The notes under the pieces were generated by a model. It made no database searches, had not been told where the DNA came from, and saw nothing but the letters and a program-made list of their open reading frames with translations. From Nemertoderma westbladi (Eukaryota > Animalia > Xenacoelomorpha), in NCBI GenBank assembly GCA_032718475.1, contig JAUCBJ010009031.1, positions 80,960 through 144,959 on the forward strand: a stretch of 64,000 nucleotides of DNA. Reading direction: 5' to 3'. The first letter of the stretch is position 1, and the number at the start of each line of letters is the position of its first letter. Shown piece by piece: positions 1 through 64,000 of the stretch. A program made the position numbers and the translations under genes.

Positions 1-1375
1 CACTCTATGGTTCTTTTCGGGGAATCTCATTGATCTCGATTGCTGCAAAGCTATACAATAGGATTCTATTAAATCGCATCAGGGATCCCATTGAGAGACT
101 GCTCCGTGGAAATCAGAATGGGTTCCGTAAAGGTCGTGGGACCATGGAGCCCATTTTGGCACTTAGAAGGATAATTGAAGAATTATCAAAAAAGAAAGAC
201 AGGCATCTGGCTGTTATCTTTGTTGACTTCTTCAAGGCCTTTGATTCAGTCTCTTGCTCACGTATGTTCAGCATACTTTCATTATATGGGATTCCTGATG
301 AAATTATTGCAGCAATCAGATCAGTATACGATGGTTCGACAACATTTGTGTCTACTGTTGACGGTGACACAGAACCATTTCAAGTGTTATGGGGCGTCCT
401 CCAAGGAGACACACTTGCCCCATTCTTATTCATTATTGTGGTTGACTATGTTCTACGCATGTCCTTAGATCATCATAATGATGATGGGGTGATGATAACT
501 CCACCTACTGGCTCCAGAAGTCGAGGAAATCCTGCCAAGTACCTAACTGATCTAGACTTTGCTGATGACTTAGGAGTACTCTCAGAATCATTAGAGGGAG
601 CCCAACGTCTCCTCAGCTCATTAGAACATGCTGCTTCTAGTGTTGGTCTTTTTATTAACTCCAGAAAGACCAAAATTCTGACAGTTAACTTTGAAAGTCC
701 TCAGCAAGTCTCTGATCGGATGAGCATAAGCTCAAAGGATGGTATGCTTGAGCACGTGGACGACTTCTGTTACCTGGGATCATGGATCCGGAAGTCAGGT
801 GAGGACCTTCGAATACGTAAGGGAAAGGCATGGGCAGCCTTGAATAGGCTTTCCAGGATTTGGAAGTCACCGAGAATTAATCGGAAACTTAAGGTCCGAT
901 TATTTAGAGCAGCAGTAGTTCCAGTACTCCTCTACGGGAGTCTATGCTGGGCTCTAACTGCTGAGGACACCAAATCTCTGGATGGCACATTCACAAGAAT
1001 GCTACGCCGGGTTCATTGTGTCAAGTACACTGCACACATCTCCAACCAGACACTATATAACATTGGAGGTGTCTCATTGGTTCCCCCAAGCTTGACACTA
1101 GAACAAAATCGCCTCCGCTTTGCAGGACATTGCTTTCGCCGTGAGGACCAGCCAGTGCATAATCTTGTACTTTGGCAGCCTCATGGAGTGAATAAGCATG
1201 GTGGACAGCCCATGACTTTCTTGAGACGCATCTTAAAGGACACTGGCCTTAAAGATGCGGATGATCTAGCAAATGTCATGGGCGATAGGGAGTTGTGGCG
1301 GTGCAATTTTGTTGACAAGCCGGCACAGCATTCTTAAAAATGCAGCTGCAATGCAGCATGCCGATCCTAGTAGTA
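1..1375 (+). mobile_element. RTE-like non-LTR retrotransposon (LINE), 3' part; runs off the left edge
   Basis: RT ORF, then a short 3' UTR (ATGCAGCTGCAATGCAGCATGCCG) and a (TAG)n tail at about 1368-1375 that abuts the 52-bp satellite. Same family as 23920-26929 and 32672-33610. Confidence 0.9.
3..1337 (+). CDS. LINE reverse transcriptase, C-terminal part (open from the window edge)
   Basis: Motifs FRGISL, QNGFRKGR, IFVDFFKAFDSV, GVLQGDTLAPFLF, LDFADD, FCYLGS and RLRFAGH; the C-terminus is RTE-clade-like. Confidence 0.9.
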   Translation, partial: LYGSFRGISLISIAAKLYNRILLNRIRDPIERLLRGNQNGFRKGRGTMEPILALRRIIEELSKKKDRHLAVIFVDFFKAFDSVSCSRMFSILSLYGIPDEIIAAIRSVYDGSTTFVSTVDGDTEPFQVLWGVLQGDTLAPFLFIIVVDYVLRMSLDHHNDDGVMITPPTGSRSRGNPAKYLTDLDFADDLGVLSESLEGAQRLLSSLEHAASSVGLFINSRKTKILTVNFESPQQVSDRMSISSKDGMLEHVDDFCYLGSWIRKSGEDLRIRKGKAWAALNRLSRIWKSPRINRKLKVRLFRAAVVPVLLYGSLCWALTAEDTKSLDGTFTRMLRRVHCVKYTAHISNQTLYNIGGVSLVPPSLTLEQNRLRFAGHCFRREDQPVHNLVLWQPHGVNKHGGQPMTFLRRILKDTGLKDADDLANVMGDRELWRCNFVDKPAQHS

Positions 1376-4300
1376 CCACATTGCTTATATGTTGCTGTGT
1401 ATACAATATAGAGCTGCAACCATAGCACTACATTGCTTATATGTAGCTGTGTATACAATATAGAGCTGCAACCATAGCACCACATTGCTTATATGTAGCT
1501 GTGCATACAATATAGAGCTGCAACCATAGCACCACATTGCTTATATGTAGCTGTGTATACAATATAGAGCTGCAACCATAGCACCACATTGCTTATATGT
1601 AGCTGTGTATACAATATAGAGCTGCAACCATTGCACCACATTGCTTATATGTAGCGGTGTATACAATATAGAGCTGCAACCATAGCACCACATTGCTTAT
1701 ATGTATCTGTGTATACAATATAGAGCTGCAACCATAGCACCACATTGCTTATATGTAGCTGTGCATACAATATAGAGATGCAACCATAGCACCACATTGC
1801 TTATATGTAGCTGTGCATACAATATAGAGCTGCAACCATAGCACCACATTGCTTATATGTAGCTGTGTATACAATATAGAGCTGCAACCATAGCACCACA
1901 TTGCTTATATGTAGCTGTGTATACAATATAGAGCTGCAACCATAGCACCACATTGCTTATATGTAGCTGTGCATACAATATAGAGCTGCAACCATAGCAC
2001 CACATTGCTTATATGTAGCTGTGTATACAATATAGAGCTGCAACCATAGCACCACATTGCTTATATGTAGCTGTGTATACAATATAGAGCTGCAACCATA
2101 GCACCACATTGCTTATATGTATCTGTGTATACAATATAGGGCTGCAACCATAGCACCACATTGCTTATATGTAGCTGTGTATACAATATAGAGCTGCAAC
2201 CATAGCACCACATTGCTTATATGTAGCTGTGCATACAATATAGAGCTGCAACCATAGCACCACATTGCTTATATGTAGCTGTGTATACAATATAGAGCTG
2301 CAACCATAGCACCACATTGCTTATATGTAGCTGTGTATACAATATAGAGCTGCAACCGTAGCACCAGATTGCTTATATGTAGCTGTGCATACAATATAGA
2401 GATGCAACCATAGCACCAGATTGCTTATATGTAGCTGTGCATACAATATAGAGCTGCAACCATAGCACCAGATTGCTTATATGTAGCTGTGCATACAATA
2501 TAGAGCTGCAACCATAGCACCACATTGCTTATATGTAGCTGTGCATACAATATAGAGATGCAACCATAGCACCAGATTGCTTATATGTTGCTGTGTATAC
2601 AATATAGAGATGCAACCATAGCACCACATTGCTTATATGTTGCTGTGTATACAATATAGAGCTGCAACCATAGCACCACATTGTTTATATGTAGCTGTGT
2701 ATACAATATAGAGCTGCAACCATAGCACCACATTGCTTATATGTAGCTGTGTATACAATATACAGCTGCAACCATAGCACCACATTGCTTATATGTATCT
2801 GTGTATACAATATAGAGCTGCAACCATAGCACCACATTGCTTATATGTAGCTGTGTATACAAAATATTCAGCTGCAACCATAGCACCACATTGCTTATAT
2901 GTAGCTGTGTATACAATATAGAGCTGCAACCATAGCACCACATTGCTTATATGTAGCTGTGTATACAATATAGAGATGCAACCATAGCACCACATTGCTT
3001 ATATGTAGCTGTGTATACAATATAGAGCTGCAACCATAGCACCACATTGCTTATATGTAGCTGTGCATACAATATAGAGCTGCAACCATAGCACCACATT
3101 GCTTATATGTAGCTGTGCATACAATATAGAGCTGCAACCATAGCACCACATTGCTTATATGTAGCTGTGTATACAATATAGAGCTGCAACCATAGCACCA
3201 CATTGCTTATATGTAGCTGTGTATACAATATAGAGATGCAACCATAGCACCACATTGCTTATATGTAGCTGTGTATACAATATAGAGATGCAACCATAGC
3301 ACTACATTGCTTATATGTAGCTGTGTATACAATATAGAGATGCAACCATAGCACCACATTGCTTATATGTAGCTGTGTATACAATATACAGCTGCAACCA
3401 TAGCACCACATTGCTTATATGTTGCTGTGTATACAATATAGAGCTGCAACCATAGCACCACATTGCTTATATGTAGCTGTGTATACAATATACAGCTGCA
3501 ACCATAGCACCACATTGCTTATATGTAGCTGTGTATACAATATAGAGCTGCAACCATAGCACCACATTGCTTATATGTAGCTGTGTATACAATATAGAGA
3601 TGCAACCATAGCACCACATTGCTTATATGTAGCTGTGTATACAATATGGAGCTGCAACCATAGCACCACATTGCTTATATGTAGCTGTGCATACAATATA
3701 GAGCTGCAACCATAGCACCACATTGCTTATATGTAGCTGTGCATACAATATAGAGCTGCAACCATAGCACCACATTGCTTATATGTAGCTGTGTATACAA
3801 TATAGAGCTGCAACCATAGCACCACATTGCTTATATGTATCTGTGTATACAATATAGAGCTGCAACCATAGCACCACATTGCTTATATGTAGCTGTGTAT
3901 ACAATATAGAGATGCAACCATAGCACGACATTGCTTATATGTAGCTGTGTATACAATATAGAGCTGCAACCATAGCACCACATTGCTTATATGTAGCTGT
4001 GTATACAATATACAGCTGCAACCATAGCACCACATTGCTTATATGTATCTGTGTATACAATATAGAGCTGCAACCATAGCACCACATTGCTTATATGTAG
4101 CTGTGTATACAATATACAGCTGCAACCATAGCACCACATTGCTTATATGTTGCTGTGTATACAATATAGAGCTGCAACCATAGCACCACATTGCTTATAT
4201 GTAGCTGTGTATACAATATACAGCTGCAACCATAGCACCACATTGCTTATATGTAGCTGTGTATACAATATAGAGCTGCAACCATAGCACCACATTGCTT

Positions 4301-4906
4301 ATATGTAGCTGTGTATACAATATAGAGATGCAACCATAGCACCACATTGCTTATATGTAGCTGTGTATACAATATAGAGCTGCAACCATAGCACCACATT
4401 GCTTATATGTAGCTGTGCATACAATATAGAGCTGCAACCATAGCACCACATTGCTTATATGTAGCTGTGCATACAATATAGAGCTGCAACCATAGCACCA
4501 CATTGCTTATATGTAGCTGTGCATACAATATAGAGCTGCAACCATAGCACCACATTGCTTATATGTAGCTGTGTATACAATATAGAGCTGCAACCATAGC
4601 ACCACATTGCTTATATGTATCTGTGTATACAATATAGAGCTGCAACCATAGCACCACATTGCTTATATGTAGCTGTGTATACAATATAGAGATGCAACCA
4701 TAGCACCACATTGCTTATATGTAGCTGTGCATACAATATAGAGCTGCAACCATAGCACCACATTGCTTATATGTATCTGTGCATACAATATAGAGCTGCA
4801 ACCATAGCACCGCATTGCTTATATGTATCTGTGTATACAATATAGAGCTGCAACCATAGCACCACATTGCTTATATGTATCTGTGTATACAATATAGAGC
4901 TGCAAC
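1376..4906. repeat. 52-bp tandem satellite A, left arm (about 68 copies)
   Basis: Monomer CAACCATAGCACCACATTGCTTATATGTAGCTGTGTATACAATATAGAGCTG, with few variants. Confidence 0.98.
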
Positions 4907-6001
4907 TGTTCGCGGTATTTCAACTTTTTATAACGCGAGTTGAATATTTTTTGTATTAATTTAAAATGATTATTCCGATATTACTACTGGGTGCGGGACC
5001 ATGGGTTTTGGGCACATTCTATAAACTGGGGGCGATTTATGGGCGAACTTTGGGGCGACTTACAGGGTACGGGTCTAATTTCATGTTTATAAGGGCCAAG
5101 GGGGGATGGAAAATTCAAGCAGTATTCAGGTTAGCCTGATTATTATTAGGCCCTGGCCAACTTCCTGCTGCCTGTAGAGGTGGATTTGGTAACGCGCCAG
5201 GCCTAAAGGACAAGCACTGCCCTTAGCGGTCCCTGGCCAACAGCAGTTATTACGAGCCTGAAAAGGACATCGGAACGCCAGCTGCTTGTGTCAGGGACTT
5301 GCGACGGGAAACGACACGACAGACCCCTAGCCAAGCCGTACTGGTTCTTGATGATCGTTCCCTTCGGGGTTCGTGAGGGGTGGGATGGACACGCGAAAGG
5401 GTCTACCGACTAACAGAGGAAGGGTTTGACGAGGACTGCCCTTAGCGGTCTCTGGTCAACAGCAGTTATTACGAGCCTGAAAAGGACATCGGAACGCCGG
5501 CTGCTTGTACCAGGGATTTGCGACGGGAACCGACGACAGACCCCTTAGCCAAGCCGTACTGGTTCTCGATGATCGTTCCCTTCGGGGTTCGTGAGGGGTG
5601 GGACGGACACGCGATGGGGTCGAAAGACAAAGGACTGGACTCTACCGGCCTACTGACTGTTCGGAGCAGTTTCTCGGCTGCCGAAGCGACTACGAGCCTG
5701 AAATGGACTCGGAAAGCCTAGGTGGTTGGGTTTCTGCGATGAACCGACGGACCCTTAGCCAAGCCGTACTGGTTCTCGATGATCGTTCCCTTCGGGGTTT
5801 GTGAGGGGTGGGACGGACACGCGAACGGGTCCAATGACACGACAGACTCCTAGCCAAGCCGTACTGGTTCTCGATGACCGATCCCTTCGGGGTTCGAGAG
5901 GGGTGGTACGGATACGCGACAGAGTCTACCGACTGGGCCGACCCTTAGCCAAGCCGTGCTGGTTCTCGTTGATCGATCCCTTCGGGGTTCGGGAGGGGTG
6001 G
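4907..6001 (+). repeat. BEL-1 5' LTR (3'-truncated, with an extra internal unit of about 220 bp)
   Basis: Matches 15072 onward (TGTTCGCGGTATTTC...) until about 6001, where it joins Gag sequence directly. Confidence 0.92.
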
Positions 6002-9000
6002 TCACTAGGGGACCCACAGAACCTCCAGGAATTCTCAGATTCCATGAAGGATGCCTACTACACTCTGAAACCCTTAAATAAGGAGGACCAGGTGAACAAC
6101 ATTCTAAACCTCCGACAGATCGCCCGGAAGTTCCCCGGATGGCTGCAAAGTAAGTGGGCCTATAAATGCGTAGATCTCCGGCGCAGACATCCAGATCGAG
6201 ATCCCAGCTTCCTCGAAATGTCGGCATTCCTGGACGATATCTCCGAAGCCATGAATGATTCGATGTTCTCGAAACAGAGTCTCGCCAAGTTGGACGCAAT
6301 GGAGAGCAATTACCAGAGCAGGGCACCCACTCCAAACCCAAGATTCCGCCCTACTCCTGTGAGTGCGATGGCCATCAGTATGGCTGAGGACTCGGATGAC
6401 GAGGATTATGAGGAACCGACCTTAGCAGAAGAATGGGCATGCTACCTAGCGAATTGGGCACCCGAAAGGGAAGGCACCACAGCCTCCCCTATATGTCTCT
6501 TCTGCGGAGAGAAACATAAGTTGGAATTCTGTGGAAAGTTCCAGTTTGCTGAACTCGTCCCACGCTTGGAGGCGATTATGAAACACCGAGGATGCTTCCG
6601 GTGTCTTGGAACAGGTCACTACGTTCGGGATTGCGACCAAAGGTCGTGTTGTGCGGTTTGTAACGACCTACGTCATCACACGCTCCTCCACATCCCCGCG
6701 AACTTCGACTTCACTACCCTCCCCTTTCGGATCGAAGCCAAGCGAAGAGGAGAAACGAACCACGTTTCTAAAGGAACCCGGACAACCCAATGGAGAGAAA
6801 CCAACCCGTTTAAAATCTCCACCGATACACCACAAGTAACAAATATTTCAGCCACGATTAATCTTATAAATCGCCGCTACATGGTCTTCGCAAAGGTAAT
6901 CCCAGTAAGGATTCAAGGAGTCGGCAAATCCCTGACGACGCTCGCGTTCCTTGATAACGGGTCTGACGGAACCATCATCGACCGGGATTTCCTCGAGCAA
7001 CTCGGCCTAGAATATGAACCTTGTAAACGGCCCATACAAACCATCACCGATAACAGAGAGGTAGAGTCCGGGGAGGTGCAACTCCAGATGGAAGGAGTGA
7101 TGAAGGGCTACGAAACGGTTAAGTTAACCATCAAGAAGGCCTTGGTACACACAGACCTCCGAGTGCGGTTCCGACAATCGGCCGAGTACGCCCCCCTCAT
7201 ACAATTGGACCGAGACGATGTAGATCTGAGGTGTCCGCAGTTGGATGTAAACCGCATCACCCTACTGATCGGACTTGATATACCGGAACTACACATCCCC
7301 ACCGGAGATATCGCCCGATCTATAAAACAGGATGACGGATTTTATGCTGAACGAACAATAATGGGATGGACACTCTGCGGCATTAAGGAAGAAACTACTG
7401 ACACCTATACCTACCTTCCCAAATGTCAGATTAAAGAGAATGCAACCTCCGTGGGTTATTGCTCAGCTACGGACCTTGACGAGGATTTGTTTCTGGAGAC
7501 CAAGAAAACCCAACAAGAGATGACGAAATATTTTAATCTACAGACCCAGGAGTTCGCTGAAAAGTACGAAAACCCGTCCGAAGAGGATCAATATTGTATG
7601 GACGTTCTCGACCAGGCCACGTTCAAAGACGGACACTGGTGTGCACCTATGTTATGGAAGGACCCAAACAAACCAATGGCAAACAACGCCAGCATGGCAC
7701 TTAGGCGACTTAAGGGGATTCTACGCTGGCTGAATGACCAACCCGAGATAAAGGAGAAATATAATACCGTAATCCAAGGATATCTCGACGATGGATTAGC
7801 AGAAATGGTACCACGGAATGAACTGCAAGGTGGTAAAAGAACATATTATCTCCCAACCCACTATGTGGTAGAAGCCCGGAAGGGTGGGAAAATCCGAGTG
7901 GTAAATGATGCCGCCGCTATGTACCAGGGCGAATCCCTAAACAGTCAGCTTTACACGGGACCCAACATATATAGTACACTCATCGGCGTATTGATCAGGT
8001 TCAGGGAAAACCGGGTAGCATTCACCTGCGACATCAAGGCCATGTTTCATCAAGTTCGTACGCTACCAAGAGACTCAGACTGTCTACGTATCCTATGGAC
8101 GGATAAAACACTAACTCAACAGGAGATTAGTCAACTCACGATAAAGGACGTAGACATAATGCGTATGGTCGTCAGGATCTTCGGCGCTAAGGACTCGCCG
8201 GTAGCATGCAGTGACATGCTGAAGAGGACGGCAACTATGTGCGAAAACGAGTTCCCACCAACCGTCATAGAAACCATCCGACGATGCTTTTACGTGGACG
8301 ATGGATGCGCCGGCGCAGATAATGTGGACGAGGCATATCGGCTAGCAATGGGGATGGTAGAATGTCTAAAGAAAGGAGGTTTTCCGCTCGTGAAGTTCAG
8401 ATCCCACGACAAAACACTTATGGAAAAGTTTCCGGAGGACATCCGACTGGAAAATAACAAAATGTATTCGGAGGATGTGGAACACCGTGTACTCGGGATT
8501 GAATGGGACATAGAATCAGACGAATTCATTTTCAAATATAAACCCCTACCCAAGCCTATGACAAAAAGGGGATGTTTGTCGATAAAAAGCGCCATCTTCG
8601 ACCCACTAAATTTCATATCTCCAGTAACCTTGGCCGGAATGAACCTGATTAAGGAAATGTGGACAGAAGGACTGGGATGGGACAAAGAACTCCCCCCACA
8701 CCTCAGCGTCAAATGGAGAAAATGGACGGAGCAGCTCGAACACCTACATCTTATGCGGATACCTCGACCGTTCTTCCTCGATAAACTACCCACCGATATC
8801 TTCCAGCTCCATACCTTCTCGGATGCTTCGAATACCGGAATTGGCGTAGTCACCTTCTTACGAAGACTCAGCAACGATGGAAACGGCGATACGAGCTTCT
8901 TATTTTCTAAAGCCAAGACAGTATCCGGGGAATTCGTAGCAACGATTCCAAGACTCGAGCTACAGGCTGCAGTTTGGGCAGTAAGACAGAATCGCATGGT

Positions 9001-10996
9001 CATGCGGAACCTACGAATCCCCATCGAGTCTCAACACTTCTGGGTCGATTCGAGTATAGTTCTCTATTATCTCCACTCTCCATCACGGCGTCACACTACG
9101 TTTGTTGCGAACCGAGCCACAGAGATTAAACAGTGTACCGGCCGAGAACAGTGGCACCATGTGAACGGGAAAGAAAATCCAGCGGACTTATCAAGCCGAG
9201 GCGCCACCCCAAAACAACTCGGTAAAAGTAAACTCTGGCTTACAGGCCCGGAATTCCTACAGCAGCCACAATTAATATGGAGTACCCGATTCGACCCCGA
9301 ACTCGATAGCAGAAAATACTCCGAGGACGATAAAGAGATCCGTAAAGTCCATAGAAGCAACGCAGTGGAGATTTATAGCTGTCTGACTGAGCCTGCAAAG
9401 GACTCGGGCAGGCACTATAACGTTGCGACGATCATGCAACCAGCGGCGTCTTTACATCTGTTGATCGAGCGAACCTCATCAATGAGATGGCTCATCCACC
9501 ACATTATAACCCTTCGCAACTTCCTACGGTGGAAAAACAACAAGCCGATAGTTCAACGGAGTATACAAGAACTCATTATCGCGGAGAAGTGTATCGTTGG
9601 ATATGTCCAGAGAGAAAGTTTCCCCGATGAGTGGGAACAACACAGTGCGGGCAAGACCTTGAAACCGGATAGCCCAGTCTACCAACTGAGACCAATGATG
9701 GGAGAGGACGGACTGATCCGACTGAATACCCAGATGGCAAACGCCCCGGTCGAATATGAGGTTAAATACCCGGCGCTTCTGCCCGGAACTTCAACACTAG
9801 CCAAGCTATTAATTCAACAATGTCACGAGGAGAACCATCACGCAGGACAAAACTGGATTATAGCTAATATAAGACAAAGATATTGGATCACACACATCCA
9901 GCCACTGATCCGGAAAGTGTTGAAACGTTGCTTTGTCTGCAGAAGATATCTAGCGCCACCACTCACACAAAAGATGGCCGACTTACCAGCCACCCGTCTA
10001 CAGCCCGATTCCCCACCATTCTACGTCACCGGAGTGGACTGTTTCGGTCCGTTTACGGTCATCGAACGACGATCCAACATCAAATGCTGGGGGGCCATAT
10101 TTACATGCCTTAGGTCTAGGGCAATCTACCTAGACATTGTGGTGAACCTTACGCAACACGCATTCATCAACACTCTGCATCGGTTCGTGGCAAGCAATGG
10201 GACATGTCGTCACATGTATTCCGATAATGGCAAAAACTTTGTGGGAGGAGAAAGAGATCTTAGAGAGGCGATCGAGGGATGGTTTACCGATAACACCGCA
10301 TCCCAAGTCTGGAAGGAACACCAGATACAGTGGCACTTCCAGACCCCCTTAGCACCCCATACGAGCGGGGTATGGGAGAAACTGATCGACCTAGTGAAAC
10401 GATCCATGTGCGTCGCTCTAGGAGACACCCGGGTAACCCATGACACCCTCCGCACAACATTCTGCGAGATCACGGCTACCCTGAACAACCGACCCATTGT
10501 CCCTATCCGCGACAACCCCACAGACCTGGAGCCCCTTACTCCTAATCACCTACTGGGGAGACCTAAAACTCATGTTCTCCCGGAGACAATGTTTCCGGAT
10601 CCCAACGATATTGCAAGACATACAAACTGGAAGAAGGCCCAAGCGTTGGCAGCGCATTGGTGGAGAATCTGGGCCCAGGAGTACCTCATAACCCTCCGGA
10701 CCAGGAGGAAGTGGAACAACACCTACAGGAATGTCGAAGTTGGCGACATGGTACTAGTAAAAGAAGACCTTAAAGACCGCGTCCACTGGCCTGTGGCGCG
10801 AGTTGTGACAATACATCCGAGTAAAGACGGACTTGCGAGGACTGTGACGATACGAACGGCAAAGGGCCACTACCAACGCCCTATCCAGAGGCTGTGCCTT
10901 CTCGAAGGCAATGATAGCGGTGACTCTACGAGAGGTGATAAGTTCCCTACTCAAGATCCTGCTTCAGACATTGGTGACAATTACAAATGCGTTTAA
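5801..10996 (+). CDS. BEL/Pao Gag-Pol polyprotein, N-terminally deleted; the first ~67 codons are LTR-derived
   Basis: Zinc knuckles CLFCGEKHKLEFC, CFRCLGTGHYVRDC and CAVCNDLRHHTLLH; protease FLDNGS; RT DIKAMFHQV, FGAKDSP, YVDD; RNase H FSDAS, PRLELQAA, WVDS; integrase HHAG..CFVC, GVDCFGP, SDNGKNF, GVWE. Confidence 0.95.
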   Translation: MRGGTDTRTGPMTRQTPSQAVLVLDDRSLRGSRGVVRIRDRVYRLGRPLAKPCWFSLIDPFGVREGWSLGDPQNLQEFSDSMKDAYYTLKPLNKEDQVNNILNLRQIARKFPGWLQSKWAYKCVDLRRRHPDRDPSFLEMSAFLDDISEAMNDSMFSKQSLAKLDAMESNYQSRAPTPNPRFRPTPVSAMAISMAEDSDDEDYEEPTLAEEWACYLANWAPEREGTTASPICLFCGEKHKLEFCGKFQFAELVPRLEAIMKHRGCFRCLGTGHYVRDCDQRSCCAVCNDLRHHTLLHIPANFDFTTLPFRIEAKRRGETNHVSKGTRTTQWRETNPFKISTDTPQVTNISATINLINRRYMVFAKVIPVRIQGVGKSLTTLAFLDNGSDGTIIDRDFLEQLGLEYEPCKRPIQTITDNREVESGEVQLQMEGVMKGYETVKLTIKKALVHTDLRVRFRQSAEYAPLIQLDRDDVDLRCPQLDVNRITLLIGLDIPELHIPTGDIARSIKQDDGFYAERTIMGWTLCGIKEETTDTYTYLPKCQIKENATSVGYCSATDLDEDLFLETKKTQQEMTKYFNLQTQEFAEKYENPSEEDQYCMDVLDQATFKDGHWCAPMLWKDPNKPMANNASMALRRLKGILRWLNDQPEIKEKYNTVIQGYLDDGLAEMVPRNELQGGKRTYYLPTHYVVEARKGGKIRVVNDAAAMYQGESLNSQLYTGPNIYSTLIGVLIRFRENRVAFTCDIKAMFHQVRTLPRDSDCLRILWTDKTLTQQEISQLTIKDVDIMRMVVRIFGAKDSPVACSDMLKRTATMCENEFPPTVIETIRRCFYVDDGCAGADNVDEAYRLAMGMVECLKKGGFPLVKFRSHDKTLMEKFPEDIRLENNKMYSEDVEHRVLGIEWDIESDEFIFKYKPLPKPMTKRGCLSIKSAIFDPLNFISPVTLAGMNLIKEMWTEGLGWDKELPPHLSVKWRKWTEQLEHLHLMRIPRPFFLDKLPTDIFQLHTFSDASNTGIGVVTFLRRLSNDGNGDTSFLFSKAKTVSGEFVATIPRLELQAAVWAVRQNRMVMRNLRIPIESQHFWVDSSIVLYYLHSPSRRHTTFVANRATEIKQCTGREQWHHVNGKENPADLSSRGATPKQLGKSKLWLTGPEFLQQPQLIWSTRFDPELDSRKYSEDDKEIRKVHRSNAVEIYSCLTEPAKDSGRHYNVATIMQPAASLHLLIERTSSMRWLIHHIITLRNFLRWKNNKPIVQRSIQELIIAEKCIVGYVQRESFPDEWEQHSAGKTLKPDSPVYQLRPMMGEDGLIRLNTQMANAPVEYEVKYPALLPGTSTLAKLLIQQCHEENHHAGQNWIIANIRQRYWITHIQPLIRKVLKRCFVCRRYLAPPLTQKMADLPATRLQPDSPPFYVTGVDCFGPFTVIERRSNIKCWGAIFTCLRSRAIYLDIVVNLTQHAFINTLHRFVASNGTCRHMYSDNGKNFVGGERDLREAIEGWFTDNTASQVWKEHQIQWHFQTPLAPHTSGVWEKLIDLVKRSMCVALGDTRVTHDTLRTTFCEITATLNNRPIVPIRDNPTDLEPLTPNHLLGRPKTHVLPETMFPDPNDIARHTNWKKAQALAAHWWRIWAQEYLITLRTRRKWNNTYRNVEVGDMVLVKEDLKDRVHWPVARVVTIHPSKDGLARTVTIRTAKGHYQRPIQRLCLLEGNDSGDSTRGDKFPTQDPASDIGDNYKCV

Positions 10997-11270
10997 ACCC
11001 TTCTCATCATGTTGACAAACTCTTTAAACTGTGATTTAACGACAATGAAAATGGACCCCCCTTAAACCAACTGTAACCACGCACTGGTATTTGTGTTTCC
11101 TCGTGTGTTATGTGGAGTCCAGCGTCACCCTGCAGATGTTTTGACTGACGCAGGGTCGTTTATGTATTGTTTACCCTGATTTTGGTCATCGGGACCGACG
11201 ATATTTGATTATTGGAAATGGTAAAGATTTGAAGTGGAATTCATTGTATTCATTGCAGTATGTTATGTTG

Positions 11271-11688
11271 TCCGTTGCGTGCGCAGTTCGGGGCGTAGGC
11301 GGTGTAACTAGTCCAGCTGTAGATCCCGGATTGCCGCGCAACACCCCCTCTATCCCGTTATTCTGGTGGGTCCATGGTGCATCCACATGACTTCGACGAT
11401 AGAGGGTTTTATGTTCTCAGTCGCGTTATTCTGGTGGGACCGTTGCGTGGATTTTGGGGCGTAGGCGGTGTAACTAGTCCAGCTGTAGATCCCAGAATGT
11501 TGCGTAACCCCATCCCACATGACTTCGTCGACTGAGCTTTATGTTGTTGGAAGTGTTATTCTGGTGGGTCCCTGGTGCATCCACGTGACTTCACTCCCAG
11601 CGTCTTCATTGTCCGTTACGTGTGCAGTTTGGGGAGTAGGCGGTGTAACTAGCCCAGCTGTAGATCCCAGATTGCCGCGTAACACCCC
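11271..11688 (+). other. Three copies of a ~75-nt putative structured RNA element, interleaved with hairpin modules, between pol and the accessory ORF
   Basis: Copies at 11271-11348, 11440-11511 and 11612-11688. GTTGCG/CGCAAC becomes GTTACG/CGTAAC in copy 3 (compensatory). A GGGG/CCCC pairing crosses that stem. Confidence 0.55.
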
Positions 11689-12296
11689 TTCCACAACAAA
11701 GATTTCCCAAAGAAGATGATTGAATGTAGTTGGAAATGATGAAAAGGATCAGACAACTCTACTATAAACCTGAATGATGACGTGTATGATGATGAAAATG
11801 TAATGATGCGCACCCTGGTGCTGCGCTTATAACAAATGATGATAGCCGGGGGGCTATAACCCCAATGATGATGTGGAAATAAACAAAATTGAGAATAAAT
11901 GGTGGAACTAAATGATGAAATAAATGTGGAAATAAATGAAATGTGAAATAAATGGTGGAAATAAATGTGATGAAATGTGTTGAAATAAATGAAATGAGAT
12001 GAAATAATAATGAGAAATGAAAAAAGACAAAAAAAAAGGTATAAAAAGGTCTAAAGAAAAGAATTATTGGAAAAATGAGGACATAAAAAGTCATAAAAAC
12101 TGGTTGGATATTAATGTATAGTTATAGTAACTGTAAATGCTGAATGTATTAGCAATAAGATGATAGATGCCTATATAGCAATGTTATTAATAAACTGAAC
12201 TAAAAATAAAACTGAATTATTCTGCAATCACTATAGTTTCAGACTTTCTGTACTTATAATTAACTGATCTAATTTGTAACGGATATAATCGTAAAT

Positions 12297-14897
12297 ATGG
12301 ACCCAAATCGCCAAATTATCGGCGAATTACGTAACATGATAGATCTACTGGAATATTCGCAACCCGGATCCCCTGACTTTGATACAAATTGGAGCACCCT
12401 GCTAAATGAGAACGTGCGAGTCGTTAAATTCACCGGGCGAGAGGGACCGGATTCCAAGAATCTACGAGCCCTCCGGTTAGCCGATGCTAGTACGAGACTG
12501 AAAAGAACTCGGAACGCAAAGGCAACCGGAGGGGACGATTCGTCGTTTTGGGAAACGTTCCGGCAGAGCGTCTACAGATCCCGATGTTTGATCTACGACA
12601 ACGAGAGAAACGCGACGCCCACCTCGAAAGCGATTACGTTGGCGAGATGTCAAAGTTTCGTCGACGACAAGAGTACGTACCTCGCCCACTGGAGAAACCT
12701 GTCGGAGTGTACGGCGATGCTTCGAGAGGAACGTATATCGACCATCCAAAATCGCGACGACTACCAAGAAAAATACGGGGCGAAAGAATACGGTCGATCC
12801 TTGGTCGTCGTCCTCGGAACCCTGGACGGTTTGGTATTGGTGTGTCGAATATTTCCGACACCCAGATAGGAAGTGCAGGCAGCCGGAGCGATCTGGTTGC
12901 TACCTCCGGAAATCCAAAAGATCCTCTTCGACTTCGACGTCATTAAAATCGGGTCGGATATAAAGGCGGACGTCCGGAACGACTACGCGAACGCTCCTTC
13001 AGGAAGAAACCGACGAGACAACCTCAACGCCCTTAGCCATTGCGTCGACACTCAAACGCTACTACCCTGGTTACGATTCGCCGAGTTCATGCGAGGATTC
13101 CAAGAGGTGAGACCGACGAAATCCGGGATCGGCTACCTCGCTGTGCTAAACGGCGGCATCGACTTCAAACCCCAGAAATTCCGGGACTATAATAAAATAT
13201 ATGGTGGATACCCGGGATTAGAAATAAAGAGCAAGCGAGAGGGTCGATGGAAGGTAGTTGATCGGAAGTGGACGATACACCAAAGGTGGGAGAATCCCGA
13301 TCGACGGAACTACGTCTACGTCGTTATGGAGTGCTACACCGTCGCTAAGTTTATCTGTAAAACTCTCGATAACCTTATTACGGCGGTTCCTCTTTCCTTC
13401 GTCAACTACGACTGGAACGAGGTTATAAACCACGCGTTCAAAACGGTCGAGAACATCACACCGGGAGAGACTAAAACACTCGCTGTTATCGATTCCTGGG
13501 ACGAGAGCGGACCTTACGACATCCCTACGATTACCGAACTTCTCGGTGCGGAGGAGCCTCTGATTTCTTCGGAAGGGGAAGAAATATGGCTAAATGAGGG
13601 TGTTCTACTCTCCACCCCGAAGCGATAACTCGAGCCGGAGGCCGCTTACCAACCGGCCGCCAAACGGGTTGCCTCCACCGAACCAACGACGGAAGCGGGC
13701 GTTTCCTCACCACTCGGCTTCGGTAGCCCTGCGAGGGAGTTGGTTACTACCTTCGCGTTAAACGACTTCGGCGATACGTGCCAAAGGTTATCCCCGTATC
13801 CTTTCCCGGGTGGCGAAGACTGGTCGTCGGAGATTCCGAGTACCAGCAATCAACGGACCCACTCAGCGATATTGGTCGAGAAGGGCCCCAGCGCTGCGCC
13901 AACTCCCGACGATGTCCTTGGAATCCCTCCGTCGAAAACCCCGGCACCTCTTCGCCGACCAGCGGTGGCTACTACACCCTCCGTTCCTCAGGATCCTATG
14001 CGACTAACCCGTTGGTACGCCGAGCAAACCGAATGGATCCACCGCCAGAAACGGTCGTCCAAGTTGAGACCGACGGGACACAAAGAAGGTTATCGTAGCG
14101 AGGACCTACTACGCAAAAGCCCAGCCTTCCGCGTGCTACCGACCACCGCGAATATTCAGAAGAGCGACCGACGACTCGAGTATCACGTCGGTGTCCCGAT
14201 TCCAATATTCCCCGGTCGAGAGATGCAGTTGGAGGTGTGCGGCGACTGTGGTTCGGAGCAGTGCCCACGCGGTAGAAGGAATCGGGTTACCGATTCATGC
14301 CTCCAGCTCCTCGGGATACTCTATTGCCCATACTGCGCGATATCGGGCCACGACGTTTCGGTCTGTCCGATCCTATATAACCTCTGCACCACGTGCGGTT
14401 TCCGTGGACATTCCTCTAGCCCCCGCTGCTATATCAAATGTCCTACCAAAGACGTTACCGCTATGGGATATATGGTCATGTTTGAAACATACGCAAACAG
14501 CCACATAAAGACCAAGGTTCGGAGAAACGCTCGGAATATCGCGCAGGAGATGGCGTGCGGGTACTTCTCCTTCCCGGAACGCCTCCACACATCGGCCACG
14601 CTGCCTTTCCATTACGTGGATTTGTTGCTGAGCGCTGGATTATTCGGCCCATTCGAAGTCATTAGACGCTTATACTCGTATAAAGAGGAGTTCGGTGACG
14701 GAGAGTGGTTCCTCGAGGCTCGCAACTCCGAGTTGGAACGACGAACCAATATGATCCCGATGCCATCGAAAGGAAGAGCCGCCAGGAGACAAGCCGAAGC
14801 GTTGCTCACGATGGATGTTGACGCTCCTCTACCAGCTATAGCGATCGACGAGAGCCGACGGGCGAAGAGGCGAAAGGCGTATCAGAGAAAGAAATAG
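12297..14897 (+). pseudogene. BEL-1 accessory ORF: DEDDy-like 3'-5' exonuclease plus Cys/His zinc-knuckle module (866 codons, two in-frame stops)
   Basis: ORFs 12297-12869, 12873-13628 and 13740-14897 share one frame, broken only by TAG 12867-12869 and TAA 13626-13628. Motifs: LIYDNE, LPPEIQKILFD..VIKIGSDIKAD, CVDTQ, SGIGYLA, YVVME, CPYCAISGHDVSVCP, CTTCGFRGHSSSPRC. Confidence 0.8.
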
Positions 14898-15062
14898 TGG
14901 ATCGGGATATTCCAGGAACATTTATCGAACATTTATTTTTATACATATATATATAAACTCTAGGCCAAATTAATTAAAACTATGCAATATTAAATTTGGG
15001 TTTTTTTTATTGGGAATGACCTACGCAAACTCAATCTACCGATAGACCTCACGAAGGTCATT

Positions 15063-15071
15063 GGGGGGGAC
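15063..15071 (+). promoter_or_regulatory. Polypurine tract of BEL-1
   Basis: GGGGGGGAC immediately precedes the TG of the 3' LTR. Confidence 0.8.
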
Positions 15072-16388
15072 TGTTCGCGGTATTTCAACTTTTTATAACG
15101 CGAGTTGAATATTTTTTGTATTAATTTAAAATGATTATTCCGATATTACTACTGGGTGCGGGACCACGGGTTTTGGGCACATTCTATAAACTGGGGGCGA
15201 TTTATGGGCGAACTTTGGGGCGACTTACAGGGTACGGGACTAATTTCATGTTTATAAGGGCCAAGGGGGGATGGATAATTCAAGCAGTAATCAGGTTAGC
15301 CTGATTACTATTAGGCCCTGGCCAACTTCCTGCTGCCTGTAGAGGTGGATTTGGTAACGCGCCTGGCCTAAAGGACAAGGACTGCCCTTAGCGGTCCCTG
15401 GCCAACAGCAGTTATTACGAGCCTGAAAAGGACATCGGAATGCCAGCTGCTTGTGTCAGGGACTTGCGACGGGAAACGACACGACAGACCCCTAGCCAAG
15501 CCGTACTGGTTCTCGATGATCGTTCCCTTCGGGGTTCGTGAGGGGTGGGACGGACATGCGATGGGGTCGAAAGACAAAGGACTAGACTCGACTAGACTCT
15601 ACTGGCCTACCGACTGTTCGGAGCAGTTTCTCGGCTGCCGAAGCGACTACGAGCCTGAAATGGACTCAGAAAGTCTAGGTGGTTGGGTTTCTGCGATGAA
15701 CCGATGGACCCTTAGCCAAGCCGTACTGGTTCTCGATGATCGTTCCCTTCGGGGTTCGTGAGGGGTGGGACGGACACGCGAACGGGTCCACCGACACGAC
15801 AGACTCCTAGCCAAGCCGTACTGGTTCTCGATGACCGATCCCTTCGGGGTTCGAGAGGGGTGGTACGGATACGCAACAGAGTCTACCGACTGGACCGACC
15901 CTTAGCCAAGCCGTGCTGGTTCTCGATGATCGATCCCTTTGGGGTTCGGGAGGGGTGGAACGGACACGCGACAGGGTCGACCGACACCGACACTACGGCA
16001 TCAAGACTAGGACCGAGGGAAAATCTGGGGAACATTAGTTAGGCTAAAATCTGAGCGAACAGTGGGTAATTAAATAATATACTGTAGGGATTTATATTGT
16101 CGTGTATAATTATTGTGAATATTTGGTGTATATTGATTTGGGAAAGCCCAAAATTATTCTCAATCAGGATTGTAACAGGATTGTACATTGTTACAGGATT
16201 GTAACAGGGTTAACTACATTAAAGAATATATCCAACCAATGCAGCTTTTTCTCAACCGCAATCCTGCATCTAAGAAATTCCTCCTTCTCCACAATCAATA
16301 TCCGGTGACTGGCCGGGACTCCGTGGTCTGTAAAGCCCCGCCTCCAGCATCGGCGTTTTTCCCCCCTGGTGTCGGGATAACGGCAACA
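15072..16388 (+). repeat. BEL-1 3' LTR (1317 bp, complete)
   Basis: TGTTCGCG...GGCAACA followed by TSD GCAAC; contains four copies of the CCCTTCGGGG-type hairpin module (the fourth reads CCCTTTGGGG). Confidence 0.95.
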
Positions 16389-18911
16389 GCAACCATAGCA
16401 CCACATTGCTTATATGTAGCTGTGCATACAATATAGAGCTGCAACCATAGCACCACATTGCTTATATGTATATGTGTATACAATATAGAGCTGCAACCAT
16501 AGCACCACATTGCTTATATGTAGCTGTGTATACAATATAGAGCTGCAACCATTGCACCACATTGCTTATATGTAGCTGTGTATACAATATAGAGCTGCAA
16601 CCATAGCACCACATTGCTTATATGTATCTGTGTATACAATATAGAGCTGCAACCATAGCACCACATTGCTTATATGTAGCTGTGCATACAATATAGAGAT
16701 GCAACCATAGCACCACATTGCTTATATGTAGCTGTGCATACAATATAGAGCTGCAACCATAGCACCACATTGCTTATATGTAGCTGTGTATACAATATAG
16801 AGCTGCAACCATAGCACCACATTGCTTATATGTAGCTGTGTATACAATATAGAGCTGCAACCATAGCACCACATTGCTTATATGTAGCTGTGTATACAAT
16901 ATAGAGCTGCAACCGTAGCACCAGATTGCTTATATGTAGCTGTGCATACAATATAGAGATGCAACCATAGCACCAGATTGCTTATATGTAGCTGTGCATA
17001 CAATATAGAGCTGCAACCATAGCACCAGATTGCTTATATGTAGCTGTGCATACAATATAGAGCTGCAACCATAGCACCACATTGCTTATATGTAGCTGTG
17101 CATACAATATAGAGATGCAACCATAGCACCAGATTGCTTATATGTAGCTGTGCATACAATATAGAGCTGCAACCATAGCACCAGATTGCTTATATGTAGC
17201 TGTGCATACAATATAGAGCTGCAACCATAGCACCAGATTGCTTATATGTAGCTGTGCATACAATATAGAGCTGCAACCATAGCACCACATTGCTTATATG
17301 TAGCTGTGCATACAATATAGAGCTGCAACCATAGCACCACATTGCTTATATGTAGCTGTGCATACAATATAGAGCTGCAACCATAGCACCACATTGCTTA
17401 TATGTAGCTGTGTATACAATATAGAGCTGCAACCATAGCACCACATTGCTTATATGTAGCTGTGCATACAATATAGAGCTGCAACCATAGCACCACATTG
17501 CTTATATGTAGCTGTGCATACAATATAGAGCTGCAACCATAGCACCACATTGCTTATATGTAGCTGTGCATACAATATAGAGCTGCAACCATAGCACCAC
17601 ATTGCTTATATGTAGCTGTGCATACAATATAGAGCTGCAACCATAGCACCACATTGCTTATATGTAGCTGTGCATACAATATAGAGCTGCAACCATAGCA
17701 CCACATTGCTTATATGTATCTGTGTATACAATATAGAGCTGCAACCATAGCACCACATTGCTTATATGTTGCTGTGTATACAATATAGAGCTGCAACCAT
17801 AGCACCACATTGCTTATATGTAGCTGTGCATACAATATAGAGCTGCAACCATAGCACCACATTGCTTATATGTAGCTGTGTATACAATATAGAGCTGCAA
17901 CCGTAGCACTAGATTGCTTATATGTAGCTGTGCATACAATATAGAGATGCAACCATAGCACCACATTGCTTATATGTAGCTGTGCATACAATATAGAGCT
18001 GCAACCATAGCACCACATTGCTTATATGTAGCTGTGCATACAATATAGAGCTGCAACCATAGCACCACATTGCTTATATGTAGCTGTGCATACAATATAG
18101 AGCTGCAACCATAGCACCACATTGCTTATATGTAGCTGTGTATACAATATAGAGCTGCAACCATAGCACCACATTGCTTATATGTAGCTGTGCATACAAT
18201 ATAGAGCTGCAACCATAGCACCACATTGCTTATATGTATCTGTGTATACAATATAGAGCTGCAACCATAGCACCACATTGCTTATATGTATCTGTGTATA
18301 CAATATAGAGCTGCAACCATAGCACCACATTGCTTATATGTTGCTGTGTATACAATATAGAGCTGCAACCATAGCACCACATTGCTTATATGTAGCTGTG
18401 CATACAATATAGAGCTGCAACCATAGCACCACATTGCTTATATGTAGCTGTGCATACAATCATAGCACCACATTGCTTATATGTATCTGTGTATACAATA
18501 TAGAGCTGCAACCATAGCACCACATTGCTTATATGTTGCTGTGTATTCAATATAGAGCTGCAACCATAGCACCACATTGCTTATATGTAGCTGTGCATAC
18601 AATATAGAGCTGCAACCATAGCACCACATTGCTTATATGTAGCTGTGTATACAATATAGAGATGCAACCATAGCACCACATTGTTTATATGTAGCTGTGT
18701 ATACAATATAGAGCTGCAATCATAGCACCACATTGCTTATATGTAGCTGTGCATACAATATAGAGCTGCAACCATAGCACCACATTGCTTATATGTAGCT
18801 GTGCATACAATATAGAGCTGCAACCATAGCACCACATTGCTTATATGTAGCTGTGTATACAATATAGAGCTGCAACCATAGCAGCACATTGCTTATATGT
18901 AGCTGTGTATA
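16389..18911. repeat. 52-bp tandem satellite A, right arm (about 48 copies)
   Basis: Same monomer, resuming in register after the TSD. Confidence 0.98.
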
Positions 18912-19481
18912 TGTGAGCGGATTCAATTCCGCCGCATTACCCTCACAAAGTTCACAGTGGCGCCTTCTTCAGCAATATCGGAGATACGAGATTGGTAACA
19001 ACCAATCTCGTATCAGAACCCAACACCGGGGACAACACAACCCCAAAACCACACAAAGGGAGGTTAGAGGTCAAATTACCTCGGGAGAGGAAACAACCAG
19101 CAGGGGCCAACAGCAGGGGGGGAACACTCCCAGAGAGGTGAGAGGCCTGAAGTAGGTTATCAGCCAATAGGAGCGGGGGAGAGCATCCACTGGACAAAGG
19201 CCACAGTAGTGTAGCAGTGAGCTAATACTGGTGTGTCGTATATTATCAACCTACATACCAATACATTAGTTTAGTTAGTCCAGTTACCGTTTTCAGTGCA
19301 GACGGAGGACATTGTTTTACCGTCACCGTTGCCGTCAATATTACTGTCATATCAACTCACTATATCTCTTGTACTATTATACATAACGGCGAAAGATAAC
19401 ATCAATTTCGAACCTTTTCCATCACATCGGTGACGCGTACGAAACAACTCATCCGGTCGGGATTTCATTGATCCCGTCACA
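18912..19481. mobile_element. Solo LTR (570 bp) inserted in the last satellite A monomer
   Basis: TGTGAG...GTCACA ends; 5-bp TSD GTATA (18907-18911 and 19482-19486); related to 24198-24838. Confidence 0.85.
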
Positions 19482-19499
19482 GTATACAATAAAACTTAC

Positions 19500-19726
19500 C
19501 CAAATTAATGTCTACAGATTGCTTCGATGCTTTTTTCCCCATATAAACAACGACATCCGCAATGATTATGATAAGAAAATGGATTATTACGCCGGCGATG
19601 ATAACCCAAAACATAGGGCCAATAGTGTCTCCCTCAACAAGTATAGCCCCGAGACATATTGCGACATTTGCGAGAATTTCAGCACAAGTACCAACAATAA
19701 AATGGGCCCAATCGAATATCCATCTC
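19500..19726 (-). CDS. Cytochrome b561 / ferric-chelate reductase (FRRS1/SDR2-like), coding exon 4
   Basis: TTTATAG acceptor and GTAAG donor; translates (K)RWIFDWAHFIVGTCAEILANVAICLG..., with the 4th heme His; phase matches exon 3. Confidence 0.88.
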
Positions 19727-20000
19727 CTATAAATTAAATACATTGGATTATAATCAAATAAATTAATAAATTTAAGGAGCATTGTTCCATAAAAAGGCCA
19801 CTTATGTATGCCGATGCGATGGGAGCTCAGTAGAAGACGAAATACATGTTCTACTACAATGTAAACTCAGAGTTAAATTTAATATAAACGTGGCAGATAT
19901 CAATGATTTGTTTTTGAAAACACCTATGACAAATTTATGTAAATATGTAAGCGCGGATTTGGAAATTTATATAGTATAATTTACGGTACCCCGAAGATTT

Positions 20001-22127
20001 CTCCACCATAACAGGGAAATAACTCCACCATCAGGTAGCCGTAGACGTGGTTCCCCAGCAGAACATCTAACCGACCTTGACTTTGCTGTAAAAGCTTTTG
20101 TGGGATAACTGATACGTTTGCCTATGCTGGCCAGTTCCCCCCAGGCGCTGGAATACTCTAAAAAACGTTTTCTAACTGTATATATATTCCCCTCGCCCGC
20201 AAGGTACCTTTACAGGTGTTTTAACGGACATAAAAATCATTCTGCTATATACGTGTTTTAGCGGACATGGTAAGACAAAAAACTTGTAATGCATCAACCA
20301 CCTTTCACAGTTTAGCCGTGATGATTCATATTACGACATCTAGCAGCTGGTTGCTGACATGGAAACAGCCATTGGCCGCGTGGTTCTTTGTTTGGCTTGG
20401 GCCAATCAGGGCGGTTTTTCCTGTCGACGTGTAGCTTTCCTGCCGATCATAAGGAGAGTGTTCTGTCTTACTGTTTTAGAGTTGATACTTTGTTGTTATT
20501 GCTGTCTAAGCCAGAAACACCGGCATTTTTGGATAGATACTGCTGTACCGTAAACTGCTTGAATTATCGAAAGTATAAACTGTTACCTAACCTCACTAAT
20601 CTCACGAATCGAATATCACCTAACTCATTAATCATATTGTTTGTACTGTTATTTTACCGTCAGTTATTAATTGTAAATATTTGTTGATGGAAATATTGCT
20701 ATTTGGATAATACGGATAAATCACCCAATTCCCAATTTTCTTGATAACACTACAGGTTAGAGAGACCGGCTATATATAACAATTGCGATTTATATTAATG
20801 TGGTGTGTATTGAATCCAATGTTATTTAGCAGACCCTACGTGAGTCAATTACTGCTCTCTTTATGTGTGATCAAATGTACTGACTGTCGGCAGAATAGTG
20901 TGTATGATTGTGATTGGTAACAAAGTATTTCCTAAAGAATACGCTTTATACTTCAATCCCAAGCAGTATCGTTGCGTTTAGTATAAGTCTTAGTTCTGTT
21001 TAAATAGATAAAGCGCCACGTCCTAAAGGAACTGTTAATATTTCCCGAAAGCCAATAATATCTGTCAGAGATTAATTATTAACGATCTATCGAATAATAC
21101 AGTAAGTTTACACTGCAACCTTACACTGTAATAATACAATTCAAGCATCCGAATTCAGTCTCCCGGGTGTAGATCCATCGGGTGAATGATCGCGCATGGG
21201 CTGATTTCGGCTAATGTTTTGCGTATTAGCATAAATTATTGTCGTATGCTAAAGTGGTTTTAATTAACTAAAAGACATATAAATTTTGGCAGGTTAAACT
21301 GCTAAAGGTCTTCGAAAGCGCGAACATTTGCAGATGACCTTGGTTTACTGTCAGAGACATTAGAAGGAGCACAGAAGCTGCTATCTAGCTTAGAGGAGGC
21401 TGCATCTAGTGTTGGCCTCTTTGTGAATAGCACAAAGACCAAAATTCTGACAGTAAACATGGATTCAGATCAGCAGAAAATTGATCGGGATAACATTCAA
21501 TCGCTGGATGGACTGGTAAGTCATGTGAACGACTTCTGCTACCTTGGATCACGGGTTCGGAGGTCTGCTGAAGATCTCCGAATTCGCAAAGGGAAAGCCT
21601 GGTCCGCCATCCACAAGCTATCCAGGATCTGGAAGAGCTCTGACATCTCATGCTCTTTAAAGGTACGCCTTTTCCGTGCAGCAGTGGAGCCTGTGCTGCT
21701 CTATGGCAGCCCATGCTGGGCTCTAACTGCTGAAGACACCAGGTCCTTGGATGGCACATACACCAGGATGCTTCGCCGGGTGCACAACATAGCATATGAT
21801 GCACACATAAGCAATGAGGTGTTATATAAATATGGTAACATCTCATTGCCAAGACCTAGCATCACCCTGCAGAAACGCCGTCTAATGCTTGCTGGGCACT
21901 GTTTCCGCCGGCAGGATCAACCTGTACACAACCTTGTGCTGTGGCATCCTGCTGGCGAGAATAGACGTGGTGGACAGCCAATGACTTTCCTCAAACACCT
22001 GCTCAAGGACACAGGACTTGAGAACAGGAATGAATTAGGAAATTGTATGGCTGACCGCAAGATCTGGGGGCGCTATGTTTCTGGTGCCGCCGGCAATGCA
22101 CCCTAGTGCAAGCCGATCATCATCATC
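20001..22127 (+). mobile_element. 5'-truncated RTE-like LINE (second subfamily) interrupted by a solo LTR
   Basis: TDLDFA|DDL is split by the LTR; RT C-terminus at 21423-22106; (CAT)n tail; 13-bp TSD ACCCCGAAGATTT (19988-20000) / ACCCCAAAGATTT (22128-22140). Confidence 0.88.
20087..21326 (+). mobile_element. Solo LTR (1240 bp) related to the BEL-2 LTRs
   Basis: TGTAAAAGCTTTTG...AAAGCGCGAACA is homologous but diverged relative to the reverse complement of 35750-36931; TSD TTTGC (20082-20086 and 21327-21331). Confidence 0.92.
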
Positions 22128-22345
22128 ACCCCAAAGATTTAATTTTTGTAGTTGTGTGTCTATATTCTTTATTATATTTTTTAAAGTATCATTAATTTGT
22201 TAATTGTTAAATGGACATTAATTTGTATATACATACAGTGCAGTGCAACTAAATAGTCATGAATAATGTCAATAAACTACTACTACTACTATAAAATGCA
22301 TTATAATTTTTGCACTGTTAAACTTCCTGTCGAAGACGAGTTCAG

Positions 22346-22383
22346 TGTCCGTGTCCGGGTCCGGGTCCGGGTCCGGGTCCGGG
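22346..22383. repeat. (GTCCGG)n microsatellite
   Basis: About 6 tandem hexamers. Confidence 0.85.
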
Positions 22384-22517
22384 TATGGAGAGTGTTCTAT
22401 ATAAAAGGTCCATAAATTCTATAAAGATAATGTTCCTTCTATATGGCCACTACAATGTAATATATGTTATATGATTATCAGGATTTGGAAGTCACATAGA
22501 ATACGTCGGAAACTTAA

Positions 22518-23733
22518 CCCTGAGAAGCCCAAGGAAGGAATCCACCCCCCTCTGTTGTTTTTTTTAGATTCTATAGAGATTATCGTTCAAGGGAACTCCA
22601 AATTCCATGTAATTTCCTCAAATTTATCAGGGAACATTATGAAATAAACTAAAAGTTCACACGACCTATAGTTTTCAAGATATAAGGAAGCTGTGACACC
22701 TATGTCAGCACTTTTCAGCACTGAAATTTCATATTTCAGTTTCTTTGGGGTAACTTCAATCTATGGTGAAATAAATCGTCAAAATTCGGTTATTTTGAAC
22801 ACCGAACAAATTGAAAACAATTATGGGTAAAATTTCGTGTTGTAATTTGGAAATTTAAAAAGTACCACAAGAGCACCAAAAGTGCAAGTAGTGTAAAATT
22901 TAAAATTTTGAAATAGGATACAACGTCAATATCCTTACCCATACTGAGGTTTTCTTATGTGCTGATTTCATTGGTGACAATTATAAGACGGTGTAGTTAA
23001 CCAAAATTGCTCGAAACTGAAAAGATCCCCTAATATAAATTTTCAAATATATAATTTTCAAATAAACTACTTGTTTCAGTTAACTTATATCCAATGCCGT
23101 ATATATCGGTGATATTGGGTTATTTTGAAGGCTGAACCCATTTATATCAAAATTGTGTATAATTCTATGTCAAAATTCTGAATTTTTAAGAAGCACCACA
23201 ATAGCACGAAAAGTGCAGGTAGTAAAAGACGAAAAAATTTATTTCGCAATTGCGGAAAAAACTTGAATTGGAGTGAAAAAATAGACAACGGATTTGGAAT
23301 CAGTGTGGTTGTATTGTATACAAAAGTGTATTTGCATGTAAATACTTAGATTTTTCGAAAAATTTTCCAAAAATATGCATGCAATGAAATTCTTTAGCAC
23401 CACGAAATGTGCTAATTAGTGTCAATCCGACAAATGTTTCAGGAATTTTCTTCAGATCCATTTTTGTAATATGTTTGTGTACGGTTTGACCAATTTTCAA
23501 AAAACATTCAAACATATAGAGCCGCATTAAGCATGGTACAAAATTTATTTTTGGTACCCTGTGCGAAAAGTGCTAACACGGTGTCACTACTGTGGTTTTC
23601 AAAATTTGTTTTTTGGTTTTGAGTTTGTAATGTGCATGTGAAGGTTTCCATCAAATTAAAAAAAAATCCATTCACAAATAGCCGAGATCAGTAGGGAGGG
23701 TGGAATCCACCCCCCCACCTGGGCGTTTCAGGA
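22518..23733. mobile_element. Degenerate non-autonomous piggyBac-like DNA element
   Basis: Left end TTAA|CCCTGAGAAGCCCA; right end CTGGGCGTTTCAGGA (imperfect inverted repeat); subterminal GGAATCCACCCCCC at both ends; right TTAA not intact. Confidence 0.5.
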
Positions 23734-23919
23734 GTAGAAAAGATTATATAGACACATATTTAAAAAAAGAACTGCATTGCACAAACTTTTAAGTAAAATT
23801 GTTCTTTATATACAAAAATGAAACAAAATCACATTTGAACTATAATAATATAGATCAACCGCAGCCTTCTTTAACGCTATTTGGCCCGGGGGGGGGGTGG
23901 TCTATTGATGAATCCAACT

Positions 23920-26900
23920 GCACATGCAGCATTGGCAAATAGACCAAATCTCTAACCACATCATCCGTTGCCACTTCTCATGTTCTGGAAGACTGGCTAA
24001 GAAATTTCCTAAGGTGATTCTGATTGTGTGCTACTCTCTAACTAGTGTTGACCCTGTAGAGGGGTGGAAAATTTCTACTACAATCTACAAGCAGCTACTG
24101 ATGGAGTGGATCAATATGCATTTTTAACATTCCTGGGAGACTTTAATGCAAGTCTGCATCAAACACCTACATCGCCCTGGGTCTATAGCGATAGAGTTGT
24201 AAGCAGATTCAATTCCACTTCATTACCCAACAGAAAATGGGACCAGTGGCATTTATCAATATGTTGGGGATACGAGATAACCAATATTAATCTCGTATCA
24301 TAACCAACATTGGGGGGGGGGGGGGGGCGACACAAGCCCCAAAGCCACAGAGAGAGGTCAAACCACCTCGGAGGGAATACAGCTAGTAGAGGCTAGCAGC
24401 GGAGGGGAAACACTCCCAGGGAGTGCCAAGGTGACAAGTAGTATATTAGCCAATAGTGGGGAAGGAAGCACGTGATAGGGAACAGGAAAGCATCCATTGG
24501 GTAGAGGGCCAAAGTAGAGTAAGAAGGTGAACCAATATTCAATGTATTAATCATATATTATCTTACATTACTGGTTTACCGGTCAGTTGTGTTATTCAGT
24601 TCAGTAAGTGCAGACTGGTCATAGTTAATGACCGCCACCGCCATACCAGTAACAATTTATCTGTATTTCTGCTTTAATCATATATTGTGCTATTACTGCC
24701 TATATTAACTAATATCGAAAGACAACAGGAACTTTTACAGTTTTCCCAGTCGGCCTCGGCCAAAGCCAATAGCATGATCCCCAGCAGAACGGTGACGCGT
24801 ACTTTAATAACCCGGTCGGGATCTCTGATCCCGTCGCAAGAGTTAACCGAAATTCCACCCATCTTCAGGATTTGATCTCTGGAAATGGATTGTTTTCGGC
24901 TGGAACCCAGTTCAAGAAGCGAACTGGAAAGCTATGGACTTATAGTGGACCCAGTGTTCACAAGTCCCAGATAGACCATATTCTGTTTCGTATGAAATAC
25001 AGGAGCTCTATAAAGACTGTAATGCATTTACTCTTCGATCCTTCTCCAGTGATCACTGCCTTATTGTGGCCAAGGTAAGACTTAGTCTGCGTGCTAGCAG
25101 AACAACGAAATCTACCTTGCCGCAGCATGACTGGTCCTCCCTGTTGCAACAGCCAACTTCACACTACAGCTGAGAAACATGTATGAGGTTCTTGCCTCTG
25201 AGGCGACAGATCACTGCGAGGGCTATACTGCCTTCACAGAAGCAGTAAAGTTGCAGAAACAGTTCCTGTATACCTCGAAACAGGAAATGGGCCCCCTGGA
25301 CTGACTACAAAATTCTGAAGTGCCGAAATGACCTCTATAAGGCACAGAAAGAGTCCCGACTCAAACAGACTACAGCGGCCAAGAATGCAGTTAAGGCTGC
25401 ATCTAGGTCCCTGATCAGGCAGTACTCTGTTATTCTACAGGAGCTAATAAACCAACAGGTGGATGCCATCAAAGATGCTGACGACAGCAGGCAATCACAC
25501 CAGGCATAGAAATCGATCAAATTGCTGACTGGGCGGAAAAGCCAACCAACCACCAAGGTTAAGGCTGAATCACCAGCCGATCGCCTCAATGGTTGGAAGG
25601 CCCACTTTGAAAAGCTCCTCCCTCAATAATGGCAGGGTATTGCCTGATGACTTTATAGAAGTAAAAGTGTCTGAGTCTGTACTCCCAGATATTCCCATTG
25701 GCGATATCTCCTTTGCAGAACTGAAGGCTGCTGCGAAGAGCATTAAGACCAATCGTGCCAGTGGAGTAGATGGTGTTCCCCCTGAGGTCTTTAAAATACC
25801 TGAGTGTTTAAAGCTCATCTATCCCATCATAGTAGACATGTACTGAACAACAAGAGTCCCACAAGAAATGAAATCAAATAAGTTGGTGCCAGTTCCTAAG
25901 AAGGGCAACCTAACACTCTATGGTTCTTTTCGGGGAATCTCATTGATCTCGATTGCTGCATAGCTATACAATAGAATTCTATTAAATCGCATCAGGGATC
26001 CCATTGAGAGACTGCTCCGTGGAAATCAGAATGGGTTCCGTAAAGGTCGTGGGACCATGGAGCCCATTTTGGCACTTATAAGGATAATTTATTGAAGAGT
26101 TATCAATTAAGAAAGACAGGCATCTGGCTTTTATCTTTGTTTACTTCTTCAAGGCCTTTTATTCAGTCTCTCGCTCACGTATGTTCAGCATACTTTCATT
26201 ATATGGGATTCCTGGTGAAATTATTGCAGCAATCAGATCAGTATACGAGCAATGGTTCGACAACATTTGTGTCTACTGTTGACGGTGACTGTTTGTAATA
26301 TTTATTCAAACTAAAGAAATAACTTACATGCTCTATCAAGTTTACAGAATTTTTGTTACTTAACATATTTTGTAATAAACTGATAGCAAGGAACTTGCAA
26401 AACTTAGGAATTGTACTATGAATTTTCAACAGGGAAGTTATAAGTTCCAGTGGTATTAGTAGTTCCAGTACTCCTCTATGGGAGTCCATGCTGGGCTCTA
26501 ACTGCTGAGGACACCAAATCTCTGGATGGCACATTCACAAGAATGCTACGCCGGGTTCATTGTGTCAAGTACAATGCACACATCTCCAAACAGACACTAT
26601 ATAACATTGGAGGTGTCTCATTGGTTCCCCCAAGCTTGACACTAGAACAAAGTCGCCTCCTCTTTGCAGGATATTGCTTTCGCCTTGAGGACCAGCCATT
26701 GCATAATGTTGTACTTTGGCAGCCTCATTGAGTGAATAAGCATGGTGGACAGCCCATGACTTTCTTGAGACGCATCTTAAAGGACACTGGCCTTGAAGAT
26801 GCGGATGATCTAGCAAAACTCATGGGTGATAGGTAGTTGTGGCGGCGCATTTTTGTTGACAAGCCGGCACAGCATTCTTAAAATTGCAGCTGCAATGCAG

Positions 26901-26929
26901 CATGCCGGTCCTAGTAGTAGTAGTAGTAC
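23920..26929 (+). mobile_element. Decayed near-full-length RTE-like LINE (APE endonuclease + RT)
   Basis: APE motifs FLGDFNA and LWTYSGP..SQIDHIL; RT near-identical to 1-370 and 915-1375, with the middle replaced at about 26290-26455; frameshifts and stops; (TAG)n tail at 26912-26928. Confidence 0.88.
24198..24838. mobile_element. Solo LTR (641 bp) inside the LINE endonuclease region
   Basis: TGTAAG...GTCGCA ends; TSD AGAGT (24193-24197 and 24839-24843); homologous to 18912-19481. Confidence 0.85.
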
Positions 26930-27102
26930 GGGTCGGTGTCTGGTGCGCGGTTCTTCTAAGACAGGAACCTCATCAGTTGTCATGTCCCACTGAACATAAA
27001 ACAACATTAAATTAATATTATTAAAATACAAAATTTCACAATTGAATTTAAAAATTTGAAAAAAATATATTGAAAATAATAGAACAATATAAACAACTTT
27101 AC

Positions 27103-27296
27103 TTTTCGTCATTTTGTTCGCATCGGAATAAACTCATTATCGGATTTATTGTCGCCAGACAAGCAACTGTTAACCCAATAATACCATGATTTACGACATT
27201 ATCATCACCAAGCACAAAGCCACCCTCCTTGTTAAGAATAATAGTTACACCAATCCATGTGAGAAGCATCGCAATTGGCAAAACTACACGGTGAAT
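27103..27296 (-). CDS. Cytochrome b561 (FRRS1/SDR2-like), coding exon 3
   Basis: GCAG acceptor and GTAAAG donor; IHRVVLPIAMLLTWIG...NHGIIGLTVACLATINPIMSLFRC carries heme His 2 and 3. Confidence 0.9.
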
Positions 27297-27326
27297 CTGC
27301 GAAATAAATAAACTCGGAATGACGGC

Positions 27327-30300
27327 GCGCTCCACGTACTACGCTCCACGTACTACACTCCACGTACTGCGCTCCATGCTCCACGTACTGCGCTCCACGC
27401 TCAACATACTATGCTCCACGCTCGACGTACTAATCTCCAAGCTCCATGTACTATACTCCACGCTCCACGTACAGCGCGCCACGCTCCACATACTGCGCTC
27501 CATGCTCCACATACTGCGCTCCATGATCCATGTACTATGCTCCATGTACTACGCTCCACGCTCAACATACTACGCTCCACGTACTACGCTCCACGCTCAA
27601 CATACTACGCTCCATGTACTACGCTCCACGCTCCACGTACTACGCTCCACGCTCAACATACTACGCTCCACGTACTACACTCCACGCTCCACGTACTACA
27701 CTCCACGCTCCATGTACTACGCTCCACGCTCCATGTACTACGCTCCACGCTCCACGTACTACGCTCCACGCTCCACGTACTACGCTCCACGCTCCATGTA
27801 CTACACTCCACGCTCCATGTACTATGCTCCACGCTCCACATACTACACTCCACGCTCCATGTACTACGCTCCACGCTCCATGTACTACGCTCCACGCTCC
27901 ATGTACTACGCTCCACGCTCCATGTACTACGCTCTACGCTCCATGTACTACACTCCACGCTCCATGTACTACACTCCACGCTCCATGTACTACGCTCTAC
28001 GCTCCACGTACTATGCTCCACGCTCCACGTACTACGCTCCACGCTCAACATACTACGCTCCACGTACTACACTCCACGCTCCACGTACTACACTCCACGC
28101 TCCACGTACTACACTCCACGCTCCACGTACTACACTCCACGCTCCATGTACTACGCTCCACGCTCCATGTACTACGCTCCACGCTCCACGTACTACGCTC
28201 CACGCTCCACGTACTACGCTCCACGCTCCATGTACTACACTCCACGCTCCACGTACTACACTCCACGCTCCACGTACTACACTCCACGCTCCATGTACTA
28301 CGCTCCACGCTCCATGTACTACGCTCCACGCTCCATGTACTACGCTCCACGCTCCATGTACTACGCTCTACGCTCCATGTACTACACTCCACGCTCCATG
28401 TACTACACTCCACGCTCCATGTACTACGCTCTACGCTCCACGTACTATGCTCCACGCTCCACGTACTACGCTCCACGCTCAACATACTACGCTCCACGTA
28501 CTACGCTCCACGCTCCACATACTATGCTCCACGCTCAACATACTACGCTCCACGTACTACGCTCCACGCTCCACGTACTACGCTCCACGCTCCACGTACT
28601 ACGCTCCACACTCCACGTACTACACTCCACGCTCCATGTACTACACTCCACGCTCCACATACTATGCTCCACGCTCCACGTACTACGCTCCACGCTCAAC
28701 ATACTACGCTCCACGTACTACGCTCCACGCTCCATGTACTACGCTCCACGCTCAACATACTACGCTCCACGTACTACGCTCCACGCTCAACATACTACGC
28801 TCCACGTACTACGCTCCACGCTCCACGTACTACGCTCCACGCTCCACGTACTACACTCCACGTACTATGCTCCACGCTCAACATACTACGCTCCACGTAC
28901 TACGCTCCACGCTCCATGTACTACTCCACGCTCCACGTACTACACTCCACGCTCCACGTACTACACTCCACGCTCCATGTACTACACGCTCCACGCTCCA
29001 CGTACTACGCTCCACGCTCCACGTACTACGCTCCACGCTCCACGTACTACGCTCCACGCTCCATGTACTACGCTCCACGCTCCACGTACTACGCTCCACG
29101 CTCCATGTACTACGCTCCATGCTCCACATACTATGCTCCACGCTCCACGTACTACGCTCCACGCTCCACGTACTATGCTCCATGCTCCACATACTATGCT
29201 CCACGCTCCACGTACTACGCTCCACGCTCCATGTACTACGCTCCATGCTCCACATACTATGCTCCACGCTCCACGTACTACGCTCCACGCTCAACATACT
29301 ACGCTCCACGTACTACGCTCCACGCTCCATGTACTACGCTCCACGCTCCACGTACTATGCTCCACGCTCCACGTACTACACTCCACGCTCCATGTACTAC
29401 GCTCCACGCTCCACGTACTATGCTCCACGCTCCACGTACTACACTCCACGCTCCACGTACTACGCTCCACGCTCCACGTACTACACTCCACGCTCCACGT
29501 ACTACGCTCCACGCTCCATGTACTACACTCCACACTCCACGTACTATGCTCCACGCTCCACGTACTATGCTCCACGTACTATGCTCCACGCTCAACATAC
29601 TACGCTCCACGTACTACGCTCCACGCTCCACGTACTACACTCCATGATCCATGTACTACGCTCCATGATCCATGTACTACACTCCACGCTCCACGTACTA
29701 CGCTCCACGCTCCACGTACTACACTCCACGCTCCATGTACTACGCTCCATGCTCCACATACTATGCTCCACGCTCCACGTACTACACTCCATGATCCATG
29801 TAATATGCTCCACACTACACGTACTACACTCCATGATCCATGTACTATGCTCCACACTACACGTACTACACTCCACGCTCCATGTACTACGCTCCACGCT
29901 CCACGTACTACGCTCCACGCTCCATGTACTACGCTCCACGCTCCATGTACTACGCTCTACGCTCCATGTACTACACTCCACGCTCCATGTACTACGCTCT
30001 ACGCTCCATGTACTACGCTCTACGCTCCATGTACTACACTCCACGCTCCATGTACTACACTCCACGCTCCATGTACTACGCTCCACGCTCCACGTACTAC
30101 GCTCCACGCTCCACGTACTACGCTCCACGCTCCATGTACTACGCTCCACGCTCCATGTACTACGCTCCACGCTCCATGTACTACGCTCTACGCTCCATGT
30201 ACTACACTCCACGCTCCATGTACTACACTCCACGCTCCATGTACTACGCTCCACGCTCCACGTACTACGCTCCACGCTCCACGTACTACGCTCCACGCTC

Positions 30301-31620
30301 CACGTACTACACTCCACGCTCCATGTACTACGCTCCATGCTCCACATACTATGCTCCACGCTCCACGTACTACACCCCATGATCCATGTACTACACTCCA
30401 CGCTCCATGTACTACGCTCCATGCTCCACATACTATGCTCCACGCTCCACATACTACGATCCACATACTACGCTCCACATACTACGCTGCACATACTACG
30501 CTCCACATACTACGTTCCACATACTACGCTCCACATACTACGCTCCACATACTACGCTCCACATACTACGCTCCACGCTCCACATACTACGCTCCATGCT
30601 CCACATAATACGCTCCACATACTATGCTCCACGCTCCACATACTACGCTCCACATACTACGATCCACATACTACGCTCCACATACTATGCTCCACATACT
30701 ACACTCATCATACTATGCTCCACATACTACGCTCCACATACTACGCTCCACATACTACGCTCCACGCTCCACATACTACGCTCCACATACTACGCTCCAC
30801 ATACTACGCTCCACATACTATGCTCCACATACTACGCTCCACATACTATGCTCCACATACTACGCTCCACGCTCCACATACTACGCTCATCATATTACGC
30901 TCTACATACTATGCTCCACATACTACGCTCCACATACTATGCTCCACATACTACGCTCCACGCTCCACATACTACGCTCATCATATTACGCTCTACATAC
31001 TATGCTCCACATACTACGCTCCACATACTATGCTCCCCGCTCCACGTACTATGCTCCACATACTATGCTCCATGCTCCACATACTACACTCCACATACTA
31101 CGCTCCACATACTACGCTCCAAATACTACGCTCCACATACTACACTCCACATACTACGCTCCACATACTACGCTCCACATACTACGCTCCACATACTATG
31201 CTGCACATACTACGCTCCACATACTACACTCCACATACTACGCTCCACATACTACGCTCCACATACTACGCTCCACATACTACGCTCCACATACTACGCT
31301 CCACATACTACACTCCACATACTACGCTCCACATACTACACTCCACATACTACGCTCCACATACTACGCTCCACATACTACTCTCCACATAATACACTCC
31401 ACATACTACGCTCCACATACTATGCTCCACATACTACACTCCACATACTACGCTCCACATACTACACTCCACATACTACGCTCCACATACTACGCTCCAC
31501 ATACTACGCTCCACATACTACGCCCCACATACTACGCTCCACATACTACGCTCCACATACTACGCTCCACATACTACGCTCCACATACTGCGCTCCACAT
31601 ACTACGCTCATCATACTACG
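27327..31620. repeat. Satellite B, built from 7-nt modules (21-bp and 14-bp units), filling one intron
   Basis: CGCTCCA-CGCTCCA-YGTACTA units on the left; CGCTCCA-CATACTA units right of about 30450. Confidence 0.97.
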
Positions 31621-31630
31621 AATTACTTAC

Positions 31631-31753
31631 TTGAAACCATGGTTTTTTGTTAAATATTTTCTTGTTAGCGAAGTAGGGTTTAAGATATCTGGCTAGTAAT
31701 ATTCCAGGGGGAGCCAGGATAATCCAAGCAACGATCATACATGAAGCATGTGC
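31631..31753 (-). CDS. Cytochrome b561 (FRRS1/SDR2-like), coding exon 2
   Basis: CATCAG acceptor and GTAAGT donor; 123 bp encoding AHASCMIVAWIILAPPGILLARYLKPYFANKKIFNKKPWFQ; joins exon 3 to give WFQIHR. Confidence 0.92.
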
Positions 31754-31799
31754 CTGATGGATAAACAAATTAGATAAATATTAATATTGAATGGGAGAA

Positions 31800-32050
31800 T
31801 CTTTTAGGCTCGTTAAACCAAGGAATGCCTGTTCACCACCATGGGTGATCTTCCACAGTAGATGCTTCCCCACTGTTTCCCAAGTTACCTTGGTCTCATT
31901 TATCGACCAGTTAAGGATGAAATCCAGGGTTGGGCTAGGCTGAAGCATTTAAAGCACTGTGCCCAAACAGTGTTGCCCCCATCTAGGGATCGAACCAATA
32001 CCTACTGATTGGAAGCCCAGGAATGTCACTACTAGACCAAACTGCAGCTA
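31800..32050 (-). mobile_element. tRNA-derived SINE (degenerate)
   Basis: Minus strand has A-box-like TGGTCTAGTAG (32039-32029) and B-box GGTTCGATCCC (31996-31986), then a SINE-core-like TCATCCTTAACTGGTCGATAAATGAG. Ends are approximate. Confidence 0.6.
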
Positions 32051-32671
32051 ATATTAATATTAATACTTTGTTTTATCAGCACTTAACCCACACTACTGTC
32101 AGCAAGTATTGGTTGACAAAAATGTGCCTATTAAATAGCATCTCATCAAAAATATGCAACCCTACCGAATAGTGTGGCGGTGGCTGTTGTTGTTTTTTGT
32201 TTACTACTAACAGGTCTTTGTCAAATAAAACCAACCTGACTGCAAGCATAATTGTTACCAAATAGATATGATTTAGTAAAACAACAAATCAACTGCTCCC
32301 CGCTGCCACATTTCAAATGAAATTTGAGGACCCCCAAATCCACACCCGTACCCACGCCAACGGGTGTGATACAACCCATTCAGATAAGACAATTCTACGG
32401 TTCTAATGGAACGTCACTCTGGCGGATTATGAACTCTGAGTTTAATTGAACATCTTCGGCGCCGAATGCAGCGTACGGTTGATCGCTCAATGACCGAAAC
32501 ACTGCAGTAATCCTAGAACTAAAATTCATTATTCTCACCAATGATTTATATAAATTTAAGAACATCATCACTCAGTGCAGGCACTCTTAAACGGCACCAG
32601 ATCAACTCCAGTGTCATGTTGGCTTTCTTTGTGGTGATTTGTGGCAGATCAACTTCAATGTGTGTCTGTAG

Positions 32672-33610
32672 ACCTTAGACCATCTTAATAATGATGGGGT
32701 GATAGTAACACCCCCTACTGGCACAAGAAGTCGAGGAAATCCAGCCAAGTACCTCACAGATTTAGACTTTGCTGATGACTTAAGAGTACTGTCAGAATCA
32801 CTAGAGGGAGCCCAAAGGCTCCACTGCTCACTGGAACAGGTTGCTTCTAGTGTTGGTTTTTTTTGTAAATTCCAAGAAGAAAATCATGACAGTCAACCTA
32901 GACAGCCCTCAATAAATGTCTGCTCGTAATAACATAAGCTCTAAGGATGGCTTTCTTGAGCACGTGGATGACTTCTGCTACTTGGGATCATGGATCAGAA
33001 ATTCAGGTGAAGACCTTCGGATACGTAAGGGGAAGGCATGGGCAGCGTTAAATAGTCTGTCCAGGATTTGGAAGTCCCACAGAATAAAACGGAACCTTAA
33101 GGTTCTATTATTTATGGCAGCAGTAGTACCAGTAGTCTTATATGGAGTCCATGCTGGGCTCTAACTGCAGAGGATACCAAATCTCTGGGTGGCACTTTCC
33201 CAAGAATGCTGCGCCGGGTTCATTGTGTCAAGTACAATGCACATACCTCCAATCAGACTCTATACAACATTGGAGGTGTTCCATTAATCTCCCCTAGCTT
33301 GACACTTGGACGGAACCGCCTCCGCTTTGTAGGACATTGCTTTCGATCATATACCAGCCAGTGTATAATCTCGTGCGTGCATTGGCGCCCTCATGGAGCG
33401 AATAAGCATGGTGGACAGCCCCTGACTTTCTTTAGACGCATCTTAAAGGACACTGGCCTTGAAGATGCGGATGATCTAGCAAATGTCATGGATTTTAGGG
33501 AGTTGTGGCGGCGCAATTTTGTCGACGAGCCAGCACAGCATTCTTAATATATGTAATATATATATATAATGCAGCTGCAATGCAGCATGCCGATCGTAGT
33601 AGTAGTAGTA
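32672..33610 (+). mobile_element. 5'-truncated RTE-like LINE copy
   Basis: Frameshifted RT C-terminus (LTDLDFADDL...RNFVDEPAQHS); (TAG)n tail; 12-bp TSD GTGTGTCTGTAG (32660-32671 and 33611-33622). Confidence 0.92.
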
Positions 33611-33834
33611 GTGTGTCTGTAGCTTGGTGTATTTTGGAACTTCACACCAAGATCATCATAGAACTGAGCTATTTCTAGTTTTGATGCATCGAGTGCGTGC
33701 TGAAAACACAGGGTTATGGAATTATGAAGATCTAGGTGCACTATTTTGCTTCAGAGATTATACAGATATGGGACAATGAATCGTGATTCAAAATAAGCGA
33801 TAACTTACTCTACACTATTCCATTTTCGACTTAC

Positions 33835-33855
33835 CTTTTCCACAACATCAACCAT
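33835..33855 (-). CDS. Cytochrome b561, probable first coding exon (MVDVVEK)
   Basis: AAAAATG start, phase-0 AAG|GTAAGT donor, giving the expected K-A-H junction with exon 2; in-frame stop upstream. Confidence 0.62.
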
Positions 33856-34249
33856 TTTTGAAGGTTTTCGTAAACTTTAATTTATTATTATAAATATTGT
33901 GGTTGCTTAGAGATTACTAGACAACACAGATACCAATAGACATGACGCGAGAAGACCAGTAACATCGTATAGAGCTGAAAATGTTCTACTAATTCGAATT
34001 TATCCTATATAAATAATATTGCATAATGGAGTCAAAGCCTTTTCTACAACCAATACATTCATACATGCATGATATAATTGGCTTGCACTAAGAACCAGAA
34101 ACAAAGCCGCTCAAACCACTTTATCATCAGTCACACACTATCCTATCAATGTACCTTAATGCAGCAATGTTGTCACCTCCATTGTCCTTGACCGAAAGGT
34201 GAAGGAATGGTTATGGTACCCTAACCACCCAACTATCCTACAAGAGTTG

Positions 34250-35749
34250 TAGTCATTATGTCCCGCGGGTTCTAATTGTACTGAGTCATTAGGTCCCGCA
34301 GGCTCTAATTGTACCGAGTCATTAGGTCCCGCGGGACCTTATTGTACCGAGTCATTAGGTCCCGCAGTCTCTAATTGTACCGAGTCATTAGGTCCCGCGG
34401 GAACTTATTGTACCGAGTCATTAGGTCCTGCGGGACCTTATTGTACCGAGTCATTAGGTCCCGTGGGACCTTATTGTACTGAGTCATTAGGTCCCGCGGG
34501 ACCTTATTGTACTGAGTCATTAGGTCCCTCGGACTCTAATTGTACCGAGTCATTAGGTCCCACAGGCTCTAATTGTACCGAGTCATTAGGTCCCGCAGGC
34601 TCTAATTGTACCGAGTCAATAGGTCCCGCGGGACCTTATTGTACCGAGTCATTAGGTCCCGCGGGACCTTAGTGTACCGAGTCATTGGGTCCCGCGGGAC
34701 CTTATTGTACCGAGTCATTAGGTCCCGCAGGCTCTAATTGTACCGAGTCATTAGGTCCCGCGGGACCTTATTGTACTGAGTCATTAGGTCCCGCGGGACC
34801 TTATTGTACCGAGTCATTAGGTTTCTCGGACTCTAATTGTATAGAGTCATTAGGTCCCGCAGGCTCTAATTGTACCGAGTCATTAGGTCCCGCGGGACCT
34901 TATTGTACCGAGTCATTAGGTCCCGCAGGCTCTAATTGTACCGAGTCATTAGGTCCCGTGGGAACTTATTGTACCGAGTCATTAGGTCCCGCGGGACCTT
35001 ATTGTACCGAGTCATTAGGTCCCGCAGGCTCTAATTGAACCGAGTCATTAGGTCCCGCGGGACCTTATTGCACTGAGTCATTAGGTCCCGCGGGACCTAA
35101 TTGTACCGAGTCATTAGGTCTCTCGGACTCTAATTGTATAGAGTCATTAGGTCCCGCAGGCTCTAATTGTACCGAGTCAATAGGTCCTGCGGGACCTTAT
35201 TGTACCGAGTCATTAGGTCCCGCGGGACCTTATTGTACCGAGTCATTAGGTCCCTCGGACTCTAATTGTATAGAGTCATTAGGTCCCACGGGCTCTAATT
35301 GTACCAAGTCATTAGGTCTCGCTGGACCTTATTGTACCGAGTCATTAGGTCCCGCGGGACCTTATTGTACCGAGTCATTAGGTCCCTTGGACACTAATTG
35401 TATAGAGTCATTAGGTCCCACGGGCTCTAATTGTACCAAGTCATTAGGTCCCGTGGGCTCTAATTGTACCGAATCATCAGGTCCCGCGGGACCTTATTGT
35501 ACTGAGTCATCAGGTCCCACAGACTTTAATTGTACCGAGTCATTATGTCCTGCAGGCTCTAATTGTACCGAGTCATTAGGTCCCACAGGACCTTATTGTA
35601 CCGAGTCATTAGGTACCACGGCACCTTATTGTACTGAGTCATTAGGTCCCATGGGTCCTTATTGTACCGAGTCATTAGGTCCCACGGGACCATATTGTAC
35701 CGAGTCATTAGGTCCCTCGGACTCTAATTGTATAGAGTCATTAGGTCCC
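34250..35749. repeat. 33-bp palindromic satellite C, left arm (about 45 copies)
   Basis: Monomer TTGTACCGAGTCATTAGGTCCCGCGGGACCTTA alternating with a ...GGCTCTAA variant. Confidence 0.97.
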
Positions 35750-36931
35750 TGTACGCGCTTTTGAAGACCTTTAGCAGTTTAACCTGCCAAAATTTATATG
35801 TCTTTTGGTTTATAAATAGACTTTAACATATGACAAGTATTTAATACCAATAAACACAACATTAGCCGAAGCCAGCCTAGTGCGCGTCCATTCACCCGCT
35901 GGATATACCCGGGAGACTGGATTCGGAGGGCTTAGATTTTATTGCAGTGTAAGCTTACTGTATTATTCGATTGATCGTTAATAAATAATTTCTGACAAAT
36001 ATTATTCACTTTTGGGAAATATTAACAGTTCCTTTAGGACGTGGCGCTCTATCTAGGTAAACAGAGATATGACTTATACTAAACACAACGGTAAGAAGGT
36101 AAGGCTTATGATTCACGTATGAGGCGCATTCTTTAGGAAATGCTTAGTTATCAGCCACAATCATGCACACTACCGGTACCGCACAATACTGCACACTAAT
36201 CTGCCGACCGTCAATGAATTTTATCATACATAAAGAGAACAGCAATGGACTCATGTAGTGCCTATCAAATAGCATTAAATTCACTACAAACCACGATAAC
36301 ATAAGTCGCAATCGCTATATGTAACCTGTCTCTCTAACCTGTAGTGTATCAAGAAAATTGGGAAATTTGGGTTATTTATCGATGTTCTCCAAGTAATAAT
36401 ATTCAACCAACTGATACAAATAATAACAACAGTAAAAAGCATTAAGACGGTAGGTTAAGATTATAACAATGTAAGATTGTACCGCTGGACCGCTGATAAG
36501 ACTGTTAACAGTTATACGCTCTATAATCTAAGCCTACTAATGTTTCTTCTAAAGTCTGAAACGAATTGACTCTAGAGCCGGTGTTCTTGGCCTAGATAGA
36601 AACAACAAAACTATAACTCTAAGACTGAACACGCCTAGTACGATCTGTAGAATATCTCCACATCTAAAGTAAAAATCGCTCTGATTGGCTGTTAAGCTGA
36701 ACAAAGAACCATGTGTCCAACGGCCGTTTCCATGCCAGCAACCAGCTGTTAGATGTCGTAATCTGAATCATCAAGGCTACACTGTGCTAGAGGATTTGAC
36801 GCATTGTGGGTTTTGTATCTTGCCATGTCCTCCAAAGCACACATATAGAAAAACAACTTTTATGTCCGTTAAAACACCCACACGGTACTTTGCGGGCAAG
36901 GGGACTGATTATATCCGCAAAAGCTTTTACA
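35750..36931 (-). repeat. BEL-2 3' LTR
   Basis: Direct repeat of 50234-51415; preceded on the minus strand by the short purine-rich GGGAGCGG. Confidence 0.96.
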
Positions 36932-37008
36932 CCGCTCCCAGAAAATGGGATTCAAGTCTATAAATATACAAAATCACAGTTTCTAATATACGTAAATACT
37001 CTAAACAG

Positions 37009-38880
37009 TTAGTCTTTCTTGCGCGGACGGCGTTTACGCAGTTTTTTAAAGCTGGCCAGAGTCTTTTTCTCTTTGGGGCGAGCCACTTTACAAGGAGGGC
37101 TATAACTCCTGGGTGAAGGGTGCAATATGATTGCATCAGAGGGTGTAGGATTATGGTCGGTGTATCCGCCGGTCGAAGTGCCGGGTTGATTGACATCAAC
37201 GTCGGGGGAGAGGGGTCTAACGGCCTTTAGAGCGCGTTTTAGGACGGCCGCTCTTACGGGTCCTTTACGAGTGGTCTGAACGAGAGCCGTGGGTGGACCA
37301 TAGGCAGTCAGGAACTTCCTGGGTTTAATGGTTCTTTCCAACTCACGTTCGCGGGCTCGGTATTTGTAAGGCCATCGATATACTTCCTGTAACTCGGGGT
37401 GTGAGTTAACAAATAAGTCTCCATAGTCCGGATCCTGACGGATAAAATTGATTAAGTTATAGGAATGAAGGTCGCTAGGATTAACACTCCTGAGAAATTT
37501 GCGTACGAATTTGGTTGAAATACATTCTCCGACGCGCTTCAGTAGTTCGTAACTCGATATGCGTGATTTCTGTTCGACAGAAGCGAATAGATAAGGATGG
37601 AACGCATAAACTCCTTCGTAAGCGCGTCCAGGATAATAGCGATGGCGCAAATCACAATGTAAATCAGCGTTCGCTTCCCAAGCTCTGATGTAACGTAGTG
37701 TGATCATTTCATCTACGCTTTCCAAATCGTGATTAAAAGGGCAATCGAAACTGGCGTGTCCCTTTAGTTGACAATGGTGACATTGAGTCATAAATTGAGG
37801 GCAAACCGCAAAAATATGCAAGTTATTGAGTGTGCAATATGCGCAATAAATTTCCATCGCCGGTTGTTCTTGGAAATAGGAACAGCGGACGTTTGTGTCC
37901 ATGGGCGTAACATGGTCTCTCGATGAGCACAACCGACAACGTTGCCGAGAAACATAGTTGGCATGGTGATAATCGTACGCAGTGAGACACTGTGGACCTT
38001 GATACCATTCTAGGATGTAATCGTTGTCGCTGTTCCGGGGCGCGATAGGCTGAATCTCCTCAGATTCTAGGCATATTGGTTCGTCTTCCCAGTGCATAGC
38101 TGAGGTGGGCGTGTCTGTCTCTTCAAGTGGACCTATTGTCTGAATTTCCACGACAGAATAACCTGTGGGGATTCGAGGTCTTTGTATAACAGAGGAGTGC
38201 AAGTTCGATATACAAATCTCTTTGAAAATGGCAAATCCAGCGCTATCTAACTTCTCTGCAGCTGAGTTTCTTAGGCTGAGCTTGGTCAAAGCGCGGTCTT
38301 TAAATTGGCTATCCACGTTGCGGAACGGGGTTAAAAATTGCTGGAAACATTCGAAGCGGATGAATTTATTATGTTCATCTAGCTTAGCGAGTTTGGTCCC
38401 AAGTATTAATGGATGGGCGCATATAGTACGACTGCACACATTGGCTAGCCAACCGGAAAGTGCGGTGTTTTCAAAGATCGTGTAGATAGCTAAGGAGGGA
38501 CGGAGTGGAACACTCATGAAGCTATACACGGCGCCAGGTGCGGTCAATGGTCCGTCAAAGTATAATCGAGAATAATGGTCTCCGTATACTTGTTGATAGT
38601 TGATGGGATTTCCGACTTTGAAATTCCATCCGTATTCCTGAAAGGCAAGATGTCCGATGGAAGTTCGTTGCACCTTTGTAATGTTGCTGGACGTATTAGC
38701 ATACATGGTGCGGAAGAAACCTCGACCTTCTGCCCAGGGAGCAATCAGCTGCGTATCCACGAAAGGATATGGGATATTTTCCATATTCCGAAAGTCGTTT
38801 TGGAGATCTCCATAAACAGCTGAGCCGATTTTAAGGATTCTTTCGTTGAACAACATCTCGAGTACGGGCTGGGGTAACAT
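37009..38880 (-). CDS. BEL-2 accessory protein, C-terminal part: exonuclease motifs II/III, zinc-knuckle module, basic tail
   Basis: LPQPVLEMLFNERILKIGSAVYGD, FVDTQ, TSIGHLA, YTIFE; CRLC..H..C, CAYCTLNNLHIFAVCP, CHHCQLKGHASFDC; tail KKLRKRRPRKKD. Confidence 0.8.
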   Translation of the reverse strand: MLPQPVLEMLFNERILKIGSAVYGDLQNDFRNMENIPYPFVDTQLIAPWAEGRGFFRTMYANTSSNITKVQRTSIGHLAFQEYGWNFKVGNPINYQQVYGDHYSRLYFDGPLTAPGAVYSFMSVPLRPSLAIYTIFENTALSGWLANVCSRTICAHPLILGTKLAKLDEHNKFIRFECFQQFLTPFRNVDSQFKDRALTKLSLRNSAAEKLDSAGFAIFKEICISNLHSSVIQRPRIPTGYSVVEIQTIGPLEETDTPTSAMHWEDEPICLESEEIQPIAPRNSDNDYILEWYQGPQCLTAYDYHHANYVSRQRCRLCSSRDHVTPMDTNVRCSYFQEQPAMEIYCAYCTLNNLHIFAVCPQFMTQCHHCQLKGHASFDCPFNHDLESVDEMITLRYIRAWEANADLHCDLRHRYYPGRAYEGVYAFHPYLFASVEQKSRISSYELLKRVGECISTKFVRKFLRSVNPSDLHSYNLINFIRQDPDYGDLFVNSHPELQEVYRWPYKYRARERELERTIKPRKFLTAYGPPTALVQTTRKGPVRAAVLKRALKAVRPLSPDVDVNQPGTSTGGYTDHNPTPSDAIILHPSPRSYSPPCKVARPKEKKTLASFKKLRKRRPRKKD

Positions 38881-41261
38881 GATCCATCGATACCCATGGC
38901 CGGTTTGCGTTCGGTGTCAATGACGTAACGCTGCGCGAGTTCGAATTGTCCATGTCGGAGATTCTTTTGCATTTCGGTGAGAGTTTCAAAGGAATAATCA
39001 ATCACGTCGGAACACGCTCGAGTAAACACGTGGGTAGAACCAGCTAATCCGCGTATGTGGATCATGCGCGTAGTTCCTAGTTCTCCGACCGTAACGCTAC
39101 CTTCATTATCGTAGGTGACAACTCCATACATCTCAATGACATTAAGAGTTTCATTCCACTCTTTGGTGGCGTTCTCTAGGGTCATCCCTACTGGATGCCA
39201 CAAGGTGGCGCATTGGTTAGCGTCAGGGAGATCACTATACTTCATGTGCCGAGTGGTATACGTCTCCACATTTCCATATCTTTGTATTTTCTCTTCTTCA
39301 AATAATACATCTAGATTCCAATGGACTAATCGAGTTTTAATAAATCCATCGAGATTATAAGGAGGTTCTATATCCTTCTCGATTCGAGAAATGTTATATG
39401 GTTTTCTGAATGAGTTTACCTTTACTAACTGATCCAGATGTTTCTGCAATTGTTCGAGTTCGACAACGTCTAGAGGATTTATTAGTGGTAGAAACTTTAA
39501 ATTATGCGTCGGGTCTTCTGGTTTTACCATATAATATTGAGTCAGATTAACGTAATAAGGGTGGTCTTTAATCCCATAAAACGAGTTCTGTAAAGGTCTA
39601 GCGCGTATGTTGACATCGTGTACCATACGACGGACAAGATCCGCTCGATTGTCCGGAGGTTCAACGAGTATACCGTCAACACGAGCAGCCTCGATTGGCG
39701 GACGCTGTAACATAGGGGCGTCAGCGATAAGATTTTGCGATCCTGTACTGATATCAACCGGTTGGGGTTGTATCGTCGCGAAGAGTTTGTCTCCGAAATG
39801 TGGAACCATCGAGGGATGACGGACGGTTTTAGAGTAGAGATCTGTCATAAGGATTTGAGCTTCAGGTTGGGCTAAAGCGGCTTCTTCTCTCTCGTCCAAT
39901 TTTGTGTGTTTCTCCTCGAGTAGATTTTCCTCCGCTTGTCTCTGTAAGCGTTCATCTAGAAACTCTTGTAGAGAATACGTGCGTCCAAGCTCGATGTCCT
40001 CCTCGAGGTTTTGGATTTCTCTATCGAACTGTGGCAAGGCTAACTCCTTCACCGATTGGAGTTGTTGTTGTAATTTACGTTTCTCTAAACAATCTTGTGT
40101 TCCCTTTCCGATCTTCTGTCGAATAGCGTCTAAAGCGTTTCTTATAACGCTCTCCTCGACTTCCGTGGTGGGTTGCATCGGGTTTAATCCTGGACGATTG
40201 TAAGGATCAAATGGTGATATTAGATGCCCGCGTCCCAATCCGGCTAAGTAGGATGGGCGAATGTCTAACGAACCCACTACCGGAGCACCACCGATTAATT
40301 GTTCGGGTAACACTAAATCTTTGAACAGGGAATATAGTTCGGGAGGATCAGTGATACTGTTAGGATCAAGAGTTTGAGGTCTCACTAGGGAATGAGGAGG
40401 CCTGACCGAGTATTCCGGAACTCTGATCATAGGTTTATTTAGTGATCGTTTAAGACGAGCGATCGTAGGTGATACGTCGAACAGGTTTCGCTCGAAACTC
40501 CCGTAAGTATAACGCGTAAAGCTGTGTTTAGCGCAACGTCTCCGCGGATGTTTATGTCTTTCAGTTTGTTGGTTGGGTCTAGGGCATTCGTCACAATAAT
40601 ACCAAAGACGTACGTCCTGTAGAGGAAACGCGGGTGATTGTTCTCCAGTTTTGCAATATTCTTCCATTTGTTCAAAACTATCCGGGATAACAGGTAGTGG
40701 ACGATCGGCGGTAAGATACATCATAGTGAAATAGAGCCGTTTGAGTTCTACCATAGGGTCATGATGTATACCTTGAGGATATCGAGTCTCTAGGTTCTGC
40801 TGACTGGCGATGTTGAGATAGGTTTCTCTCAAAAATTCCAGGTAGTCGTTGAAGTCGATGCGTTTATCCGGTTCTTCAACGTTTTCTGTTTCCAGTCTGT
40901 TACGAATAGAATTTTCGTGTTCTATTCTCGGTTTATCGTTACGACTCCGCTGGGTATGATATTTAAATAGAACCATTTCCCTTTCGGTGTCTACATCGTC
41001 CGTATCATGTAAATTGATAGGATGGCCGGTAGTTAAGAAGTCCATATACGTACCATTACGATGCGTATAGCAAGCGGTGAATTTTCGATAGTCCAATTCA
41101 CGCGTAAGTTGCTCTTGGGACATCGGCGGTTCGATATAACGACCATCGTCCTCCGTAATGGTTGGATCGGCTTCACCGCGTATCAAGCTATCCACAAATG
41201 CTTGTAAAGGTAGAGTATATCGCTCCCTGATACCAAGATCATCTTCTATCAACTCCGTCAT
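38745..41261 (-). CDS. BEL-2 accessory protein, N-terminal part (unknown domain, Cys/His motif, coiled coil, ExoI motif); frameshifted into 37009-38880
   Basis: 838-aa ORF; VVTYDNEG at about 39102-39113; overlaps the next ORF in the -1 frame near 38885-38920. Confidence 0.75.
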   Translation of the reverse strand: MTELIEDDLGIRERYTLPLQAFVDSLIRGEADPTITEDDGRYIEPPMSQEQLTRELDYRKFTACYTHRNGTYMDFLTTGHPINLHDTDDVDTEREMVLFKYHTQRSRNDKPRIEHENSIRNRLETENVEEPDKRIDFNDYLEFLRETYLNIASQQNLETRYPQGIHHDPMVELKRLYFTMMYLTADRPLPVIPDSFEQMEEYCKTGEQSPAFPLQDVRLWYYCDECPRPNQQTERHKHPRRRCAKHSFTRYTYGSFERNLFDVSPTIARLKRSLNKPMIRVPEYSVRPPHSLVRPQTLDPNSITDPPELYSLFKDLVLPEQLIGGAPVVGSLDIRPSYLAGLGRGHLISPFDPYNRPGLNPMQPTTEVEESVIRNALDAIRQKIGKGTQDCLEKRKLQQQLQSVKELALPQFDREIQNLEEDIELGRTYSLQEFLDERLQRQAEENLLEEKHTKLDEREEAALAQPEAQILMTDLYSKTVRHPSMVPHFGDKLFATIQPQPVDISTGSQNLIADAPMLQRPPIEAARVDGILVEPPDNRADLVRRMVHDVNIRARPLQNSFYGIKDHPYYVNLTQYYMVKPEDPTHNLKFLPLINPLDVVELEQLQKHLDQLVKVNSFRKPYNISRIEKDIEPPYNLDGFIKTRLVHWNLDVLFEEEKIQRYGNVETYTTRHMKYSDLPDANQCATLWHPVGMTLENATKEWNETLNVIEMYGVVTYDNEGSVTVGELGTTRMIHIRGLAGSTHVFTRACSDVIDYSFETLTEMQKNLRHGQFELAQRYVIDTERKPAMGIDGSCYPSPYSRCCSTKESLKSAQLFMEISKTTFGIWKISHILSWIRS

Positions 41262-42863
41262 ATCTGCTATCTGAGTTTATTAATATTGTAATGAGTTTAT
41301 GTTTAGGCGAGCGGGCGTCGCTGCCTACCTCTCTTTGCCCCCGGACAGTGGGATTCTCAGCGCCGATGTACCGTCGTCGCAGTGTTTACGCCAACATGTA
41401 GCAACAGCACGACAACGATAACCGGCACAAGTCACTCCACTGTCCGTCCCAAAGGCTTGGATCCACTTTAGGTTCTTTCTATAGGAGAGTTGGGCTACTT
41501 TCACAATTGCGACTAGCTACTGTAAACATACTTTAGCAGTAACATTCACCTATAAACGCACAAATTCCACACAACTGTCACCAATTGTACACATACAGGC
41601 CATTTGTCCGTTAGTCAGTGCCTTCCAGAATGTCACGTTATTACTGTGTATCCTTGGATACTAACAGTGTGCTATGTATTCTCTATGCTATGCAATGGGA
41701 CAAGCTTTCTATTGTTCTTTTAACTTGCTTCTAATTCTAGCGTGGGTGTTGCTATGGTGACATTATGGAAAGCTAGCGGTAGAATTAGGGTAATTCTCAT
41801 GCATACAGATCTGGAATGCTATTTAATAGTAATTCTTTAATTGTCAATATCCTCTTTATACATGATTTTATTAATTTTATCGGCTATTGACTATATGTCG
41901 GAGATTCTCGCACTCTAATACACTCAATAGGATGAATCTCCGCTCCCATGATCTATTAATTAATGGAATTTTGGGAATGTTATAAATTGCACAAAATGAC
42001 AATTTATGAAATTCATTTAAGATATGAATTTAAATTTATTCCCGTGAATTTTATTATTTGATGGTAAAATTGACACAATTTTATTCCAGAGCATGTCTGG
42101 GGACCTAGGATCCTTAATTCTATAAAATTGTCTTTTAAGGGTATCGGTAAGTGCTACGATATCTTAATTGACTAGAAATTTTAAAGGATCGGAATTTTAT
42201 AGATTTTAATAAATATTAAATTAATATTTAAAATTGGCACCGATTTATTCCAGAACTTGTCTGGGGACGTTAACCACTGATTCTAGAATTTGTCTTTCAA
42301 GTATATCGGTGGGTGCCGCGATATCTTAATCGACTAAAATTACAGATGGTCAAAAGGTTTAACAGATTTATTTTCGTTTTACGCTACTGTTATAGGGACA
42401 TCACGCTACTATATGTATTATTTAATATAAAGTAGAAGAGCAATATCGCACGAAGCAATGTCAGTGTGAAGAGGCAAGTCGTTTCCAAGGTCTACCCAGA
42501 GCTTGGTTTAGCCGAGACACGAGGATCTGAACTTTGCATTCCTAATACTCTGCCTACCAATAATACTTAAATATAGTAGGAGCTTTATTGTACTTTAATA
42601 AGTACTGACATGTCATCTTACATGTAGTCTCGTATTTATAATATAATACGGACAGTAAGGAAAAAGAAAGAATTATTTCTCGCCGTCATATTAAATATAT
42701 ATTATGTGTAATTACGTAATAAACACTAATATATTGCACTAACCTACTAAATAATCTAAAATAACATTCTACTAAATAAAATTAAATAAAACGATTATAA
42801 TAAAGTAAAAAAATATAATAAAAATAGATAGAATAATATAGTCATGCACCCACTCCAGACGTA

Positions 42864-44243
42864 TCACGTTGGGGAGTCCCTAGATGTTTGAGGAATTAGG
42901 GAGGTGGTCGTGGGAAGAGTGTCTTGCCTTCCATAGTTTCCGGAGAGTTCTCGGTCTCTTTCCAGTAAACATAAACGACCAACTGGGTGGTTAAGCTGTT
43001 GCGTCTCAAAGATTATGCCTGGCTTCTTGAAGTTACGCCGCATGACGACGAGTTCTACCGAGCGTACTAAACCATCATCCGAGATGTGAGTCTCGATGAT
43101 ACGACCTGTCTGCCACCGCTTACGTGGAAGGTCTGAATCTACAATAAGCACCATATCTCCGGCGCTGACGTTTTCTTGCTGCGCAAACCACTTAGTTCGA
43201 AGTTGTAGCGTGGGCAGATAATGTTTCTCGAAATGGTCAGCGAAACGACGGGATAGCAACTGCATAAGTTGCCAAGTTCGACGGCAGTATTCGTCTCCTT
43301 CGGTAATCTCCGATCGTGGGAGCATGGCTACAGGTTTCTTCAGTAGGAAGTGCGCGGGTGTTAGCGCTTCCAGGGAATCGGGACTCGATGAGACTGGCAT
43401 AAGCGGTCTCTCGTTGAGATAGGCAGCTATTTCCTCCATTAACGTCCGCAAAAGTTCGTCGGTGAGATACGCGCGGCATGGCACTATAAAGTGAAATGCG
43501 GTCTTGACACTTCTAATTAATCTCTCCCAACTTCCTCCCCACCAAGGGGCGTCGGCGGCGTTGAAGGTCCAGCTAGACGCTGTTATCCTTAGCTGATCGT
43601 CCACCTGTCTTTGGTTCCAGTCCTTCACGTAAGCCTGGATTTCGTTGTTGGCACCAATGAAGTTCGTTCCCTTATCCGATCTCATGGTATTACTAGTCCC
43701 GAAGCGAGCGATCTGTCGGCGTAAACTTAAGACGAAGCTGTTGGTAGATAGATCGTTCACCATATCGAGATGGATGGCTCTACAAGTCATGCTTACGAAG
43801 ATGACACACCATCTCTTGACTATAGTCCTAGCACGATATACTTCAATAGGGCCAAATAAATCTACACCAGTATTAGTAAAAGGTGGTTCATAGAAGCTTA
43901 CTCGTTCCCTAGGTAATTCTGCCTCTCGCTGTGTTAAAGGCCTACTGAATGCTTTCCTACAGGGTATGCAGTTCCTAAGAACTTGGTTCAGAGCTCTACG
44001 GGGTTTATAAAAATAATAGCGAGTTCGGATTTCGCTAAGAACTCGTTCACTACCAGCATGATAAAGTTTACTGTGAACATCTACAATCATCTTGATTTGT
44101 ACTTCAAGATTTCTAATGAGTATGGGGAATTTAGTGTCAAAGGATAACGGCGCATTGGTGAGTCTTCCTCCAACACGTATTAACCCATCTATCATTGTGC
44201 TAGAGAAGCGATCCCTTAAGCGCATCTGCGGATTTCTCAACAA
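42864..44243 (-). CDS. BEL-2 integrase (same frame as the upstream ORF, separated by one stop)
   Basis: GLIRVGGRL, H..LYHAG...CIPC, GVDLFGP, SDKGTNF, GGSWERLIRSVK, LTPAHFL. Confidence 0.93.
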   Translation of the reverse strand: MLRNPQMRLRDRFSSTMIDGLIRVGGRLTNAPLSFDTKFPILIRNLEVQIKMIVDVHSKLYHAGSERVLSEIRTRYYFYKPRRALNQVLRNCIPCRKAFSRPLTQREAELPRERVSFYEPPFTNTGVDLFGPIEVYRARTIVKRWCVIFVSMTCRAIHLDMVNDLSTNSFVLSLRRQIARFGTSNTMRSDKGTNFIGANNEIQAYVKDWNQRQVDDQLRITASSWTFNAADAPWWGGSWERLIRSVKTAFHFIVPCRAYLTDELLRTLMEEIAAYLNERPLMPVSSSPDSLEALTPAHFLLKKPVAMLPRSEITEGDEYCRRTWQLMQLLSRRFADHFEKHYLPTLQLRTKWFAQQENVSAGDMVLIVDSDLPRKRWQTGRIIETHISDDGLVRSVELVVMRRNFKKPGIIFETQQLNHPVGRLCLLERDRELSGNYGRQDTLPTTTSLIPQTSRDSPT

Positions 44244-44252
44244 CAGGAAATA

Positions 44253-46088
44253 CTAATCGGAATCCTCATAGCATTGCAGGAGTCTCAGTATCTGCTTATT
44301 GGTTTCTTCATGCTCCTGGTAACTGATTTTCTCCTTTAGAAACCGGTCAGATGTCTTATATTTGGGTAAATTTTTAATAACATGAACTTGCGCAGATGTC
44401 AATGGAGCGGTATCACTAATGGTCTTCGTCCTGGAGTAGTGATGATGAAAACATCTCCTTAAATATGTGACGGCTTTACAGAGCCGATTCCAGGAACTGT
44501 AGTGATGCATTGCTCTCTGCAGCAGGGGTGAGATTCCTTGCGAGACGTCTGGTATTCCAGATTTCCAATCTCTATCTCTAATTTCCACAACAGACTTATT
44601 TGTGGCGAGGGATTGTAGATCCGAAGCATCATTTCCGGAAGTATGTAATACAGATAGATCGATCGTCGGTTTAAATAACTTCGATTTACTCGCCCGGGTT
44701 TTAGGTTTGACTTTCTCCGCTCCCTTGGCTTGTCTAATCTCCGCCGTAGTAAGGTGAGGAGGCCATTCATCCTCTTCCTTACTCAGGAAGTCGGGTCCAC
44801 CCAACCAGTCTGGAGTATCTATCAGTTCCTGTTGAGTTGCTCCCCTGGAGGCGATATCGGCTGGATTAATCGTACCAGGGCAATGTCTCCATTGATCTAT
44901 CTTTGTGCGACTAAGAATAATAGCTACCCTGTTAGTAACAAAAACGCTGATCTGACAGTATTCATTGGTTATATATTCCAACACGAGTAAAGCGTCGGTC
45001 CAATAAACAGTTTTCTGCAGTGGATAGTCGATTTGTTCTGTTACGTTCCGGCCGATGGCTGTAGCGTATAAAGCCGCTTTTAACTCCGCTCGAGGAACCT
45101 TTAACTTGTTGTTAATCAATGCCTTAGAGGTAACCAAGGCGACTTTGATTCCATCCGGAGTTTCGACTCGCAGATATGCTACTATACCTATTCCCATGTC
45201 GCTGGCTCCACCCTTTGGTAAAGTAGAGACTACGGCTCCAATAACCATGGAACTCTGATATTCATGAGACTTACCTAACCAGTCCAATTGTCTACAGATC
45301 TCCTGAATCTCATCGGAAAACTCTATAATCCCGCTACTAAGGAAGTTTCGGGGGGCTACTAATTTTGCATACAAATACTTAGCTATGTTATCCTTGTTAC
45401 CATACCTGGTGTTTAATGTATCCCAAACTTGTCTTAATCCATCTGGATGTCCAATGAACTTTAACGCCATTAACTTGGGAGGTCCTTCCAAGCACTTGAT
45501 GAGGAATCTAAGTTTCTCACCGTTAGATAGTACAGAGTTCTGTATACTATCTTTGTAATATTCATTGAAAGGTAACCATTTCATCTCATCTCCATTGAAT
45601 TTGACGATCTCTCGCACTTTGACCGCTTGGAGGGCTTCTGTTCTAGCCATCTGACGCGTAAAGCTTTCTTGGGCCATCGTGTTATTTAATATCGAATCAT
45701 CGGTATATAAATTTCTCGGATTATTATCAGGTCTATAGGGAATATTATTAACAACAGGTTTATAATCACCCTTAATAGGGTTTGCTATAGGAGTTTCTAC
45801 TTCACTAGCAGTATAGATGCGTGTAGGCTCCACACCTTGCGCATGTAATACTTCAGACCTAACAGGTTGACACAATGTTACGGGGGGTATTGGTATACCC
45901 TTTTGTATATTGACTAATTTGTCGCGTTCTAGCACGATGCTTTGCTGCACTTCTTGCAATTCTACCCTACTTTCCCTTACTGTTCCCTTAAGTTGGTGGA
46001 CAGTCTCCTGCATCTGTCCGAGCAGGAGATTCATCCCCCGCCGTCCCTCCTCTACCCACTCGACCGCCGAAGCGGGAGTCGCCAACAT
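44253..46088 (-). pseudogene. BEL-2 Gag core fused in frame to RNase H (zinc knuckles, protease and RT deleted)
   Basis: Gag KFNGDEMKWLPF...KLRFLIKCLEG...VVSTLPK runs straight into GASDMGIGIVAYLR...VPRAELKAA...YWTDA...NPADIASRG; junction at about 45210. Confidence 0.88.
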
Positions 46089-47850
46089 TGTAGCGGGCCG
46101 ACGCGGACGACGGGAGACAAATCTTTGATTTCTCTCTCAGCGTCCAGGACAGGGATTTTCTCATGGACTGTTCTACCGGGTACAGGCAGTGTAGTACTGT
46201 GTAAAGGGAATTTAGAGTTAAGCTCTGGAAGTACAGGGGTCTCTAGCACAGGAGTGGCTTTGGGAACGACAGGCCTAATTATTTCAGGCTCATCGACTAT
46301 CGTAGGGAGTCTTTTGACCTTAATAATTTGGTCTGTGGGTTCTGTACTACCTAAGTCTGTGCTAGCTAGTTGTCTTCTAACAGCTGGGGGCAAATCAGGC
46401 AATTTGTGACGGTGAGATGTTTTTCTACGCCTGCTTAGACGAGATCTATTTCCTCCGCCTTCAGGATCGGTGGTCTCGCCTTCCTCCGATGATGTGTATC
46501 CCTGGCGTTTGGGAGTAGATCGACTCATCATCTGCATTTGACTGCAGTTAATTGTTTATTTATGTTGTCTTGCGTCTCTTGCAGATTTTCCAACTCCAGT
46601 TGGGTAGTCTCCTCAGACGCTCTCCGTTCTGCTTCTGCCACTGCCTTTGCCGCCTTTCTTTCCGCTTCTGCTTCTGCCATTGCCGCTGCCTTTTGGTCCT
46701 CTATCCGTCTTTTCTTTACTTGTTCTTCTTGGACTCTAGCGAGGTGGAGTTTTTCATCAAATTTAGCTTGGTTTGCAGCTAACATTTCCGCATCGATTGA
46801 GTCCAACACAAGCTTGGCTCCTTCACTATTGGGGCGAAGTCCAACCAGTCGTCTCCTCAACTCTTCATCACCAAAGAAACGTTGATAGTCTGACAGATAG
46901 ATGTCGATGGCGTCTCTCGTTCGCGGTCTCTCTGCTGTCACTTCGCTTTCCACTTGAGAAAGGGTGGCATCGGTTGATTCTTCATAGGTTGGTCGCTCAG
47001 CCAGCTGGGATTTCCACTGGGCCGTTTCTTGAACTTTGAGACCTACCCGCTGGAACCAAGTCTTGACAGCAACTTGCAGTGACGTGTCCTGTCTTCTTTT
47101 GGAAGTTTCCTCAAAGGCTGATAGGATTAGCCTAATGCGTAGGGTTCTTTCGCGTACTTGATAAAGCAGCTCTTCCTGCTCTCGAGGTCCTTTGGGTTGT
47201 AATCGCTCTAAGGAGCCGAAGAATCCCTGCACATATCCTGCTGCCGACCTCTTCCAAACAGCTGGATCCATCGTATCTCTAGTCACTCCCATCCTGTGTA
47301 TGTCTTCCCAGGTAGCTTCGGATAAGTCTAACGGGAATCCGGGTCCGGGAAAGTTCCATTGTGACTCGACAATAGACATCAATTCTTCCCTGGCGTATCC
47401 CGCATAACTATCTTGGGTCGCTCGCTTACTTCTCGCCCAATCTACTTGGTGTTCCTCCACCGCAATCAATATCGTAGTTAGTACTGCGGCAGGAAGAGTG
47501 AGAAGGGGATCCGAATAGGCTGTATCCGCCATCTTCACTCCGCGTTCGGGGGTCAGCTCTACAGTATTCGAACTACTGGAGCTATCGGGTTGCTGGGAAC
47601 GAGTTTCTTGGCTAGGATGTTGCTGCTGTTGGACAGCTGCTTCTTGGTTCCGTTTGACCTGGGCCCGAGTGCCGATGATAGACCTACGGTGTTGGATTAG
47701 CCTAGGGTCTGATACTACTACTGGAGGGATGACCTTTCTTTCAGTAGGAGGTGAGCTGAACCCCTTTCTTAATCGCTCCACACTCCTATCTGTGTCACAG
47801 ATGGTTGTATCGATTAGACTGTCTGACAGGTTTTGCTTTGTGTCAGACAT
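46052..47850 (-). pseudogene. BEL-2 Gag N-terminal region (coiled coil), two frameshifts
   Basis: ORFs 46528-47850 and 46052-46537 overlap each other and the Gag core in shifted frames; E/K/A-rich helix. Confidence 0.65.
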
Positions 47851-49230
47851 GTTTAGCTATACAGTTGAATGCTTACTGCTATAGTTACAGTTAAAGCAAG
47901 TCTAGTAATTCAGTATGACCGTTGGCCTAGTAATTAATTACCTATACTGCTACTCAGTGTAGCGGGATATATATATAATATGATATATTAGAATACCGGT
48001 ATGCTTATAGTATATATAAATTTTATTACAGACTAGGTTTGTCACAGAATACCGGTATATAATTTTAGCACAAATATATATAAATATATAATAGGCCTAT
48101 CGTGAATGCCGGTATACAGCCTACACTTATAGTATATATAAGTATAATTCTGGACTAGAATTAATTGCAGAATACCGGTATAATTTCAGCCTAAATTTAT
48201 AGAAATAAAGATAATAGGCCTATCGTAAATACCGGTATATCAATTATTTAAATAATTGAATTTCTGAATTTTAAGGATTACTTGGTTACTTTAACTTACT
48301 TTATTACCGTTATTTAAGCAGTAGTCCAACTGATATTGAGACCTAATTGTTGTATGGCAGGCCTACTATTTATAAATCGTTTGAGTTGATTTATAATATA
48401 TATATACCCGTTTAAAATGGGTTTTGTCAATATTTGAAATAAATGTTATTATTTCTGGGGGAGTCACTACACAGAAGCTGTGCGCTCTCAGTGAAGTGCT
48501 ACTTGTTGGACACTAAAACAAATAATTCTAATTTACCTAAGTTACTTAATACTACAAATTACGTACGATACGGGTGAGATTAATTCTCTAACTAAACACA
48601 ACAAAATATTACGTACGAAATTTTAGGGTAATTTTACAGGGAAACTACAAACCAGTCTAACAAAGGGTTAGAACTTCTGGTTATTACAACAGACAGAATA
48701 CTACGGTATTTGAAAATAATAAGTAGTAGTAAATATATTTCGCTGTCCAGATAGGAAAAATACCACCGTCTGACGACCTATAGCCGTATCGCTATAGGTA
48801 CTACGTTATGTATCACGGAGTGTTCCTACCTGGAAGTTAATTACCGCGGACTACCAGATCCAACGTGCCTATTAACCACTTTACAACACAATACACTGCC
48901 TACACACTAATTACTTTCGGAAAGCACTGTACACCAGACCCTAAATTAGGTACAAGTACTTATTAAAACAGATAACTAGCAGTTAAATATACTTGAACAG
49001 TTAAAAGAACCACGGCATCTGCTGGAGTGACCGGAGCACAAAGTCACCAGTCTTTACCTACGCCAAGCAGCCCGTGTAGTACCGGGGTTAATTTAACTAT
49101 AACGGTATGTGTAACAAGCACAATTACTGTATGAATAAACTTGGGGACATGAATGTTGCGAATAATCGCATAAACTCTGAATAATAAATATTACGCTACC
49201 CGTACAGAATACTCAAACAAAATACAAACC

Positions 49231-49760
49231 AAACGCTGGCAGACTACCATCAAGCCTAAATAAACTACAGTATGTGCAGATTCCAAAATGGTTAGTTAGT
49301 ATGCGTTCTAACACGGTAGTACGACTTATTCTTTAGGAGGGGGTTGACCTTACAACTCAAGATGCCCCAACTTACTAACTGGCACTTTATCGGACAGACT
49401 CTACACACGCCGCAATCTCTCCAGACCCAACAACAGCCAGACAACAATCCAGCCTACAAAATATCTGAGTAATACTATTACGGTACCTGAACAGACCACA
49501 CAAACAAACACAGGCTAAAACGCTGGTAGACTACTATCAAGCCTAAATAAACTACAGTATATGCAGATTCCAAAATGGTTAGTTAGTATGCGTTCTAACA
49601 CGGTAGTACGACTTATTCTTTAGGAGGGGGTTGACCTTACAACTCAAGATGCCCCAACTTACTAACTGGCACTTTATCGGACAGACTCTACACACGCCGC
49701 AATCTCTCCACACCCAACAACAGTCAGACAACAGTCCAGCCCACAATTATCTGAACAATC
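49231..49760. repeat. Tandem duplication (period about 287 bp) in the BEL-2 leader
   Basis: AAACGCTGGYAGACTAC... at 49231 and 49518. Confidence 0.9.
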
Positions 49761-49946
49761 TGAGCAGACTTACACGTCTTCTGCTCAATATTAACTTACA
49801 TGTAAATAAAACCGACAGAAATAAGTAAAATCTCAATAAAAAACCAGGGCGGCCGTTCCCTGATTAAGTACTAAGACCTACCGGTATACAATAATCAAAA
49901 TCGAATAATATTAATGTACTTATACTGGAAGTACCGGTTAGGATGG

Positions 49947-50165
49947 TTGGGCCTACAGACCTACAGCAGTACCGATTCTGGCAGTTGGGCCTACGGACCT
50001 ACAGCAGTACCGATTCTGGCAGTTGGGCCTACGGACCTACAGCAGTACCGATTCTGGCAGTTGGGCCTACGGACCTACAGCAGTACCGATTCTGGCAGTT
50101 GGGCCTACAGACCTACAGCAGTACCGATTCTGGCAGTTGGGCCTACGGACCTACAGCAGTACCGG
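49947..50165. repeat. 38-bp minisatellite (about 6 copies) in the BEL-2 leader
   Basis: Unit GTTGGGCCTACGGACCTACAGCAGTACCGATTCTGGCA. Confidence 0.93.
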
Positions 50166-50233
50166 TTCAGGTTTACCGGTCGACCGGTACTTTCAACTTT
50201 ATTGCTTACTGCAATAAAGAAAATAACTGTTAT

Positions 50234-51415
50234 TGTACGCGCTTTTGAAGACCTTTAGCAGTTTAACCTGCCAAAATTTATATGTCTTTTGGTTTATAAA
50301 TAGACTTTAACATATGACAAGTATTTAATACCAATAAACACAACATTAGCCGAAGCCAGCCTAGTGCGCGTCCATTCACCCGCTGGATATACCCGGGAGA
50401 CTGGATTCGGAGGGCTTAGATTTTATTGCAGTGTAAGCTTACTGTATTATTCGATTGATCGTTAATAAATAATTTCTGACAAATATTATTCACTTTTGGG
50501 AAATATTAACAGTTCCTTTAGGACGTGGCGCTCTATCTAGGTAAACAGAGATATGACTTATACTAAACACAACGGTAAGAAGGTAAGGCTTATGATTCAC
50601 GTATGAGGCGCATTCTTTAGGAAATGCTTAGTTATCAGCCACAATCATGCACACTACCGGTACCGCACAATACTGCACACTAATCTGCCGACCGTCAATG
50701 AATTTTATCATACATAAAGAGAACAGCAATGGACTCATGTAGTGCCTATCAAATAGCATTAAATTCACTACAAACCACGATAACATAAGTCGCAATCGCT
50801 ATATGTAACCTGTCTCTCTAACCTGTAGTGTATCAAGAAAATTGGGAAATTTGGGTTATTTATCGATGTTCTCCAAGTAATAATATTCAACCAACTGATA
50901 CAAATAATAACAACAGTAAAAAGCATTAAGACGGTAGGTTAAGATTATAACAATGTAAGATTGTACCGCTGGACCGCTGATAAGACTGTTAACAGTTATA
51001 CGCTCTATAATCTAAGCCTACTAATGTTTCTTCTAAAGTCTGAAACGAATTGACTCTAGAGCCGGTGTTCTTGGCCTAGATAGAAACAACAAAACTATAA
51101 CTCTAAGACTGAACACGCCTAGTACGATCTGTAGAATATCTCCACATCTAAAGTAAAAATCGCTCTGATTGGCTGTTAAGCTGAACAAAGAACCATGTGT
51201 CCAACGGCCGTTTCCATGCCAGCAACCAGCTGTTAGATGTCGTAATCTGAATCATCAAGGCTACACTGTGCTAGAGGATTTGACGCATTGCGGGTTTTGT
51301 ATCTTGCCATGTCCTCCAAAGCACACATATAGAAAAACAACTTTTATGTCCGTTAAAACACCCACACGGTACTTTGCGGGCAAGGGGACTGATTATATCC
51401 GCAAAAGCTTTTACA
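50234..51415 (-). repeat. BEL-2 5' LTR
   Basis: 1182 bp; the only difference I noticed from the 3' LTR is 51291 C versus 36807 T. Confidence 0.96.
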
Positions 51416-54400
51416 GTCCCACATGCTCTAATTGTACCAAGTCATTAGGTCCCGTGGGCTCTAATTGTACCGAATCATTAGGTCCCGCGGGACCTTATTG
51501 TACTGAGTCATCAGGTCACGCAGACTTTAATTGTACCGAGTCATTAGGTCCCGCGGGACCTTATTGTACCGAGTCATTAGGTCCCACGGGCTCTAATTGT
51601 ACCGAGTCATTAGGTCCCGCGGGACCTTATTGTACCGAGTCATTAGGTCCTGCAGGCTCTAATTGTACCGAGTCATTAGGTCCCGCGGGACCTTATTGTA
51701 CCGAGTCATTAGGTCCCGCAGGCTCTAATTGTACCGAGTCATTAGGTCCCGTGGGACCGTATTGTACCGAGTCATTAGGTCCAGCAGGCTCTAATTGTAC
51801 TGGGACCTTATTGTACCGAGTCATTAGGTCCCGCAGGACCTTATTGTACCGAGTCATTAGGTCCCACAGGCTCTAATTGTACTGAGTCATTAGGTCCCAT
51901 GGGACCTTATTGTACTGAGTCATTAGGTCCCATGGGTTCTAATTGTACCGAGTCATTAGGTCCCACGGGCTCTAATTGTACCGAGTCATTAGGTCCCGCG
52001 GGACCTTATTGTACCGAGTCATTAGGTCCTGCAGGCTCTAATTGTACCGAGTCATTAGGTCCCGCGGGACCTTATTGTACTGCATCATTAGGTCCCACAG
52101 GCTCTAATTGCACCAACTCATTAGGTCCTGCGGGACCTTATTGTACCGAGTCATTAGGTCCCGCAGCCTCTAATTGTACCGAGTCATTAGGTCCCACGGG
52201 CTCTAATTGTACCGAGTCATTAGGTCCCGCGGGACCTTATTGTACCGAGTCATTAGGTCCTGCAGGCTCTAATTGTACCGAGTCATTAGGTCCCGCGGGA
52301 CCTTATTTTACCGAGTCATTAGGTCCCGCAGGCTCTAATTGTACCGAGTCATTAGGTCCCGTGGGACCGTATTGTACCGAGTCATTAGGTCCCGCAGGCT
52401 CTAATTGTACCGAGTCATTAGGTCCCGCGGGACCTTATTGTACTGAGTCATTAGGTCCCGCGGGACCTTATTGTACCGAGTCATTAGGTCTCTCGGACTC
52501 TAATTGTATAGAGTCATTAGGTCCCGCAGGCTCTAATTGTACCAAGTCAATAGGTCCCGCCGGACCTTATTGTACCGAGTCATTAGGTCCCGCGGGACCT
52601 TATTGTACCGAGTCATTAGGTCCCTCGGACTCTAATTGTATAGAGTCATTAGGTCCCACGGGCTCTAATTGTACCAAGTCATTAGGTCTCGCTGGACCTT
52701 ATTGTACCGAGTCATTAGGTCCCGCGGGACCTTATTGTACCGAGTCATTAGGTCCCTTGGACACTAATTGTATAGAGTCATTAGGTCCCACGGGCTCTAA
52801 TTGTACCACGTCATTAGGTCCCGTGGGCTCTAATTGTACCGAATCATTAGGTCCCGCGGGACCTTATTGTACTGAGTCATCAGGTCCCACGGCACCTTAT
52901 TGTACTGAGTCATTAGGTCCCATGGGTCCTTATTGTACCGAGTCATTAGGTCCCGCGTTACCTTATTGTACCGAGTCATTAGGTCCCTCGGACTCTAATT
53001 GTATAGAGTCATTAGGTCCCACATGCCCTAATTGTACCAAGTCATTAGGTCCCGTGGGCTCTAATTGTACCGAATCATTAGGTCCCGCGGGACCTTATTG
53101 TACTGAGTCATCAGGTCACGCAGACTTTAATTGTACCGAGTCATTAGGTCCCGCGGGACCTTATTGTACCGAGTCATTAGGTCCCACGGGCTCTAATTGT
53201 ACCGAGTCATTAGGTCTCGCAGGACCTTATTGTACCGAGTCATTAGGTCCCGCGGGCTCTAATTGTACCGAGTCATTAGGTCCCGCAGGCTCTAATTGTA
53301 CCGAGTCATTAGGTCCCGTGGGACCGTATTGTACCGAGTCATTAGGTCCCGCGGGACCTTATTGTACCGAGTCATTAGGTCCCACAGGCTCTAATTGTAC
53401 TGAGTCATTAGGTCCCGTGGGACCGTATTGTACCGAGTCATTAGGTCCCGCGGGACCTTATTGTACCGAGTCATTAGGTCCAGCAGGCTCTAATTGTACT
53501 GGGACCTTATTGTACCGAGTCATTAGGTCCCGCAGGACCTTATTGTACCGAGTCATTAGGTCCCACAGGCTCTAATTGTACTGAGTCATTAGGTCCCATG
53601 GGACCTTATTGTACTGAGTCATTAGGTCCCATGGGTTCTAATTGTACCGAGTCATTAGGTCCCACGGGCTCTAATTGTACCGAGTCATTAGGTCCCGCGG
53701 GACCTTATTGTACCGAGTCATTAGGTCCTGCAGGCTCTAATTGTACCGAGTCATTAGGACCCGCGGGACCTTATTGTACTGCATCATTACGTCCCACAGG
53801 CTCTAATTGTACCAAGTCATTAGGTCCTGTGGGACCTTATTGTACCGAGTCATTAGGTCCTGCGGGACCTTATTGTACCGAGTCATTAGGTCCTGCGGGA
53901 CCTTATTGTACCGAGTCATTAGGTCCTGCGGGACCTTATTGTACCGAGTCATTAGGTCCTGCGGGACCTTATTGTACCGAGTCATTAGGTCCCGCAGCCT
54001 CTAATTGTACCGAGTCATTAGGTCCCACGGGCTCTAATTGTACCGAGTCATTAGGTCCCGCAGGCTCTAATTGTACTAAGTCATTAGGTCCCGCGGGACC
54101 TTATTGTACCGAGTCATTAGGTCCCGCGGGACCTTATTGTACTGAGTCATTAGGTCCTGCAGGCTCTAATTGTACCGAGTCATTAGGTCCCGCGGGACCT
54201 TATTGTACCGAGTCATTAGGTCCCGCAGGCTCTAATTGTACCGAGTCATTAGGTCCCGTGGGACCGTATTGTACCGAGTCATTAGGTCCAGCAGGCTCTA
54301 ATTGTACTGGTACCTTATTGTACCGAGTCATTAGGTCCCGCGGGACCTTATTGTACAGAGTCATTAGGTCCCACCGGCTCTAATTGTACTGAGTCATTAG

Positions 54401-57400
54401 GTCCCACGGGACCTTATTGTACCGAGTCATTAGGTCCCGTGGGACCGTATTGTACCGAGTCATTAGGTCCAGCAGGCTCTAATTGTACTGGTACCTTATT
54501 GTACCGAGTCATTAGGTCCCGCGGGACCTTTTTGTACCGAGTCATTAGGTCCCACGGGCTCTAATTGTACCGAGTCATTAGGTCCCGCGGGACCTTATTG
54601 TACCGAGTCATTAGGTCCCGCAGGCTCTAATTGTACCGAGTCATTAGGTCCCGTGGGACCGTATTGTACCGAGTCATTAGGTCCAGCAGGCTCTAATTGT
54701 ACTGGTACCTTATTGTACCGAGTCATTAGGTCCCGCGGGACCTTATTGTACAGAGTCATTAGGTCCCACCGGCTCTAATTGTACTGAGTCATTAGGTCCC
54801 ACGGGACCTTATTGTACCGAGTCATTAGGTCCCGTGGGACCGTATTGTACCGAGTCATTAGGTCCAGCAGGCTCTAATTGTACTGGTACCTTATTGTACC
54901 GAGTCATTAGGTCCCGCGGGACCTTATTGTACCGAGTCATTAGGTCCCACGGGCTCTAATTGTACCGAGTCATTAGGTCCTGCGGGACCTTATTGTACCG
55001 AGTCATTAGGTCCCACGGGCTCTAATTGTACCGAGTCATTAGGTCCTGCGGGACCTTATTGTACCGAGTCATTAGGTCCCGCGGGCTCTAATTGTACCGA
55101 GTCATTAGGTCCCGCGGGACCTTATTGTACCGAGTCATTAGGTCCCACGGGACCTTATTGTACCGAGTCATTAGGACCCGCAGGCTCTAATTGCACCGAG
55201 TCATTAGGTCCCGCGGGACCTTATTGTACTGAGTCATTAGGTCCCGCGGGCTCTAATTGTACCGATTCATTAGGTCCCGCGGGACCTTATTGTACCGAGT
55301 CATTAGGTCCCACGGGACCTTATTGTACCGAGTCATTAGGTCCCGCAGCCTCTAATTGTACCGAGTCATTAGGTCCAGCAGGCTCTAATTGTACCGAGTC
55401 ATTAGGTCCCGCGGGACCTTATTGTACTGAGTCATTAGGTCCCGTGGGCTCTAATTGTACCGAGTCATTAGGTCCTGCGGGACCTTATTGTACCGAGTCA
55501 TTAGGTCCCGCAGCCTCTAATTGTACCGAGTCATTAGGTCCTGCGGGACCTTATTGTACCGAGTCATTAGGTCCCGCAGCCTCTAATTGTACCGAGTCAT
55601 TAGGTCCTGCGGGACCTTATTGTACCGAGTCATTAGGTCCCACGGGACCTTATTGTACCGAGTCATTAGGTCCCGCAGCCTCTAATTGTACCGAGTCATT
55701 AGGACCCGCAGGCTCTAATTGCACCGAGTCATTAGGTCCCGCGGGACCTTATTGTACTGAGTCATTAGGTCCCGCGGGCTCTAATTGTACCGATTCATTA
55801 GGTCCCGCGGGACCTTATTGTACCGACTCATTAGGTCCCGCGGGACCTTATTGTACTGAGTCATTAGGTCCCGTGGGCTCTAATTGTACCGAGTCATTAG
55901 GTCCTGCGGGACCTTATTGTACCGAGTCATTAGGTCCCGCAGCCTCTAATTGTACCGAGTCATTAGGTCCAGCAGGCTCTAATTGTACCGAGTCATTAGG
56001 TCCCGCGGGACCTTATTGTACTGAGTCATTAGGTCCCGTGGGCTCTAATTGTACCGAGTCATTAGGTCCTGCGGGACCTTATTGTACCGAGTCATTAGGT
56101 CCCGCAGCCTCTAATTGTACCGAGTCATTAGGTCCAGCAGGCTCTAATTGTACCGAGTCATTAGGTCCCGCGGGACCTTATTGTACTGAGTCATTAGGTC
56201 CCGTGGGCTCTAATTGTACCGAGTCATTAGGTCCTGCGGGACCTTATTGTACCGAGTCATTAGGTCCCGCAGCCTCTAATTGTACCGAGTCATTAGGTCC
56301 AGCAGGCTCTAATTGTACCGACTCATTAGGTCCCGCGGGACCTTATTGTACTGAGTCATTAGGTCCCGTGGGCTCTAATTGTACCGAGTCATTAGGTCCT
56401 GCGGGACCTTATTGTACCGAGTCATTAGGTCCCGCGGGACCTTATTGTACCGAGTCATTAGGTCCCGCAGCCTCTAATTGTACCGAGTCATTAGGTCCCG
56501 CGGGACCTTATTGTACCGACTCATTAGGTCCCATAGGCTCTAATTGTACTGGGACCTTATTGTACCGAGTCATTAGGTCCCGCAGGCTCTAATTGCACCG
56601 AGTCATTAGGTCCCGCGGGACCTTATTGTACAGAGTCATTAGGTCCCTCGGACTCTAATTGTACCGATTCATTAGGTCCCGCGGGACCTTATTGTACCGA
56701 CTCATTAGGTCCCGCAGGCTCTAATTGTACCGAGTCATTAGGTCCAGCAGGCTCTAATTGTACCGAGTCATTAGGTCCCGCGGGACCTTATTGTACTGAG
56801 TCATTAGGTCCCGTGGGCTCTAATTGTACCGAGTCATTAGGTCCTGCGGGACCTTATTGTACCGAGTCATTAGGTCCCGCAGCCTCTAATTGTACCGAGT
56901 CATTAGGTCCAGCAGGCTCTAATTGTACCGACTCATTAGGTCCCGCGGGACCTTATTGTACTGAGTCATTAGGTCCCGTGGGCTCTAATTGTACCGAGTC
57001 ATTAGGTCCTGCGGGACCTTATTGTACCGAGTCATTAGGTCCCGCGGGACCTTATTGTACCGAGTCATTAGGTCCCGCAGCCTCTAATTGTACCGAGTCA
57101 TTAGGTCCCGCGGGACCTTATTGTACCGACTCATTAGGTCCCATAGGCTCTAATTGTACTGGGACCTTATTGTACCGAGTCATTAGGTCCCTCGGACTCT
57201 AATTGTACCGATTCATTAGGTCCCGCGGGACCTTATTGTACAGAGTCATTAGGTCCCTCGGACTCTAATTGTACCGATTCATTAGGTCCCGCGGGACCTT
57301 ATTGTACCGACTCATTAGGTCCCACAGGCTCTAATTGTACCGACTCATTAGGTCCCGCGGGACCTTATTGTACTGAGTCATTAGGTCCCGCGGGACCTTA

Positions 57401-57525
57401 TTGTACCGAGTCATTAGGTCCCGCGGGACCTTATTGTACCGATTCATTAGGTCCCGCGGGACCTTATTGTACCGAGTCATTAGGTCCCGCGGGCTCTAAT
57501 GACTCTGTACAATTAGATCCCGCAG
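51416..57525. repeat. 33-bp palindromic satellite C, right arm (about 185 copies)
   Basis: Same monomers, resuming in register after the TSD; ends in an inverted partial monomer at about 57497-57516. Confidence 0.97.
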
Positions 57526-57747
57526 GTTTACAAATATAATTGAACAAACTGGGAAGAAAAATTGAAAAAAATTACATTCGAATTAAACAAATAAAATTAA
57601 CAATTTTAACATTAATATTAATTATTATTAACATTATTATTAAAATTAAACAAATGCAATTACCAATTAATGTATATAACTAACTATATGTAAATTAGAA
57701 AATTAGTTTGATGCATTATAATGAGGCAAATACTTCGCCTTTGTTAA

Positions 57748-59170
57748 CCCTATTACCACTGGGGGGGGGGGGGCCGAATCGGCCCCTTCCTAGTTTTTAG
57801 TTGCTGTAACTATGCAACCACATTACGTACCGGCCCAATTTTTTGTGAGAGTTAGCAAAATTTAATGCCGCATCTTTTGCAAAAAACGCCGTTGCAATTG
57901 GATTTCTACTTTTGGATGTGGGTGCCACCTCAAAATTTGGTCTCCAGCACCAAATTTTTTGAAATTTTCGAATTTTACAAAGTCATTCGTGATTTAGTAA
58001 TTATTTATGTTTGGGCTATTTTTATTTATTTTTATTGGTTTGGATCACTCTAATGCTCTATACAAGTATGTAAGTGTAATGGTACGTCATTTTTGGTGCA
58101 CCAAAATTATGGCGTGGCACTTCAAATTTTGAAAAATAAGAGATTCGGAAAATACACTAAAGTTTTGATTTGCAAAGCATTTTTATAGGTTTTCTGGAGC
58201 GCTGTATCGATTGAAAGTAATATAGAAGCCTGAAGACTTAGTGGTTCGCCATTTTTGGTGCACCAAAATTAGGGCGTGGCACTTCAAATTTTGAAAAATA
58301 CGAGATTCGGAAAATTCACTAAAGTTTTGATTTCAAATTAATTTTATAGGTTTTCTGGAGCGCTGAATCGATTGAAAGTAATATAGAAGCCTCAAATCCT
58401 TTGTGTACATAATTTTCGGTGCACCAAAATTAGGGCGTGGCACTTCAAATTTTCAAAATTACTTTATTCGGAAAAAACACTAAAGTTTTGATTTCACAAA
58501 ATGGCTAACTTCTAAGTCTTCAGGCTTCTATATTACTTTCAATCGATTCAGCGGTCTGGAAAACCTATATAAATTCGTTAAAATTTCAATTTTGGTTTAT
58601 TTTCCGAATCTCGTATTTTTCAAAATTTGAAGTGCCACGCCCTAATTTTGGTGCACCAAAAATGGCGAACCACTCAGTCTTCATGCTTCTATATTACTTT
58701 CAATCGATTCAGCGGCCCAGAAAACCCTTAAAGATGCGTTGAAATAAAAAAATTAGGGGCATTTTCTGAATATCGAATTTTTCAAAATTTGAAGTGCCAC
58801 GCCCACTTCTTAGGTGCACGAAAAATAGCATCCACTTCAATTTTTGGAAGTGGAATATAATCACATTCGATTCAGCGTCTTGAAAAACCTACTAAATCTA
58901 GCCAACACTGCCACACTATTAGTTTTTAGAAAACGAAAAATTTTGTAATTTTGTCCTGGGACTACTTTTATTTTTCATCAAAATTATGAGTCCCTGCTTA
59001 TGAAATTTTAATTTTTTAAGGTTTGGTAGTGTTCATCTATAGTTGTTTCACCAACAGCCCAAATTTTGTAGGATTTCATTGGAAGACTACAAAAATATAG
59101 TGGGTGGGCCGAATCGGCCCCCCCCCCCCCCAGTGGTGCTAATGGTCAAAACACCCCAGTGGTAATAGGG
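57748..59170. mobile_element. Non-autonomous piggyBac-type element with internal foldback repeats
   Basis: TTAA TSD (57744-57747 and 59171-59174); 17-bp TIR CCCTATTACCACTGGGG; subterminal GGGCCGAATCGGCCC; ~167-bp internal repeats in two opposed blocks. Confidence 0.9.
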
Positions 59171-59344
59171 TTAAAGTATAAGAGTTTATACTGTGTCGCT
59201 GGTAGGTGAGGAAGTGGCAGCCATTGTTAACGTACTGTGTCGCTGGTACGTGAGGAAGTCGGCCGTGGTGGAACTGTAGGACTAAATGTCTCGGTACAAT
59301 TAGGTCCAGCAGGACCTAATGGCTCGCGGCACCTAATGACCTCC

Positions 59345-60211
59345 TACAAGGCTTTCCTTCCTACAGGCATGGAAGGTCTAGGCTTAAGCAAGGCAACTTC
59401 CCATGCCCCGCCGTATATGTGGCATCTGTCTCCAGGCTGGGCCCCTTGTATACCGAATCCTCTCCCACATCCCTGACAACCCCCAACCTGCGCTCACATC
59501 GCTGTCCCTTCTGGCCAATGAGCCAGAATGGGCCATCATCTCCACTCTGCCCGCCTCTGTCACTCAGCGGAAGCTCTCACACTCCGCGGACTCCGCCTCT
59601 TCTTGGAGTATTGTCTTGGTGTCCGCATGGCTTCAGGTCCTTCATCCCCACCTGCTCTACCACTTCAGACCCATTTGGGGACCACCACGTTGGCTGTGGC
59701 GGCGAGGGAGACAGGATCACCTGCCATAACTCACTCAGGAATGCTATATTCCAAGCAGCCCAATGAGCTGCACTAGCGCCCCGGAGTGAAATCCCTGGCT
59801 TTATCTCTGGCTCACGTAGTCGCCCTGTTGACGTGACCCATGGCCCTGGACATCACCATTATCTCCCCTCTCCAATTCCGTACCATCTCCCAACCCGCCA
59901 CCACACCTGGACATGCACTCTCAATTGCTTGGGAGCGAAAACTTGCAGCGAAAACTTGTAGGAGAGCCGCAACTCATGTGCGGGATTCACCCCCCTTGTT
60001 GTGGAGGCTTTGGGAGGATGGGATTCCCACTCCAATGCCATTTCTGCACCCTGCCTGTCTGCAGTGCCTGCGCCGTGGCATTCCCGTGTCCGTGTCCGAC
60101 TCAGACAAGCACTTATTTCAACACTTGTTTGTGTCCTTGAGGCGTGGGAATGCCGCAATGTGTTTCCGCAGAAGCTTAATTTTCCCTCAATTTGTGGATG
60201 GAATCCAGTGA
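59345..60211 (+). pseudogene. Decayed C-terminal fragment of an RLE-type (CRE-like) non-LTR retrotransposon
   Basis: Frameshifted DPFGDHHVGC...CHNSLRN, SRPVDV, ALDITIISPL, AWERK and PLVVEALGGW: zinc knuckle plus restriction-like endonuclease pattern. Confidence 0.7.
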
Positions 60212-60699
60212 GGTGAGTCTCCCAGCCATGCGAACACCATGACTTACTTATTTCGTTAATTCTGCTTTATTAATTTTGTTAATTTGATTTATTATTAGTT
60301 TATCAATTAGGTACTGTCCTACATATTATTCACACATAACCAACCAATAAATTATGTAATTAATGATTTATTGAATATAAATGGTATATTTGATACACTA
60401 ACTTAATGATAACCGTGGGCAACCAATAATAATGTTTATATTACCACACTGCCCATTAAAACACTGTATGTTGTTACCTCGTCTATTACACAAGTAGGTA
60501 GATAATCTTAACATTAAGCCAAATTTCAACGATGCCAGGAAATAAATAATTTGTTTTTCTACTAATTTAAATTATATAAAAAATAATTATTAATCTTAGC
60601 CAAATTAAACCAATGCGAAACCACCCTAACGAACCATATATAACGAGATTCGAGACACATCTATTCGGTAATTCTAACGGTAAACGATCACTTCCTCAA

Positions 60700-63600
60700 A
60701 GATAACAATAATGCAAAACTAGACACTAAAAGACTACAACATACATACATAAGTACTAAAATAAGAAGTACTTTGAACATTTGAGCATTTTATAACTTTT
60801 TAAGACCCTACTAATAAATACAGAACACAACTTGACGCACTACTACAAACCTGTAATATCGACACAAAACACACACTACACCCACTACTACTACCTAAAC
60901 ACCCTAAGATAGCGTACTTCTACTGCACTATTAAAGACCACAAGGACAGGGAATCATGGATAAACTGGGGCGACGGTAGACTCTTACCTAAGGGCAGACC
61001 TATAGTTGCCACCATGGGCACCCTTCTACACCCACTTTCCCGCTTTGCTAACGACCTTCTAGAACCCGCGGTCACTCGCCTGGAGTCTAACTTGAAAGGC
61101 ACAGACGACTTCCTATCAGCCCTCCCTAGAGATATTGGACCCGACTGCACTCTGATTTCACTGGACGTAGTAGACATGTACACTAACATTACCCATGATG
61201 TAGGATGTAGGGCACTACGACAAGCACTCTCCGAGGACACGCACTTCACACAACAAACACTCATTTCATTAGATAACTTTATACTACTCGTCCGATTTAT
61301 ACTTGAACATAACTACTTCACTTTTGACAACACACTATACCTTCAATTACGAGGCGCAGCCATGGGTAGCAGTTTCTCGAAAAACTACGCTAGCCTAACC
61401 ATATCTAGATTAGAGATACACTTCCTCCACATCCTGAACAACCCCATTAATAATTACCTGAACGCGAGTGTATCAAACAGACTCCCTAACACAACTAACC
61501 TGGATACTAACACACCCGATCTGGATCTAACCACCCCTACCAACCCGAGCTCAACAACCACTGATCCCAACACTACTAACAAGACCAGATATAATCCTAG
61601 TATAACTCCCCTAAAATCTATCAAAAACACCCCTGAAACTCACAGAACTACCATAACTACCCATGTAACTAATACAACCACCCCTGAAACTAACATAACT
61701 ACCCCCAAAACTACCCTAACTACCCATGAAACTAACATAACTACTCCTGATATTAACAGAACTACCCCTGCAACTAACATAACTACCCCTAAAACTAACA
61801 TAACTACCCCTGAAACTACCATAAGTACCCATGGTACTAACATAAATACCCCTGAAACTAACGAAACTAACATAACTACCCCTGAAACTAACATAACTAC
61901 CCCTGGAACTAACAGAACTACCCCTGGAACTGACATAACTACCCCTGAAACTACAATAAGTACCCATGAAACTAACATAACTACCCCCGAAACTACCATA
62001 AGTACCCATGAAACTAACATAACTACCCCTGAAACTAACGAAACTAACATAACTACCCCTGAAACTATCATAAGTACCCATGAAACTAACATACTACCCC
62101 TGATACTAACGAAACTAACATAACTACCCCTGAAACTACCATAAGTACCCATGAAACTAACATAACTACCCCTGATACTAACGAAACTAACATAACTACC
62201 CCTGAAACTACCATAAGTACCCATGGTACTAACATAAATACCCCTGAAACTAACAAAACTAACATAACTACCCCTGAAACTACCATAAGTACCCAGGAAA
62301 CTAACATAACTACCCCAGATACTGACGTAACTAACATAACTACCCCTGAAACTACCATAAGTACCCGTGGTACTAACATAAATACCCCTGAAACTAACAA
62401 ACTAACATAACTACTCCTGAAACTACCATAATTACCCCTGGAACTAATATAACTACCCCAGAACCTACCCCTTCCACCCCAGTCTGTAATAATATAACTA
62501 CCTCAGTAACTTATAAAACTAAACTAGCACCAAACACTACACCTAACCCCGTTTTCTCAGATCCAATAATAACGACCCCAATATCTAACCTTACACCTCC
62601 TGATTCCAACATCAATATTCCAGAAACTATCCTATCTATCTCAGATCCTAATATAACCATAACTAACGAAACTACCTCAACCTCGGATCCAAACATAACC
62701 CCCCCAGACGATAATACAACTTACCCTATTCCATTCTACAAACGGTTTGTTGACGACAGCTATGGTATAGTACAACGTATATTAAGTGAACAGGACATTC
62801 ACAACATACAGAAAATCACTAACTCCGCTTGTAACGACTTATTCCAAAACTCTGATATACAATTCACCATTGAATACTCCCACACATCACTCCCATTCCT
62901 TGACGTCTTGACACAGATTAACAACGAAACACTAACAACTACATTATACAAAAAACCAACTAGCAATAAACTCCCGATTCACTACAATAGCTTCCATGAT
63001 AAGAAATTACTACTATCCGTAATTCGTAGCCAACTCCTACGCATCCACCGCAGATGTAGCGAGTCTAACGACTATACCAAACTCAGAGACGAATTCCTTG
63101 GCGAATGTCTACTCAGGCAGTACCCCCAGAACCTCCTTAACAAACTTAGACATTGGACTCCCCAAACTAGACCTAAAGACACTAACTCGAAACCCACATT
63201 TTACCTATCCACTAACCAACAGATGAAGGGCATATTCCAAAATACTGTACGTAGATACTCCAAAAACTACGATCTTGACATCAACATTAATGTAGTCACG
63301 AAGAACCCCACATCACTAGGACAAATACTAACCAAAAATAAAACTCAATCGCAAACACACACAAATAACACCACTAATGAGCCATGTAACTCTAGCCGCT
63401 GCCTTACATGCAAAACTATCACTAACATACAACAGACACCATGGGGTGAAAAGATAAAAGGACACTATACATGTAAGTCCCACACTGTATGTTACTTGGC
63501 CTGGTGCCACTGCCACCCTACTCTATACTACATAGGCCAAACGAGACAGAAACTTCACGAACGCTTTAATGGACACCGCAACAACATACGACACTACCCC

Positions 63601-63789
63601 TCACGAGCCAATGACGGAAAAACACACGAAGACATACTCCTAGCTAGGCACATATACGGTTGTGGTTTAGAAAATCTACGCACCGCAACCATAAAACAAT
63701 TCACAAACATACCCGAACTACTAGCGACGGAAGCTAACCTAATCTATACATACAACCCCCCACTTAACGTAGCAAGACCAGCAATCTAA
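60700..63789 (+). mobile_element. Penelope-like element: RT + GIY-YIG endonuclease, frameshifted
   Basis: GRPIVA, ISLDVVDMYTNI, LQLRGAAMGS, FYKRFVDD (about 62731-62757), LPFLDV, LYKKPT; VCYLAWC...YYIGQTRQKLHERFNGH...E..LI...P.LN. 5' boundary approximate. Confidence 0.92.
61640..62460. repeat. 21-bp coding minisatellite (ITTPETN-like) inside the Penelope RT
   Basis: Unit ATAACTACCCCTGAAACTAAC and variants. Confidence 0.92.
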
Positions 63790-64000
63790 ACCCAATGTTT
63801 TATATAATACATTCTATATCTTACACAACTACAGTGCCCTCTATAGCGAATTTCCGGGGTTTTATGTGCTTTTCCCCTACCTTCCTTTTTGTTTTTGTCT
63901 TGGTTTTTTCTGTTTCTTGTGATTTCTTACTCTGTAAAAATTACAGCTATCATTATGTTGCATTCTACCTAACCGTGCGCTTTAAGTAGATACCTCATAA

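Follow-up and report, generated by a model that had tools for sequence, protein, structure and literature searches.

A predicted DnaQ-type exonuclease fused to zinc knuckles as cargo of BEL/Pao retrotransposons

Retrotransposons of the BEL/Pao group encode gag and pol with an occasional env, and the word 'nuclease' is absent from the main text of the survey that describes them (PMC3118150). Exonuclease cargo in LTR retrotransposons has previously been reported, in the literature covered here, from rotifers only and with no function assigned. The rotifer elements Juno, Vesta and Athena carry DEDDy-type ORF3s that are altered to DEED, and their function is described as not established (PMC5408684; also PMC6431247 and PMC6338049). 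Among cellular enzymes, TbRND depends on its zinc knuckles to bind RNA and to trim it efficiently (PMC7797062), while Nibbler/MUT-7 is described as a trimmer of piRNAs and miRNAs (PMC11347159). The arenavirus ExoN provides a precedent for a captured exonuclease serving against host defence (PMC7968707). A literature search made mostly of titles and the openings of abstracts, outside Repbase, Dfam, GyDB and subscription journals, found no exonuclease cargo in BEL/Pao elements.

The window analysed here, a stretch of 64,000 nucleotides from Nemertoderma westbladi, contains a BEL/Pao element at 4907-16388 that measures 11.5 kb despite internal deletions. It is flanked on both sides by the 5-bp target-site duplication GCAAC (4902-4906, inside a 52-bp satellite, and 16389-16393). 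The 5' LTR (4907-6001, plus strand) begins with TGTT and has lost its 3' end together with the leader and the 5' part of gag. With these parts deleted, this copy is dead. A polypurine tract (15062-15071, plus strand) precedes the 3' LTR (15072-16388, plus strand; 1317 bp), which runs from TGTT to AACA. Placing the 3' LTR end at 16061 (GCGAACA) was considered and dropped, since the target duplication fits 16388. The two LTRs are 95.8% identical over 887 aligned bases, and 294 of their first 300 bases are identical. They also contain internal repeats of ~95 bp with a short hairpin-like core (5209-6001 and 15374-15992), and the 5' LTR has a duplication of ~208 bp.

The gag-pol remnant of this element (5783-10996, plus strand), whose first ~74 codons are LTR sequence in frame, encodes knuckles, a protease, an RT with YVDD, RNase H and an integrase. 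Pfam matches in the ORF include Peptidase_A17 (E-value of 1e-38), DUF5641 (E-value of 1.5e-28), Integrase_H2C2, the protease and the knuckles. Judged by domain content, this set of Peptidase_A17, DUF5641 and integrase is the BEL/Pao signature. RVT_1 gave no score in the ORF, where the RT was assigned from its YVDD motif, and DUF1759 had no match there. The element has a single gag-pol in the order PR-RT-RH-IN, as does the metagenome locus L001 discussed below. Rfam returned no matches in 4900-16400 of the window.

Past the gag-pol stop and a non-coding spacer of 1.3 kb (10997-12296, plus strand) lies the cargo gene, in the place that env takes in retroviruses. It is a frame of 866 codons (12297-14897, plus strand) that ends 175 bp upstream of the 3' LTR. 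The original prediction, made from the sequence alone, had described exactly such a separate frame 1.3 kb past pol, and 1301 bp separate it from the gag-pol stop (10996). In this copy, two in-frame stops, at 12867 and 13626, interrupt the frame; the prediction implied them solely by speaking of a 'stop-repaired' protein. A TTTCAG acceptor-like site is found ~60 bp upstream of the cargo ATG, the context of which is A-rich. The cargo (12297-14894) has a CpG observed/expected ratio of 1.38, versus 0.96 for gag-pol, with no CpG depletion. The full cargo sequence alone had no match in Pfam or among PDB sequences, and viral contigs yielded none. Likewise, none of 2364 candidates from a word-indexed protein search with residues 80-400 matched, and profile searches of the same index gave the input proteins alone (1/7987 and 2/1832). 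Given its homologues in the window and among 1.84 billion representative sequences, the frame is, by sequence comparison, beyond chance. The features of an Env (signal peptide, TM anchor, fusion-protein fold) were not found in the cargo, in line with the earlier view that it is not an env gene. Its single hydrophobic window (residues 168-186, Kyte-Doolittle 2.1) forms two core β-strands in the model (pLDDT ~90), so that the absence of a TM segment is upheld.

One of these homologues, not spotted in the original prediction, lies in a second BEL element of the window (35750-51415, minus strand; 15.7 kb). The LTRs of this element (1182 bp) are 99.9% identical, its duplication is GTCCC, and the RT region is missing from its pol; it is a defective copy that moved very recently. 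Its cargo (37009-41261, minus strand) occupies the same slot and strand behind a BEL integrase, 78 bp upstream of the 3' LTR, and is frameshifted between ExoI and ExoII. BLASTP comparison of the cargo with the window homologues gave E-values of 5e-10 and 4e-6, and the integrases of the two elements are 34% identical. The second cargo has an N-terminal extension of ~700 residues (39300-41261, minus strand), with a Cys/His cluster, a stretch that resembles a coiled coil, and no Pfam match. No obvious TGG-starting primer-binding site was seen directly past the 5' LTR of the second element (50194-50233, minus strand).

Both BEL elements are located within tandem arrays, of 52-bp units at 1371-18911 and of 33-bp units at 34251-57493. 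As this holds for two of two elements, they may target satellites or survive there. Other repeats in the window include a solo LTR-like sequence at 20188-21326, on the opposite strand and 73% identical to the LTR of the second element, and 3' fragments of non-LTR retrotransposons (RVT_1 and DUF6451) at 1-1375, 21306-22106, 25914-26927 and 32673-33612. Arrays based on 21-bp units at 27358-31620 and 61486-62467 have an extreme GC skew of about -0.5 to -0.6 and give rise to long spurious ORFs, and units of 161 bp form a long imperfect palindrome at 58059-58836.

Searching the 1.84 billion representatives yielded nine unnamed hits (best E-value 8.7e-13). The C-terminal knuckle module is present in all nine and the exonuclease region in five (two absent from the training alignment), while three hits consist of the knuckle module alone. 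Our census of carriers is based on one metagenome scan, with 153 candidate stretches and five confirmed loci, and in four of the five the cargo is found behind a BEL integrase, on the same strand. In the near-identical loci L001 and L002, an open cargo frame comes immediately after an intact BEL gag-pol of 2256 residues. The end of a BEL integrase lies directly upstream of a decayed cargo in L003 and L005, and L004 has an intact cargo with no pol in the 8 kb upstream. The latter three loci form one family with about 66% DNA identity. Altogether, the sequences place the cargo in about four BEL lineages, whose pol proteins are 28-34% identical. Short direct and inverted repeats lie on either side of the cargo ORF of L004 (8037-11149), which may belong to a non-autonomous carrier. 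In the relative P0005, a decayed exonuclease accompanies two copies of the whole knuckle module.

Contigs from four DNA runs in three studies were used to examine region 10000-15070 in 30 bins; there was no RNA run among the sequencing runs listed. All bins were covered in all four runs, with up to 5,462 contigs aligned, most of them less than 99% identical, and the cargo family is thus multi-copy and highly diverged. In each run, the entire contig depth over both stop positions disagrees with the window, which makes the stops private to this copy. Another comparison, with a contig 17% diverged from the window, gave a net length change of +3 bases. One contig (12540-12997, 458 bases) shows 19 differences, and the 18 outside the stop comprise 13 synonymous and five non-synonymous changes. 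The neutral evolution that would have spoken against the original prediction was not seen, with an omega of 0.11-0.17 (p 1e-5 to 3e-4) in the latter, one of nine aligned contigs, over its 458 bases. Between L001 and L002, the cargo differs in four synonymous and five non-synonymous codons, too few for showing selection, and gag-pol in 35 synonymous and 15 non-synonymous codons.

A passenger that decays neutrally in this copy, be it a fragment of a host gene or a nested element, would account for the two stops here, the frameshift in the second element, the decay in L003 and L005, and the L004 cargo that has no pol nearby. It would also account for five of the 15 listed joints being low-depth deletions within the cargo, as are expected of other decayed copies. 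Against such a passenger stand the recurrence of the same slot in about four BEL lineages, the low omega, the private nature of the stops and the near-constant length of the diverged contig. Moreover, none of the 12 indels among those listed (of 51) falls in a coding frame. We consider a passenger extremely improbable. The claim that the cargo is encoded by the element and kept by selection is borne out by the same slot in several BEL elements and by low dN/dS in one comparison.

Motifs resembling those of DnaQ-type exonucleases had been noticed in the cargo, and their positions proved correct: YDNE at 12594-12605, VDTQ at 13044-13055, SGIGYLA at 13122-13142 and YVVME at 13317-13331. The ExoII region was also located where claimed, with IKIG at 12942-12953 and D225 at 12969-12971. 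The predicted DnaQ-fold domain spans residues ~80-388 (12534-13460, plus strand), with D101/E103 in ExoI, D225 in ExoII, and Y341 and E345 in ExoIII. As the single-sequence searches of Pfam and PDB were empty, the exonuclease is visible by profile and model alone. A nine-row domain profile matched EXD2 (E-value of 6e-6), with ExoI and ExoII aligned and ExoIII as a weak second stretch; the EXD2 residues are those given in PMC6648332. With a seven-row full-length profile, matches to EXD2, Egalitarian and TbRND were obtained at E-values of about 1e-3. A profile of those relatives alone that end ExoIII in Asp found the window cargo at an E-value of 3e-8 (best of 200 shuffles 1.5e-3).

The structure model was built from 19 alignment rows, guided by alignment A5; without an alignment, pLDDT was just 33. 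Its confident blocks are residues 80-100, most of 170-300, 340-390 and 670-790, and pLDDT in the exonuclease core is 70-92. In a fold search of 48,161 chains, the best 50 matches were all DnaQ-type. Nibbler was the top fold match (Z 11.6, rmsd 3.9, 202/218 aligned), and scored Z 12.1 (rmsd 3.5, 202/219 aligned) in a second structural comparison. Foldseek alone gave no match below an E-value of 0.001 in PDB or BFVD. Both the EXD2 profile match and the model point to the DnaQ/RNase H-like fold that the original prediction expected. NrnC, RNase D, Rrp6 and Pol I exonucleases lie within about 1-2 Z of Nibbler, a near-tie that leaves the fold unable to choose RNA over DNA, and Pfam gave no match to the domains accompanying Nibbler/MUT-7.

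Because Pol I-type exonucleases reach Z 9-10, the fold would suit an enzyme that proofreads reverse transcription in support of long elements. Nidoviruses offer a precedent (PMC7968707), and the two elements of the window are 11.5 and 15.7 kb long even with internal deletions. Yet the domain is not fused to the RT, and most of what makes these elements longer is the cargo gene, the spacers and the long LTRs. The knuckles suggest single-stranded RNA instead, the family is highly diverged, and the active site has decayed in some relatives. Proofreading, the weakest of the three functions raised in the original prediction, seems to us very unlikely.

The DEDDy motif match claimed originally holds for the ExoI D-x-E, the ExoII Asp and the ExoIII Tyr, but not for the ExoIII Asp, which is Glu here (Y-x3-E). 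D101/E103 is the top site for the relatives' ExoI block, equalled in three of 500 shuffles (10/500 without the second element). It aligns with ExoI in alignment A5 and lies in a strand at residues 97-104 (pLDDT ~92). In structural alignments with epsilon, phi29, T7, ExoI and ISG20 (first aligned residues, gapless), D101 falls on the presumed ExoI aspartate. Alignment A4 disagrees and leaves the window protein without ExoI. The copy-specific ExoI deletion that A4 implies was rejected, as contigs of the family cross this region with no large indel and D101 is preferred by the block score. Past ExoI is an insertion of ~60 residues (12615-12794, plus strand) with low model confidence, which is present in family contigs too. 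These residues are absent from relatives and resemble the segment upstream of ExoI in relatives, and may represent an insertion or an old duplication.

Across the family, the ExoII Asp is found in six of the nine rows that have a residue there. The last ExoIII ligand is Glu in four of ten rows, Asp in four and another residue in two. Glu-type proteins (Y-x3-E) are the window cargo, the second element, P0002 and P0003, while L001, L004, L005 and P0009 are Asp-type (Y-x3-D). The full canonical DEDDy set is present in L001, L002 and P0009. One or more ligands are missing from P0005, P0006, P0010 and L004, the last of which lacks the ExoII Asp. Still, D-x-E, D and Y are preserved across proteins that are just 17-29% identical. 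An exonuclease tree of seven rows, with two short pieces omitted and three long branches, separates Glu-type from Asp-type with a support of 94/96, just below the bar. By its motifs, the window protein is a DEDDy-derived variant and a predicted nuclease. Catalysis may be dispensable, given the ligand losses and the hits with knuckles alone.

C-terminal to the exonuclease domain are a Pro/Ser/Thr-rich linker (13494-14231, plus strand), predicted to be disordered (pLDDT mostly 25-30), and a module at 14238-14666 (plus strand) in which three Cys/His clusters are combined with a conserved helical subdomain (F/W-E-x-x-A...G-F/Y-F; pLDDT 74-87 in most blocks). The gene ends in a basic, putatively NLS-like tail (14859-14894, plus strand). 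Linker and tail agree with the original description, with 29% P+S+T and eight K/R in 12 residues, respectively. The description of three Cys/His clusters needs an amendment: two of them fit CX2CX3-5HX4-9C, while the first consists of four Cys and is without the His of most relatives. All three clusters fit the tandem CCHC pattern in the second element, P0002 and P0009, compared with two in the window cargo. Over ten sequences, the module has 12 invariant Cys/His/Tyr columns. A knuckle profile matched Air2 (E-value of 7e-7), Lin28 and retroviral NC, all of which are RNA binders. The module is, on this pattern, of the CCHC zinc-knuckle type and predicted to bind RNA. Basic C-terminal clusters occur in the four Glu-type proteins (6-9 K/R of 12), while the three Asp-type proteins tested have 3-4 K/R of 12 and no basic cluster.

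Taken together, the gene is almost certainly a BEL-borne cargo combining an exonuclease fold with zinc knuckles, and by analogy RNA is probably its substrate or ligand. If the protein binds RNA without cutting it, or cuts it weakly, it might act as an adaptor like Egalitarian or EXD1 that moves, exports or shields the RNA of the element. The Asp-to-Glu change at ExoIII, the decayed sites in four relatives and the better conservation of the knuckle module are consistent with such an adaptor. Egalitarian is among the top profile and Foldseek hits, and EXD1 and Maelstrom are cited as inactive derivatives (PMC5408684). However, D-x-E, D and Y are kept despite the low identity of the proteins, Glu is still a carboxylate, and three relatives retain the full canonical set. 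We regard an adaptor as distinctly unlikely.

An enzyme acting on the element's own nucleic acid could, ahead of strand transfer or integration, trim the 3' ends of RNA or the overhangs of cDNA, with NC-like knuckles bringing it to the genomic RNA or into particles. The resemblance of the knuckles to retroviral NC fits this, and the description of the rotifer elements favours 3'-end processing of element RNA and notes that DnaQ folds act on RNA and ssDNA alike (PMC5408684). Conversely, BEL/Pao elements are described as gag-pol with an occasional env (PMC3118150), so replication needs no such gene. The cargo also has an ORF to itself, and the four Glu-type proteins carry an NLS-like tail. Processing of the element's own ends is unlikely, if less so than an adaptor.

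Use against small RNAs appears likeliest, because BEL elements can replicate with gag-pol alone and the small-RNA trimmer Nibbler is among the closest folds. The explanation that we favour overall, and that may quite possibly be right, is an accessory exonuclease of BEL/Pao elements that uses its knuckles and trims RNA 3' ends against silencing. Counter-silencing by RNA trimming is proposed as the role of the cargo somewhat more tentatively still. The decayed window copy represents an accessory gene common to an old BEL/Pao group. Its product might be made as a free protein from a spliced mRNA, as the TTTCAG site suggests, and in the Glu-type branch the basic tail could mediate nuclear import. 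As in TbRND, single-stranded RNA would be held by the knuckles, which would pass its 3' end to the active site, and the nuclease would be active despite Glu as its last metal ligand. Host small RNAs or their precursors would be the targets, weakening silencing of the element. A more specific version is doubtful: that an ancient and widespread BEL/Pao branch encodes a Nibbler-like small-RNA trimmer, joined in a single chain to Air2-like knuckles that feed it, as an enzymatic suppressor of piRNA/siRNA silencing, with one sub-branch having D-E-D-E and a nuclear signal.

If true, a transposon enzyme that acts on piRNAs would fill a gap in the picture of the arms race between animal hosts and transposons. 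Intact natural Glu- and Asp-type versions make counter-silencing, end processing and RNA transport directly testable. Since such cargo, built differently, turns up in several BEL/Pao lineages that are far apart, it is a recurring strategy and not a rotifer oddity.

Compared with the described BEL/Pao elements (Belpaoviridae), the carriers share LTRs, a 5-bp duplication, a single gag-pol, Peptidase_A17 and DUF5641, and differ from those in the survey in having, instead of env, a third gene for a protein with an enzyme fold. The cargo resembles Nibbler/MUT-7/EXD3 and EXD2, with Nibbler as the best structural and EXD2 as the best profile match. Unlike Nibbler and EXD2, it is intronless and element-borne, has the ExoIII Glu and is 11-14% identical, and it showed no match to the HEAT-like NTD, MUT7-C, TM anchor or HNH of Nibbler/MUT-7/EXD2. 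Its knuckles are closest to Air2 of TRAMP, which works with Rrp6, itself a fold match (Z 8.6-9.3). Unlike that pair, the cargo is one polypeptide without an HRDC or PMC2NT match, and the knuckle likeness may be generic. TbRND (PDB 7C42) has the same order of exonuclease and CCHC knuckles (profile E-value of 5e-4, mostly on the knuckles; Z 8.7-9.3). It is described as a cellular mitochondrial enzyme with four knuckles adjoining the domain (PMC7797062), whereas the cargo has three clusters past a linker of ~250 residues and a helical subdomain, with no sign of orthology. The rotifer precedent mentioned in the original prediction is real and comprises the Juno/Vesta LTR and Athena/Terminon elements of bdelloid rotifers (PMC5408684; PMC6431247). 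Like the rotifer ORF3 as described there, the cargo is an RNase D-like DEDDy domain in a separate ORF past pol, with no TM or signal, and one acidic ligand has turned to Glu (DEED in rotifers versus D-E-D-E, at ExoIII, here). Its carrier is BEL/Pao, a group unnamed among the four rotifer clades of PMC5408684, and, unlike the ORF3 of that description, it is fused to a triple Cys/His module and found in several unrelated datasets.

Follow-up and report, generated by a model that had tools for sequence, protein, structure and literature searches.

An exonuclease-like zinc-knuckle gene in two distant BEL/Pao elements of Nemertoderma westbladi

This locus raises the question of whether two highly diverged BEL/Pao elements of one genome carry the same additional gene, how they came by it, and what its product might do. 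The sequence analysed, called the window, is a 64,000-nt stretch of the Nemertoderma westbladi assembly GCA_032718475.1 (contig JAUCBJ010009031.1, positions 80,960–144,959, forward strand). It contains two elements, BEL-1 and BEL-2, and both bear a homologous open reading frame (hereafter the cargo) in the same sense, in the interval between integrase and the 3′ LTR (Table 1); an initial annotation had placed it there, and position, sense and homology all hold.

Table 1. Positions of the features of BEL-1 and BEL-2 within the window
Feature	Position	Strand	Remarks
BEL-1, whole element	4907-16388	+	11.5 kb
BEL-1 gag-pol	5783..10996	+	knuckle, protease, Peptidase_A17, integrase
BEL-1 cargo	12297..14897	+	866 codons, two in-frame stops
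BEL-1 3′ LTR	15072..16388	+	
BEL-2, whole element	35750-51415	-	15.7 kb, PR/RT absent
BEL-2 5′ LTR	50234..51415	-	1182 bp, TG...CA ends
BEL-2 5′ gag region	46052..47856	-	two open frames (46528-47856, 46052-46555); putative gag, from its position
BEL-2 DUF1759–Peptidase_A17 frame	44253..46136	-	Pfam; DUF1759 gag domain joined in frame to C-terminal part of Pao Peptidase_A17 (RNase H) region
BEL-2 integrase	42864..44252	-	Pfam; H2C2, DUF5641
BEL-2 AT-rich spacer	41262..42863	-	integrase to cargo; 1602 bp, 34.8% GC
BEL-2-specific N-terminal extension	39204..41261	-	~690 aa; Cys/His cluster 40524-40595, Gln/Glu-rich segment
Exonuclease, N-terminal half	38917..39203	-	candidate Exo I D-x-E in VVTYDNE, 39102-39122
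Overlap of the two BEL-2 cargo frames	38745..38916	-	holds the single frameshift of this copy's cargo
Exonuclease, C-terminal half	38428..38883	-	Exo II D in GSAVYGD, 38806-38826; Exo III-like Y-x3-E in YTIFE, 38470-38484
Cys/His clusters	37666..37938	-	three, two of CCHC-knuckle type, then conserved W/F-E-x-x-A motif
Basic C-terminal tail	37009..37047	-	KKLRKRRPRKKD and stop
BEL-2 3′ LTR	35750..36931	-	preceded by purine-rich tract

Two elements and their common gene

LTRs, target duplications and a polypurine tract, as is usual for BEL/Pao, are present, and Pao-type domains score above the Pfam cut-off in both elements (DUF1759, Peptidase_A17 and DUF5641 in BEL-2; Peptidase_A17 and DUF5641 in BEL-1). 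The two LTRs of BEL-2 differ at a single base in 1182, and the duplication GTCCC flanks the element on both sides within a 33-bp satellite; BEL-1 sits in a 52-bp satellite with the duplication GCAAC. The truncated 5′ LTR of BEL-1 (from 4907) runs straight into gag-pol, the gag start and the primer-binding site being deleted; behind it come, in this order, a protease (a weak match, below cut-off), Peptidase_A17 and integrase, with an RT-like YVDD segment, read by eye, between them, while Pfam finds no RT domain in BEL-1.

The BEL-2 copy is more severely reduced. Its 5′ gag region has no gag family match in Pfam, the DUF1759–Peptidase_A17 frame closes with a stop ahead of the integrase, and neither gag knuckles nor protease nor RT could be found by Pfam or by tblastn with the BEL-1 pol, the matches of which are confined to residues 1015–1166 and 1309–1723; the loss is an internal deletion. 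A primer-binding site for a tRNA is expected to follow the 5′ LTR and to start with TGG; the BEL-2 leader starts with ATAACAG, and by that rule no tRNA-type primer site is apparent, which may set it apart from the Belpaoviridae. This copy is a non-autonomous deletion derivative, likely mobilised in trans. Of the gag-pol plus nuclease architecture initially proposed, the cargo stands, but pol is not intact in this copy of BEL-2.

From its ATG at 41261 to its stop the BEL-2 cargo spans 1417.7 codons, in keeping with the annotated length of about 1417, and the preceding spacer is as long and as AT-rich as described (1.6 kb). The gene is split over two open frames that overlap (38745-41276 and 37009-38916, minus strand), and related contigs in all four read runs differ in length from the window copy within the overlap; in the window both cargos are broken, by this frameshift in BEL-2 and by two stops in BEL-1. 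Two AG dinucleotides directly upstream of the ATG are candidate splice acceptors, and the stop lies 77 bp from the 3′ LTR. In BEL-1 the order is exonuclease (with an insertion of ~50 aa after Exo I), linker, knuckles and basic tail. About 690 of the 1417 residues of the BEL-2 cargo are matched neither by the BEL-1 cargo (866 aa) nor by the outside homologues described below (575 and 648 aa); searches of Pfam, the ESM Atlas and PDB with this extension gave no hit, and a stop-free run of its length would arise by chance with P about 7e-17.

By BLASTP the two cargos match in the Exo II region (28% identity over 111 aa, E 4e-10) and in the zinc module (26% over 76 aa, E 1e-6); the N-terminal frame of BEL-2 and the first piece of the BEL-1 cargo give no significant match (E 2.8). 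Aligned in full, with X at the breaks, they score 118 against 43.9 ± 5.0 over 300 shuffles (maximum 66), by which chance similarity is ruled out and on which the claim of homology survives the test of pairwise significance set for it beforehand. At the DNA level the best blastn match is one of 20 nt (E 0.03, not significant), which bears out the asserted conservation at the protein level only. The motif pairs quoted initially were located in both cargos (VVTYDNE and CLIYDNE searched without the leading W); the spacing given for that W, W-x9 in BEL-2 and W-x10 in BEL-1, is wrong, being W-x11 in both in a gapless alignment. As to the common zinc module and basic tail, the former rests on the significant match above, and a tail is present in both.

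The encoded protein

Among 1.84 billion proteins two relatives of the cargo were recovered, P0002 and P0003 (575 and 648 aa; E 4e-5 and 7e-4). In each, a predicted EXD2/Egalitarian-like DEDDy 3′–5′ exonuclease is followed by a linker and then by tandem CCHC knuckles; one of them also ends in a basic tail. The contigs that carry them reach 9.4 and 11.5 kb. A profile made from these two proteins only picks the three cargo frames, and these alone, among 1083 pieces of the window (E 2e-12 to 3e-18; next best 3.4; best of the reversed control 0.51). The top match in the same protein set, P0001, was dropped as a composition artefact, being an acidic repeat protein of a trypanosomatid; locus scans of JGI metagenomes and viral contigs found no cargo relatives, and word-index searches returned only the queries themselves.

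No single test calls an exonuclease at a curated threshold, and Pfam finds none among the window pieces; several weak tests agree, however, that the cargo encodes a DEDDy 3′–5′ exonuclease fold nearest to EXD2 and Egalitarian. The N-terminal half in BEL-2 is matched by a PHROG exonuclease (E 0.089) and the C-terminal half, within its own frame, by RNase D (E 0.007); the top three of a PDB profile search are Egalitarian, twice, and EXD2 (E 0.015–0.27). In the ESM Atlas, residues 45–260 of P0003 group, in 26 of 30 hits, with PF01612 clusters (0.93, with 185 features in common). With a low-confidence model (mean pLDDT 40) EXD2 heads both fold searches, although neither reaches a firm threshold (E 1.8e-3; Z 5.3, rmsd 3.3, 76 aligned); a single-sequence model of P0003 (mean pLDDT 36) was of no use. 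A further match, of 94% probability, was discarded as circular, its alignment having included the query piece.

The EXD2-like catalytic positions hold D, E, D, Y and D/E in all four proteins (BEL-1, BEL-2, P0002 and P0003). The Exo I D-x-E, present in all, aligns with that of Egalitarian; taken by itself it is not significant in BEL-2, where an outside profile finds its best placement on this segment, yet at -2.1 bits, with at least 10 of 200 shuffles scoring higher. The Exo II D is invariant in all four, and the matches to Egalitarian and to EXD2 both align it. In Exo III the Y is invariant and the final acidic residue is D in P0003 and E in BEL-1, BEL-2 and P0002; because E replaces D in three of the four, nuclease activity may be altered. 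The knuckle profile matches HIV nucleocapsid (E 1.5e-4). An env-like ORF3 is ruled out, with no membrane segment and no env family match in Pfam: the 19-residue hydropathy maxima of the BEL-2 cargo pieces are 1.2 and 1.1, and the BEL-1 peak of 2.1 is a predicted core strand of the exonuclease.

Selection and descent

The cargo gene of the BEL-2 family appears to be under purifying selection. Among the 40 best-supported of 167 sites, taken from the BEL-2 exonuclease region only and with neighbouring changes treated as independent, 24 of 36 are synonymous against 0.32 expected (p 1.6e-5); the share is 21 of 26 at sites polymorphic in the family versus 3 of 10 at differences largely private to the window copy, and therefore the family gene looks selected and the window copy decaying. 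The initial claim of a cargo under selection accordingly appears to apply to the family, but not to the copy at hand. The frame 38958-39309 has 16 synonymous changes of 23 among the variants listed; in wider variant lists the excess is absent (cargo 5/12, gag/pol 7/16).

Two independent captures from the host, which the initial annotation had named as grounds for refuting its reading, are unlikely judging from the sequences, because one profile of outside proteins finds both cargos, whereas no host exonuclease of solved structure scores better than E 0.015. Whether the gene descended with one BEL/Pao sub-lineage is another matter. As had been claimed, the LTRs are unrelated (self-blastn of the window gives no LTR match between the elements) and pol is distant; the integrases are only 34% identical, and a sub-lineage is therefore unproven. 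That value falls roughly within the between-superfamily range of 26.5–39% reported for BEL/Pao, as measured on other domains (PMC3118150). A mobile pool of exonuclease ORFs, exchanged among unrelated retroelements and acquired on separate occasions by the lineages of BEL-1 and BEL-2, fits equally well and is quite possible in our estimate, which covers history alone; such a pool is compatible with any mechanism. It would agree with the low integrase identity, with the different N-termini and spacers of the two cargos and with the precedent of rotifers, in which such ORFs were gained independently and shared with Athena elements (PMC5408684). Position, sense and domain order, though, are identical in two elements of one genome, and cargo identity, 26–28% where the two align best, is comparable with that of pol (34–36%), which speaks against separate gains.

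Possible roles and known relatives

We consider it somewhat probable that the third gene encodes a knuckle-held DEDDy exonuclease, selected in the BEL-2 family, which most likely would destroy RNAs that silence the element. The protein would be translated from a separate, probably spliced mRNA and act in trans for the whole family; its basic tail might serve nuclear import or RNA binding, and its zinc knuckles would hold a metal-dependent DEDDy 3′–5′ exonuclease on RNA, where silencing RNAs would be trimmed or destroyed. The least certain step, proposed tentatively, concerns the substrate, which would be antisense or small silencing RNA and not the element's own intermediates. Neighbours in the fold searches also include EXD1 and the small-RNA factor Nibbler. 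EXD1, too, is a small-RNA factor (PMC5408684).

Rather unlikely, in comparison, is a protein packaged with the genomic RNA via nucleocapsid-like knuckles, as the HIV profile match would allow, that edits reverse transcription by trimming the 3′ ends of intermediates; its targets would be primer, non-templated additions and mismatches. EXD2, the nearest structure, cleaves DNA and RNA (PMC6648332), 3′-end processing has been proposed for rotifer ORFs (PMC5408684), and both elements are long (15.7 kb even without PR/RT, and 11.5 kb, against 4.2–10 kb in the family; PMC8742986), but the cargo itself makes up most of the extra length, it is a separate ORF with an NLS-like tail outside the polyprotein, and most BEL elements are described as gag-pol with or without env and lack such a gene. 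Improbable in turn is a non-catalytic fold serving as RNA-binding adaptor for export or localisation of unspliced RNA: Egalitarian, the top PDB profile match, functions without its catalytic residues (PMC13186709), the Cer1 protein CERV is an accessory protein required for genomic RNA export (PMC10309623), and basic tail, knuckles and the D-to-E change in Exo III would suit that role, yet all five catalytic positions (acidic and Y) are kept in four proteins of about 25–30% identity and P0003 has the canonical Y-x3-D. A neutral passenger, decaying after a single capture from the host or as a nested element, is very improbable; both window copies are broken, partial cargo deletions occur in other copies, as seen among the 24 loose ends listed of 3075, and rotifer ORF3s show no departure from neutrality (PMC5408684), but the synonymous excess among BEL-2 family variants, the motifs conserved despite absent DNA similarity and the lack of any host exonuclease at E <= 0.001 among the 1.84 billion proteins all tell against it. 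The broadest reading is doubtful: oversized BEL/Pao elements would form an ancient clade under selection and encode a catalytically active EXD-type exonuclease fused to nucleocapsid-like knuckles, either as a suppressor of small-RNA silencing or as an editor of reverse transcription, a counterpart of nidovirus ExoN in a reverse-transcribing element. A nuclease with an anti-silencing or editing role, encoded by the element itself, would give animal LTR elements a function new to them.

In the papers searched no report of an exonuclease in BEL/Pao was found; older work on Cer elements of C. elegans reportedly mentions an exonuclease-like domain, against which stands the statement of PMC5408684, a paper citing Malik 2000, that retrotransposons had so far yielded no DEDDy exonucleases. 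An earlier description of the architecture in this clade, which the initial annotation had named as a refutation, did not turn up in these papers, but DEDDy ORF3s are known from gypsy-type elements, namely Juno and Vesta of bdelloid rotifers, and from Athena/Terminon elements (PMC5408684). Compared by description only, the cargo is like these ORF3s a separate ORF 3′ of pol, of DEDDy type, with one D-to-E change and no transmembrane segment; it differs in its BEL/Pao carriers, its fold nearest EXD2/Egalitarian, its tandem CCHC knuckles and basic tail, the site of the change (last acidic position, versus DEED in rotifers) and the synonymous excess in the BEL-2 family. With Belpaoviridae the elements have in common DUF1759 (BEL-2), Peptidase_A17, DUF5641, the Pol order as far as it is readable in BEL-1, LTRs of 1.2–1.3 kb, a purine tract and a 5-bp target duplication (PMC8742986; PMC3118150); unlike those, they exceed the family size range and their third gene is nuclease-knuckle and not env-like (PMC8742986), and in the accessible portions of both sources the word "exonuclease" is absent. 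Host EXD2, Egalitarian ExoHD, EXD1, Nibbler/mut-7 and WRN-exo probably share the fold and the catalytic motif order, although identity in structural alignments is as low as about 18%, and the cargo adds tandem CCHC knuckles; Pfam detects no LOTUS, HRDC or helicase domain in it. Dada DNA transposons (Laccaria, Ectocarpus) likewise bear a DEDDy exonuclease, with proposed 3′-end processing, which sits inside the DDE transposase (PMC3706591), whereas the cargo is a separate retroelement ORF. Like the cargo product, CERV of the Ty3/gypsy element Cer1 is an accessory protein of an LTR element in which a Cys-rich module and a candidate NLS occur together, but it has a G-protein-like fold, no nuclease, and experimentally demonstrated export (PMC10309623).

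Whether retrotransposon-borne DEDDy exonucleases do anything is left open in the rotifer paper (PMC5408684). With its occurrence in another LTR group, spanning integrases of such low identity, and with the synonymous excess in a family rich in variants, what was a curiosity becomes a candidate functional accessory gene; P0002 and P0003 are intact, so that nuclease activity is open to assay.

Two elements and their third open reading frame

The DNA of the window is animal-type and rich in repeats, with satellites and several retroelements. BEL-1 and BEL-2 are both assigned to BEL/Pao by Pfam, and each carries a third open reading frame (the cargo) between integrase and the 3′ LTR. In BEL-2 this consists of two overlapping open frames, 1417 codons in all, which lie downstream of integrase and a 1602-bp spacer and end 77 bp from the 3′ LTR, in agreement with the initial annotation (spacer of about 1.6 kb, joined length of about 1417 codons); in BEL-1 it is an 866-codon frame with two stops, located behind a 1300-bp spacer and 174 bp from the LTR. 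The two cargo proteins are homologous (E 4e-10 and 1e-6; score 118 against a maximum of 66 in 300 shuffles) without any real similarity between their DNAs, and the protein-level conservation that the same annotation had proposed is thereby borne out. The first ~690 residues of the BEL-2 cargo, a long open frame, have no match to anything searched; a Cys/His cluster in this N-terminal extension (C-x2-C...H-x-H-x4-C-x2-H) may be a further zinc site.

The BEL-2 LTRs, 1182 bp each, differ at one base. GTCCC duplications flank BEL-2 and GCAAC flanks BEL-1, each within a satellite; the arrays differ between the elements and the 5-bp duplication is clean for each. The 5′ LTR of BEL-1 is truncated and joined to gag, which it meets directly from inside a 95-bp tandem repeat. 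In a tblastn comparison, the BEL-1 polyprotein matched BEL-2 only at residues 1015–1166 (36%) and in integrase (34%). The BEL-2 copy is internally deleted: DUF1759 is joined in frame to the last part of the Peptidase_A17 region, protease and reverse transcriptase (RT) are lost, the 5′ coding region carries two frameshifts, and a stop lies ahead of integrase. Since a near-identical LTR pair encloses several broken frames, BEL-2 seems to be a defective, non-autonomous derivative recently moved in trans; the 4.3-kb cargo region is retained in it. A lone LTR with 73% identity to bases 28–1182 of the BEL-2 LTR indicates a related family.

Coordinates of retroelements and associated features in the window
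Feature	Position	Strand
BEL-1	4907 to 16388	plus
Tandem repeat (95 bp) within BEL-1 LTR	5745-6002 and 15707-15992	
Satellite around BEL-1 (52-bp unit)	1371-4906 and 16389-18911	
BEL-2	51415 to 35750	minus
Satellite around BEL-2 (33-bp unit)	34251-35749 and 51425-57493	
BEL-2 leader after 5′ LTR	50190-50233	minus
BEL-2 region with frameshifts, stop and deletion	44253-47856	
Cys/His cluster in BEL-2 cargo	40524-40595	minus
Cargo parts skipped by contigs	37171-39907 and 38088-40892	
Lone LTR	20188-21326	plus
Non-LTR RT fragments	3-1337 and 21306-22106	plus
Further copies of these fragments	near 25914-26918 and 32673-33612	
RT-like frames	60804-63789	plus

Relatives and nature of the encoded protein

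When 1.84 billion representative proteins were scanned in full with HMMER, three were returned, none of them a host exonuclease; one was discarded as a low-complexity artefact. The others, P0002 (648 aa) and P0003 (575 aa, from a cluster of five), both come from ENA assemblies and have in common with the cargos the exonuclease-like region, the knuckles and a motif following them; P0002 has a basic tail as well. A profile built from these two alone picks exactly the three cargo frames from 1083 six-frame pieces, and the best solved host exonuclease reaches only E 0.015 against the profile; on these grounds a single origin of the exonuclease-knuckle fusion appears most likely.

The Cys/His module gives a match to the knuckles of retroviral nucleocapsid, and the BEL-2 cargo has no membrane segment. 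For the exonuclease-like region the tests all point towards the DEDDy type, none being decisive alone. The N-terminal domain of P0003 is grouped with PF01612 in the Atlas, the best PDB matches of the profile are Egalitarian and EXD2, and the two halves of the BEL-2 exonuclease-like region have weak matches, one to RNase D and one to an exonuclease family from phages. Two fold searches with a poor model each put EXD2 first, with Egalitarian, EXD1, Rrp6, Nibbler and RNase D at lower ranks, mixed with unrelated entries. The catalytic residues of EXD2 are D108, E110, D171, Y242 and D246; D-x-E, D and Y-x3-D/E occur in this order in all four proteins, the last acidic position being E in three of them. 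The candidate Exo I of BEL-2 (the D-x-E motif) is the best placement of an outside profile, yet does not score above shuffles.

Signs of constraint and possible role

Six public runs from four studies contain the window stretch or part of it, and the run that represents it best may be the source sample. Contigs from four of them, used for variants and coverage, cover cargo as well as gag/pol bins and show variants at thousands of places, together with some deletions of part of the cargo; the parts skipped in several runs are taken as deletion derivatives inside the BEL-2 family. At 38300–39400, the 40 best-supported of 167 variant sites were used; excluding four in the frame overlap left 36, not independent of each other. 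Synonymous changes account for 24 of these, against an expected share of 0.32 (p 1.6e-5), and 23 fall at third codon positions. The selection initially claimed thus finds support in this segment; the sparser whole-element lists show no synonymous excess (cargo 5/12, gag/pol 7/16). Of the sites polymorphic among copies, 21 of 26 are synonymous, against 3 of 10 where at least 80% of the depth of one run (X1) differs from the window copy; a constrained family with a drifting window copy would be expected to give this pattern. The frameshift of this copy is not in related contigs of any of the four runs; the difference is seen in only part of the depth in X1 and a second run, X3.

We propose that the cargo acts in trans as an accessory, RNA-directed 3′–5′ exonuclease. 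It would be translated from an mRNA of its own, which is probably spliced; candidate acceptors lie before the BEL-2 cargo ATG, and according to PMC5408684 ORF3s of rotifer elements are typically spliced units. Knuckles and basic tail would hold RNA and carry the protein into the nucleus. The target, the weakest step, would most likely be an antisense or small RNA silencing the family, given that small-RNA factors are among the fold neighbours. Editing of 3′-ends of replication intermediates inside particles is a rather unlikely alternative role. Less probable still is that the protein, like Egalitarian or CERV, serves as an adaptor for export or localisation and has no catalytic function.

DEDDy domains are found in rotifer Juno and Vesta ORF3s, where they were gained at least two times and are shared with Athena elements (PMC5408684); they also occur in Dada DNA transposons (PMC3706591). 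An exonuclease is not mentioned in the ICTV BEL/Pao profile (PMC8742986) or the 2011 BEL/Pao survey (PMC3118150), and a literature search whose coverage stopped short of key older papers and Repbase found no BEL/Pao case. The cargo differs from known retroelement exonuclease ORFs in its carrier group, its domain fusion and its sign of selection. The feature itself is genuine, and in the family it probably has a function; it may define a BEL/Pao sub-lineage, a reading slightly favored over a mobile pool.

Priming and neighboring retroelements

The BEL-2 leader has no TGG-type primer site. Its bases 16–26 are the exact 11-nt complement of LTR bases 984–994, adjoining AATAAA, within a 15-bp pairing that includes a 2-nt bulge (−17.5 kcal/mol); a different LTR window pairs better (−20.9), and a self-priming signal is therefore not established. 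Elsewhere, RT-like frames that carry a YIG-containing motif at the C-terminus and are broken by a 21/72-bp tandem repeat look Penelope-like, with no supporting Pfam match for this label; among the non-LTR RT fragments, the one at the window's start matches RVT_1 in Pfam.
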